Part shown: piece after piece, positions 1 through 64,000 of the stretch
Position numbering within the stretch: position 1 is the first letter of the stretch
Layout: the number at the start of each line of letters is the position of its first letter
Assembly (NCBI GenBank): GCA_964106915.2
Contig: OZ066915.1
Source: Podarcis gaigeae
Taxonomy: Eukaryota
Strand: one strand, 5' to 3'
Length of the DNA stretch: 64,000 nucleotides
Program-made: the position numbers and the translations under genes
The notes under the pieces: generated by a model
What the model was told of the DNA's origin: nothing
The model's database searches: none
Seen by the model: the letters and a program-made list of their open reading frames with translations, nothing else

Positions 1-94
1 CAGTTCAATGGAGGATTCAGTCAAGAACAGCTGGATTGGCTTGATGAAGTCCTTACATATGCTGACAAAAATCAAGAAAGAGTTGTAATTATGG
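1..94 (+). CDS. ADPRM: ADPRM penultimate coding exon (5' part lies outside the window)
   Basis: Frame 1 reads [32 protein letters not shown], matching Mn-dependent ADP-ribose/CDP-alcohol diphosphatase. Phase-1 donor G|GTAAGA at 94/95. Confidence 0.93.
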
Positions 95-821
95 GTAAGA
101 CTTTTTCGTTTTTCACTTTTTAAGACACAGCAACTGTCATAGAATATCACAGTATATCTCATGAAATTCTGTTTTTTACAATTCCGACAAGCCATTTCTC
201 AAACCTGAGTCACACCCGCAAAATTGGCCTTTGGAGCGAACTCTGTTCATGTCACAGTGGTCTGATTCTGCCACTATGTGGGCTAGATCCATTTTCAGGA
301 TAGGTTGAGGTCTACAGGAATAGCTATGGCATGCAAATTAAAAATGGATCGTGTGTGCTCTGCACGGTGCTCTGCAAAGCACACGGTGCTCTGCAAAACA
401 AATTAAACTTGGTACACAGACAGGTCCAATTTATGATCTTGCAAATCACCGTCCCTTAAGGAGAGGGTGTAAATCAGAGGTTATGGAAGGAATGGTGCTG
501 GATGTTGGTAAACAGTATAGGGAAATCAGGTTCCTTTGGAGTTCCTGGAACACAAGCAGTAGAACACTTCTTAGAAAAAAGTGCCTTATGAGAGGGTTGC
601 TCGGTCATTAGAACTAGAGGCAAAAGACTGAGGGTTCCCTTCATCTCATTCCACTGCTTTAGCTGACACATGCTAAAATTTGGGTAGTGGGTTTTGATCA
701 CAACGCTTCATTCTTCATAAAGTATACTCTGCCAACCAGAAGATTAAAGGCCAGTGAGAGGTTGCACACCAGGAAGAACATCACAGGAAGGGATACACCA
801 GACTGGCTCCATCCCCTAGGA

Positions 822-957
822 CAGTGTTTCCCAACCTTGGGTCTCCAGCTGTTTTTGGACTACAGTTCCCATCATCCCTGACCACTGGTCTTGCTAGCTA
901 GGGATGATGGGAGTTGTAGTCCAAAAACAGCTGGAGACCCAAGGTTGGGAAACACTG
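822..957. mobile_element. Palindromic hAT (Charlie-type) MITE
   Basis: CAGTGTTTCCCAACCTTGG...CCAAGGTTGGGAAACACTG with near-perfect arms of about 60 bp. 8-bp TSD CCCTAGGA / CCCTAGGG (814-821, 958-965). Confidence 0.9.
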
Positions 958-1926
958 CCCTAGGGAAACAGCAGCTGTGGGGAGTTTGCTTCCCTCTTTG
1001 TGCCAGAGAGAATACTCCGTTCCAACTGATAGTTGCCCTGGGATTGAAGAGAAGTGCATTGTGGCCTCATCTAATTGACCAGAGGACCAAACACTGCTAG
1101 GTTGTGTGTGGGTTTTACAATTTGCTTTAAGCTGCTTTTAGAATCACTCAGTTGAACACCTGAATATAAATCTTCTAACGAAATAAAAAGAGAAACCGTG
1201 TCACCTTGCAAACTCATGATAGAGAGAATCAGGCCTCCAGTTTGGCTTACATTTTATTCTTTCAAGCCCTGAAGTATGTTTGAGCTGTTTTCTCAAAAAA
1301 GAAGTACAGGATAGTTGGAAAATGTGGACTAGTTACTCCTGTTTCTCCCAGTTCCACATCTCTACAAGGATGTCTAAATGACTAGATACAGAATAAGTAT
1401 TATTCAAAGTATAATGTACTCTTCGTGTGTGCATCAAAGTGAGGAACACACATATATATATTGCTTTATTTTAGGTACATTTATTATAGTTAAATTTATT
1501 CAGTTTCAGGTTGTGCAAGGAATGCTTTCCTAAGTATTCATAATGTGTCACATGTATTATTTCAGTACCTTTACAACTACCCCGTAAAGAAGGGCTAGTT
1601 AACCTTGTGAACTTCCGGAAGGTGTTGGACCACAATTGGTGCTCAAACATAAGAAATTGTAATTTTCTACTTGCTACTCAGTGATCTCATCATGATTGGT
1701 CTACCATGTGAATCAGGGACCTTCAGCTCATAACATCTATTCGTAACAGTTTTGCTTAAAAATGACTTCAGGTGCCTGTCTAATTGTGAACATTGCAGAG
1801 AATACTGTATAGCCATTTTCAGCAGAAGCTGCCAAATTATGCAGAACTCAGCAGCTTTAGCATTTGGAGAGCTGTGTTAACTGTGAAATTTCATCTGTTT
1901 TGAGTGCCTCTCTTTCTCCGTTGCAG

Positions 1927-2237
1927 GGCACATACCCATCCACCCCAATTCTTCAAGCGATGTCGCCCTGGCTTGGAATTATAAAGATACCCTTTCTGTC
2001 ATCCACTCGCATCACTCTGTGGTGTGCTATCTTGCAGGCCACCTTCATTTTGGTGGATACTGTTTAGACTCTTATGGAGTTCACCATGTTACTCTTGATG
2101 GGATTATAGAAACTCCTCCAGAAAGCCATGCTTTTGGAACTATACATGTCTATCATGACAGGATGGTATTAGAAGGAAGAGGAAGGATTCTAGATCGAGT
2201 GATGCATTACAAAGGTTATCAGACTTTTCACAGATGA
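1927..2237 (+). CDS. ADPRM: ADPRM last coding exon
   Basis: Pyrimidine tract and TTGCAG acceptor. Reads (G)[44 protein letters not shown]...[44 protein letters not shown]. Contains the metallophosphoesterase His ligands (xH and GHxH). Phase matches the previous exon. Confidence 0.95.
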
Positions 2238-2553
2238 TTGTATTAGGTCTGATTACTATTTAGTGTATTGTGCACTATGCTGGAGTAACTATTTGCCTGA
2301 AGCTCATTTCAGCCCACGGATTGGCATGTTCAACTTGAAGTGTCAAGCAAACTAAATGTCTGCACTGCTTAGTGAGGTGTGGAAATGTAATCAATTACAT
2401 TTGATTCAGTGTTGGGCATTTGTTCTATATATATTTTTCTGATTTTAGAATGTTGGTGTGTAAATTATTTAATATACCATGTATTTTTTTTAGTTGAAAA
2501 TTTATAAATAATTCTATAATTAGAAATGCATACATTCAAATTTGCAAACATAA

Positions 2554-2559
2554 AATAAA
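2554..2559 (+). terminator. Candidate ADPRM polyadenylation signal
   Basis: AATAAA about 320 nt after the stop codon in an AT-rich UTR. Confidence 0.5.
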
Positions 2560-3373
2560 AATTAGTGGCTGGACACCTTCTGTTTAAAATATTAATAATT
2601 GCATATTTACTCAAGTCTGATTATCATACCGTTTGAAGGCTGGACCAAAAGCAAGACTCATAATATTACAGATCATATTTGCAGTGCATTTCACTTTGCT
2701 TGTAGCTTCTAGCACAGAAACTGATGGGTTATTATGCTCTCTCTTAACCTATATTGCCTTACTTGAGACACACTACAGCTTCTGCTTTCTGTCACATCTT
2801 AGTAGGACTGCAAGCTAATCATCAGCATATTGTAATGTGCTCTGCAGATATGTCCAAATGAGGTAGGTGGGGTGTGTGACAGTAAAATTCATACGCAATT
2901 CCAGACAGATTGCTCAGAGACCCAGTTGTTCTATTACAAGTAGTTTTAATTACAGTCTGTAAAACATACAGACACTGCTGTCCCTTCAAGGCTGTTCTGC
3001 AGCTTCAGCTCCACTGGTTTCAGCAGTAAGTTCAAATCACCTCTAGACTCCAGCTACTTCCACAGAAGCACCTGTTTAATTTGATCCAATCCCTTGCAGG
3101 TACCAAGGGCCTGTAGTTAATGCAGCCCTAACCCATGTGGCCTTATTGCAGATATATTATTTCCTTGAAAATCTAGACCAGGATCCAGAAAATTCCATTC
3201 TAATTGTGCTCCAGTTTCCAGGACTCAAGAACATAACAGACAATTTAAAACCACACTCTCAAGGGAACAAACTGATCTCAGCCATGGCTGTGATCGCTGT
3301 TGATTTGGCACAACTGACAAATCAGAGCTGGACAAATAGGCACTAGAACACAGATTCCTTCATTTCCACCTTC

Positions 3374-10326
<6,953 letters not shown>

Positions 10327-10879
10327 TGCTCGCTCGCGTGCCCGCCCCTCTCCCGCCCCACCAGTGGAGAGAGGCGCTCGATTGACCTCAGGCGTGCTCA
10401 TACACGCCCCTTACAAAGCCCCCCGCCCTGCACTCGTAGTCCTGCCATGCACCGCCCACGCCGCGCTCTTCTGACGAAGCGGGCAGGGTCCTCGCCGAGC
10501 GCTGTTGTTCAGCAGAGGGAAAGTTCAGCGCCACAACCGGGAGGCGGAGCAACGCAAGGCAGCTGCCAATCTCTGCTTCAGACCCAGTGCCGGATTTACG
10601 TATAAGCTAAACAAGCTGTAGCTTAGGGCCCCACTCGCTTGGGGGCCCCCAAAAAATGTAAAGGGGGGGGGACTGGATGTACATTTCCAAAATATAAGAT
10701 AAATTCAACAATTACTTTTGTAAAATACATATTTTGTTATGTTCAAATGGCTTTAGATACCCATTAGGTTCATAAATTACCATATAGCATATACAGTATT
10801 CAACCCAAAAACAGCTACAATTTGTTGTTGAAAAAGGTCAGCTGGACACATAAAGGGCCCCATTACATTCAGTAGCTTT

Positions 10880-11223
10880 AAGGTAAAGGGACCCCTGACC
10901 ATTAGGTCCAGTCACGGACAACTCTGGGGTTGTGGCGCTCATCTCGCTTTATTGGCCGAGGGAGCCAGCTTCCCGGTCATGTGGCCAGCATGACTAAGCT
11001 GCTTCTAGTGAACCAGAGCAGCGCACGGAAACGCCGTTTACTTTCCCGTCGTTGTGGTACATGTTTATCTACTTGCACTTTGACGTGCTTTCGAATTGCT
11101 AGGTTGGCAGGAGCAGGGACCGAGCAACGGGAGCTCACCCCGTCACGGGGATTTGAACTGCCAACCTTCTGATCGGCAAGTCCTAGGCTCTGTGGTTTAA
11201 CCCACAGCACCACCCGCATCCCT
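10880..11223 (-). mobile_element. Sauria SINE, copy 1
   Basis: Minus strand starts GGGATGCGGGTGGTGCTGTGGGTTAAACCACAGAGCC (tRNA-derived head with a B-box-like GTTCAAATCC) and ends GGGGTCCCTTTACCTT. Confidence 0.92.
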
Positions 11224-11236
11224 ATTCAGTAGCTTA

Positions 11237-11583
11237 AAAGGTAAAGGGACCCCTGACCATTAGGTCTAGTCGTGACCGACTCTGGGATTGCGGCGCTCAT
11301 CTCGCATTATTGGCTGAGGAAGCCGGCGTACAGCTTCCGGGTCATGTGGCCAGCATGACAAAGCCACTTCTGGCGAGCCAGAGCAGTGCACAGAAACGCT
11401 GTTTACCTTCCCGCCGGAGCGGTACCTATTTATCTACTTGCACCTTGACGTGCTTTCGAACTGCTAGGTGGGCAAGAGCTGGGACCGAGCAACGGGAGCT
11501 CACCCCATCGCACGGATTTGAACCGCCGACCTTCTGATCGGCAAGTCCTCGGCTCTGTGGTTTAACACACAGCGCCACCCGCG
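11237..11583 (-). mobile_element. Sauria SINE, copy 2
   Basis: Second near-full-length copy, similar but not identical to copy 1, flanked by TTCAGTAGCTTA. Confidence 0.92.
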
Positions 11584-13339
11584 TTCAGTAGCTTAGGACC
11601 TCATCAGACCTAAATCTGGCCCTGCTCAGTCCAGTGTATTAACTAAAGACCCACTTGCCAGGACTTCAAAGCTGACCTGGTTGTACCTTCCTTTTCCAGG
11701 CAGCAGACCTTGCCCCTTAACTGCCAGAAGCCCGAAAAAGTCTCTCTGAAATCACTCCAGTAACAGTGGCAGTAGGGTCACCAACAAGGGGGATGTATGA
11801 AAAATATATGTTGCCATGTATAATTTACTGGAAGCTTCTCCCTTTTGAGAAAAACGGGTTTAAAACTGTTATGAAATAAATATTTTCATACTGCTCCAGG
11901 CAGCTGTCAAGTGAGAACTGGGCACATCAGTTCTTGCACTGTGGACATATTTATGCTGGCATGACCTTTCATATACATGAAACCAATTAAATATGCTTCT
12001 TGAGGCTTTTATTTGCGTTTCCTTTCCTGGATTCCAGCTAATTGGGAAGTGTTGGCCAATTACACTGGAAAATTATGCTGTGACCCTAAACACATACTGG
12101 TCCCAGGCTGAGTGATATACAGCCATTTCTTCAGTGGAGCTTCCAGGCACATTGAAAGAACCATATTTCTGGAAAATTATATATTAGAATTGGGCTGCAA
12201 ACCTGTACTCATATAGTTGCAAGCCCCAATAAACTCAATGGGTAGGCATGCATAATATTGCATTGCAAACAGGGCTTACATCCAAGTTAAAAGTATTATA
12301 TGAGCTTAATTCAAATTAATGGGAAATTGATAGGAAGAAGTAGGTACCATACAAGATTTCACACTTGGGCTATGTCAGTATGAGAAGCACCATAGGGAAG
12401 AGACAAAAGGGGCCACTGAGAACTTTGGGATCAGGTTTGATGAGTTTCGGCATGTTGATCTTAATTCTGCAAAGGTGGAAGAAAACAAAAGAACTACCTG
12501 TTATCTCATTGAATAAACATGAAAGATGAAATGGGAAGGATAAGATTCATTTGCAGAAAAGAGGAAACAGGGTAATTCAGGATTTAATGGAAGCGCTTGG
12601 ATTGGAACATAAGCATATGGGACAAGTCATTTATTTAAATACAATTATATTCCACCTGTTTTTCAGAATAAATCAAGGTGGCTAAGAATAAAAAGGTTAC
12701 CAAAAGAAAGAAAGATTGCTGTCCCTATTTTTTTTTTAATCCACATATGTTAGTATCAGGAAAGGCAGGTCATATGTGAACATAATTTTCGTTATTCCAT
12801 GTGATTTTTCCATAAACGTCTTGTAGCTTTATTTGTGAACATATTCCAGAATGCCCACAGAACCCACAAAGAAGATATGTGATTCATTTTATATAGAAAT
12901 GTCTTTTCATTCAACATTGCATCATTTGAAAGAATCAGGAAGTAATTCTAAGATATAATCTCGTTTGAGGTATTTAATCACTATATTTCAAGATACAATG
13001 TTTTGTTATCTAGTTGCAAAAGATTCAGGAGAGTTATGGAAAAGATGTAAGTTGTTGGAATAAGTTGCTTGCTGCCGTGGCTCATTTACCAGGACAGGGG
13101 GAGGCGAGCAAATAGGTGTATAAAATTAAGCGCAGGAGAGAACGCTAAACTAGACGGACCTTCCGTGTGATGCGGCAAGGCTCTCCTCATATGCGGAGAA
13201 AGAAGAGCGGGTTTCTCTCTCTCATAATACAGGTACTAGATCTGGGTTCATCCGAAAGATAGGAGGTTGGGGGATGATGCAGGACAGACAATAGGAAGAA
13301 TCTCTTCAGCCCGTTTAAAACCACCGAAGTCGCTGTCAC

Positions 13340-14720
13340 AACATGAGAGATGGCCGCCAAGCTGGGCTGTTTCAGAAAGGGGATTAGACCAACAAGGCGG
13401 CCAATGGCTACCTCTCGTCTCTACTGCCGTCAGTCATCTGAATGACCGGCTTCTGGGGCATCTGCGAGTCGGGGACAACGGGGCTGCGGCGGCGGGGCAT
13501 CAGCTTCGCCATTGTGGGAGGCGGCGGGTGCAAGACGAGCCGGGCCTGCCGCCGCCGCCGCCGGATCCAGCTGGGTCTCTCCTCCTCGCGCCTCCTTTTC
13601 CTGCCTCCCTCCCTCTTCCTGCGTCTTTTTGGGCGAAGCCGTCGGAGGCATCATCCGTCCCGCCCGCTGCCTGGGAGGGGTTACCCTGATGCCGCGAGGG
13701 TGGGAGGGGACGAGCGGACGGCGGAGGCTGCAAGCGGAGCCCCAGTAGCGCCGAGAGAGAGAGAGAGAGGGAGGAGGAGAAGGAGGACGGCGACGACGAC
13801 GACTGGCGGTGGTTTGGGTCGGTCGGGGCCAGGGAGGCTGGCGCCTGTTGTCGCGAGTCCCGGCTCCGGGTGTACCGCCAGCTGCCTGCTGGGGCTGAAG
13901 GGAGCAGCGAGCGGGGCAGGGAGCAGCAGCAGTAGCGCGCGGGCGAGGAGCCGAGGGCGGGCGCGCGGGACGGGCAAGGAGGGGGTCGGGTCCGCTGCTC
14001 CTCCGCTCCTGCTGCATTGCAGCCTCCCTCCTCCTGCCGTCCGTCCCCTTCTCCCTCCTTCCCTCCCTCCCTCCCTCCGCGTCTGGCGCGCTGCACAATG
14101 GCGGCTCCCGGCCCCGGCTCTGGCTCCGGCGGCGGCGGGTCCCAGGCGGCGCACACGACAGTCAGCAGCATGCAGGGTAAGGGAAGCGCGTCTGGGGAGG
14201 AGCGGCGGCGGCGGCAGCCGGGCCCGAAGCGACGCCCGCGGAGCCAGCTGTAGGCCGCGCGGCGCTTCGCTCCCTTCCAACCCTCGCCGCCCACCACACG
14301 CTCCCCGCCTGGCTGGCTGGCTGCGGGGACGGGAGGGGGCGCCCGAGCTGGACCAGGCCTCGCCGGAGACCGAGAGGCCTCGGCCGCCTGGAGTTCTCCA
14401 GCGAAGCCGAGAAGAGCCGCTTTCCCGTGTGGGGCTCCGCTGGGTGGGAGGGGGGTGTGGTGTGTAGGGAGGGAGACGAGGAAAGCGGGGCGGCGGCGGC
14501 GAAGCTTCGTGTGTGTGAACAGGCGCTTCTGGGCGGCAACACGGGTAGGGGTGCAGTTGGGGGTGGCGGCTATACGTGTGCCTAGATGTACGTGTGACGG
14601 GAAACTCGGGGCCTTCTATCTCCTCTGCCCGGGGCATGTGGGCGGTTTCCGGGTGATGGGAGTAACTACGGTTCGGGGTGTAAGTCTGGGGAGGGTGTGG
14701 GGAGCCTAATCGCCAGGGCG
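13340..14720 (+). promoter_or_regulatory. MAP2K4 CpG-island promoter / 5' UTR
   Basis: About 1.4 kb of very GC/CpG-rich sequence over exon 1. CCAAT at 13401 and YY1-like GATGGCCGCC at 13349. Confidence 0.8.
14098..14176 (+). CDS. MAP2K4: MAP2K4 exon 1
   Basis: acaATGG; [26 protein letters not shown](G)|GTAAGG. In-frame upstream TAG at 13933. Confidence 0.93.
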
Positions 14721-16271
14721 TGATCACTACTGGGAAAACAGAATTAATAAGCAAAAAATACGAGGCTGACGTCTGGCTGACTAACGAAGGTATGTGTCGG
14801 AAGAACGCATGCGTTAAGGTCGGGGGTAGAGGTAGCATGTCCATGTTGCTCATGTCTGCTCAGAAGTAAGTCCTGTTGAGTTCAAGGGGATTTACTTTCC
14901 GGTCCGTGTGTACAGGATTGCAGCCTAATTGCCCTTGGGGTGGGGGTGGGGTGTAGGGGTAAACAAAAACTAGGTCTGTGTAGGCCCCATAGATTTAAAG
15001 CACCTCTCTAAGAGTCCTGAGAACCTTAATTTAACCCCCACAGAGCTACAATTCCCAGCACCTTTGCAGATTACAGTCCCCATAAGTTGGTGGCGTGTTT
15101 GTGTGTGCTTTAAATGTATGATGTGTCTGGAGTCCATAAGTGGTTTTTCTGTAGGCATGCAGGGGGAAAGTGGTCTTGTGTGGGGTTTTTTAGGAGTGCA
15201 ATATGTAGTTAGATTAGATGTGAGGCCTTTCTGACATTGAAGTTAGAAGGTGGTTTTGATTGAATGGGGAATGCATAACAGTGAGTGCTTCTCTGCTTGA
15301 ATAAAGGGAGTACTGTATCAGATTATTAGTAGGTGTGCTTGTAATTAAGGAGGATGCAGAGTGCATGAATGTGAGATGTGGATGGAAAGTGCAAGGTCCT
15401 TTTCTCAGCGTTGTTGCATATTGAGCAAGTGTTTTTGAGAAACAGATGTTGGCTTACCACCCAATAATTCTGATTATGCCCATAAGAAGCCTCTCTGTGT
15501 ACCTACTAAATTTTTGGAGAGGGACACTTTGATACCTATGTACTTGGTAAAATATTTAACAAAATAAAGCTGAAAGTATATCTTAATATTTACAATGTAA
15601 ACTCAACACTGTTTTCCTAACAACTCCATTTAATACATAGAAACTAAAATTAGTGGTGTATCCGGTGAAATGAGTATAGGATTAGGTTTGTACTGTTGAA
15701 ATAATGAATGGTGCTGTGAGACCAGTGTTTTAACACTTCATAATCAATTCTCTCCTCCCACAAATGTGTATGATCACTCACTGCAGTATCTTGGGACACG
15801 GTGTTGTCAGGATTGGTATACAGCTTTCGAACCAGCTAACCTGGAAAGCCTGTTATGCCCTGCAGTGTACAGGATTTTGGACATAACTGATAGCAATTGA
15901 AGGGAATCTCTAGTAGGAGGACTGTGAAAGACATCTGGAGAGCTGCTGCCAGTCAAAGTAGACAATACAGAGTTTTAGGGACTGGTGGCCTGACTCAGTA
16001 CAAGGCATCATCACCTGCTCATTATATGCTAGGAAGCTGCCCTTGCCACTTTTCAGCACCAGCCTATGTACATGCAGCAAAATGCTCATGTTCGCAATTG
16101 TCAAATACCTGTATGTTGTTTGCCTTCTATTTCATGTATAGAAGTGCTTCCCACATAGGGATTTTGTTGTGTTTGAAGTATCCTTCATAGATACATACAA
16201 ACACCAGAATAGTAAATGTTATTGAGCTTTACTGCTGAGTTGGCACTGGACACTAACCACCACCTTTTTTG

Positions 16272-16314
<43 letters not shown>

Positions 16315-19300
16315 AAAGTGTTCAAGGTCAGTATCTGAGAAGCTACATATATATTGTTATATATAACTGCAAAGCTATGTAGACTTCTCTCTTAAGCTGT
16401 ATTAGATGGAGGAAAGTACAAGTATAGGGAGGTGTTTGTTTTTTATTTACACTCCAAATGCTCTTGATTAGGTAATTATATGAGAGGTAGATTGTTCATT
16501 GTACAACTCTGATGGTACTGTAAGCATCTCACAGTTTTGTTGCAATATATTATTTTTTGTTTAGCACCTGGAAGTGCAGTACCACACTCACTGAGTTTCT
16601 GTGGGTAACAAGAAAAATGTTTGCCAGATGCTACTAACATGTTTGGCCTAATACTTGGTTAGATCCTCAAGCTATTAGATCCTTAGTAGCTCTTGTAGCA
16701 AGACACTCCCCTTATTGGGCTGTTTCTTGTTTGCTTAGTGTTTTAGTTTGGGATCTCAAGAGTGTTGATTGGTATATAGCAGGCTATTTTGCTTTTTCCT
16801 TTCCTTTTGTTTTTAGGCCGTTAACTACTCCTAGTATTATTCCCAGGTAACATTCTGTGTTAACATGGGAAGGATAGGAACACACTCCATACTCTTGTAG
16901 TAGAAATGGTACTATGGGCACCTAGGAGTTAACTCTCAATAATACCCATGCATTTGGGTGCTCAAGTAAACCAGTATGCTATGATATTTGAATTTTGATT
17001 ACTCACCTGGGTAGTCTTGCGGTAAACGAGTGTTTGTTCCTCTGCATATTGGAAAACAGCCCACATTGAAAGGCAGGCTGGTTCCCACATTATGGTGTTA
17101 AGTAAGGGAAATGGCTTTCGAACCACTCTTTTGCCTAAAATATGCAGGATATCTATTTTTAACCCTTAACTTTGGTTGTTGCAAAGTAAAAGTTTATTGC
17201 AAGGGTTTGCTGAACCACTCTGTGAACGCCACCTGTACTTGTGTCTTTCTAATGAGTAGGCACATTTGAATCAAAGTGAGTGATCACAGAAATATGTTAC
17301 AGGTGTACATTAATTACTTAATGTAAAATCACAGTGTGGGAGATGACCTTTAGTCTTGTATAGAACCAGTTCTCTTTACTAGGCTGCAGACTGCCCAGAT
17401 GTGCTTCTCTTTGAAGGCAAAAAACAGTTGGTTTTCTTCTATCCTGCCTTTCTGTCTGCTTTCAGTGTTAGAAATGTAAGTATTCATTCCTGGCAAGAAA
17501 TTTACCTGGTGATTTTATTGAAACTCATCACCTAATTCGTTCAAAGGCTATGATGAATGAAAACTAGGAAATTTTCATTATTAAATCAGTATGGAAGAAT
17601 CTTGTATTTGTAATTCAGTCCAGTGTATCTCTCCTCACTGAGATCTACTGAGTCCAGGTGATGTGCATAGGACTGCAGCCTAAATCATTGGTCTGAGTCA
17701 GCTTCATTTCTGTGCACTTGTTCTGTAAAAAAAAAAGCTGTGTTCTCATTGCTGGTTATATAACCATCTAAAAATTGTTGATTTTGAATTGAATTGAAAG
17801 TGCCTACGCTAAATTTTAAAAAACAGACATGTAGGGCCATAGTACTGTACATCATAATCTTTTCAGGTTCTCCTTGTGCTTGTTTACTGAATTAAGAAAT
17901 CCTAAACAACTCCTTTTTACTCAAAACTTGTATCAAACTGCATTAGAAGCAGGGCTTTTTTTCCAGCCAGAACTCCCCTGAACTCCGTTCCGGCACCTCT
18001 CAGGTGGGTGCCATTGCTATTATAAGAGAACAAGGGAGGCGTTCATGGTGAGTTCCAGCACTTCTTTTTCTCGAAAAATAGCACTGATTAGAAGTGTGAG
18101 CGCAAGCAGAATTTGAGGAGTTGTATTGGATACATAAGCTTGTGAAAAACCTATGGTTCTCTTTTCAACAAGGTATTAATAGACCAGTGGGCCTGTTTAG
18201 ACGCCAGTTCATGCGTTGATACAGCAGTAAATAACGTGTAGCTCTCATGCACACAAGAGCTTCCTCATTTACCTGTGGCAGGGTGGCATCCCATTACATG
18301 CAAGGAGCTACCCATCACTAAGAGCTCCATATGAGCATTGGAGGTCCTGTGAGTCTTTAGATCAGAGCAGTGAATTATAATTAAACGTCAGAAACAGTCC
18401 TGTAGCTCTTTCATGCTGTGGAGTTGAGTTTGGTATTTCTCCTTCCCAAGATTTATTTGGATGGTAAGTGACATACTACATCAGTATCTGGTTCAGTTCA
18501 CTCATACCATTTCCCCTGTGTCATTTCCCACAACATAGGTTTTTGTTGCATAAATGTAGTATAAGTGCCAGCATAGGAAGATTTCAGTCAAGAGCTCAAG
18601 TGGATGTTCTCCTCATGCAGGAAAAGTGGACCAGTGTTACCAGCTAAAAGCATGTGAAGAGTGCATTAGCCTCTTCTTGGAGTGAACTGTTGGATATTGA
18701 TTGATTTTGACCCTATTTCTGTTCTGAATGAAATACTTTGTTATACCACTATAATGCTTCACTTGGAAAATGTTTTTGTGCATTCCAAGAATTTAGTGCT
18801 CGGAAAGACAATTCAATACTAGGTGTGTGTCGTCGTCCCCCCCCCATGACTCCATGGCTTGATTCTCATCCACAGTCTTATCAAGGGTACTTGAGATATA
18901 TAATATTATATATTCCAGAAAGTCCCAACTGATTGAATGGGTGGCAAAATGGCAAATGCAGTTCAGTGTAAACAAGTGTAAAGTGCTGCATGTCACGACG
19001 ACAAATATTAATATTAAACACATGTTCCCGGAGTCTGAGAACAGGACAGAGGCCTTGGGGTCGTAGTGGATAGCTCAGTGATAATACAAAATCTGTGGTG
19101 TGACTGCATTTGGAATACTGTGTACAGTTCTGGATGCCTCACCCCTGAAAGAATCTTGTAGAATTGGAAAAGATTCAGAAAAGAGCAACCAAAGCAATCA
19201 AGGGGATCAAGTAATTCCACTATGAGAAAAGCTTGTCATGTTTGGGACTTTTTTGTTTAGAGAAAAGGCGAGTAAGAGTTGACATTATAGAAGTTTATAA

Positions 19301-22300
19301 AATTAGCATGACTTGAAGAAAGTGGGAGTATCTCTCCCTCTCTTAAAACGTTAGAACTTGTGCACATCCAGTGAAGCTGTATGTTGGAAGAATCAGGACG
19401 AATAGCAGAAAATACTTCTTAATGCAGCACCTAGTTAAACTAAGGAACTCACTAAACTAAGGAGGTAGTGATGGCCACTGACTTGGATGGCTTTAAAAAA
19501 GGATTGGACATAAGGCATATATGGCAACTAGCTATGATGGCTCCATAGTTGGAGGCAGTAATGCACCTGAATACCAGTTGCAGGAAACCATGAGGTGGTG
19601 TTGAATGCTCTTCTGCTTGGCTCCTGCTTGTGAATTTCGTTTGGCATCTGGTTGGGCATACTGTGTGACTAGGATGCCGGACTAGATGGGTCATTTTTCT
19701 GCTCCAGCAGGCTTTTCTTATGTTCTTAAATCTGCACGGGATTATAATTTGTAGGCAGGTTTTTCTGAAAGGCTCAGAATCATAACATGTTTCTAGACCT
19801 CACGCTTTTAGAAAATCTTGGAAACATGTAGGCATACCAGTTAAAGACTTGGAAAAACCTTGTAATGAATTGGATGTTGTATTGGTTCCCATTGGTTAAT
19901 GAATACACCCTCTTTGTTCTTGGACCATGCCATTTAATACCTATCTTTTTGCTACTATGTTTTTGTTTGTTGCTTGCTTCTGATGTTCCTTGTGCCCTCT
20001 ATATTTACATCTGACAACTTTATTTCTTCATTTTAGGCCAAAACAAGTTTCTTCAGCCCATCCATATTTTGAAGTTAACATAAAATAAAAATAATAAGAC
20101 AGTTGCTCTCTATAATCTGTGTTTAGAATTCAGATGTGTCCTGTCCCAGAGGAAACTAGTTAGCAGAAACAAGCCTTGCTCCCTTTACAGCCAAAAAGTT
20201 ATTGATTGTAATAACAGAATGGAACATTCTGAAAGGATGTCAGCTACTTTACCAAGACCATCTTGGTTACTTTCCTATTGTCCTTTGCTTTTTAGCTGAT
20301 TTGGCTGGCTTTTTTCTTTCTTGCCTGAGGCTCTTGCTGAGCTTAAGTACCATATCTTCTGGATTTGTTCATTCATGGTCCTTTTCTCTGACTCGAGAAA
20401 AGGTGGCCAAACTTTAGAAAGTGTAGCTTTCAGAGCTGGATAGCAAATTATGTCAAATGTTGAGCTGTATGAGTAGGCTCAATATGCTTCCAAGCTGTTG
20501 TCAAATGCCAGAGTAGATTCTTTCCTTTTGATTTGCATATGATTCCAAATCCCTTGTTTTCAACTTGCAACTGAATATTTGCATAGACTTGTTTTGGCTT
20601 CTTTCTTGGGCTAGTTATGGAAACTCAATCAGAATCAGCAACCAATTTTTTCAAAACAACTTTTTAAACTAAGTAAATTTTACTTCAGAATATCTGGAGA
20701 TTTTATCTGTTCCTGCATCTTATCAGAAAGGAACAAGTATGTTAGCCCTCTGTCCTAGAGTTTTCATTATTATTTTTTCCAGATTGCGTGTACACAGTAA
20801 CAGACATTGCTTGTACTTTTCAGTCAAATATCTAGGGGTGTTACTTTTTTACTCCTATTCTTGGACAAGATGGTCATTATTCTGGTTCATGTGTAAAAGC
20901 ATTGAATTTGGTGCAAATTTTCCTTCAGCTGGGCTGTGGTATTTGATAGAAAAGCTACTCAAACCTTTTGGCAATGTCCAGTGAAGTTTTCACTAGCTCA
21001 GGGATTTCTGCTAGTGAAACAGAACTTATCCGTCTTCTCCCTGTGTGCCCCTCCCTGCAATCTCCCCAAATCCTCTTTGCAGGGTTGGGAGAATCCTCAG
21101 AACACATTAAGGGTGCAAAAGGGTGGGGATATTGGGGGAGAAGAGGGAGGGGAAGTTCCACTTTGCAGCCAGAAGTCCTTGCACTAGCAAAAGTACTTGA
21201 TTAGATTCTGCTCTTTATTTCCAAATACGTTTGTGAGGTTCTCTACTCAAAGAGTAGAGTAGGTGGCATTTGTGTCTGTCTTTTTCTTTCTAGTTTCCAA
21301 GATGAGCTGTATATGAATCTTACCATAAAAGAGAAAGGAAATACCGTATTTTTCTGTGTATAAGATGCCCCCATGTATAAGACTATTTTGGGGGACTCCA
21401 AATTAAGAAAACACCCCTCAGCACTACCTGTGTATAAGACGAGCCCCAATTTTAAACCTGATTTTTTTGGTAAAAACAACCTAGTCTTATACACAGAAAA
21501 ATACGGTATACTTGCAGAAAAACACCCAGTTTAGACAGACAAAGCTGATACTGTGTTAGAAGCTATCAGCAATGCCTTAATAAAATGTTCTCTGCTTATA
21601 TCATACCAGATAGTTACTTCTTATCTTGGACAGAATGGCAGCATTCACACATCAGGACCCATAGTTAACAAACCATAGTTTACCTTGAACACACAGATGG
21701 TTCCCACTTAGCGCCTCCCCTTGCCTCTGGCAGCAGTTAACCACAAACCCTCGCTTAGTATAGCATCTGAATCTGGGGTTGTGGTTTGTTTAAGTCCAAA
21801 CAAACTATGATGTGAAGCCAAGATTTGTTCTTGGCTTCCTGGCCATGGTTTGCCTAAGTGAAACAAACCACAGCTCCCAGTTCAGACAAAATACTAATGC
21901 AGGGATTGCAGCTTGTTGCTCCTGCTCGCCATAGGAGACGAGCACAGTGAAAGCAGTCTCTGTGTTCACAATAAACTATAGTTAATGTGCAAATTGGGCC
22001 ATTACGTGTCAGATAGTAATGGAATATAGGTTGGCCAATCAGTATAAGTGATGACATTCTAAATGAAAGCTCCATGATTAAAGGCAAGTTTTATCTGATT
22101 TCTTGGGGGGGGGGGGGTTGAAACAGAGTGTGGTTATTACATTCATGTCTTGCCTGTGACTTTCCTAAGGTGTCTTGTTGCCCCCTACTAGAGACAGAAT
22201 GCTGAACTAGGTACATCACTGGTTTGTTGCAGCAAGGTCATTATGTTGTACTCAATGATTATGGCTGAGCATAGAAGACTGCCATTTTCACCATTCACAT

Positions 22301-25300
22301 TTATATACCTGTGAATTTTCACAAGTGCAGCTAGTATAAACCTATCCTCTCAGTTGACCATTAACAACAGCTAATTGTGTATTGAAAGAAAGAAATGAAT
22401 GCAGAGGGTCAAGTGCCCTATAGTTTCATGGATTACTATGCAGGCCTCAACAAGTCACTGTTTTCTCAGTTCCACTTCTGCAAGTGGCAATATATATATA
22501 CTAGCATGTTACATTTAAAAAGTCATATGTGACTTCCAGTGTTTTGTGAATGCATTATCCACAATTTTGGGGCAAACATGAATCTTCATATTGGGCACAA
22601 AATGTAGCAACCTGAATTTCTCATGTCTTATTTAAAAATAGGATTATTATTTATGTTCAGAGAATGATTAAGAGAAACCTCAGAAACCAGAGAACGACTC
22701 ACTCAACAGGATTTTCAGTGGGGAGGGATTGAAGTATTAGTACCTTGGATATGTGCTTACTCCTCCTTACAACTAGCAAAAGTGACATAAATTATGCAAA
22801 AAAGTAAAGTAGGCAAATTGGGTTTATCTGCATTATTTAGACAAGCTGGAGAAACAACATCTGTCTGTTTCTTAAACTAAGTCAGATATAATTCTGCGGT
22901 GAATGGTGAAAACAGACAGTAATACTTGCACATGTACAGTATACCCAGAAATACAAATCTAATATTGGGAAGCCTTCATGATTCGTGTACTTATTTAACT
23001 TCGGAAAGTACATGTGGGAAACTTCCTAGCAAAATCACCATTTGTTCTTAACATTTTGTTTAAAGTTAATAACAAACTAATACTTAACCTCTGTAGCTGA
23101 CCTGATCTGGACAGCCACCTGCTGATGCTTTACTGATGTTTTGGACAGTACTGTATAGTACAACTTTGACTTTTCCAAAAGGTATTAGATATTGACAAGA
23201 AAACAGGTTATTGGAGTACTGTCTTTGCAACTCAGGCAGTGATTTAACCTTTTACTTGGTGTTTGAGGGTGGTTTTTTTAAATGAACATGAAATGTGATT
23301 TTTAAAGGTTGTGCAAATATCTATTTTCCAGAAAATGAACTAGAACTTATCTTTTTTGCTTTAGGCTTTCAGATAAACTTCTGTGAAAAAGCACAAAGTA
23401 AGCTACATGTTTTATAGTATTCTGCTATTTTATTTTACTTTATTTTTATATCATTCTTGGTACTGGGAATGTGTCCACTGTTGATCTAACTAACCAGCCA
23501 TGCATTAATACATGGGCAGAGCTTCCATTTTTCATCTTGCTACCCAAATCTAATTCTGTTGTTCTGTCAATAATTCTTTAGTATCTCTTATACTTCTTGG
23601 ATAGTAAACTAGAGGTCGCATAGATAGTTGCTCCTAAATTGTAATGAATGAAAGATTTAAGACTTTTATAAAATGAAGTGGAAATATAGATATTTGGGGT
23701 TTAATGGTGTCTAACCACTTAGTGAAAAAGTAATCACAGGAACTGAGAGGATTATTTCAGTAGGGGCCCAAGTCACCTTCTTGTTTCTGCTCTTGTTTTA
23801 AAGTTTGGCATGAACTGCTTTGCATTGCCCTTGGTGGCGTGACACAGTAAACCCAACAATGGTTCGCATTCACTTTGCTCCAAACCAGTCAGTTTAGTAT
23901 AGCAGTGATGCCAAAGTTTGGCTTAACAGGTCATCTGAAGGTGGGATTGTGCTTAAACTCTACGCTCCTTAACTGTGATGTAGTCAAGAGCAAACCTTGG
24001 CTACAGACCATGATTAAGGAGGAGATAACTTAACCATAGATCAGTGTGTGGGTGATACACTAAGCCAACCTTGGCTTCATTGTTGTGCTTAGCTAAAATA
24101 ATCGGGGATGATCAAAGGGGTTGCGTTCTCCCTGGGAGCTAGCATGTTTGTGGTAAGTCATGGTTTGGCTTAGTGTTACATGGGAATGCGACAACTGTCA
24201 AGCCATCAATCCAGTAGTGTAATGTCTAATCTGATTGGCACTGGCTCTCCCAAGATCTCATGGAACAGTCTTTCCCACTGCTACCTGAGATCATTTGAGT
24301 GGAGATGCCGAGCTTCTAACTTTCATCATGCAAAGCTTGTCCTCTGCGACTGAATCAAGGTATTTTACTATGGGGTCTGGTTGTAATTTAAATGACCCAG
24401 TAGTGCTCTCTGTGTACCTTTGGAATGATAACTTTTGAAAACATGACCGGATACATCATTTTGAAACTGACGTCTCTATAAAAGTCAGGAAAAATTGTCA
24501 GTCACTACCATCCCATGTTTGGATGATTAATGGAAGCTCTGCACAATTAATTTTTTCATTGTTTCATTCTCTTATGGCATTCATTTTTTTTAAATTGCAA
24601 TGTTCATTATATCGTTATGATTGCCTGCCATGCTTTAGTGGGAACTTTATTGGAGAAAAAAAAACAGCACTGCTAGCATTCCCCCCTGCCCCTTCTACTG
24701 GGTACACCTTGTATAGTTAAACACATCCGTCTTGCATTCAGGCTGCATATATTTTTCATTTTTATTTGAAGCTAATGGATATGCATATTTAATTTTGAAA
24801 TGTTGAAATGCTTGTAAGATGACTATTGATGCTTAGTGATTTGCTGCCTAAGGGTTCTAAAGATGATCCCTAGTAGGAGGATGGTAATCAAGAAATGCAA
24901 AACAGTTTGTGCCCCAAATATCGCCACCAGCCATCTAGACGATCAGAAATGTAGTTTGCCTCCTATTCCGGTTCCCCTGGGAAATGCTATTTTGTAGTCA
25001 GTTTGTAATGCATTTTGGCAGCACTGTGAAGGTATATACCTAGAAAGGAGGAAACGACGACAAAGTAAACTGAAAAAAATCAAGCAGTTTCTGAGATACC
25101 TTGCATGGTGCTTTGGCGCCTTGTATTTTCCTGTCACAATGAAACATCTGTTGTTGTGTAGAATGCTGTTTTATTTTCTTGCGCCTCTTGCAGATAGTGC
25201 TGTCCCCATGGATTAGGAAGTGCTAGTTCTTAAAAGTGAGGGCCATAACAAAAATGAAGGTAATTTTTCAAACAAACAAATAGGAGCTGTGGGGGCTTCC

Positions 25301-28300
25301 AGATCAGGTCCATGGGGGCGAAGGGGAACTGTCTCTGCTGCGGCCCTGATCTAGATAAGAGGCCCCATAGCTACTACAGGTAACCACAGGAGGATGGGAC
25401 CCAGGTTCAAACTAGGGCAGGGGTAGGCAACCTAAGGTCCGGGGCCCGGATGCGGCCCATTCGCCTTCTCAATCCGGCCCGCGGATGGTCCAGGAATCAG
25501 TGTGTTTTTACATGAGTAGAATGTGTTCTTTTATTTAAAATGCATCTCTGGGTTATTTGTGGGGCATAGGAATTCGTTCATCCCCCCCTCCCAAAAAAAT
25601 ATATAGTCCAGCCCACCACATGGTCTGAGGGACGGTGGACTGGCCCACTGCTGAAAAAGGTTGCTGACCCCTGCACTAGGGTTAAAGATTCCCTTCTCCT
25701 TCCTGTAGTTCCAGTCCAGTTTTCAGGAGTAGGAGTCTTAGTTCCTATTTACTATTTAAAAGTGAAATGAAAACCATCCTTTCTGTTTTGTCCCTGAGTT
25801 GTGGTCCCTCCAAGCAAGATGCTTGTGTAAAACAAGAGCTAATGCTTTAGCTTCCTTTTTCCTCTGGCTTCTTATGCTCTACCTATTGCTTAAATCTTTT
25901 GTCTTATGACTTCATTCTACAGTCACCACTTCGTGCCATTAAGGACTCCTTGTTTTTTTCGGGGGGGGGGGGAAGCAGATGGCTTCTTAAAAGATTAATG
26001 AAGTTGTCTATAGCAGTATATTTCTAGCAGAAATAATAAATGGGGACTGAGTAACTTGGGCAGCTGTGAAGGTCACATCAGAAAAAGTAGCATAAGTAGG
26101 TAGACCACAGATTATTTGCATATTTTTATTCATAATGAGCAAAGCTTATAAAATTTGCATAAACCTCGTGGCCGTCAAGTCATAGTTCTTGGACATTTCA
26201 AAACTCTCTATGCCTCTGTTAATGCAATTTGCAGGCACTCCCTTCCTAAATACCTTTAATTAGAAATCAGTTCAAGTGATTTAAGTGGAACATCATTTCA
26301 TGTAAGTATGCTTTAGGGAACAGTTCTAAAACTGGTGATATTTGTAATAATTCTGGAGGTGGCTAACAATTGACAGTGGTTTTAATCTTAAGGCTTAGAA
26401 ATATGGTCTTTCCTTGCAAACAAATATTCCCTGTGGAAACAAATATTATCCTGGTTATTTGTATTTTATGCAGCTTTTTATATCTTAAAACTAACTACCG
26501 TATTTTTCGTCCCATAAGACGCTCCGTCCCATAGGACGCACCTACTTTTTTGGGGGGGAAATAAAGGAATTTCCCCCCCCCTTTATCTCCCCCCCAAAAC
26601 CAGGTTGGGGAACAGTGGGATGGCGGCGCTGCGCCTCCCCGCTGTCCTCCGAGCTTGTGGGGCTGGCCGATGTCTGCCCGGCGCGAGGGGCGCTCTGCTT
26701 CAGGGCTACTCATGCGCCAGGCGGCAGGCTGCGGACACCTGCATGAAGCACGGGGCGTCCTCCGGAGGGCGCCTCGTGCTCCGCGCTGCAGGCTGCCGCC
26801 TGCAAGCCGTGCGCGCCCGGGGGATCTCCCCCCTCCCCGGGTGTGCAAGGCTTGCGGATAGTTTCCTGGAGCCTGGAGAGCGAGAGGTGTTGGTGCGCAC
26901 TGACGCCTCTCGCTCTCCAGGCTTCAGCGAAAGCCTGCATTCACCCCATAGGACGCACACACATTTCCCCTTCATTTTTGGAGGGGGAAAAGTGTGTCCT
27001 ACATGGCGAAAAATACGGTACATTAAAGAGTTTTGAATCCCCAGAAGATCAGAATTGCGACACAATCTCTCAAATCAAGAGATAGTATTAAATTGCCCCA
27101 GTTTTTTTGGGGGGGAATGAAAGAAATGGAAAGCTGTGAATGGGGCAGGATGATCAGTGATTTCCTATGCAATGGAGGGTATGCTGGTGGTTCACTGGAG
27201 GAAGCATTTAGAAGCAGTCCTGCCCTAACCACTCTCATTTCTTTTCTTTGTGGACAGTATTCAACTAAATCTTGTGCTAGCACAAGGGGATTTCACCTTG
27301 TTTCTTTCCCCCACATGCACCCCATGCCATCCCAAAATCCCTGAAGGATAGAGAAGAAGCCCCAGAACAGATTTAGAGGGCATGCAAGCGGAAGATGGGG
27401 AGAACATTTCATTGCACAGGGTGAAATCCTTGTGCTGACCTTAGCACTATGCTTCACTTGAGCTCCACCTTAGCACTATGTTGAATACAACTCAACACCT
27501 GCTAGATCAGTCAAGAACATAGCTCCCATTCCTGCAATCTTAAAAAATGTTATCCTAACCAGAGAGATTATCCCAGTTTTTTCCCATAACTAGTTTTGGC
27601 AGGAGGGTTACTTTCCATTCTCCCTAAACGTGTCAAAATTATTAACCCAAACTTTCCATCCATTCTTCTTTCTGTAGTAGTTCTTTTCAAATGAGTTTCT
27701 AAAGAAGCAAACCTCTTCTTAATCTGGCAAGTCCCTGGTTCACACATGATCTATAATGATGGTAGTGTCCTGGCTGGGTTTTTAAAAAACCTTTCTCCTG
27801 TCTACACACTTAAGTCTTCATGCAGCGAGAAGGTGACTAGCTACAGAATTCTGGCAAACTCAAGAGAATCAGTGACTGATGAGTGCCATCTCCACTAAGG
27901 AGGAGTTGTTAGCAATTGGTTGCAAGAAGTATTTGGGGAGAGTACTACCAGAAATAACACACACAGAAGCCCTAGCAAATGGTACAATTAAGGCAATGTG
28001 AACACATGATGTGGACAATGCAGATGAGTGCACTAGCTCTGAAGTTACTTGTTCTTTCCAGGCTTCTGAAATGTGCATGTGTCTGCATATAAACAACCTT
28101 CTACACTTTATACATTTGCCTTCCATTTGCTGTAAGATGACTGAAACAGTGGTGAAGGGAAGGGGTGGAGCAAGTAGTGCTAGAATGCTCATCCTACTGC
28201 CCTCCCTATTATTCTTAAATTGACCAGACTTTAAAATATACTTTGGACTAGAGAAGTATTTTCTTCAGTTCCAAAGTAGTAACGAGAGAAGAGCTAGAAG

Positions 28301-31300
28301 TTAAAATGTGAGACATAGGGACAAGACCTGGAAGGTGGGGATGGTTCTGTACATCCATCACAAATTAAGGAAGAAGCTTGTCCTTTTTCATACTCCATTC
28401 TGTCCTTTCCCCTTTTTTGGAATCTCAAAAGGCAGACCAGGGCAGTGCTACTCAAAGTGGTGGCCCATGGATTTGTGCTCGTCTGCAAACCATCAGCTGC
28501 TGGTCCACAACAACTCCACCACAGCCCAAGCTGGGAGGGATGTTTCAGGGACCAAATATGGTACCAGTTCCTGGCACATCAGTGGGGTGGGAGTTGCTGG
28601 TCCACCACATCAAACAGTTTGAGAAACACTGGACTAGGGAATGCTTTCAGGACAGCTATTTTTCTGCTGTCTGAATACTTGGCTTTCAATACTACTCATG
28701 AAACAAATCATCAGAGCTTGTGAAGAATTTCTGTAAAGGGGAACAGTATAGTCTGGCATTAAATTTAATATAGAGATAGTGTTCTTCATTGTGCCTTTTG
28801 GTTGAAGATCTTTAGGTTATACTACTGATATTTATTCCCAGCTCATCCATAACCAGGACAGCTACATGTACTATTTTTGTTAATCAATACGAGATTCTCT
28901 TAGCAAAATTCTTACACTGTGGTTTAAAAGAGGTCCTTCCTTCTCCTGCATAGCAAAGTGTTTTATTGAACTATGTGCTGCTTCAAAACCCAACCCTCTA
29001 GAGTAGATTTTCTGGGGGAACGAAGGAAGGCTTGAATAAAATCACACGTCTCTTCTGCCTACTGGAGAATCCTCTGAGAAGAGCTACACACATAGGATCT
29101 CTGGATTCAAGCTCTTTCTTAGATCTATAATGCCTTATTTGTCTTTGTCATCACTAACCCCCATTTTGCACCACTGAAAACATTAATTCTTGGGAAGCAC
29201 AAAAGGAATTGTCTGCTTAGCCCTAGAGTTGCCCTCCAAAGGGGCCAGGCAGCAGAATGTATTGATGTCCAAGTGGCATCCTTCTAAATTATTGGTCCTA
29301 AAGCAAAATTCTAAACAGAAAATGTGGGAATAAATATGCACAGAAGACAGGTATGAATATGGGTTGGTTGTGCACAGCATTCTTTCTAGTCTCTTGGCTG
29401 GACTTTTTATTGATTTAATACCACTAATCTCCATGTCTGCTGTTGGGAGGAGCAGAGATCAGTATGTAAATCAGTGCAGTTCCCATGTTGAATGTGAATA
29501 TTGAGTACGTGTACTGCATCCAACAACCAGTACCCTACAACAAGGCCTTATTCTTCAAATGTGACCATTTTTGTTTGTTTGTTTCTCCCAATTTTTCCTG
29601 GAACAGAATACAATGATGGCATTCGTGTACCAGGTTCTGGTCTTGTAACAGCATCATTGTAGTTTCTGGGGAAGACAGAAAAGGCAACCCTGACCTGCAA
29701 TAATGTTATCTGTGCACCAACCTGGTGCATAATGTGTGTGTACAGAATCAAGGAACTGAACCCAATGTTTATTTCATATGTACTGCTTAAATCTGTAGAC
29801 ACAGGCCAAGTCACAAAAATCAGACTTTTAATAAAATAGGTATGGAGGTTTTTTGAGTGGATTTTTTTTAAAAGTAGAAGTGTTTTCTGTTCCAGGCATA
29901 TCTAGAATTGCATTCAATTAGATAGGCTTCCCAGCTTTTCGGAATTAATAGCCCAATGTTGCAGGTGTATATGAGTTAATCCTCTTGTTCTTGCAGCATC
30001 AGAAATAGAGTCACTTGGGAGGTATGAGGCTCTGGTGGTGTCACACAACAGTGTGATGTCAACGAAAGCTAGCAGAAATTACCTAACTAGTTTTAGTGTC
30101 ATATATCCATAGACTTGGGTTTATTAATTGGGTCTTGTGGGGTTCCTGTGATTTGGGCCTTTCTGGTATTATGTGAACCACTAAGTTGCTGATACCATCT
30201 TTCCTGTTAGCATGCAGAAAGCGGTGAGGAAGATGCACTCCTGCAGTTGCTTTTAATCTACTGTTTAGATATGTCAGTGTAGAGTGGTATGATTGAGGCT
30301 TTGTGGTAAGCCATATGCCTTGAGCTTGTGCAAATGAAAAGTTTGAATTAGCTGCTATATATGTGCGTATGCATGTGTGTATGAAAGAACATGAGGGTAA
30401 CAGAAGAGCAATACAGCAAAAACAACGAGGTTAAAATGCATGCCATGTTGGTTTAGTTGAATTTCTTGCTTACGTTAGCTACTGAGATGCAGGGCCCAGG
30501 TGCTTAAGACCATACTGTACAATCCTATACATGTTGACTCAGAAGTAATTCCCATTGAGTTCCGTAGGGTTTACTCCCAGGTAAGTGGTTATGGGATTGT
30601 AGGCTAAATCTAGCAGGCAGTTTTCTGAAGTGTCCAGTTGATTACTCTCTTGGAAATAAATCCCATCAATTCACTTCCTTGTTAAAGTGTGTTTGTATTA
30701 AAGTGTCATATGCCAATCATTCCTATGCATTGCAAGGAGGTTGAACTAGATGATCCTCGTGGGTCACCCTGCAGTTCTATAATTCTATGATTGAATAACA
30801 GAAATGTTCATAAGCTGTTTTTAAAAACCTAGGTCAGTTCATCCCTTTGCTAACAAAGGAAGTACATTATTTTTAGAAATACTCAAATTTTGCATCAGAA
30901 TTTTAATTCTGTTATTGAGTTAGGCAATTTAAATTCTTTTCCTCAATGTGTTAAAATAGATCAAGTTTAATCCAGACATTATTTCCATAACCTGTCTGTC
31001 TGCACAAAACATTTATTATTGAAGTTTGCTAAGTGGAATCTGTGCTATGGTGCCTCATTAATCTCCTTTACTTCTTCTCAAACTGGGGCTTCCTGCTTCC
31101 TTGACATGAAGACTGTTGCTGTGAGGAGATAGGAGGTATGAAAAACCAGACAGTCAGTAAACATGGGGTGTTCTCGGCACACTTCATTGCAGAATACATG
31201 GTAGTAAAATGTTTGATAGGCTCAACTTTAAGTTCAACTGCAGCTTTAACTTGCCACTTGTTATAGTTGTGAGATACAGCAATGTATTTATGCTTAGGAA

Positions 31301-34300
31301 ACTTACACACATTTATAGATGCTATATGTATTAGTATGCCAGCAGATTCTTCTTCTTTTTAAGCGAGGAGTTCCCCATTGCCCATTGGCTACAAAAAAAG
31401 CACATGTACCTAATTTTATCTGCATGTCCTTACTCTCCTGCATTCACACATTTGGGCTCACAGATACATGTGCATATGCTAGCATACTCCTATATGCGCA
31501 CTGATCTACACATTCTTTCTCATGCCCAGAATGTTTTCTCAGTTGCATGCAGACCTGCACATCTCCCTTCAGTAGGCAACAGTATGGGCTTGTTTTTGCT
31601 AGTTACTTTTGCTGGATTTTGTGACCCAGCTACATCACGTAGTGGTAATTCAAGCTACAGTCAAGGCTGTGTTCCTGCCCATTTTTATTGAACCGTGTAC
31701 ACATCCTATGCATGTTAGTGCTTCAGAATAATGAGGTGATATATTTTGACCCTTGACCTAGCAATATTATCAAAAATATGAATACATGGGAAATATTTTG
31801 CGGCTAGCCACCAGCATTAAAGGAAGGGGTTTTAGTATAATTGTAAAAACAAGGGCATTTGTAGACCAAAGAAGCTGTTTGTCAGATTCAGACTTACTCA
31901 GTAGCTCAATTTGGTGTTAAGTTCAGAAGCCCTGTCCAATGACTAATCTATTGATATTGCAATATTAAATGACATTGTTTATGTGAAATGTTTCATGTAG
32001 GGAAGAATATGTTACATTTTTTGGTTCTGGTTTATTTTGGATGCTTTCAATACAGTAATACATGTTCTCTTGCCGACAAGAGTGTTTTTTGTGTGTTTGT
32101 TTATCTCTCAGGTAAGCGCAGAGCACTGAAGTTGAATTTTGCAAACCCACCTTTCAAATCCACAGCGCGATTTACTTTGAACCCTGGAGTTCCTTTTCAG
32201 AATCCACACATGTGAGTATAAAGCCAGAAATTCCACCAGATGGAACCATTTTGAAGTAGGAAGATAAAGCACTTTCCTTTGTCACACAAATTTTGTAGGC
32301 AGTTCAGAAGTTAAAATTGTAGTCTGGACTGAGACGTAGGATGTTCTGTTTATGTAACATTTTCTCATGTATTTTTGGAACTTCAAATAAGCTGTTTTAC
32401 CTAAAGGCTTAAAGCAAGACTACTCCTTTGAACTGTACCAAAAAAAAAGTCCTGTCATTTGCTGGCAAGTCATCTCCATATGGCAGAGGTAGCTTACCTG
32501 TAGTCCTCCAGATATTATTGGACTACAAATTCCCATCAGCCCTAATGAGCGTGACCAAATGTGGCCCCACGCTGCCAACCACAGTTTAGCCACTCCTGCC
32601 TTATGGTTAATCTCACTCACGGACTGCATAAACCTATGCCTGCTGCTTTTCAAGTTTGCAAAGTTTTTATTCCTGTATTTGTTTTTAAGATATTTGTGTG
32701 ACACATCTTAGTTTTAAAATTGAGAGGATTCTTTTTTTTTAGAAATCTAAGAGGTGGTGAGAAGTTACTAGAACCATGTAAGTTTCCAAGAAAGGTGTTA
32801 CAGACAGCCTTATATACAGATTCAGTGTAAAGTGGAGTATCCAACAATTGGTTGTTTAATGCAGCAGAATGTCTCTTGAAATACAAGCCTTGTGTCCTCA
32901 GATCCACCAATCTGGACTGATGGGTAACTTCTCAGGCTGTGCAGTCAGCATCTCCTTTATATTCTCTTGTGAGGTTTTTTAAGTCCGGCAGAGTAAAAAT
33001 CCTCAGAGCTTTGTGCCTGTCATTCCTCCAGTTGCTTGTACTTCCTTTGGACAATTCTGCCATGTATGTGTGTCTGTATGTTGCGGCTTTGTTCATATAG
33101 CTCAGAGCTTTCTATTTCCTACGAATATATCCGTTTCATTTCCTTATTTAGAAACTCTTCCTTGTTTTGATTCTAAAGCTATCCAAGTAATTATAGATGG
33201 ACTTTGGAAAAGTATTCCTGTTACTTATAAGGTCAGTTCTGAAAACCAGAACATGCAGATATTTCAGTAGACATTCTTCTAAGATGTCCAGTTTCTCATC
33301 CAAAAAGAAGAGAAGCAAGGTTCAGCCTGCAGAGTTCTGGCATCCAGCAGTACCACCATTTATAAAATACCATATTAATTTAAGGACTTAGGACTTACTC
33401 CCCATGTTAGAATATATAAGCTAGCTGGACACAATCTTTTCACAATAACGTCATAGGTGCTTTCTCTTTGTAGTGGTTCTGCACAACTTTTGTCTTTCAA
33501 CTTTTTCTCTTTGATAGATTTCACCTTCATAAGACCTTTATTCTTAGTAAGTTAACTCATCACCTTCTAGTGACTTTCTTTAGTAGTCATATTTTTCATC
33601 CAGTGACTTTCTGAACAGGAATTTCTGTAGATAATAGCTGTTCTTGTCTGGCAGTTCTTCTTGCATCTAATAATAAAATCCCTAATTTCAGGCTCATCAG
33701 GCAGCTGGTGGTATTGCTTTGAACAAGACTATTTTGATAAAGTAGGTTGGACAAGGGGAGAAATAATTTTTTTCTGCAACAGCAAGCTTCCCAAATATTG
33801 TGTTAGGGTTTTTTCTAGACCACCCACTGTATAGATAAATATATCTTACATTTTACACTGAACATCATCAATAATCTGTTTTGAGAATAAACTTGTTATG
33901 TAGTCTGTGAAAGGAAGTCTGTTTCTATTATAAAATTTGTGTTGGGTAGTTCTTTTGAAATAGGAAAGGCTTGTTTTATCCATTTGTTCCCCTCACCTTT
34001 ACAAACTCCTCATTTAGTATTTAGGCTGCAATCCTGTACCTGCTTACCTGGGAACAAGCCCCACTGAAGTCAGTGGGACTTACTTCTGAGTAGTCTTGTC
34101 TAGCATTGCACTTCGAGTGTTCAGTGGTTAATTTTTTATCATCTTATGTCTCAGATTTATGAAGGTTTTCTTAGGAGCTGGTATGTTAACAAGTAAGGAT
34201 CATAACATTTTAAAAAATCTTAAATTCTTTTTGAAAATCTTTTGCTAATGTGGGTTTTTCTAATATGTCATTCTTCTTCCAGACACCTTTTCTTGTGTTG

Positions 34301-37300
34301 GATATTTACTTTGTTACATGGTATGGAAGTCCATATGTGCTGTGAATGAGGCAATTTGCTGTTATTGGATTAAATCTTGTTTTCCAGTCATTGTAGATAG
34401 TGCTTTGTTAGTTTGTTACTATTCTTTATTCTATGAGTTGGTTGTTATTCTTCATTCTGTATAAAAGAGCAGCCTAAACATAACTGTGTTGATTAGATTT
34501 TGGGGATGTAGTTTGTCATCCCATTCATCTAGATGGGTAATGCTGACATTTCAGAGAGGATAGTTTCTCCTGTGGAGGCTAGGCATTTGGGCTCAGTTTT
34601 GAAGGCTTTATCCTATTTTTCTAAACGATTGAAAATGTTGGACAATTTGCTTGATCTTTGTGTCCTTAAAGCTAATGGCAGTCATTGGTTATACTGCTCC
34701 TTACCCACATTTAATTGCCCCTTAGGCATACTTTGTTGGGTTCACAGGTTGTGTTCAGGGGCTTCAGTGATGGAATTTTCAGATAAGAAATTGCAGCTTT
34801 TATTACAGGCAGGTTGAGGAAAGGAATGTATCTTCTTTAAAGCTCTTCATTCCAAGATTTTCTCTGTCCAGAATTCAACTGCCCCCCAGAAAACAGCTAT
34901 GGAGGAGATTACCAAAACACATTGTTCAGGTGAAAAGTGGTTTCAGAAGGGGATAAATATACTTGGTGATAAGTATCAATGTGTGCTTGCGGGCTTCTCT
35001 GTTTATAAGGAAGAACTGGTTTTAGCATAATGTTAGCTTTCTTTCTGTAGAAAGCTGTGGCTACTTTATTCAAGGTGAAGCTGCCTGGTTTGTTCTGCAG
35101 CTAAATGTAAATTAGGCATAAAGCTTTGTGGAAAACTGCTGCCAGTGTGCCCACCACCAGGTTAGAGTTTATTCACACTTTATTGCACCGTCTTGTGCCT
35201 TCTCCTGTCACCTTGGCTAGTTAAGGAGCAGAGTTCTTTATGTGTGTTGTAAAAGTTACTTTATGTGCTAACATTGTGATTAAAATGATGTTACATACAT
35301 GTAATTGTAATATGTCTGTATTGGTCCTATAATTTTAACTTGATAAATTTAAGACTAGTTACTCTGACTTGATGTTTTTTTGGTGTGTCTAGTTCATTGC
35401 CAAAGCCTGAATTAGATCTCCTGAATTAGCAGTTACCTCAGATGCCACATGTATATAAAGGCAACAACTTATTTGCGCCTGTTTGTGCGCATGCGCATCA
35501 AATTGACCTGGAAGTGGCTGGAAAAGGAGGCTTATTGGGGCAGAGTGGGCTTATGTGTGCTCCACCATCGTGCACAGTAACCTGGCATGCAACCCCCCCA
35601 CAAATCGGGGGTTGCCTGTAATTCTTTCTTCTGTGTAGTATAGATTGGCAGAGATTCTCATTTTGTGTTTTGTAAACAGTGTAGTACTTCATTTTCATAG
35701 TTTCACCATAGAATATTAACATAGCAACAACTTCCACAGTGGGAAGGTTCACATGAGTCCTATGATAGATCAGTATTGTTACTACTCACTCTTCCATTTC
35801 ACCCTCCTTTTTTTCTACCTCTGGCTTGGCTTCTTCTGATTTGGATGGATTAGGGTCAACTTTTTCCCTAGATTGATTGTAGATTATTCTGAAAGTTTGC
35901 TGAGGTGGTAGATATACAGTCCTCCATGCACATGAGTCTGTTGCTTAATTCTAGGTAAACTATACAGTAAGATACAGAATGCACAATAACATCTGTAGAC
36001 CCTAGGGGCTGTTCTGGTACTGTGGTGATTTATGTTTGACTCACAATTGTTGCAGCCCTGGTTGGGTATTTATATCATCTATGGAGCCCTGTTAATGAGT
36101 CCTGGAGGCTGCTATAGTGAACCACATTGAGACTAGAAATATTTCATGTTCCTTGGTGCTTTTCTCCCATATTGTAAAAGATCAGACATAAGAGTTTCCG
36201 CTTCCCAAAGGCACAACTGGGAGATACAACACTTTGCCAGAACAGCAGCAGGTATGCTTCTTCCCTGATGCAGTGCAGCTGTGTGTGTTGCACAGTGGCT
36301 GCAGAGAGTGAGTGGGGAAAGCTTGTACATACATGGCTTTCTTGACAGTAAAAGGCCAGGTAAGAGTTTTTCCCAAGCTGGTTCTGCCCTGTTTACTGAG
36401 TTTTAGCTGCTTCAGCTAAAGCAGATTGGTAAGCTCTGGCATTCATTGGGTGGAATCTACACACAGGTTAAAAACGTTGTGAAAATGCTTTTTCTAAAAT
36501 CGTTTTGAAAAATGCATGGAATTTGCTATAGCTCACAGTCGGCATCTAGTGTCACAATTGTACATTATATTGCACTTTACAACACATTGAAAACATTTTG
36601 TTTGCAGCTGTATAGCTAAGTCCTCCAGATCTCTAGACTGTATTTCTTTGCAAGAAGTGAGATACAAACAGATACTTTCAAGCTGACCATCACCTTGTTA
36701 CATTTCATCAGAAAGAATTCTGCTTAATTCTTGAACCCCAATAGTTCACTGTTCCTGCTAAGTCTTTTACACGGCACTTTTCTTGCTATACACTATAAAA
36801 CTGACAGCATTGAGGGGAAGTGAATATGGCTGGAGAGCTCGAAAGGGGTTTGCAAGTGATCCAGATCAACATCTTTACTACGTTCATAAGTCATTAGTTT
36901 CTCTTTGAATACAGAATTGTTGAGGCCATCCAGGTTACTTGCATGTAGAGGAATAAGTTACTGCAGTTGGAGCATGGTTTCCTAAGATAGGCACTAAGAT
37001 CCAAAGTAAACACTTCAAAACTTGATGAAGTTGAACCAAAGTTCTTGATTCTGAAGGCTGCAGCATGGACAGATTCTCAAATGGGATGGCATTGTGTTAA
37101 ATCTTCAGGTCTTAAAAAAACAAAATAAAATCAGAGCAAGGGAGATTTGGCCGTAATTAAATCATTTCTGCTGGAACATGACTTTAATCCCGAAGTACCT
37201 AATGATTCTGTGCATCTAGAATAGAAGAGGAAGCACTAGACTGGCAAGTTCCCCCTAAGCTTTCTTCTTCAGAGTACCTTTGTTGAACAGCCCCAGAATA

Positions 37301-40300
37301 TTTTAAAACTCTAGCTGGAGAACTGCCCCCCATGTCCTTTTCATGCAGCTTCAAGCTTCCCCTCAAGGGTTGGGGCAGGCACCTTCCAACTCAGGTTTTT
37401 CTTTTTCCTTGACGAAGGTTCAGGATTTAGAAAAGTAAAATCTGCAGAGAGAATTAATTCCAGTACATTTTTTTTGACAAGAATTAATAGAATTATTATA
37501 TTTGAGTAAAGACTGTCTCCATGCCAACCATTACAGTTCACTATATTTCACAATAGAGATCGCCGGAATGATTATCAGATATGGTGAGCTCATCTCCACT
37601 GTCTTAGACAAGGTTCCTTATCATTTTACTCTTCCGAAGGATGCTTTCATATACACGTTGCTTTAGGAACAGTGGTACAACCCTCGCAGTTGCCTAAGGC
37701 ATTATTTATCGTGTGTATCTCACCTTAGATCCTTGAAGAAGATGCCTTAAGGACTTCGTTTCTTCTCTAACTTTTTTGAATTTCTAGGAAGGGTCATTGT
37801 ATCCACCCCCCATTCCTACTGGAAACCTCAACACCACTGAGAGATCAGAATAATTTACTTTCTCTCTTCTTACTTGTGAGCCTCTGGTTGGATTTTCCTT
37901 TTTTGTGGGGGGCAGGAATCCTAAAAAGCAGATCAGAGGAGCAGCTTGGCAGATCTCTGTGTGCCCCTCTCTGTCTCTCCTTAATTAGCAGAGGACTCAA
38001 GGAGATTTTGATGCATCCCTTTTCCTAACAGTCTTGACTTGACCGTTGGTTTTTATGTATGTAAACATACTGAATCTTCCTCCCCTGTTTGTCCTGCCCC
38101 TGCAAAGGGGGAGGTTTTGTTAGTGTTAGAAGAGGAGATTTCTTACCTGGAAATACTTGTGAGAGATTCGGATCCAGAAACTTCCTTGTTCCTCACACAA
38201 TCACAGAGTGGACAGTGAAAGCTAGCTTCTAGCTCTTCCAGTTTCATAGGGAAGAATTCAGTTCACTCCAATCTAAATAAGTAGGGTAATAGTGACTTCT
38301 CCTGATTGGTGGATCCAAGACACAAGCACTAGTTTTCAGGTAAGAAATTTACCTTTATTGAAACAATATGATGAAGCAATGTAGTGGTAAACAATGTAGC
38401 AAATTGTGACAAAGAAGGTCAGTGGCACTAATTAGTTGATTTTAGCTAGCAATTTTATTGCAGGTATGTAGTTCATAGGACAAAAGGAAATACTGCACCT
38501 GAAATTAAGGATTGCATGCTATTCCTAAATGATCTTACTTGGAGGTAAGCCCCATTTATTTCCAAGGGATTTACTCTTAGGTAAGGTGGCATTGGATTGT
38601 AGCCTTCCATGGCTTTCATGCATTAGTATGAGTGGTTTCAAAAGGGCTTTAAATGAACTGCCACACACTTTGCTTTTTTTCCTTTTTTCCAAAAAGAGAG
38701 GTATAGACTAGCCCTTAACAAGGAACTGAAATGTGCTCATTTTGTATATAAAAGGCAGTCTGTCTTTTCAGTTACTATGTGTGTATGTGTTATTGTGTCA
38801 TGTGATAACAGCACTGTGTTTTCCTGTCATTTTTACAACTCTTTCCTGGCTGAAGTGATACACAAGCAACAATGGGTAGTAATCACATTGCCCCGTTCAC
38901 TTTCAAAAGGAGAGAAGCGGAGATGATCGTGAAACTTTCCAGCAGGCTACAGTAAGCGTAACTGTCTGTTAGCCCCATTGTCAGATATTTTCATAATAGA
39001 AAAAGCAAAAGAAAGAAAAAGGCATGAACACCAATATAGATCCTTGCAGAAATTTGTCATATTATGAGTGAATTAATATATATATATATTTAAATTAATT
39101 ATTAAATACTTTCAACATATATTTCATTATTATTGTTTAAAGCTTATTGCTGCATTCGTATTAGCAATTCCCAATGTTCTGTCCCAGCTGACTGTCATTG
39201 GCTCTAGAAAGACAGTGTATTTTTTTTAAGAGAGTACTGGTATTCAAAGGGTAACTCAGTGTTAGTTTACAAAAATCTCTCCTTTTAAAACCATAAATAT
39301 TTAATTCTCAAGCATGGTTGACCATAATGGATGGAGTTGATGCAGGTGTTATAAGGTTGTTGCATATTGCCTCCAAAAAGCCTTCACTGATAGAACAGCT
39401 CTAAAACCTGTGAATCTAGTTGTCTTTTGTGAAGTATTATTTCATTTTTGTAGCTGCCATACTTCCAACACCTATTGATCTGTAAAATAGCCCCCCCCCC
39501 CTCAACAATTAATGGACCAGTGAAAATGAAACGTATGCTTCTGGTGAAGTAAGCCTGAGGCACAATTGAGGTAGAATCTACACACTTATAAAAACCATTC
39601 TGGAAACGCTTTTTTAAAAGTGTTTTTTTTAAAAAAATACATTGAATTTTCCATAAGGCTCACCATCACCAACTAGTGTCACATTGTATATTGCACTTAA
39701 AACACACTTAAAATGTTTTATTTACAGCTGTATAGATGAGTCCCAAGGCAACTGAAGAGTTGCCGTCCATTGCACGGGTGTTAGATTTTGTTCTGAATCT
39801 TCTTAATTCATAAGTAATTCATATTGGCTTTGAGTACTTCTAAAACATTTTAACATAACATTATAGCGAGTCGTGGAGGATACGGAAACATTCTGAGAAA
39901 ATCAAGTATTTTCATCAATTTGGCGGAGTTCATCAGGTCCAAATTTCTGAGTCGGGCAAGGCACTACATTTCTGGGTAACTAAAATGGTGTGACCTTAAA
40001 TCTACTTGCCCAAACAATGCAAATAACTGTGCTAGTTCCATGTTTACCCTTCCAGGAGAATAAAGAGTCTTCTCTAAGGTCCCCTGCCTCATACTCACTG
40101 ACAAGAAATAGTTAAACTTGTAATTTAGGAAATTAAACCAATCCTCATATAAAGGAAATTGTATTTTTATACCATATTTTAGATCTGACTTAAAACTCCA
40201 TAAAAAGTTATAATAAGAGAATCTATTTCCTTAAAATATTTTTTGCTGAATGTGAAATTGTAACTTAGTGGTTTGGGGTAGCAGACTGCAGGCCTCTGGG

Positions 40301-40667
40301 GACTACTTTGTTATTTTCCTTAGACCCCATGAACTGGAGACCTATAAAAGACATAAACTTTTTATACCTATAAAAGACATAAACTTATAATTGAAGTGTG
40401 TTAAGCCCAGGAATTTGCCTTTACGTTTTGGAACAGAAAAGAGCCTCTAGTGCTTCCTTACAAAAATATACTTTGTCATACATCATCCCCCTTCCCCCAG
40501 CTTGGTTTCCACAGGGATCATTTTGTTGCAACAGTTGAAAGCCAGTCTTTGTCAATCTACTTCACATCACGCAGGGATCTGTCAGTAGATTCCAATTTAA
40601 CTACTCTGCTATCCCAATCAGATTATTGGACTCATCATGTTCAAATCACTGATTTTGTTATGTCATC

Positions 40668-40709
<42 letters not shown>

Positions 40710-43700
40710 AATCAGGCACATCACTGGCTCTGCTCCCTGGGCATCCATGCATAAGATTGGGGTCTCATGCCATGACTATGATGCTTTGCCTTGAAAAGTG
40801 GCAATGCTTACAGGATGCGTTTACATCGTTTGATATATTTCTTTGTTGTGATGAAGAGGGACAGGCAATTTTGTCCCAAAGCTTTTCTGCTTCAGTTTTT
40901 AGGCATCTGCAGCAGTATGGATGTAATTTACCAGCACATCTGTAATACCTCTTGTGCCACTGCTGGAAAATCTGGGCAAAGCAAACAAGAATGATCAAGC
41001 AGGATTCAAGAGTGCATGTTGTCTTGCCAGGGCTGCAATATTACTAGATGCCTATCCTCTTGGGAAAGAAATACTGTCTCTGATTGTTGGCTGTTGATGG
41101 TCTCACTCCTGTGAAATTATTTCTGTGTCCTTTCAGTTGCTGGTATTTCGTTCATTTTTTTTTTGTCATACTATAAAATGTGGCAAATGATTTTACTAGC
41201 GTAAGCACTTACAGGTGTTGCAATAATGGCTTTCAAGCTCCATAGCACTCCTTCTCATGGTAAATCTGCACCCTTAGCATGAAGGCCTTTAAAAATGTTC
41301 TTTTGCCATAGATTTGACTAATTGTTCCATTGTCTGTTGCAAAGTGTACTGTTATAACCACAGCACGTACACTTATTTTCTGTAGACCTGGAAAGAATTA
41401 AAACTGGTTTCTTTTGTTAATCTATAAATTCTGAGAACTGTTGTAGTGAGAATTGCCCTCCATCCAGTTGGCTTTCCAAACCCTTAAGAGCAAGGTAGTG
41501 CTATGTTATCTTCCTGTACTAGAATATTGCTTTGTAGCCTTGCAGTATGCTGCTGTTAAGGTTTTACTACTCCGCAGAGATCCTGGGCTCATAGATCTCT
41601 CATTCACAAGGACCCCTTCTACATAATGCCCTGATTGGTGACAATCAGGAAGCATTAACGTATGATATTTCTGATAAGGGGATTTAGAGCTATTGTGGTA
41701 TTACCGTAAAAACAGCTCTTTCCCCCAGTACTATTAGTCTGTGTGGAACAGTAGTGATCAGAACTGGGATCCCACGGGCAATGTGCGATTGGCAGCACTG
41801 ATCACCTGCAGGTGCATTTGTACAGAAGTCCTCTGTGCATAATTGCCCTGTCAGTATTTCTTATTGAGTCACAAACAGTTTGTTAAAGCTTTATCATCCT
41901 TGGAACAAGAATGCTAAAGTTTGGGGTTTTAGCCGGAGCTGTATACCTGTCCCAAACCTTTGAGTTCTGTTTCAGCAGCTGTCTAGCAACTTGTATGCCT
42001 TCTAGATTGGCCTTATTAACTAGCATATGGTTCTCGTTCTACAAGAAACTGAGGTATATCCTTGTAAATTCCCCAAATCTGATGGCAGAAGGTAAGATGG
42101 AAAAAATGAAATACTCCCCTCCAGAGAGTCGGAAACGTTAAAAACAATAAAACAAACAGGCAATATGCCTATAGAAAAAGAACGGTCTGCTGTGAACCAG
42201 CAGCTGCACTAATCAACTAATTTTGTCTGAATTAGGTTTAAATTCCTTTAGCTCCATGCAATGCATTACCAGCCTCAGTCACTGATTCTGTTAGGACTGA
42301 AATGGAAATGAGAGATGGGAGAGGTGTTCAGGTTCTTGTCTGAACATGTAAGCACCAAATTGTGTAGGGATTCTGGGTCCAGTGTACAAGCCCTGCCCCC
42401 AACTTCATCATGCACACTTCCCTCATTCAGTCCCTGACCTTCTCTTGTGTAGGGAAGGTTTGTGTAGGAATTCTCCTCATGTGAATGCAAGAACAACTCT
42501 CTTCATGATCAATCATGTACAAGTGAATGTGGGTAGAATCCCTATAGAAGAGGGGAAGGTTTGGAGACTGAGCAGGGAAGAGGTGTGTGCAGTGACATTG
42601 AGGGTCAAGCTTGCATGCATGCTTCTGTCCCTCTACGTGATTTGGTACTTTTGTACTCATGCCTATACACAGTTGGAGTTGGGTGTTATCGACTCCTGAT
42701 GACATAGCACTCCAAAAACACTGAATAATCTTGTGCAGTGGTTTCTCGTAGATGTCAGACACCATGAGGCACAGAATTGAACTTTTCTCCCTTGTTGGAT
42801 ATTCTTCAGTAATGTTAATTTAAATTTGATATGTATATTTTAAACACTGTTGTGCACCACCCTAAAATGATGTTAAGAGTGGTACAGAAATGTGTTGTAT
42901 ATATATTAAGCTCTGCTTTCCTGCAGCTTTCCTAGCAAAAGGACAGTACATATTGAAAATGAGGATTTGTTCTGGTGTTACTTAAATACAGTAACCTTAA
43001 ATGGATTTGTGTTGATGTGTAGTGACATTGACTTAAACCTTCGCTGTGGACAGAACCCTGATTTACTTTTGTATACTTTGGTTTATAATTGTATTTTGAG
43101 TGCTACTATGACTTCTCTCTCCTTTCTGCTCCTTATCAAAACCAAAAGCTTCTGGTAGCTAAATTAATTTCTTAGTATTTAAATTTTAATATTTGGTTGT
43201 ATGAAAAGGAAAATGGAAGTAGTTTGCACACACAACTAAATTAGGCAGATCTTCTAAGCATCCAAATGATCCTTTCACCTAGGTATCTGAAGGGTTGATT
43301 AATGATAGAATCAGAAACGGTATCTGCCTTTGACTTTAAGATAAAAATATTGGAATTCCACGGAAACCTGTTAGATATTGTTTTATTCATTACTTAACCT
43401 AGAGGGAGGTGGGGTCCTAGCTGAGCAGCTCAGGCTTGTGACAGTTTGGCCACATCTATCCCAAGGTTATCAGGGTGGGGACAAGCCATTTGAATTCTTT
43501 GACATGTCACTGATGTTCAAGTCCTGGGAATCTTGTCTTGGCAAGATGGTGAGCTATGCTCTTGTTTTATATGTGTGTTATTTTGGGGTATTTAAGTAAC
43601 TAGCCATAATGCGCCCCCCAAAAAATTAGTCATACTATGATGATGTCAATATTATTTGTATGAATTTTCAGTATCCTAGGAGTAGCAGACTTAGGGAGCA

Positions 43701-46700
43701 GTGTATGTTTTTGTAAACAGGTTCTGGATGTTCAGCCTTGTAGCTGCAGAAGACAATTAGCAGGACATCAGTTTACTTTTTTGTAGGATCTGGGGTGTCT
43801 GTTTCCCTATAGGTTGTTTTTTCTCAGGTTTATTTAAAAGCACGAGTATTTCATATTACCAGTATCCTGCAATGTGCTAGAAGATTGGGAGCAATTAATG
43901 CCCAACACCTGTGTAATGTGATTTCTAAGACAAATTGCTTTATCTTTAGCAGGTGCAAATGGCAAAGCTTACAATTGAATTTCTATTTATTCTTTTTTGT
44001 TTCAGCTTCTCTCAGCTTCTAAATTCTTTTCTTTTCCTTTTTCATTCATTAACATTTTGTAGAAAGGTCTTGTAGGTGGTTTATTTATGACACAGACAGG
44101 AATTCAGAGATGCTGATAGATTATTTTTTTGCTCGGTATTATGTTGCCTCTATATTTATCTTGTATAGCTGAATCTATATTAAAGATGACATACCAAGAT
44201 CAGGGGATGATGGAGAAAGGGAGAGAGATACTTCATCATCTTCAGAAATTGGTGTTATTATGTAATGCCAAGCCTTTGTATTGCACCGTTCGGTATTTCC
44301 TCTTTTGTGGCAAACTGCAGTTGTAAGCCATGATCAAACCATGGTTTGCATTTCAGATTGCAGACAAACTTTGGTTTGCACAAACTATGTTTTTGCCTAT
44401 TTGGATGTAACTGCAAACTGGTTTGCCACAAAAGAGGATGTGTAACAGTGTGCAATGGGAGGAAGGTGTGTACATGCCCAAGGCTCTGTTTGAATTGAGC
44501 CAGTGTCTAGGAACTAAAAAGCCTTAGATCAAGCCTTTTTGCTATCTAATATTCTTTCATTGGTTTTAGAGGGTCTTTCTTGAATTCATGTTTGGACTTA
44601 TTCCAAAACTAGTATTGCAGTGCTTTTGTTGAGTTTGCTAAGTAATTTGATTAATTTCCCATAATTTTACTTGAGTGATTACTTCTGAAGTATTCTCTGC
44701 TCTTACCATAATCACAGTTTGTGATAAATGTACAAATATCCACATTAAATTTTCAGCTATCAGGTTTGACAAGTTCCTTGGTTCAGGGCTGAGAGGAAGG
44801 GCTTTAAAACTATGAAGCACTTCTAAAATTGCAGCTGAAGAGCCCAGAGTTTAACAGTCCAATCCTAAACATGCTTAATAATAATAATAATCCTACTGAA
44901 TTCTTTGAGACCTTCCTCTTACAAAGTAAGCTTCATTTTCAAACATTTGACAGTGATGGGTAGAAGATACTGGAGACTTTCACATTTGTCTTGAGATGAA
45001 CACTGTTCATCAAAAATAGAAAAACTGTATTTCTTCATGCAGAGCCACTTGTCAGCAAGAAAAGAAACCTAACACAGCTGTGGAAGTCTGTTCGACCCAA
45101 TGTAAAAAAATCCTTTATTACTGACGCAAAATTCTGCACACTTCTTCTAGCCTTAAAATATGCACCAACGGCTTTGTGGCTTTTTGACTAATCTTCTTTT
45201 ACTTCAAAAATACACTGACAGAACATTGGCTCTGCATGTATTTTTGGAGTTAACATGATCCCTTCATTTTTTTCTGTTTTCTATTAATATTTATAAACTC
45301 TTCTCGGAAACCCAACAGCCACAGGTATGGGTTTTCTTTATGGTGTTATCAATGCAGGCAATAAAAGGAGAAAGACAATCACCAGCCTAAACTTAACTCT
45401 AGAAGAATGTAGTTGCTTTATGTTACGTAGCATAACTAATATTATCCTTCTGCATTTCATAGGAATATAATAGTTTTATGCAGGAATTTATAAACAACCA
45501 CAGAAATAGACATACAGTTATTGTAATATAAGAGACAGATGGTCTTGATTAATAGCTAAAAAAAAAATTTAGTTGCTTTAGGTGCAATTGTTTACAGTAT
45601 CCTGCCCTGTTACCTCCATCTAGATTAGATCCTTCATGGAAAGTATATTATTGCATTAGCTTTATGTTCACTACTCTGTATAAATGCATTTAATGAGTGC
45701 TGTAAGAGAGAGAAAGTTTTCAATTGATATAAAATGTGGCAAAATTCCTTCCCAATTTTTTTTTTGGCAGAGAGAGACTGAGAACACACAGCATTGAATC
45801 ATCAGGAAAATTGAAGATTTCCCCTGAACAACATTGGGATTTTACTGCGGAGGACTTGAAAGATCTTGGAGAAATTGGACGAGGCGCTTATGGTTCTGTC
45901 AACAAAATGGTCCACAAACCAAGTGGGCAAATTATGGCTGTTAAAGTAGGTGATGCCCGTAATTCTTGTACTTTCCAACTGCAGGGGCAATATATAGTGG
46001 ATAGTTTAATATCCATCCATCTTGCGCTCAGCAGTTGTTTGCTTTCCCCCGCTATCTGTATATTTTGCCTTGTAGTTTAGTGTTATTAAATACTTAACTG
46101 GTTTGTAAAATTATGGGTTATAAAATTTAAGGAGAACATCTAATATATGTAAGCTTCTTTTTAACACAAACACTGTATATATACGGAGACTCTTTATCTC
46201 TAGGTTCCTGGTTTTAAATCCAGCTCAGGTTTATTATTATTAAATGCAGTTTTGCAGTGCTTTGTCAGGGTGCTTTGTGAAACAAGCTAGTTGCCTTGCT
46301 ACAGTAGTTTTCATTTTTCCTACTTATCTACTTGCACCAGTGTGTTTTCAAACTGCTATGTTGGCAGGAGCCTCGGACAAAGCAACAGGAACTCACCCCA
46401 TCATGTGGATTCAAACTGCCGACCACTCATTTCTTGTAATACTCTTTTAACAACACTGGGCTATAAAATAACTTGGAGTGAAGGCAGAATTGAGCCCTGT
46501 ACTCAGTCCAGTTATCAGCAAATATACTGGCATGTTTCATAACATGTAGGACACTAGTCATCAAGTATAATAGGAATAGAAGAGGGCATGACCAGTATGC
46601 TTTATGGAATATTAAATGTTCTTCACCCTGCTTTTTCCAGTATCTGTGTCTGTGAGCTACATAAGTGACTTCTGGCCTAGAAGGAATCCATTCTGTCTTG

Positions 46701-49700
46701 TTCCCTACTCTCCCTGAATTTGTAGGGTGGCACATGCCATATTTTTTTTCTGTGTAGCCATGCCTCTGCTGAGTCCTGTTGAGGGTCAATATTTGGGTTT
46801 TCCATAGCAACAGATTAAGGTTTGTTACCAAGTAAATAGGTTGGTACCAACAAGGAGTTGCATCCAGTGTGGACTGCTTCACACTTTGATTAGCCAGGTT
46901 TCGCTTGTGTATGCTGCAGTACAGCACACAAAGTATGAATGCAGAGGTGGACATTTGTAAACACAATGGACAGGCTACCTGAGAGACACATCACATTGCA
47001 TCTCCCTGATACATCTTTAATGGGTCCTTGGAACATTTAAGGATTCACATAACTTCCACGTTGAGCTCAGCAACTGTCATACATTTATCTGTATGATAGA
47101 CATAATTGCCATATTCAAACTTTGCTATTATGGTGATGTTTAATCCATTCCCATGTATTCAGTAATAAATACTAAATACTAATAAATTATGGGAGGAATT
47201 CAGCATTCCTCTATTATAATGATTCTCTCAGCTTGCCATACAGGACGATCTCCTCCCTGCCCCCAGGTATGCTTTTCTGGAGGTTCCCACAATCACTGGA
47301 ACCAGTTTGATCTTCCCAGGATCACTCTACCTTGATTTGTGCTCAGCTTGTGTTTTCTGTGGGAAGTCTTGATAATAGGTGGCTGTTTTATGGTAAAATG
47401 ATGCTGGAAAAAAGATTCTATATAGATGGCCAGTAAAATAAAAGTAAAAGAAAAGAAATAATTCTAAAATTCCATAGACAGAATTCTACAGAAAACAGGA
47501 AGGTCAGGCAGATACCAGCAGCCACTGAAGAAAGGGAAAAATGGTAAAGAAATATTAGGAGAGGAATTCTGGAGAAGAAAATGGGAGCAAAGTCAGAAAA
47601 CTCTGGAGATAAACTGCGTTTTTGCAGGGCTCTTGAAATCAAGGAGAGCACAATGGCAAGTGCTTTGCATATTTGGTCATGGGATTCCTTGGGAATACAA
47701 AGATTGGATAATGTATTGTATACAAAGGCTAGGAATAGTTCCAAGCTGAAGGGAATTGTGAAGGTTAGAGGGCATTGGCCTATATGCAGTTTAGGTATTG
47801 GCCAGAGAGTTAAGAAACACTGGAAAAAGGAAAAACAGTTGGAGTGTGTTAGATTTGCAGTTGTGTTTTAGAGTTCCCATTTCATCTTCTGTGTAACAGG
47901 CAGTTCTTTACTTGGATCATTCTGTTCTGCTCATCATTTCCTAGGCAAACAGTTGAGCTGCTTACTATTTGTACTCTGGAATGTGTAATGGCTTTACAGC
48001 TGTAGAATAATTGTGCCCAGAAGAATTGTATAGTGTCTCCAGAACAAAGCAGAACCGTCCCATGCCTGCTATTATAACTTTCTCAAGTGGCTTTGGTCAG
48101 CATTTGTTTGGTGGGGGAGGGTATGGTATTTTTGTTACTCTTAACAGTTAGCATATAGAGATCCATATTGTTATGCTATAACTGGGGATATTTTTGTAAA
48201 GTGTCTTCTTGGGGCCACATTACGTGCTAATGTTCAAAGCATTTTTTATTGTGTGCTTAGAATTGGCCTTTTTCTTTAGAAAAGCAGGGGTGTGGGTGTT
48301 CATGCTGATTTTCAATTGGGGCTGGAAGAGAGGTTAGCTGTTTAGCCCTGCACTGTTTTCCCTGGAAAATCACTCTATACAGAAGCTTTTTTGCCCCAGA
48401 AGGTGATAGCAAATTGTGGGTAGTACTGGAGGAGGTTGCCTAGAAAATAGCAATGGGTAAAGGATCAAAATCTGGATTAGGATTAGGATCCACTGCAGTT
48501 GACTTTTCTAAAAGGAGAGACATGACACAGTGCCTAAAAACACTTTTAATATGCCATACAGTTTGGCCCTTAGTCACAGATTGGCTACCAACGTGTCATA
48601 TTCTTTATGGAGGGGGTGGGGGACCTTAGGCCAAGGGACCAAATATGGTCCTTAGTAATCTTTCCAGACCATGCTTCCTCTCCAAGCCACACCTGTGGCC
48701 AGCCTTGCACTGCGGCCTACTCAAATGTTTTTGTTAGGCTGGAATGTGTCCCATGAATTGAGTCCTGAACTGAAGAAAATACTGCCTAATAAAAGGGAAT
48801 ATTCATCCTCAAATATGGATCGTTGCATGATAATGATAGCATAAGTCAGCCTTCCCCAACTTGCTGTCTTCCTATCATCCTAAACTACTGGACAAGGTGT
48901 GGTGGTTAGACTTCTGGACTAGTACCTTGGAGATCAGGTTTGAATCCTTCCTCAGGCATGGAACTCTTTGGTTGTCCTTGAGCTAGTTGCTGTTCTTCAG
49001 CCTAACCTTCCTTACAGGTTAGAGGTTATTTATTTTTCTTAAAAATCACCTGAGCTGATTAAAATGGTTCAGATGACATGTCAAAGCCCATGGGTTTGGC
49101 CTGGAGTATGGAAGGAGTTAAGCAGGCGCTTTTGAGCAGTACATGGTTCATGTGGGTGAGCCCATAATAAGATATTAATGTGACATGCAAACACAGCTAG
49201 TTCTGTTTACTTTAATTATGATATCTCTTCCTTTCTTATTCTTTCAGAGAATTCGTTCGACAGTGGATGAAAAGGAACAGAAACAGCTTTTAATGGATTT
49301 GGATGTAGTTATGCGAAGTAGTGATTGCCCATATATTGTTCAGTTTTATGGAGCACTCTTCAGAGAGGTGGGCACTCAAAATCTGCTTAGTTTGTAACAG
49401 ATTTAGTTAATACGTTTTATGACGTTTTAATGGGTAATGAAGCACATTAACTGAAGGGCAGGCAGTAGACAATTTGCAAGGGTAAACTAGTTTGGTGGGG
49501 GAGATGCATGTAAAGAAAACGTTAGCACTGCTTTATTTCTAAAATGCCTATTTCATTTCAGTGCTTCTCAAAAGGTTCATTATAATCATGTGTTATACAC
49601 TTGTGGCTTTCAAACTTTCTACCTTTTATTACATTTCACTTTTATCACATTCCTCCTCTTAAGGAGGTTGGGATGGTGCACATGGTTCTCCCCCATTTTT

Positions 49701-52700
49701 ATCACAACAACCCTGCCCGGTAGGTTAAACTGAGATATAATAGCTGGCCCAAGACATTGAGAAGCCTGGTAAGCATCTGACTACTCCAGGGGTCAGGAGG
49801 AATGCAATGCCATTGTATTTTGGGGTGGACAATTCCTATTGTATTTGAATGTCACATGCCACCTAACTACCGTATATACTCATGTATAAGCTGACTTTTT
49901 CAGCACATTTTTTTTGCTGAAAAAGCCCCCCTTGGCTTATACTCGAATGAGGGTCCCACCTGAGTGCATTTTCAGCAACCCCTCATCGGAGCAAGCTGTT
50001 TGCTGCCGCCGCTCGTGCTGCCACTGCTCTGCCAAGCACGGCTCCTGTGCCTGCCCTTGCGAGCGGCAGAGGCTGTTGGTGGTGGTGGAGGAGGAATGAG
50101 CAGCCTGAAAGCAGCCCTTTTGGGCTGCTCGTTCTTCCTACGATGCTGCTGCCACCAGCCTCTGCCTCTCGGCAGCACCCTAGGTAGGCAGAGAGACTGG
50201 AGGGGCTGGGGGAGAGAGAGAAGCCCCCTCTGCCGTGTGCGCATGTGCACACACGCTCTCCGGCCCACTAGGAGGTTTGTGGTGTGGTGAACCGGCTTAT
50301 ACTCGAGTCAATAAGTTTTCCCAGTTTTTTGTGGTAAAATTAGGTGCCTCGGCTTATATTCAGGTCAGCTTTTACTTGAGTATATACGGTAATTGATTAG
50401 ACCAATTGTTATTTGACAAAAGAGGAAGCAGAATATTTTGTGAGGCAGACCAACTTGAAGTTTGTTCACAGAAATATGTATGTTCTGCTTTGTCTCTCTT
50501 CGTAAGGCAAAGGTTTGCATTGGTGTTGGTTTGTACGTCCGAGGACCTTCTTTTCTATGCTTCCCTTTCCATCACAGCTTAGCAAGAGTTGCACATTGAC
50601 CACCCCATATGTGTATTTCAGATTAACAATAATAAAACATGTCTTGCTTACTGCTTTTTTATTCTTAGGGTGACTGTTGGATCTGTATGGAGCTCATGTC
50701 TACCTCGTTTGATAAATTTTACAAATATGTATATAGTGTATTAGATGACGTTATTCCAGAAGAAATTCTAGGCAAAATCACTTTAGCTGTAAGTATTCTT
50801 TCTATTCTCACTGCTGCCTTTTTTGTGTGTGCACACTTCTACTTAGATTTTCAAATCCAGGATCTAGGCGGGAGATGATTTGACTTATTTAGGCTTGTTG
50901 CTGTGAAACCTAATGGTTTACCATATACTGCTCAATCTCTGCCAGGGCGGCTTCAGAATTTTTTTTTCTTCTGGTGGTGGAGGGGCACAGAAAGTACAAA
51001 ATATACTTCTAGGTCAGGGGTCTGCAACCTTTAAGACAAAAAGAGCCACTTGGACCGAAGAAAAAAAAAACTGGGAGCCACAAAACCATTGCAACATTTA
51101 AAACAGTGGGGAGTGTCGGGGCACACAATGCGCCTCCTCCCCTCGCTAGTATGCGCCCCGGAGCCGCGGCAAAGGTGTAAAAGAGCCACATGCGGCTCCG
51201 GAGCCATGGGTTGCTGACCCCTGTTCTAGGTGGATGGGTTGTGTCCCACATGCTAAGATCTCTGAAAGAAAAATAGCAGTATATGCCAATGACAGGAGTC
51301 CAGCAACGGGGAGGCAAGAGTGGGGGTGAGCTCCTTGGTTGGGGAGTGCACTGCCCCCTATCCCAGCACCACTCATGGCCCCCGCTAGCACAAGCAGGAA
51401 ACAAACCATGGTCTTACACAACCATTTCTATCACATTTTGTTTGCATTAACTGCACTCTAACATGGTATAGCTATTAAATGTTTAAAGGGATGCATCTGC
51501 ATTTCTGCCTTATAAGCTGTCTGAGATGCATCTTTAAATTGTTTGGCTTTGGATTGTGTAATAGGAGGCATTTTGTTATTTTTGTTCTCAATAAAATTTC
51601 TCTTTCTCTCCTAGACTGTGAAAGCACTAAACCACTTAAAAGAAAACTTGAAAATCATTCACAGAGGTAGGCTTTTCTGGATTTGTGTTTCTTACTGTGT
51701 GGTATGCCTGTCACACGCAGTTCTTCCTGAGCATGCCTGTAGATTATGCAAAATACATTTGTGAGCCGACTATTTGGGGTATTCCGCATGATCCTTTTAT
51801 GTTTCACTATGTCCGTGTGAGTTTTGGTTCTCTTGGGCTACCAGTTGGAGGCTGACATTAGGACAGAACCAATTGACAACACTCATTGGGTGTTACATTT
51901 TTTAAGTCACAAGTTTCTGTGTGCAGAACAGGGTCATAGTCCTATGGGAGGGGTTCTCTCACACACCAAAGCTGCTGCCATTGGTTGGTTGGTTGCTTGG
52001 CTGGCTGAGGTGCCTAGTTTGTTACTCCTTAACAAGCCAGGATTTGTAAGCCAACAACAAACCATGGTTTAAGGCTGGCTAGTGATCCTGGTTTGTAAGG
52101 GAGTAACAAACTGAGATCCTGACTTCGGATATCATGGGAAGCAAGCTCGAATCCAGGTTCCTGATTTATTTCTCCTGTTAATTCCAGAGGGGGAGTGACT
52201 CTAGTTTCTGTGACATGCAGTTGCTGTCTTTAGTCGTAACTTTGTGTCTGACGCTATGTAACTTTCAGCAGTTAGAAACTGAAGTCCTTTGGTTGCAGCT
52301 TATCTGCTTAAATATGTTTCTGTTTGCGCACATCTGTTGCAGATATTAAACCTTCCAATATTCTTCTGGACAGAAACGGAAATATTAAACTCTGTGATTT
52401 CGGCATTAGTGGACAACTTGTAGATTCCATTGCCAAAACCAGAGATGCTGGCTGCCGGCCCTACATGGCAGTAAGTGGGATTTGAAAACTTATATGTGAT
52501 GGGTGAGGTGCGAATAGAAATGGAATCCTTTCTTTTACTTGCTTTGTTGTAAAGGCAGAAGGTAAATATTTTGTACATGAATGGCTGAGGTTGAAATCAT
52601 TCTTCAGCTTCACAAGCTAAAACTTAGATGAAGTTAGCTTGATGTGAGGCTTCTCCAGCTTAATCTTAGTACATTACATCACTGCACACCCAAGCTGTGA

Positions 52701-55700
52701 ACAGCTTTTCTTGCAGTAATCAAATCTCTTTCATGCTTTAGTAACCTGGTCCCTCTACTGGCGAAGGTATTGGAAGCATCCATTTTCTATGTCATTGCAT
52801 TTAGATGGTCATTTGTAGGAGGAATCTATAATGAGCTAGTAAAACCCTGTGGCTCCTACCAGAGCTTTTCCTGGGAAGAAGAGGCTCGGGAATAGAGTGA
52901 GGACATTTTGGGCCATGATGGTTACCATACAAAGGTGCAGGGGAACGGGGAACATACAGTTCAGTGAAATTCCTTTTGAGTAAATTAAGTCTGAGAATTG
53001 CTTAGTAACATTCTGATGAGGATGTTGGTGCCTTGTGGTAGCACGGATCAATAAAATATAGCTTTAGTTCCAAAATGTGGCAGAATAATTGACTAGTCTA
53101 AGATGGATGCCCCCTATTGCCATTTAAATAACAGACAGATGGTTACACAAGATTTCCAAAAATACAGATTCTTTTGCCATTTGTTCTTAGTTTGATGTGT
53201 TAGTTTTTTTAAGGAGAAGTGATGCCAGATTCAAAGCCACAGATAACAGGGAAACAAAGAATATTCTTTCAGAAATACTGGCACCAGCCAAGTGAGACTA
53301 ATACACTTGAGTTGTGACATTAATAGCAGATGCTTTTGCCAAGCAGAACCAGATTGGACAAAAGTGCTGCAAAAGATTGAATGGTTCAGTACAATCCTAA
53401 CAATACAACATCATAAAATGCACAAATAAAATAAGAGGGTAATTTTATATAGAATAATATCTAGACTTTAGGCACCTGAAACATTGAAATACGTTTAATA
53501 CTTCACCGTGATGAAACCTGTATATAATAATTGTCCATGGCTTCCTAGTGGGAACCATGGGATCTAATTATCCTGAGAAGACTCATATTAAGGCTTTCAG
53601 TTCAGACTCCAGATTCAGTACTTTGGAAAACAGTCCGCCTCAGTCAAAGATGCTTAAGGGGCTGCCTAATTTGGCTCAGTGTTTATCCAGGTCCAATTCC
53701 TTCCTACCCCTTCACTAGTGAGAAATCAAAAATTTCAGAAGGATAGCTGCAGTGATTTCTCCTCAAGGCCAGTCTTTGCAGTTTTGGGGTGGGTAAAAAA
53801 GGAATCTCTTAAATCTCCCCTAATGTTTGCTTCCTTTGCACAATTCATACCTTGTTGCAGGATTCTGATTTGCTTTAAATAGAGTACATGCAGCCCTGCA
53901 TTAGGATTAGGATCATGGAAGGGACAGTTGGTGTTAAATGAATCCTTCTCCATATCCCACTTCAGTAAATTCTTGTCTTTTTCTTATATAACTGATATTC
54001 CTCCTCTTAATTTCAGCCAGAGAGGATAGACCCCAGTGCATCCAGGCAAGGATATGATGTCCGCTCTGATGTCTGGAGCTTAGGGATTACATTGGTAAGT
54101 GAGAAATGCTAAGGGCTTTGCATGCTGCTGGAGATAAAACCCTAAAGCAGCTTGTGAAGCAGCTTTAGGAGAAGTAAAAGCTAAACTGGCATTACTCTTG
54201 TGAACATGTACGCTGTGATAGGGCCTGCATTGCCTCCCTGAATAACAGACCTGGCTCAGCTTTCCTCTGCTACGCAGTTTGGCTTCCGTGGCTACTTTTT
54301 ATCAGCAGTGACTTTACTCTGTTACTAGGGGGCAGCAATGCATGCTAAAACCTCAAAAGAACCATGCTTTAAGCTAGGAAATCTGTTCCTTGCTGCCCAT
54401 TTAGAGCCAATGTAAGCCCAGCCTTCCTAGGTTTGGACCACTGAAGAAAGCTAACTTAGTAGGAGTGGAGAAGAGTGTATTGAAGCAGAAAGGGTTCGGT
54501 CTAATCAGAGACAATTCCAGATTCGAAGGGGCTGGTACCCTCTCTGGGCACATACACCCTTAGCATTAGCCTAGTAGTCACCCCCAAAGTGGATCTGACT
54601 AGGGGTGGGGACAGGTGGCAATGGTATCGAAGGGGGAAACCAGGAACTCCAGCTACCACCTCCTTCATTTCCCTGGAATGCCTCTGGGCCCTGCCCTAGC
54701 ATGTACAGCGGACGCTCGGGTTGCGAATGTGATCCATACGGGAAGCACGTTCGCAACCCGCAGCGCCGCATCTGCACACGTGCAAGTTGCAATTTGGCGC
54801 TTCTGCACATGTGCAAAACGCGATTTAGTGCTTCTGTGCAAGCACTGAAACCCAGAAGTAACCTGTTCTGGTACTTCCGGTTTTGGCACAGTGCATAACC
54901 CAAAGCTTCTGTAACCCGAGGTATGACTAGTATGTTTATGAGGAATGGGTAGACATTGTTTCCACTGCTTTTTTTATGGGAAGCTTGAGGTCAGTCAACC
55001 GGAGACAAATGCAAAATAGGGGCTTGGGTTAATGCAGAACACACACACACTATTATTTCACGTGTTTTAAAGGTCAAGTGCTTGCCTGCTGTTTTGTGAA
55101 CATTTTAAATTTAATTGAAGCAGCTGGTAAGTTGCCCACTCTGTCTCCCCAGCAATTGCCTGCACACCTCATATGATTCTTCTTCTTTTTAACAAAAGAA
55201 GTAGAAAGCATTGCAGCTCTTCTACAGCAGCAAGATAGAATTTCTCCCCTATCTGTGGAAAGCAGACTTGTGGGCTTTTCACAAATGGTAAAGTGTGTTT
55301 AAGGGACTCTTCATCTGAATACATCCAGCTGCAAAGAAGGGAGCAGGGGGCATTAGGATGCAGAGGGTTGAGCTCTTTTAAGTTGCTACTATGTCTGGGA
55401 ATCTCTTTTGAGTACCGGAACTATTATTTCTCAGGTACAAGCCATCTCCTGCTTTCCCCCAAGCTTTATTGATTTCAGATGGCTAATTTGGGAGGGTTGC
55501 TATTGTTAAATCATAAGGAGTTGGAAACCTTGCACAGAGCTTCTGCTGATGGGGCTTGTTTGGAGAATCCTCGCTCCCACCCTCCTGCCCCCATGAACTT
55601 TACAATGGCTAATCTAGCCCATGTTGTTCCTTTTTCTTTCGGTGTAGTATGAACTGGCCACAGGACGGTTCCCCTATCCCAAATGGAATAGTGTATTTGA

Positions 55701-56726
55701 TCAACTGACACAAGTAGTCAAAGGAGACCCACCACAGCTGAGTAACTCAGAGGAACGGGAGTTCTCCCAAAGTTTTATCAACTTTGTCAACTTGTGGTGA
55801 GTATGCCTCGCTCTGGGGCTCTTCAGGGCATTAGTAAGTGGTTCTGGCTCAGGAAATGGTGCATTTTTCCTCCACTAAGGATGAAAGTGGGTTGGGTGGA
55901 GAAAGCTGCAGTATGAAGAGCCACTTGCAAGCCTTAAATTAATGCCACATTTCCTGCATGTGTGATGGAAGTGGTGGCTTGGAGAGATTTAGACATGTCC
56001 TTCCCTAGTTGAGTTGCCACTCAACGTGAAGGCAACACAGATCTTCCTTACTGACTTCTCACATTTGACAAATAGCACTGGGATGGTAGGGAGGCCTTTC
56101 CTCAGGCTGTGTCTGTAGCAAGACCTTTTGTAGCCCCTAATTACATCTTGGAGATCCGTTTGTTGTTGCCTCCTCGATATATGATAGAGGGAGCAGCGAT
56201 TGCATCAAATAGAGTGCACACTGTAAACTGCAGAATATATCTTTGTAGTGCCTCCTGCTGGGAGTTTGCCTACCTGCAGGTTTGTAGCTGTGATATTTTA
56301 AATGAATGTTGATAAGCTGTGTTTGCCTCATTGCAGCACAATTATTACATTGTCCTGTGGATAAAACGAAGTGGATCTGAGTTGGTTGCTCTTGTTACAT
56401 TTAGCACACCAGAATGGGCTCAGGAAGTGTTATGTGAGCAACTTAACATCGTTTAGTATATTACTCTACATCAGTGGTGATTTGGAGCCTTGCAGGAGCT
56501 AGAATAGTTAAAGATACCTTTAAGATGAAACAATTGCCTTTGAGGCTATAATCACACAAAAGAGAAAGCGGAGGAGTGGTATTTAAAGGAGAATGATCAA
56601 TGTACATTTTACAAACTGATTAAAGCAAGACAGTCGCTTCAAATTCACTACAGTGTTGATGTGCTGCCACCTGTTGGTTTGACATTTTTCTGCAGTGTTT
56701 TTAAAATGCAGTTAATTACCCTCTTG

Positions 56727-56776
<50 letters not shown>

Positions 56777-58011
56777 ATTTATTGTCATTGTCCGTATATA
56801 CACAGTATACACAACAACGAAAATCAAGCACCCGAGACCGGATTCACATACACATTCGCACGTATCTCCAACACTCTCATCCTATTCAGACATAATCTAT
56901 TAGAACATAACATAATCCAGAATATAACATAACCTATTAGAAGCATAGCATAACCTAAAACCTATCTCATTCCTTACTACTCACTGCTTGCTATTTCTTA
57001 CAACTGGAGCTGATTTCTTAGAGGCAAATGGGCAGGACCAGACTGTCTTTAGTTCAGTGATGTGCTTTCCTCCTTAGAAAGGTGGGGAGCAGGATTTGTG
57101 TTAAGTAGACAAGGCCCTTGAAAAGCAACTGTGGCATTTTCCTCTCTGCTGAGCTCTCTATATTCATTTATGGCTGGTTATGGTAGTGCAAGAAGGATCT
57201 TTTTTAAGAATCCCCCTGTGTTTGTTTATGAAGGGTTAATTTCATGCTGCACAGGTCTTGAGAAAGAAGGAAAAGGAAACTTCCCTGATGCCAGGAAGTT
57301 GTTGAAAGGCTTCCTGCATTCAGACTTTTAAAACAATGGAGTGAGAGACGTACTGATAGGTTGCAGACTTCAGAGTGCTTCTGGTTATATTGCAGCATTT
57401 TCTTGGTTACCTGCAGACCAAGAACAGTCCTGGGATTCCCAATACCCACAACATACTCTGAGCCTAATAGGCAATACAAAGGTGAAAATACAGTGTCCAG
57501 GGCTTCTGCATAGTTTGGTAGAAAGAGGAATTTCAAGAGTGCATCTTGTCTTGCGTGGCTCATCTGCTGAAATTCCACTCCTATACAGCTTGCAGAAGCC
57601 CTGTCCTCTTTTTAAAATTTATTTCTTTACCTGATTGCCCTGGGTGAAAGAGAAGGCAGGTCACTATCACTGTATGAGTTGGTTTTGGACAGCCTTTGGA
57701 CAGAGAGGTGACTTAAATGACCATTAATGATCATCATCATCATCATCCATATAGGTGCATTCATGCGATAGAATTGCAGACTCTGACAGTGTGCAGTGTC
57801 TTAACTGCCCAACACTTAATTTCAGATGTTTTTCTGCTAATGTTCTGTCACCCTAATCCTCTTACTGATCTTTTTAGCCTTACAAAGGACGAGTCCAAAA
57901 GGCCAAAGTATAAGGAGCTTCTGGTGAGTATGATGGGATATGTGAATGCATGAGACTAGAACTGGCTAAGACTTTAAGGACTTTAAAGACTTTAAACTCT
58001 TTTGAAGCTTG

Positions 58012-58052
<41 letters not shown>

Positions 58053-58731
58053 CCCCACCCATCTGACTGGGTTGCCCCAGCCACTCTGGGCAGCTTCCAA
58101 CAGATATTATTAGGCATTCTGTAGCAGCACCCATTGCTATTCCCATTTTGTGAGATATGAGCTGCATTCTACCTGTTTAGTGCAAACCGTGAGGCTGGGC
58201 TTGCTATTTTGTCTTTTGCTGTGGTGAGCAATGAAGCAAGCCCACATTTAGTTCATTCAGGGGTTGTGTTGTGTATCTAGAGAATTAAAGTTTTTTTTGC
58301 AATTGCACAACATATTTAATTGGTATAATTAAAATTTGATTTTGGGATTTGTCTGCTTCACCATTTATCCATTTCCTCCCAAACGTAAGGCCAAGGGATG
58401 TACTGTATCCCACCTGCCTTCTCTGTGTGTATATGCCCATGTTGATGCTTGGAACCCTTCTACTGAATCTTGTGAGCTGGTACCTCAGCGCAGCAACTCA
58501 TAACACCTGTTAAGTGTTAAGTTGCATGGAAGTACCTTTGGAAGCTCACACGTCTTCTGGAGGCACCTTCTGTGCTCCAAAAGTGAGACTATATTTTGTT
58601 CCCTTCTCTTCTACCAGAAACATCCCTTCATCCTAATGTATGAGGAGCGAACAGTGGACGTTGCGTGCTATGTTTGTAAAATCCTGGATCAAATGCCAAC
58701 GACTCCGAGCTCTCCAATGTATGTCGATTGA
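14098..58731 (+). CDS. MAP2K4: MAP2K4 / MKK4 dual-specificity MAPK kinase 4 (whole gene, 11 exons, 1161 nt, 386 aa; 397 aa with the cassette exon)
   Basis: Exons 14098-14176, 32112-32211, 45771-45945, 49248-49367, 50669-50788, 51615-51666, 52343-52470, 54017-54094, 55648-55796, 57878-57923, 58618-58731. Motifs: D-site [30 protein letters not shown], activation loop SIAKT, C-terminus PSSPMYVD. Confidence 0.97.
15915..16010 (+). mobile_element. CR1/SINE-type 3' tail fragment
   Basis: ctggagagctgctgccagtc...gacaatac...tggcctgactcagtacaaggca, a common squamate retroposon tail. Confidence 0.5.
16274..16311. repeat. (GT)n microsatellite
   Basis: About 19 perfect GT units. Confidence 0.95.
17950..18086. 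mobile_element. hAT MITE
   Basis: TIR CAGGGCTTTTTTTC / GAAAAATAGCACTG. Perfect 8-bp TSD ATTAGAAG (17942-17949, 18087-18094). Confidence 0.88.
18920..19730 (+). mobile_element. Degraded CR1 LINE 3' fragment
   Basis: Translates to [23 protein letters not shown] and [11 protein letters not shown] (CR1 RT C-terminus). Ends in cttatgttctta. Confidence 0.85.
21344..21506. mobile_element. Tc1/mariner (Tc2-like) MITE
   Basis: TIR CCGTATTTTTCTGTGTATAAGA / TCTTATACACAGAAAAATACGG with TA target duplication. Confidence 0.9.
23365..23397 (+). CDS. MAP2K4: MAP2K4 33-nt alternative cassette exon (isoform 2 / delta type)
   Basis: TTTAG|(G)[10 protein letters not shown](S)|GTAAGC, phase 1-1. Matches the 11-aa insert recalled from mammalian MKK4 isoform 2. 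Confidence 0.9.
24235..24355 (-). mobile_element. Degraded tRNA-derived squamate SINE
   Basis: ctggctctcccaagatctc...ggagatgcc...catgcaaagc pattern, recognised from memory only. Confidence 0.4.
25418..25673. mobile_element. hAT-Charlie-type non-autonomous element
   Basis: TIR CAGGGGTAGGCAACC / GGTTGCTGACCCCTG, subterminal GGCCC repeats, TSD AACTAGGG / CACTAGGG. Confidence 0.88.
26498..27018. mobile_element. Tc2-like non-autonomous DNA transposon with CpG-rich core
   Basis: TIR CCGTATTTTTCG / CGAAAAATACGG, TA TSD, internal CCATAGGACGCAC repeats. Confidence 0.9.
28443..28631. mobile_element. hAT-Charlie-type MITE
   Basis: TIR CAGTGCTACTCAAA / TTTGAGAAACACTG, TSD GACCAGGG / GACTAGGG. Confidence 0.85.
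30517..30605. repeat. ~90-bp imperfect palindromic interspersed repeat (representative copy)
   Basis: caatcctatacatg..actcagaagtaa.cccattgagtt...ttactcccaggtaagt...ggattg. Related copies at about 6160-6247, 12193-12268, 14850-14927, 34023-34110 and 38510-38603. Confidence 0.75.
30735..30792 (+). mobile_element. CR1 extreme 3' end
   Basis: ggttgaactagatgatcctc...ttctataattctatgatt (ATTCTRTG-type tail). Confidence 0.65.
32112..32211 (+). CDS. MAP2K4: MAP2K4 exon 2 (docking D-site)
   Basis: CTCAG|[32 protein letters not shown](I)|GTGAGT. Confidence 0.95.
33150..33950 (-). mobile_element. Highly degraded L1 ORF2 relic
   Basis: T-rich on the + strand. The minus strand gives weak LFxAIP/DFI and 'L..P.LKL.Y'-like remnants. 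Boundaries approximate. Confidence 0.35.
36448..36624. mobile_element. ~175-bp MITE-like repeat, copy A
   Basis: Homologous to 39569-39743 (gaatctacacac...ctagtgtcaca...ttgcactt...cagctgtatag...agtcc), with inverted-like termini. Confidence 0.65.
36800..38356 (+). mobile_element. Possible degraded DIRS-like retrotransposon relic
   Basis: Inverted pair ATTTCTTACCTG (~38138-38149) and CAGGTAAGAAAT (~38337-38348), reminiscent of DIRS termini. No readable ORF. Confidence 0.3.
38745..38773 (+). promoter_or_regulatory. Candidate internal TATA box and initiator
   Basis: TATATAAAAG at 38745-38754 and TCAGTT at 38768-38773, about 100 nt before the candidate ATG. TATA-Inr spacing is slightly shorter than canonical. 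Confidence 0.4.
38872..38951 (+). CDS. Candidate alternative first coding exon of MAP2K4
   Basis: acaATGG Kozak; [26 protein letters not shown](Q). Phase-2 donor CA|GTAAGC is in frame with exon 3. TATA and Inr lie upstream. No transcript evidence. Confidence 0.55.
39569..39743. mobile_element. ~175-bp MITE-like repeat, copy B
   Basis: Diverged direct-orientation copy of 36448-36624. Confidence 0.65.
40670..40707. repeat. (AT)n microsatellite
   Basis: About 19 AT units. Confidence 0.95.
42480..42770 (-). mobile_element. Degraded L2 reverse-transcriptase fragment
   Basis: Minus strand KPLHKIIQ / FGV.CHQ / DNTQL resembles the L2 motif 'KPLGEII..FG..CHQYADDTQLY'. Confidence 0.55.
45771..45945 (+). 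CDS. MAP2K4: MAP2K4 exon 3
   Basis: GGCAG|[58 protein letters not shown]|GTAGGT. Confidence 0.97.
48895..49020 (+). mobile_element. MIR-like/Squam3-like SINE, 5' part
   Basis: A-box-like GGTGTGGTGGTTAG, B-box-like GGTTTGAATCC, core cagcctaacc. Confidence 0.6.
49248..49367 (+). CDS. MAP2K4: MAP2K4 exon 4
   Basis: TTCAG|[40 protein letters not shown]|GTGGGC. Confidence 0.97.
49640..49755 (-). mobile_element. MIR-like/Squam3-like SINE, 3' part
   Basis: cccattttatcacaacaaccctg...gtaggttaaactgaga...tggcccaag. Confidence 0.55.
49870..50389. mobile_element. Tc2-like non-autonomous DNA transposon (second subfamily)
   Basis: TIR CCGTATATACTCATGTATAAGCTGAC / GTCAGCTTTTACTTGAGTATATACGG, TA TSD, internal GGCTTATACTCGA repeats, GC-rich core. 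Confidence 0.9.
50669..50788 (+). CDS. MAP2K4: MAP2K4 exon 5
   Basis: CTTAG|[40 protein letters not shown]|GTAAGT. Confidence 0.97.
51015..51223. mobile_element. hAT-Charlie-type non-autonomous element
   Basis: TIR CAGGGGTCTGCAACC / GGTTGCTGACCCCTG, AAAAGAGCCAC repeats, perfect TSD TTCTAGGT (51007-51014, 51224-51231). Confidence 0.9.
51615..51666 (+). CDS. MAP2K4: MAP2K4 exon 6
   Basis: CCTAG|[17 protein letters not shown](D)|GTAGGC. Confidence 0.96.
52343..52470 (+). CDS. MAP2K4: MAP2K4 exon 7
   Basis: TGCAG|[42 protein letters not shown]|GTAAGT. Confidence 0.97.
54017..54094 (+). CDS. MAP2K4: MAP2K4 exon 8
   Basis: TTCAG|[26 protein letters not shown]|GTAAGT. Confidence 0.97.
54700..54932. 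mobile_element. Tigger-like DNA transposon fragment
   Basis: CpG-rich, with an internal hairpin and a right end ...AACCCGAGGTATGACT resembling Tigger TIRs. Left end not identified. Confidence 0.5.
55648..55796 (+). CDS. MAP2K4: MAP2K4 exon 9
   Basis: TGTAG|[49 protein letters not shown](C)|GTGAGT. Confidence 0.97.
56662..56697 (-). promoter_or_regulatory. Candidate CTCF site with upstream motif
   Basis: Minus strand reads CTGCAG-N12-CCAACAGGTGGCAGCA. Confidence 0.5.
56727..56960 (-). mobile_element. (GATA)n microsatellite forming the tail of a short LINE 3' end (Rex/Babar-like)
   Basis: About 12 GATA units next to TTTATTGTCATTGTC, i.e. GACAATGACAATAAA(TATC)n on the minus strand. Confidence 0.6.
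57878..57923 (+). CDS. MAP2K4: MAP2K4 exon 10
   Basis: TTTAG|[15 protein letters not shown]|GTGAGT. Confidence 0.96.
58013..58103 (-). mobile_element. L2-type 3' end with (TAA)n tail
   Basis: (ATT)~12 followed by taccccacccatctgactgggttgccccagccactctgggcagcttccaaca. Confidence 0.7.
58618..58731 (+). CDS. MAP2K4: MAP2K4 exon 11 (last coding exon)
   Basis: ACCAG|[37 protein letters not shown]. Confidence 0.97.
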   Translation, partial: KHPFILMYEERTVDVACYVCKILDQMPTTPSSPMYVD

Positions 58732-61200
58732 TACTGCTGCTACATCAAAACTCTAGTGCAAATGCTGAGAAAAAGCAAGATGTACAGAATCTCCACCCCG
58801 TATTGCAGTGTTTTAACGCTCGCCCAGACACCATGTGCAATAATGTTGGTGTTTTTCTTCCATTCTGTCTGTATATTATTGTCACTTATAAAGTGCATCC
58901 ATGTAATAATACCTGATCACAGTGTTAGTGTCAGTCAAAGAGAGACCTCATTTTGCTCTTTTTGTGGACATATTCATAAAACGTGGAAATAAGTAACATT
59001 TTATTTGTTGACCATGATTGGATAGCACCTAAAGTTAATTTCTAGACTCAGAGACTTCTCAGCAGCTACTGGAATGATTTTATTCTCTCAAACTCTTCCA
59101 ATTGTTACAGATAATATAAAAGAAAGGAAGTTAGGCATTGGCCTATCTGATTTTGAACATAAACTGCTTGGGGAGAAAGAAACTTATGCAGCCAAATGAG
59201 CTACTTTTACCTTCTGAAGCCAACAAAGGCAAAGAGGGGATAATATATAAATATATATATAAATATATTTCTTCACAAAGTGCAATAGATTAATTGATTT
59301 GAAATTCTGTTGCTTTTCAGTCACAGTATATGTTTTGAAGACAATTGTGGCTCAGCAGAACTTCATATTTCGGAGGGAGAAAGAAGTGATCATGTAAAAT
59401 GGACTATGTCTTTACCAAAAAATAAAAATAAAAATGCATTGCATAGCATTGAAAGGAGCTAACAATTAAACTCATGAGAGTATGAGTTTGAACTCATGGA
59501 GAATAATGTATTGTTTCATTTTCCAAGCAAGCCACTCTTCAGTAGAACTAGGTGTCCTGTAAATTGTTACCTGGTGAGATAAGACTTTTACCTGAGGAAT
59601 TATTAAACTACTCAGTTGAATTTAACTGGCTTGTGACCCCTGATTTCCAACTCATGACTAAACTTTCTCCATTGAAAGGGTACGGGACAGTTCGCAGTTG
59701 TGAAGAGCTATTTTACATTGTTAATAATTATTTGTAATTTATCTCCATCAAACTTTTCATGTTTTCCAGTTGCATAGAAACTTCCCACAGAGCTCCAGGT
59801 ATGACTTGGATTTCTGATATTAACCATCAGATCAAATAAGCTCCCCATATCCCCATCAGTTGGATAGTTGGGCTTCCAAAATCATTACAAAGAGGATGCT
59901 AAATATGTTTGCTTTCATTTTGTGGATGAATTTGTTTATTAGAAGAATTTCCTAACACAACGGTAACTAAGAGAACTGGAATGTTAAGTTAATAAACGCA
60001 TGTGACAGAAAAAAGGAAACCCAGAGGTGGGGTGGGGGAGCCCTTTAAACAATTATATTGTCATCTCAACTGCATCCAGTATGATCTTATCTTCTAAGTC
60101 ACAAGGGGGAGGAAGTGGTGTTTTTTAAAATCCAAAGTTATTTGTAATCTCAGTAACTGTCACTATTTAACATGTAATACTAGAATTGTAAGGGAATTAA
60201 GCTTTACCAATGAGTGGGTCAGCGATAACAAGACCCTGTTACTATAACCAGTTAATTTAATTTTCTCTAGTATACCAGCTGATTAATAGGATTTGGGGGC
60301 AAAAACTTGGTCAACACCATAAGAGATAATGTATTGAAATGGGAACCAGTTGGGACCAGGGCCATTCCAAGACATTTTGCTGCCTGAGGCAAATGACAAG
60401 TGCAGAAGCTGACCAAACTGCCAGGTAAGCACCCACCACCTGAGCGGCTGTTTCACTTGCCCAATGGTAGGCAAAGTCCCTGGTTGGGACTGTTTTAATG
60501 TAGTAATTATTCATTGTAATCCACTCAGGTGGAAGATTTTCAACCTCACCCAGATGTTCCCAAACTCTATATGCATATCTCCTGGCTTTTCCTCTTTGTG
60601 CCTGCTGGAAATTGAATAGTAATTAGAGCCCCCTTCATTTTGCATTCTATTCTCACGTACATTAGCAGTGCATTTCCATTCGGCTAACCGCAAATGAGCG
60701 TAGCTCCTATTCAGGCTCAGTGGATGTCTGAGAGAAACTGACTGTTCTAGCATATTAATCATAGATTGATATATTAAGGGTGCAGCATTTATATTACAGT
60801 ATATGTTTATAAAGATGTATAGTGTTCAGAAGCTGTGAAAATAGTGTAAGAACTGTACATTGTGAGCTCTGGTTTAATTTTTTTCTTGTACCATAGAAAA
60901 AAATGTAAAGTTTATTGAGAAGCTGATGTGCAGGGGATATTGCCTTATTGTCTGTAAGTAAAATGGAGTTTGACAACACGATAGCTTCTAAGAGCTTCCA
61001 ACTATTTTATCCTCTCCTGGTTTGACATCCTCTTCTATTTAAAATACTCTACATGGAATCAAAGTGTTAATGTAATAGGTTCTCCCCCACCCCCTGCCTG
61101 CAGGTCAGTTGTAATAAATCAAGGATCCGAATATGATCTTGCTATAAGGTCAGACATGATGATGGGGAAATCAATAAATGCAAAATGAAATTTAAAAATG
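58732..61200 (+). other. MAP2K4: MAP2K4 3' UTR (end uncertain)
   Basis: AT-rich and repeat-poor, with miRNA seed sites. AATAAA at 59421, 59991, 61113, 61173 and 61935. Confidence 0.65.
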
Positions 61201-62369
61201 CCATCTTTCTCTGGCCAAGTTTTCCTATTTATTGATGTTTGCAAGAAGGACCAAAAGGGATGGTGGGACTTTGAGGGGGTGCCCCTGAAATACAAGAGGC
61301 TCAACTGATCCTGACCATTGTTTGACCTTTAAAATTTTTTTTTACTCCCCTGAACAAATTACTTTGTTTGCTGTCTATGCATTTTACACAGTGGTACCCC
61401 CATGCTGACTGCAAACGTTTTAATCTAGCAGAGCTTCCATCAGTAGAATGGGGAGGGGTGTGCTTTTTGTTATTCCCCCACAGTCTCCTATGCCATCTCA
61501 CGCACTGTTCTGAAGGGTTCCCCCAACCCTATGGAGTATGTTTTGGGGGACTTCAGGTTGGAAGGAGGAATTGCCAAAATTTGCCTCTCATCCCATTCTG
61601 CTGCTGGAAGCCTTTGCTGGATCAAAGAGCTTTCTATCAGCGTATGGGGGAAATCATTGGATAATATTTTTCATCTTTAGCTACTACTGTATTTGAGGTC
61701 TGACATTACCACATGAATGACCCAGTTACTTGGGTCATGCATGGCGTATAACACTTGTGCATCCTAGATTTGAATTTGCCTTTTGGGCAACAGCATCACG
61801 TTGCTGATTTATGTTATATTTGTCATTTAACACAAAATATATTTCTCATCAGTAGCCCTGCCCAACAAGGTAGCTGCCACTTGGGACTTTTGTTTCTTGT
61901 TCCATCTGTTTTGTATTTTTATGTTACTGGTTTCAATAAATTCATTGAAATCATTTTGAACTAAATTCTCATACGTTCTCCAGACCATTACCAGCCTCTT
62001 CCATTTCTATCATTTGGGGTGGGTGGGGGGAGGCATTTTTTTTTAAAAAAGATTTTATTCTGTAGACCAGGGGGGGAAATTGCATTTTTCACTTCTCCTT
62101 TAGCAGTTAAATGACAAGAAGCTGTGATATGACATGTCTTTGAAGTTCACTGAACAAATTATTGACTTTCTGCCTAACTTTCTGCACATAGTGGCTTGTA
62201 AAGGTGAAATGAGAGATAAACTAGTCCAGGCTGGCCAGGCTTTATGGATAGAGCACTGAAGAAATCATGGACTATCTACTATTGTTAAAGCTTGCACATG
62301 ACAAAATAACTGCAAAACAAGCACTCAGTGTGACATCACAGGGAGTCTTTTAATTAAGTACGGCAGTGC

Positions 62370-64000
62370 TGATCACAGAGGTAAGGCATTGTGTTTATTT
62401 ACAGTGTGGTTTTTTAATATATATATATATATAGTTGACAGCATCCCTTTAAATAAGGATAAAAAGCCCTGTACCGCATGGCAGTGTAGCACCTAAAACT
62501 AGTCTGTATTCAAGTGCTATTAAAAAGCCTCAATGGAATGACTTCTAACTTTTTGCATATTAAAATTAAGTAAAAGAAAACAAGCATGTGAAGGATTGTT
62601 CTATCCTACCAGTGCACTGTGTGAACATTTGTACAATAGAAAATTCATGCTTTAAATAGTGACCTTATAAAAAAAAAAACATTTTTTTATACAACATGCA
62701 GCAATATTAAAACCAGTTGTTCGTTCTTCCCCTACTTGACCTCAGAAGTTTAGTCACCCTAGTGAGGCTGGAGTTCTACACATATTGAGGTCTGCAGAGA
62801 CAGCTCTCCTGGTCCAGGCTGTTCTTCAGCCAAGAAGACACACGAGGGCACGTGGTCCTTTTTGTACTGTCTTGATTTCCAACAACTCCTTCCAGTAACA
62901 CAATATTAAATACACTCATTTGGTAAATAATTTTGTAATTAGCTTTGGTTTGCAATACTTCTACACAGTTTCAGGAAATGGCCAGATCCGTCCAAAGCAG
63001 CCACAAACTGTTTCTTACACATGCCCTTCCATACTGTGCGACCTTTCTGAATTGCAGTGCACAGAGGTTTACAGAAGAAATAAAAACACTGATGAATTGG
63101 CCAGTACTGCAAAGTACCCAGCTAGCCAAGAAGAACAAGCTCCTCCTCTTTGGATGTGGATTCATAGCTGTTCTCTGGAAGACCTTGCATGGGATTTTCA
63201 CTCTGCTCCCTGCACTACAGGTGAGGTTGGGCAGGAAATCCAGAAAAAAGCAATGGCTAAGGTACGAAGATATTGTGGACTTGAGCATTCTGTGCAGTTA
63301 GTTCTGTGTCACAATACTGTAAATGGGAGCTTCTTTTCACAAGCCTTAGGCAATTAAAAGGTTGAATATGATGTCAATGAGGCTGCTGCTTGTGGAAGTG
63401 TAGATCACAGACAGGTGTGTTGAAGGTGCAGCACCATGTGAAGGAGGCAGTAGAGGTTTATTTTTTAAGGCGATTCTTCTCACTGGTATTGTGTGCATTG
63501 CAAGGTATCTGTTTTGTTCAGTTGACTGCTATTGTCTTGCTGTTCTGAGGCGCCATTCTGCTGTAGTAGAATGTGCTTTGTGATGCTGCACGCTTCCATG
63601 CTAGGTGTTTTTGGCTGAATGCTTCACGCTTTCTGTGGGACATCAGCATGATGTCATCGAATTATTATCCTGTTTTTCCTTCTGTCTCTTCATACCATTT
63701 TTAAAAGAGAACAACAGTATGATCCCCATAGCTGTAGATCACCATAGTACTATTCTATCCTTTTTGTGTGGATTTTATGTACACTCTGGGCAGGTGAACC
63801 TGTTGCTAGTCATATACTTCAGCACACCATCCCTATTAGTTTTTCCATTTGCACAATTTTGTAAGTATGGCTTTTCAAAGCATCTTTTTATTTGTGCTAG
63901 AACACTTTTGCCTATTTATTAGAATTGAAATAATCACACAATTGTACTTACATGAAAAACAATTTAACTCAAATTTTAAGAATTGAAATTGCTTTTAAAA
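62370..64000 (-). other. Probable 3' UTR of an unidentified convergent gene
   Basis: Minus-strand TGTAAATAAA (Pumilio element overlapping a polyA signal, 62394-62403), adjacent miR-34 and miR-29 seed matches, and no recognisable repeats. Confidence 0.45.

What the first reader, a model, noticed from the sequence alone, without database searches (positions are those of the whole stretch)
1965..1967. ADPRM naturally has Ala at the human Cys253 position: possible cyclic-ADP-ribose phosphohydrolase shift
Seen: [18 protein letters not shown] (GCC at 1965-1967). Counting without gaps from the metal-ligand His (human H241, codon 1929) puts this Ala at 253, and puts GHLH at H278/H280 as expected. Established (recalled): human ADPRibase-Mn reads HLPIYPDASDNV-C-LAWNY, and the C253A mutant was reported to raise catalytic efficiency on cADPR roughly tenfold. 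Inference: the lizard enzyme may degrade the Ca2+ messenger cADPR better than the human one, a CD38-independent turnover route.
Basis: partly seen in the sequence, partly recalled or inferred. Interest (0 to 1): 0.72.

Follow-up and report, generated by a model that had tools for sequence, protein, structure and literature searches.

The report
Lizard ADPRM carries natural Cys253Ala swap
A lacertid lizard's ADP-ribose-splitting enzyme ADPRM has alanine where the human one has cysteine 253, a swap that makes the human enzyme about tenfold better at destroying the calcium messenger cyclic ADP-ribose; the lizard enzyme likely still prefers plain ADP-ribose, and similar small-residue swaps recur in birds, an elephant and a duplicated shark copy.

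Summary
GCC at 1965-1967 is Ala260 of an intact, single-match, 349-aa lacertid ADPRM and aligns without gaps to human Cys253. Human C253A does raise kcat/KM for cADPR 11-fold (PMC4334965). The lizard keeps Phe37 and Leu196, and human C253A alone still prefers ADP-ribose about 23-fold. Zebrafish and rat both have Cys yet differ 150-fold on cADPR, so background outweighs this site, and the lizard is only 59% identical to human, with Ser250, Leu279 and Phe281 nearby. Loss of Cys253 is recurrent (13 changes on a 122-row vertebrate tree, always among Cys/Ser/Ala/Gly), and a control buried Cys behaves the same way. CD38-type exons are present in this genome. For the idea: all 20 other squamates have Cys, while three lacertid lineages show Ala, Gly and Ser. 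Best reading: an ordinary ADP-ribose/CDP-alcohol diphosphatase with a likely enlarged cADPR side activity, and no shown adaptive route. A stronger lead lies outside the window: a tandem shark paralogue combining non-aromatic 37, Gly253 and mostly Phe196, close to the engineered cADPR-specific enzyme.

The parts
1965..1967 (+). GCC, Ala260 of lizard ADPRM = human Cys253 position (floor of the substrate pocket by the authors' docking models)
   Evidence: role from PMC4334965 and PMC5773619
1927..2237 (+). Last coding exon of ADPRM (311 nt with stop), AG acceptor at 1925-1926
   Evidence: junction 94>1927 (GT..AG) in RNA reads of a related coded organism, 4, 6 and 6 reads in 3 of 3 RNA runs
1..94 (+). 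3' part of the preceding coding exon (117 nt, starts 23 bases before the window, G000:C2:39741978); encodes Phe217 = human Phe210. The first coding exon (622 nt, G000:C2:39739899-39740520) lies upstream and carries D26, Q28, F38, R44, D73, N109, H110, L203
1929..1931 (+). His248 = human His241, conserved metal-site His
   Evidence: 0 changes on the 122-row tree
1956..1964 (+). Ser257-Asp258-Val259 = human Asp250-Asn251-Val252; Asp250 is replaced by Ser, Val252 is kept
   Evidence: D250A lowered cADPR efficiency in the engineered human background
2040..2051 (+). His-Leu-His-Phe = human H278-T279-H280-D281; Leu279 is the usual sauropsid state, Phe/Leu281 is the lacertid state

Best explanation
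[quoted passage not shown] Shown: all nine metal/catalytic residues and the ADP-ribose preference residues Phe37 and Leu196 are present; Cys was lost on the lacertid stem and the site now holds Ala, Gly or Ser. From human biochemistry: the dimetal-bridging water attacks the pyrophosphate, Arg43 and His111 stabilise and orient, Phe37 stacks on adenine, and the 253 side chain hinders the northern ribose of cADPR. Inferred: that the relief of hindrance carries over to the lizard pocket, and that exchange among small residues is near-neutral.
For: Open 1050-nt CDS, 349 aa, GT-AG introns; one match in the genome. D25, Q27, F37, R43, D74, N110, H111, L196, F210, H241, V252, H278, H280 all kept. AF2 model of the 97%-identical P0038 (pLDDT 92) matches zebrafish ADPRibase-Mn 2NXF at E 6e-47, rmsd 1.5. 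Human C253A: cADPR 44,000, ADP-ribose 1,000,000 M-1 s-1; cADPR preference was reached only in mutants that also carried F37A+L196F. On a 122-row vertebrate tree position 253 is C 96, S 13, G 7, A 6 with 13 changes, against a median of 11 over 318 columns. The control Cys column 273 likewise varies only to A/S/G (C115 A3 S2 G2). One three-state column in the lacertid crown is what column rates predict family-wide (1.2 expected). Among unnamed 50%-cluster representatives the site is freely variable: C35 T20 A8 N5 S5 G5 and 6 others, in 84 of 149 rows that matched the motif. Plants have Ala naturally.
Against: Position 253 was named beforehand and is the only three-state column of 318 among six lacertid rows; two changes inside the crown have P about 0.002 at the site's own average rate, so the site runs fast there, which fits relaxation but also selection. 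20 of 20 non-lacertid squamate rows and 50 of 52 further fish, amphibian and shark rows keep Cys, so Cys is normally constrained. Human C253V leaves ADP-ribose efficiency unchanged (690,000), so the main activity alone does not explain why no larger residue is seen. No lizard enzyme has been assayed; no codon-level selection test was possible.
Confidence: 0.62

Rival explanations
1. Adaptive shift: lacertids were selected to open the pocket so that ADPRM turns cytosolic cADPR over to N1-(5-phosphoribosyl)-AMP at a physiologically useful rate, beside CD38.
For: Cys lost on the lacertid stem with all three states smaller than or similar to Cys; Ala and Gly are exactly the two human substitutions that favour cADPR; fast change at this site in the crown. 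With an assumed 10-100 nM enzyme, human C253A constants give a cADPR half-life of 26-2.6 min against 289-29 min for wild type (the enzyme level is my assumption).
Against: Phe37, Leu196, Val252 kept. Loss of Cys253 goes with loss of aromatic 37 in about 1 of 5 independent pairs, the shark paralogue (too few pairs for a test). CD38-type exons with open frames are present, so it is no stand-in for a lost gene. Three different residues fit drift as well as one optimum. KM of 200 uM in C253A is far above cellular cADPR levels (recalled).
Confidence: 0.12
2. No real gain: the lizard background decides cADPR activity, and the small residue at 253 only offsets bulkier neighbours (Leu279, Phe281), leaving cADPR hydrolysis human-like or zebrafish-like.
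For: Zebrafish 28 vs rat 4,160 M-1 s-1, both with Cys. Identity to human is 201 of 339. All 69 sauropsid rows have L/V/M/Q at 279, a position near the northern ribose, and most changes at 253 fall in sauropsids, 42% of tree length (11 of 13, P 0.002; 6 of 8 if bird events are merged by recalled phylogeny, P 0.06). Ser250 replaces Asp250, and D250A hurt cADPR most.
Against: Most Leu279 species keep Cys253, so offsetting is not required; the bird part of the tree is poorly resolved and inflates counts; many Cys-bearing squamates also lack Asp250. No coordinates were available to measure pocket volume.
Confidence: 0.21
3. Loss of a reactive thiol (oxidation or metal mis-binding next to the dimetal centre) was favoured, unrelated to cADPR.
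For: All replacements remove the thiol; the thiol lies near the metal site without binding it.
Against: The lacertid protein has Cys at human position 38, at the pocket rim, so there is no general thiol loss; no data on thiol sensitivity were seen in the parts of the three papers read.
Confidence: 0.04
4. Assembly error, pseudogene or misalignment.
For: None found.
Against: Gapless alignment, open CDS, same residue in other assemblies and 4 of 4 runs, spliced RNA reads.
Confidence: 0.01

Closest known systems
Human ADPRM / ADPRibase-Mn (EC 3.6.1.53, NP_064618.3) and its C253A mutant (PMC4334965)
   Same: Orthologue by tree; all metal and catalytic residues, Phe37, Leu196, Phe210, Val252 kept; Ala at 253 as in the mutant.
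   Different: 59% identity; Ser250, Leu279, Phe281, Cys38 near or at the pocket; the change is natural; activity not measured.
Engineered specific cADPR phosphohydrolase F37A+L196F+V252A+C253G (PMC5773619)
   Same: Small residue at 253 (Gly in Lacerta agilis, P0028).
   Different: The lizard has none of the other three changes, which remove ADP-ribose preference. The shark paralogue matches far better (D/G37 and G253 in 8 of 8, F196 in 6 of 8) but has polar Q/N/H/E at 252.
Zebrafish ADPRibase-Mn (PDB 2NXF; PMC3407115)
   Same: Only PDB sequence hit (E 1e-103) and best fold match.
   Different: Cys at 253 and Asp at 279; almost inactive on cADPR (28 M-1 s-1).
Plant ADPRibase-Mn-like proteins (Arabidopsis NP_974609)
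   Same: Natural Ala at the 253-equivalent, noted by the 2015 authors as a possible better cADPR hydrolase.
   Different: Non-vertebrate; no assay found in searches.

Membership tests
ADPRibase-Mn / ADPRM family (metallo-dependent phosphatases) | Five dispersed metal-site motifs (D25-x-Q27, D74, GNHE 110-111, H241, GHxH 278-280) | tested here: met
   All present; Pfam Metallophos 42 bits over cut-off 21.5 for the 97%-identical P0038. The last exon alone has no significant Pfam hit.
ADPRibase-Mn / ADPRM family (metallo-dependent phosphatases) | Family-specific s2s3 (Phe37, Arg43) and h7h8 (Leu196, Phe210) elements | tested here: met
   F38, R44, L203, F217 in lizard numbering.
ADPRibase-Mn / ADPRM family (metallo-dependent phosphatases) | Fold of prototype 2NXF | tested here: met
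   Model of P0038: TM 0.87/0.96, rmsd 1.5; next hit E 7e-13.
ADPRibase-Mn / ADPRM family (metallo-dependent phosphatases) | Orthology to vertebrate ADPRM, one copy | tested here: met
   Nests with Lacerta and Zootoca (support 100), sister to Rhineura; one genome match (a lower bound).
ADPRibase-Mn / ADPRM family (metallo-dependent phosphatases) | Mn2+-dependent hydrolysis of ADP-ribose and CDP-alcohols | not testable with these tools
   Needs an enzyme assay.
cADPR-preferring phosphohydrolase (engineered type) | Small residue (Ala/Gly) at 253 | tested here: met
   Ala.
cADPR-preferring phosphohydrolase (engineered type) | Loss of aromatic residue 37 | tested here: not met
   Phe kept in all six lacertid rows.
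cADPR-preferring phosphohydrolase (engineered type) | L196F and V252A | tested here: not met
   Leu and Val kept.
cADPR-preferring phosphohydrolase (engineered type) | kcat/KM ratio cADPR/ADP-ribose above 1 | not testable with these tools
   Human C253A alone gives about 0.04.

The most novel reading that the evidence does not exclude
Residue 253 is a natural specificity dial in vertebrate ADPRM. Lacertids opened it (Ala, Gly, Ser) under selection and use ADPRM as a working cytosolic off-switch for cADPR beside CD38 (about 0.12), and sharks went further: a tandem paralogue with Asp/Gly37, Gly253 and mostly Phe196, kept next to an ordinary copy, would be the first natural cADPR-preferring phosphohydrolase, converging on the enzyme that was engineered in 2015-2018 (about 0.3 on its own; outside this window).
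Probability: 0.15. Interest if true: 0.75.

Novelty: new variant of a known kind. Interest (0 to 1): 0.4.

Why it matters
Whether ADPRM is a real route of cADPR turnover is an open question in the three biochemical papers found; their authors proposed looking for natural enzymes without Cys253 and described the residue as extensively conserved in vertebrates. The lacertid series (Ala, Gly, Ser on 94-97% identical backgrounds, Cys in the sister Rhineura) is a ready natural test of the steric model, and the shark paralogue pair offers a same-genome comparison for a cADPR-preferring enzyme. For the lizard alone the expected result is a modest gain in a side activity.

Tried and rejected
Artefact or pseudogene: rejected. 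Uniqueness among vertebrates: rejected; elephant Ser is already visible in the 2015 paper's S3 alignment, which has no row named Podarcis. Compensation for CD38 loss: rejected, three PF02267 matches over the cut-off on G000:C19 and further exon-like frames including an N-terminal membrane segment (whole gene not assembled, CD38 versus BST1 judged from recalled features). Three lacertid states as proof of selection: not accepted, since 1.2 such columns are expected family-wide. Covariation of 253 with 37: too few independent pairs. Pfam Toxin_28 at E 0.42 on the last exon is below cut-off and ignored. First structure model (P0001, an isoform with another N-terminus, pLDDT 64) was not used. Run search listed no holder on record as RNA; the RNA evidence comes from laying raw reads of a related organism, and its low depth was not used to rank expression. 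One search's variant table is truncated, so it was not used for absence of variants. Literature: searches gave the same three biochemical papers; others gave nothing relevant by listing; the library lacks most subscription papers, including the original rat cADPR paper. No earlier scan finding matched. Docking or pocket-volume work was not possible: no coordinates reach the script machine and the paper's PDB supplements cannot be read.

Full report
Observation. The window's 1927-2237 stretch is the last coding exon of ADPRM. CAC at 1929 is His, and twelve codons on, GCC at 1965-1967 is Ala. Against human ADPRM (P0171, fetched) the exon aligns without gaps from His241, so the Ala sits on Cys253 and GHLH on 277-280. 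With 20 kb of upstream genome the gene assembles into three coding exons of 622, 117 and 311 nt with GT-AG ends, an open 349-aa protein in which the residue is Ala260. The genome search gave one match. Six full-length unnamed proteins of the same 90% cluster also have Ala; four of four runs from three coded organisms cover the codon with no difference; three of three raw RNA runs of a related organism show the 94>1927 junction with 4, 6 and 6 reads. The tree places the protein with Lacerta agilis (328 of 349 identical) and Zootoca vivipara (330 of 349), so the animal is a lacertid.

What the papers say. PMC4334965 (abstract and 12 passages; section 16 with Table 1; S3 alignment part 1 of 9 and a term search): wild-type human kcat/KM is 590,000 for ADP-ribose and 4,000 for cADPR; C253A gives 1,000,000 and 44,000, so ADP-ribose stays about 23-fold better. 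The authors call Cys253 extensively conserved in vertebrates, note Ala in plants, and suggest seeking natural cADPR hydrolases among proteins without it. PMC5773619 (parts 1-3 of 6; whole supplement): cADPR preference was reached in mutants carrying F37A+L196F, Gly253 and Ala252 improve it, D250A and T279A lower cADPR efficiency, and C253V leaves ADP-ribose unchanged and cADPR at 3,000. PMC3407115 (12 of 14 passages): zebrafish 28 versus rat 4,160 on cADPR; the zebrafish structure sequence has Cys at this site, as does the Rattus rattus record. So species background moves cADPR activity 150-fold with Cys fixed, more than the 11-fold of C253A.

The other residues. The lizard keeps all metal and catalytic residues and Phe37, Leu196, Phe210 and Val252; it differs at Ser250, Leu279 and Phe281 and is 201 of 339 identical to human. 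A model of the 97%-identical P0038 (pLDDT 92) matches 2NXF at rmsd 1.5. It therefore passes the sequence and fold tests for ADPRM and fails two of three sequence tests for the engineered cADPR-preferring type.

Position 253 across vertebrates. I built a FastTree tree of 122 rows: the window's protein plus 121 of the 304 candidate proteins then held, one per species or paralogue, dropping isoforms, truncated and redundant rows, with columns 250-254 left out. The searches list only their best 120 hits (of 1007 and 258) and 15 members per cluster, so the survey is not exhaustive. States: Cys 96, Ser 13, Gly 7, Ala 6; 13 changes, close to the median of 11 per column. All 20 non-lacertid squamates have Cys, including the sister Rhineura and the tegu, so Cys was lost on the lacertid stem; inside, the window's group has Ala, Lacerta Gly and Zootoca Ser. 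Ser also occurs in swift, piciform, kingfisher, shorebird, cuckoo and broadbill rows and the elephant, Ala in Sapayoa and Serilophus. A further 52 fish, amphibian and shark rows gave 50 Cys and 2 Gly, both shark paralogues. Among unnamed distant representatives, 84 of 149 matched the motif (65 dropped) and only 35 have Cys.

Selection or drift. For selection: 253 was named in advance and is the only three-state column of 318 among the lacertid rows, with P about 0.002 at the site's average rate; Ala and Gly are the substitutions that help in human; Val, harmless to the main activity in human, is not seen. For drift: 1.2 three-state columns are expected family-wide; another mostly-Cys column (273) also changes only to Ala, Ser or Gly; three different end states fit free exchange among small residues; the adenine-stacking Phe37 is untouched; and a CD38-type gene has open exon frames on C19. 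A third possibility is offsetting: every sauropsid row has L, V, M or Q at 279 and most 253 changes fall in sauropsids, but the significance depends on unresolved bird branches (P 0.002 to 0.06). Protein data cannot separate these.

A stronger lead outside the window. All 8 such proteins examined (Chiloscyllium punctatum and plagiosum, Hemiscyllium, Stegostoma, Rhincodon, Carcharodon, Pristiophorus, Heterodontus) have Gly253 and Asp or Gly at 37; 6 of 8 have Phe196; the nine metal and catalytic residues are kept in the 6 checked. The ordinary copies checked in 7 of these 8 species have Tyr37, Leu196 and Cys253. This resembles the engineered F37A+L196F+C253G enzyme (cADPR/ADP-ribose ratio 15), though 252 is polar (Q, N, H, E), 250 is Asn, and fish backgrounds may be zebrafish-like. 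It is one evolutionary event and untested.

Verdict. Real and reproducible residue change in a known enzyme; likely a larger cADPR side activity, unlikely a change of specificity; no lizard, bird or shark assay turned up in searches, which cover open-access text only. New variant of a known kind, interest 0.4, carried partly by the natural Ala/Gly/Ser series and the shark paralogue.

Noticed in passing
Proteins P0156, P0158, P0163, P0165, P0427, P0429, P0431, P0453 (sharks; not in window): Tandem ADPRM-like paralogue with Asp/Gly37 and Gly253 (8 of 8) and Phe196 (6 of 8), beside an ordinary Tyr37/Leu196/Cys253 copy: a natural look-alike of the engineered cADPR-specific enzyme.
   Followed up: partly
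P0028 (Lacerta agilis), P0032 (Zootoca vivipara): Gly and Ser at 253 on backgrounds 94% identical to the window's protein; Gly is the engineered optimum.
   Followed up: yes
P0025, P0114, P0143, P0160, P0161, P0279 (amphibians): A second amphibian ADPRM-like group with altered 37 (5 of 6 non-aromatic or His), lost Leu196 and often basic 250, but Cys253 kept; may have another substrate preference.
   Followed up: no
P0135 Sapayoa, P0140 Serilophus, P0128 Smithornis, P0094 Psilopogon, P0192 elephant: Independent Ala253 in two Old World suboscines (Ser in Smithornis); Psilopogon has Ala252+Ser253; elephant has Ser253.
   Followed up: partly
P0001, P0030, P0031, P0033-P0035, P0039: Annotated lacertid isoforms that lack either the D25/Q27/F37 segment or the last exon with three metal-site His; they would be inactive if made.
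   Followed up: no
window 822-957: High-copy palindromic element in the last ADPRM intron with terminal inverted repeats and a near-perfect 8-bp flanking duplication, hAT-MITE-like (label recalled).
   Followed up: no
window 4406-5247 (+): Two overlapping open frames that look like the 3' end of a LINE ORF2 (label recalled; no Pfam hit).
   Followed up: no
L002 3203-3463 (-); window 9829-10410 (-); window 45733-46080 (+): Neighbouring exons that look like SCO1 (head to head with ADPRM), TMEM220 and MAP2K4 (names recalled; only the kinase gave a Pfam hit, E 2e-4). In human several genes lie between TMEM220 and MAP2K4 (recalled); not checked here.
   Followed up: no
G000:C19:4567442-4587733 (L004-L006): CD38-type ADP-ribosyl cyclase exons with open frames, followed by an HTRA-like first exon near 4611845 (name recalled).
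   Followed up: partly

What the first reader, a model, noticed from the sequence alone, without database searches (positions are those of the whole stretch)
38745..38957. Hidden internal promoter and alternative first exon that could give MKK4 a different docking N-terminus
Seen in sequence, in MAP2K4 intron 2: TATATAAAAG (38745), Inr-like TCAGTT (38768), an in-frame TGA (38851), then acaATGG (38872; same Kozak context as the canonical start). This opens [26 protein letters not shown] and ends at CA|GTAAGC (38951/38952). The donor is phase 2, which is what exon 3 needs, giving ...[19 protein letters not shown]... and a 353-aa protein with an intact kinase domain. Several CpGs are retained in an otherwise CpG-poor intron. 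Established: MKK4 binds JNK/p38 through the exon-2 D-site, consensus (K/R)2-3-X1-6-hydrophobic-X-hydrophobic. Inference: this isoform would lose KRRALKLNF but carry [11 protein letters not shown], which also fits the consensus, so promoter choice could swap docking specificity. Alternative reading: a 96-nt in-frame cassette exon (38856-38951, weak AAG acceptor) that adds 32 aa and is also stop-free. The exon is too short to appear in the ORF track. I cannot tell whether it is already annotated.
Basis: partly seen in the sequence, partly recalled or inferred. Interest (0 to 1): 0.85.

Follow-up and report, generated by a model that had tools for sequence, protein, structure and literature searches.

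The report
Conserved cassette exon in lizard MKK4
The proposed hidden promoter in the lizard stress-kinase gene MAP2K4 is really an old optional exon, already present in automated annotations, that adds 32 amino acids between the kinase's docking site and its catalytic domain instead of replacing the docking site.

Summary
38856-38951 is a 96-nt in-frame cassette exon between exons 2 and 3 of a lacertid MAP2K4. RNA reads join exon 2 to 38856 (5 reads, plus a contig from another study) and 38951 to exon 3 (3 reads). The identical 32-aa insert is already in RefSeq models of Podarcis muralis (XP_028572940.2) and a skink; orthologous inserts are in turtles and birds, and its last 42 nt in crocodilians and monotremes. 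The promoter reading fails: the TATA consensus is absent in Rhineura, Pogona, quail and platypus; the ATG is squamate-only (Leu or Pro in birds and turtles); the residues before the ATG are conserved as protein; no CpG lies upstream. All but one of the insert-bearing proteins retrieved keep the exon-2 D-site, so there is no docking swap. Most likely effect (inferred): the D-site-to-kinase linker grows from 24 to 56 residues, which should retune JNK/p38 activation. Not excluded: a squamate-only second p38-type docking motif, or rare first-exon use (one ambiguous unspliced read).

The parts
38856..38951 (+). 96-nt in-frame cassette exon (phase 2 to phase 2), adds 32 aa between exon 2 and exon 3 of MAP2K4
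   Evidence: RNA loose ends at 38856 equal the last 30 nt of exon 2 and at 38951 the first 18 nt of exon 3; identical peptide in P0269 Podarcis muralis and P0273 Tiliqua
38910..38951 (+). 42-nt 3' part of the exon behind an inner acceptor (AG at 38908-38909); the oldest coding part, used in monotreme and crocodilian models
   Evidence: P0279, P0285, P0152, P0156-P0158, P0292 carry only the last 14 residues; the platypus long form has in-frame stops; no lizard loose end was listed at 38910
38789..38855 (+). Conserved upstream intronic block: UG-rich stretch, pyrimidine tract and weak AAG acceptor
   Evidence: 60-nt upstream flank 90% identical to quail and 83% to platypus, against 55-75% and 45-65% for constitutive exons
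38952..38995 (+). Weak donor (ACA|GTAAGC, lowest score of the gene's donors) and conserved downstream block
38905..38937 (+). Squamate-only loose D-motif-like string (KRR, three-residue spacer, M-x-V-x-L)
   Evidence: matches the loose consensus only in squamate proteins; V is Q in birds, turtles, crocodilians and monotremes
38872..38874 (+). ATG: internal Met of the cassette in squamates; CTG (Leu) in quail
38745..38773 (+).
   Evidence: no TATAWAWR in the 250 nt before the acceptor in Rhineura, Pogona, quail or platypus; no pile of read starts
32112..32211 (+). MAP2K4 exon 2, carries the canonical D-site; upstream splice partner of the cassette
45771..45945 (+). MAP2K4 exon 3, start of the kinase domain; downstream splice partner
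14098..58731 (+). Whole MAP2K4 coding span, 11 canonical exons, 386 aa

Best explanation
This is a regulated, frame-preserving cassette exon of amniote age in MAP2K4. Shown: transcripts splice exon 2 to 38856 and 38951 to exon 3; the exon-2 D-site is kept; the protein gains 32 residues, so the stretch from the D-site to exon 3 grows from 24 to 56 residues. Shown for relatives: both included and skipped forms are annotated in the genus Podarcis. Inferred: weak splice sites plus strongly conserved flanks and silent sites mean inclusion is controlled by RNA-binding proteins (a UG-rich tract suggests CELF-type factors; untested). Inferred: the insert works mainly as a longer tether between the docking motif and the kinase core, changing how efficiently docked JNK or p38 is phosphorylated rather than which one docks. 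I put the cassette structure at about 0.95 and the tether-length mechanism at about 0.5.
For: Junction reads at both ends (identity of the loose ends checked). Annotated isoforms with the insert in lizards, an amphisbaenian, turtles and birds. Residues upstream of the ATG are conserved in birds and turtles, which a 5' UTR would not require. Flanks are more conserved than those of any constitutive exon, and silent divergence to quail is 0.07 against 0.31, the usual signature of alternative exons (own knowledge). For the mechanism: in MKK6, adding or removing 10 linker residues halves p38alpha signalling (10.1101/2022.07.04.498667); MKK4 linker residues outside the D-site take part in MAPK binding (PMC8391806); sharks, amphibians and rat carry sequence-unrelated inserts of 33-38 aa at the same junction, which points to length over sequence.
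Against: The last 14 residues are almost invariant from platypus to birds, which could mean a sequence-specific role, though the DNA constraint could equally be splicing signals. No functional data exist for this isoform. The AlphaFold model was unusable (mean pLDDT 38).
Confidence: 0.85

Rival explanations
1. Hybrid exon: in squamates the cassette is sometimes also used as a first exon from a start near 38765-38770, giving the 353-aa protein that begins at the squamate-only ATG and lacks the exon-2 D-site.
For: The ATG in good context is kept in all squamates seen. Depth in run X22 implies one unspliced read over about 38765-38914. Hybrid first/internal exons are common in human transcriptomes (10.1101/2021.05.27.446076).
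Against: One read, equally explained by pre-mRNA (intronic reads and contigs are abundant upstream in X21, X1, X9). No TATA consensus in Rhineura or Pogona. No upstream CpG. No retrieved protein starts at this Met, though only a fraction of the 382-member cluster could be read.
Confidence: 0.07
2. The cassette is internal, but in squamates it adds a second MAPK docking motif next to the kinase domain (tandem D-sites, as with the 16-aa exon of MKK7 gamma), most likely of p38 type.
For: The squamate string fits the loose three-hydrophobe consensus quoted in PMC8391806. The changes that create it are squamate-derived (quail and platypus agree) and mostly non-synonymous (8.5 against 1.5), followed by near stasis (99% DNA identity among squamates).
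Against: Spacer of three residues with two acids fits neither JNK class (NFAT4 or JIP1 type). Absent in birds, turtles, crocodilians, monotremes. The loose pattern matches 8-10% of random 27-aa intronic frames. It would sit only five residues before exon 3, probably too short a tether to serve catalysis (inference).
Confidence: 0.15
3. The conserved thing is the RNA element; the peptide is near-neutral filler, and inclusion serves mainly to tune transcript output (in platypus the long form carries stop codons and would be decayed).
For: Low silent and raised replacement divergence; platypus long form has in-frame stops with conserved acceptor DNA.
Against: The frame is open in every sauropsid examined, and the last 14 residues are coding in monotremes and crocodilians too.
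Confidence: 0.2
4. Chance intronic open frame and donor, not a real exon.
For: Such combinations are frequent by chance.
Against: Junction reads and conservation to quail and platypus.
Confidence: 0.01

Closest known systems
RefSeq predicted MAP2K4 isoforms of sauropsids, e.g. Podarcis muralis XP_028572940.2, Tiliqua XP_066470793.1, Rhineura XP_061472423.1, Coturnix XP_015735483.1
   Same: Same exon, same boundaries; peptide identical in Podarcis and Tiliqua.
   Different: These are pipeline models; no paper on the exon was found in the searches made.
MKK4 delta (Map2k4delta, Haeusgen et al. 2014, cited in PMC8699841)
   Same: In-frame alternative exon in the disordered N-terminal region of MKK4 that keeps the D-site.
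   Different: Delta is the short exon before the D-site (own knowledge; its apparent counterpart is 23365-23397 here). This exon lies after the D-site, is 32 aa, and was not seen in any therian protein retrieved.
MKK7 alpha/beta/gamma N-terminal isoforms (PMC8699841)
   Same: MAP2K whose docking region is remodelled by alternative processing; the 16-aa gamma exon is a regulated cassette.
   Different: MKK7 alpha truly lacks the docking region; here the D-site is kept and a docking role for the insert is unproven.
Amphibian 38-aa and cartilaginous-fish 33-34-aa MKK4 linker inserts (e.g. Xenopus tropicalis NP_001107157.1)
   Same: Same exon 2/3 junction, similar length; the amphibian exon is also phase 2 to phase 2.
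   Different: No sequence similarity above shuffles (p 0.08-0.98; no blastn hit); present in every amphibian protein seen that also carries exon 2, so perhaps constitutive there. Homology not established.
Hybrid first/internal exons (10.1101/2021.05.27.446076)
   Same: Would be the class if starts near 38770 exist.
   Different: No start cluster and no upstream CpG island seen.

Membership tests
Conserved alternative cassette exon | Spliced to the upstream exon at its acceptor and to the downstream exon at its donor | tested here: met
   loose ends, matched to exon 2 and exon 3
Conserved alternative cassette exon | A skipped form also exists | tested here: inconclusive
Conserved alternative cassette exon | Frame-preserving and stop-free | tested here: met
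   96 nt, 418-aa product; open in Rhineura, Pogona, quail
Conserved alternative cassette exon | Weak splice sites with conserved intronic flanks and silent sites | tested here: met
Alternative first exon with internal promoter | Cluster of capped 5' ends upstream of the exon | tested here: inconclusive
   No pile of starts at low depth; one ambiguous unspliced read; no CAGE available
Alternative first exon with internal promoter | No splicing into the exon from upstream | tested here: not met
   5 of 6 reads in X22 enter from exon 2
Alternative first exon with internal promoter | Conserved core promoter or CpG island | tested here: not met
Alternative first exon with internal promoter | Conserved start codon | tested here: inconclusive
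   ATG in all squamates seen; Leu or Pro in birds and turtles, absent in platypus
MAPK docking motif (D-site) | Loose consensus: basic residues, spacer, three spaced hydrophobic residues | tested here: met
   Squamates only (consensus)
MAPK docking motif (D-site) | JNK-class spacing (NFAT4 or JIP1 type) | tested here: not met
   Spacer of three residues against two or none (definitions)
MAPK docking motif (D-site) | Conserved across species that have the exon | tested here: not met
MAPK docking motif (D-site) | Binds the MAPK docking groove | not testable with these tools
   needs a binding assay

The most novel reading that the evidence does not exclude
In squamates an ancient cassette exon gained, in one burst of substitutions, both an ATG and a p38-type docking motif, and is used in some tissue as a hybrid first exon, producing an MKK4 whose only docking site is the new one; the cassette form would then carry two docking sites.
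Probability: 0.05. Interest if true: 0.6.

Novelty: already known. Interest (0 to 1): 0.25.

Why it matters
As it stands, little: the exon is in public gene models. The useful residue is comparative. Sharks, amphibians, reptiles, birds and monotremes all have a long-linker MKK4 made by an extra exon at this junction, with unrelated sequences of similar length, whereas the therian proteins retrieved (rat models aside) have only the short linker. Since linker length tunes MAP2K-MAPK pairing (MKK6-p38alpha), these natural isoforms offer a ready test of whether splicing shifts MKK4's balance between JNK and p38, an open question for the only MAP2K that serves both pathways.

Tried and rejected
No PDB sequence matches the peptide. 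AlphaFold on a 33-row alignment gave an unusable model (pLDDT 38; a helix drawn over the insert at pLDDT about 30 is not evidence), so no fold search was run. Turtle, alligator and Tasmanian devil loci were too long to fetch, so therian DNA was not examined; human sequence was not looked up. Homology with amphibian, shark and teleost inserts was tested and not found. A remembered likeness of the insert's 3' end to helical stretches in MEK1 and MKK7 N-termini was not tested and is not used. Conserved RBFOX sites were looked for: the one GCATG at 39022 is not kept in Rhineura. Literature searches found no paper on this exon. The scan's earlier notes held nothing on MAP2K4. The joined model was not sent to any search tool; exons were joined only inside one script to count lengths and stops.

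Full report
Setting. The window holds a complete MAP2K4 gene on the + strand, 11 canonical exons from 14098 to 58731 coding 386 aa. It is a lacertid lizard close to Podarcis: exon 1 matches P. lilfordi fully and the upstream frame matches a P. muralis model at 95%.

Observation. Joining exons inside a script, only to count, gives 353 aa for the first-exon reading and 418 aa for the cassette reading, both without stops. The motifs alone prove little. TATAWAWR occurs 110 times in the window. An ATG, open frame and phase-2 donor at least this good occurs 11 times in intron 2 and 10 times antisense, though only this sense one has both Kozak context and a TATA upstream. The donor is the weakest in the gene. 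The CpGs lie in the exon and donor, none in the 490 nt upstream.

Annotated relatives. A search with exon 3 returned a protein whose residues before exon 3 resembled the 3' end of the candidate. Following it showed a 32-aa insert between exon 2 and exon 3 in RefSeq or Ensembl isoforms of turtles, duck, goose, quail, turkey, ostrich, songbirds, a skink, an amphisbaenian and Podarcis muralis. The P. muralis (XP_028572940.2) and Tiliqua inserts are identical to the window's. Of the insert-bearing proteins held, none starts at this Met and all but one keep the exon-2 D-site; the exception is a manakin model that begins six codons before the exon. Platypus, echidna and crocodilian models use only the last 42 nt through an inner acceptor at 38908-38909, preceded by lineage-specific sequence.

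DNA conservation. In quail and platypus the conserved block is 38789-38995: pyrimidine tract, acceptor, exon, donor. TATA and Inr fall outside it. Rhineura and Pogona align further upstream, but both have extra bases inside the TATA string, and none of the four loci has a TATAWAWR within 250 nt of the acceptor. The 60-nt flanks are better conserved than those of any constitutive exon (quail 0.90 and 0.75; platypus 0.83 and 0.73), and silent divergence to quail is 0.07 against 0.31 for exons 3-10, with replacement divergence 0.12 against 0.003. That is the pattern of a regulated alternative exon (own knowledge). In platypus the 96-nt frame has stop codons, so only the inner part is coding.

RNA. 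In raw RNA run X22, five reads have loose ends before 38856 that equal the last 30 nt of exon 2, and three have loose ends after 38951 that equal the first 18 nt of exon 3 (checked). A contig in X9, another study, has the same exon 2 joint. In X21 the depth equals three reads covering exactly 38856-38951 (weak: they may be copies, and their mate orientation is opposite). No place with many molecule starts was found. One X22 read, inferred from bin depths, covers about 38765-38914 unspliced; its start is near the Inr-like string, but intronic reads and contigs are common upstream in the other runs, so pre-mRNA explains it equally. Exons 2 and 3 are each about 6,800 nt away, beyond the 6,000-letter limit, so the skip junction and inclusion level were not measured, and the joined model was not searched.

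How it most likely works. Shown: inclusion keeps the D-site and lengthens the stretch from D-site to exon 3 from 24 to 56 residues. Established: the MKK4 N-terminal domain is disordered, docks both JNK1 and p38alpha, and residues outside the motif join in (PMC8391806); in MKK6 a change of 10 linker residues halves p38alpha signalling (10.1101/2022.07.04.498667). Inferred: the exon retunes activation efficiency through tether length. Comparative support: sharks, rays and chimaera (33-34 aa), amphibians (38 aa) and rat models (38 aa) carry inserts at the same junction with no similarity to this one. Whether these are independent gains or one old exon diverged past recognition is not settled.

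The docking claim. The KRR...V-K-L string fits the loose consensus only in squamates; birds, turtles, crocodilians and monotremes have Q for V. Its spacing fits neither JNK class, and the loose pattern hits 8-10% of random intronic frames. Quail and platypus agree at these codons, so the string is squamate-derived, and it has been nearly frozen since (99% DNA identity in Rhineura and Pogona). A second, p38-type site in squamates is therefore possible (0.15) but would add to, not replace, the canonical one.

Comparison and novelty. It works like other in-frame alternative exons in MAP2K N-termini (MKK4 delta, MKK7 gamma; PMC8699841) and meets the tests for a conserved cassette exon, apart from the unmeasured skip junction in this species. 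It fails the tests for an alternative first exon. It is already in public gene models; no paper describing it was found.

Verdict. Real exon, wrong headline. Already annotated, functionally uncharacterised. Interest 0.25. Most novel reading left open: squamate hybrid first exon with a new docking motif, probability 0.05, interest 0.6 if true.

Noticed in passing
window 23365-23397: 33-nt in-frame alternative exon between exons 1 and 2, 97-100% identical in quail, platypus and squamates; appears to be the MKK4 delta exon (identification from memory).
   Followed up: partly
window 31112-31135: 24-nt in-frame exon with three adjacent cysteines just before exon 2, seen in Podarcis and Rhineura models; a notebook entry gives 27 nt in error. 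Turtle models have a different 11-aa exon at this place.
   Followed up: partly
L002 27044-27127 and 32657-32698 (platypus): Monotreme long-linker form is built from a lineage-specific exon plus the 42-nt inner part; the 96-nt form has in-frame stops although its acceptor DNA is conserved, a possible poison variant.
   Followed up: partly
L005 1911-2024 (Engystomops): Amphibian 114-nt phase 2 to phase 2 exon at the same junction, no similarity to the amniote exon; present in every amphibian MKK4 retrieved that also carries exon 2.
   Followed up: partly
proteins P0261, P0328-P0341: Cartilaginous fishes carry a conserved 33-34-aa insert at the same junction, unrelated in sequence.
   Followed up: no
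window 38920-38931: Six substitutions in 12 nt separate squamates from both quail and platypus, then near stasis within squamates.
   Followed up: partly
window 13442-14097: An upstream in-frame stretch in the CpG-rich promoter is used as a long N-terminus in a Podarcis muralis model (P0269) with a different first exon ending near 13819; probably a pipeline extension.
   Followed up: no
window about 9829-10401, minus strand: First exon of a neighbouring gene resembling TMEM220 (from memory), head to head with MAP2K4 across a CpG-rich region.
   Followed up: no
window 4409-5247: Fragments resembling the 3' end of a LINE reverse transcriptase open frame.
   Followed up: no
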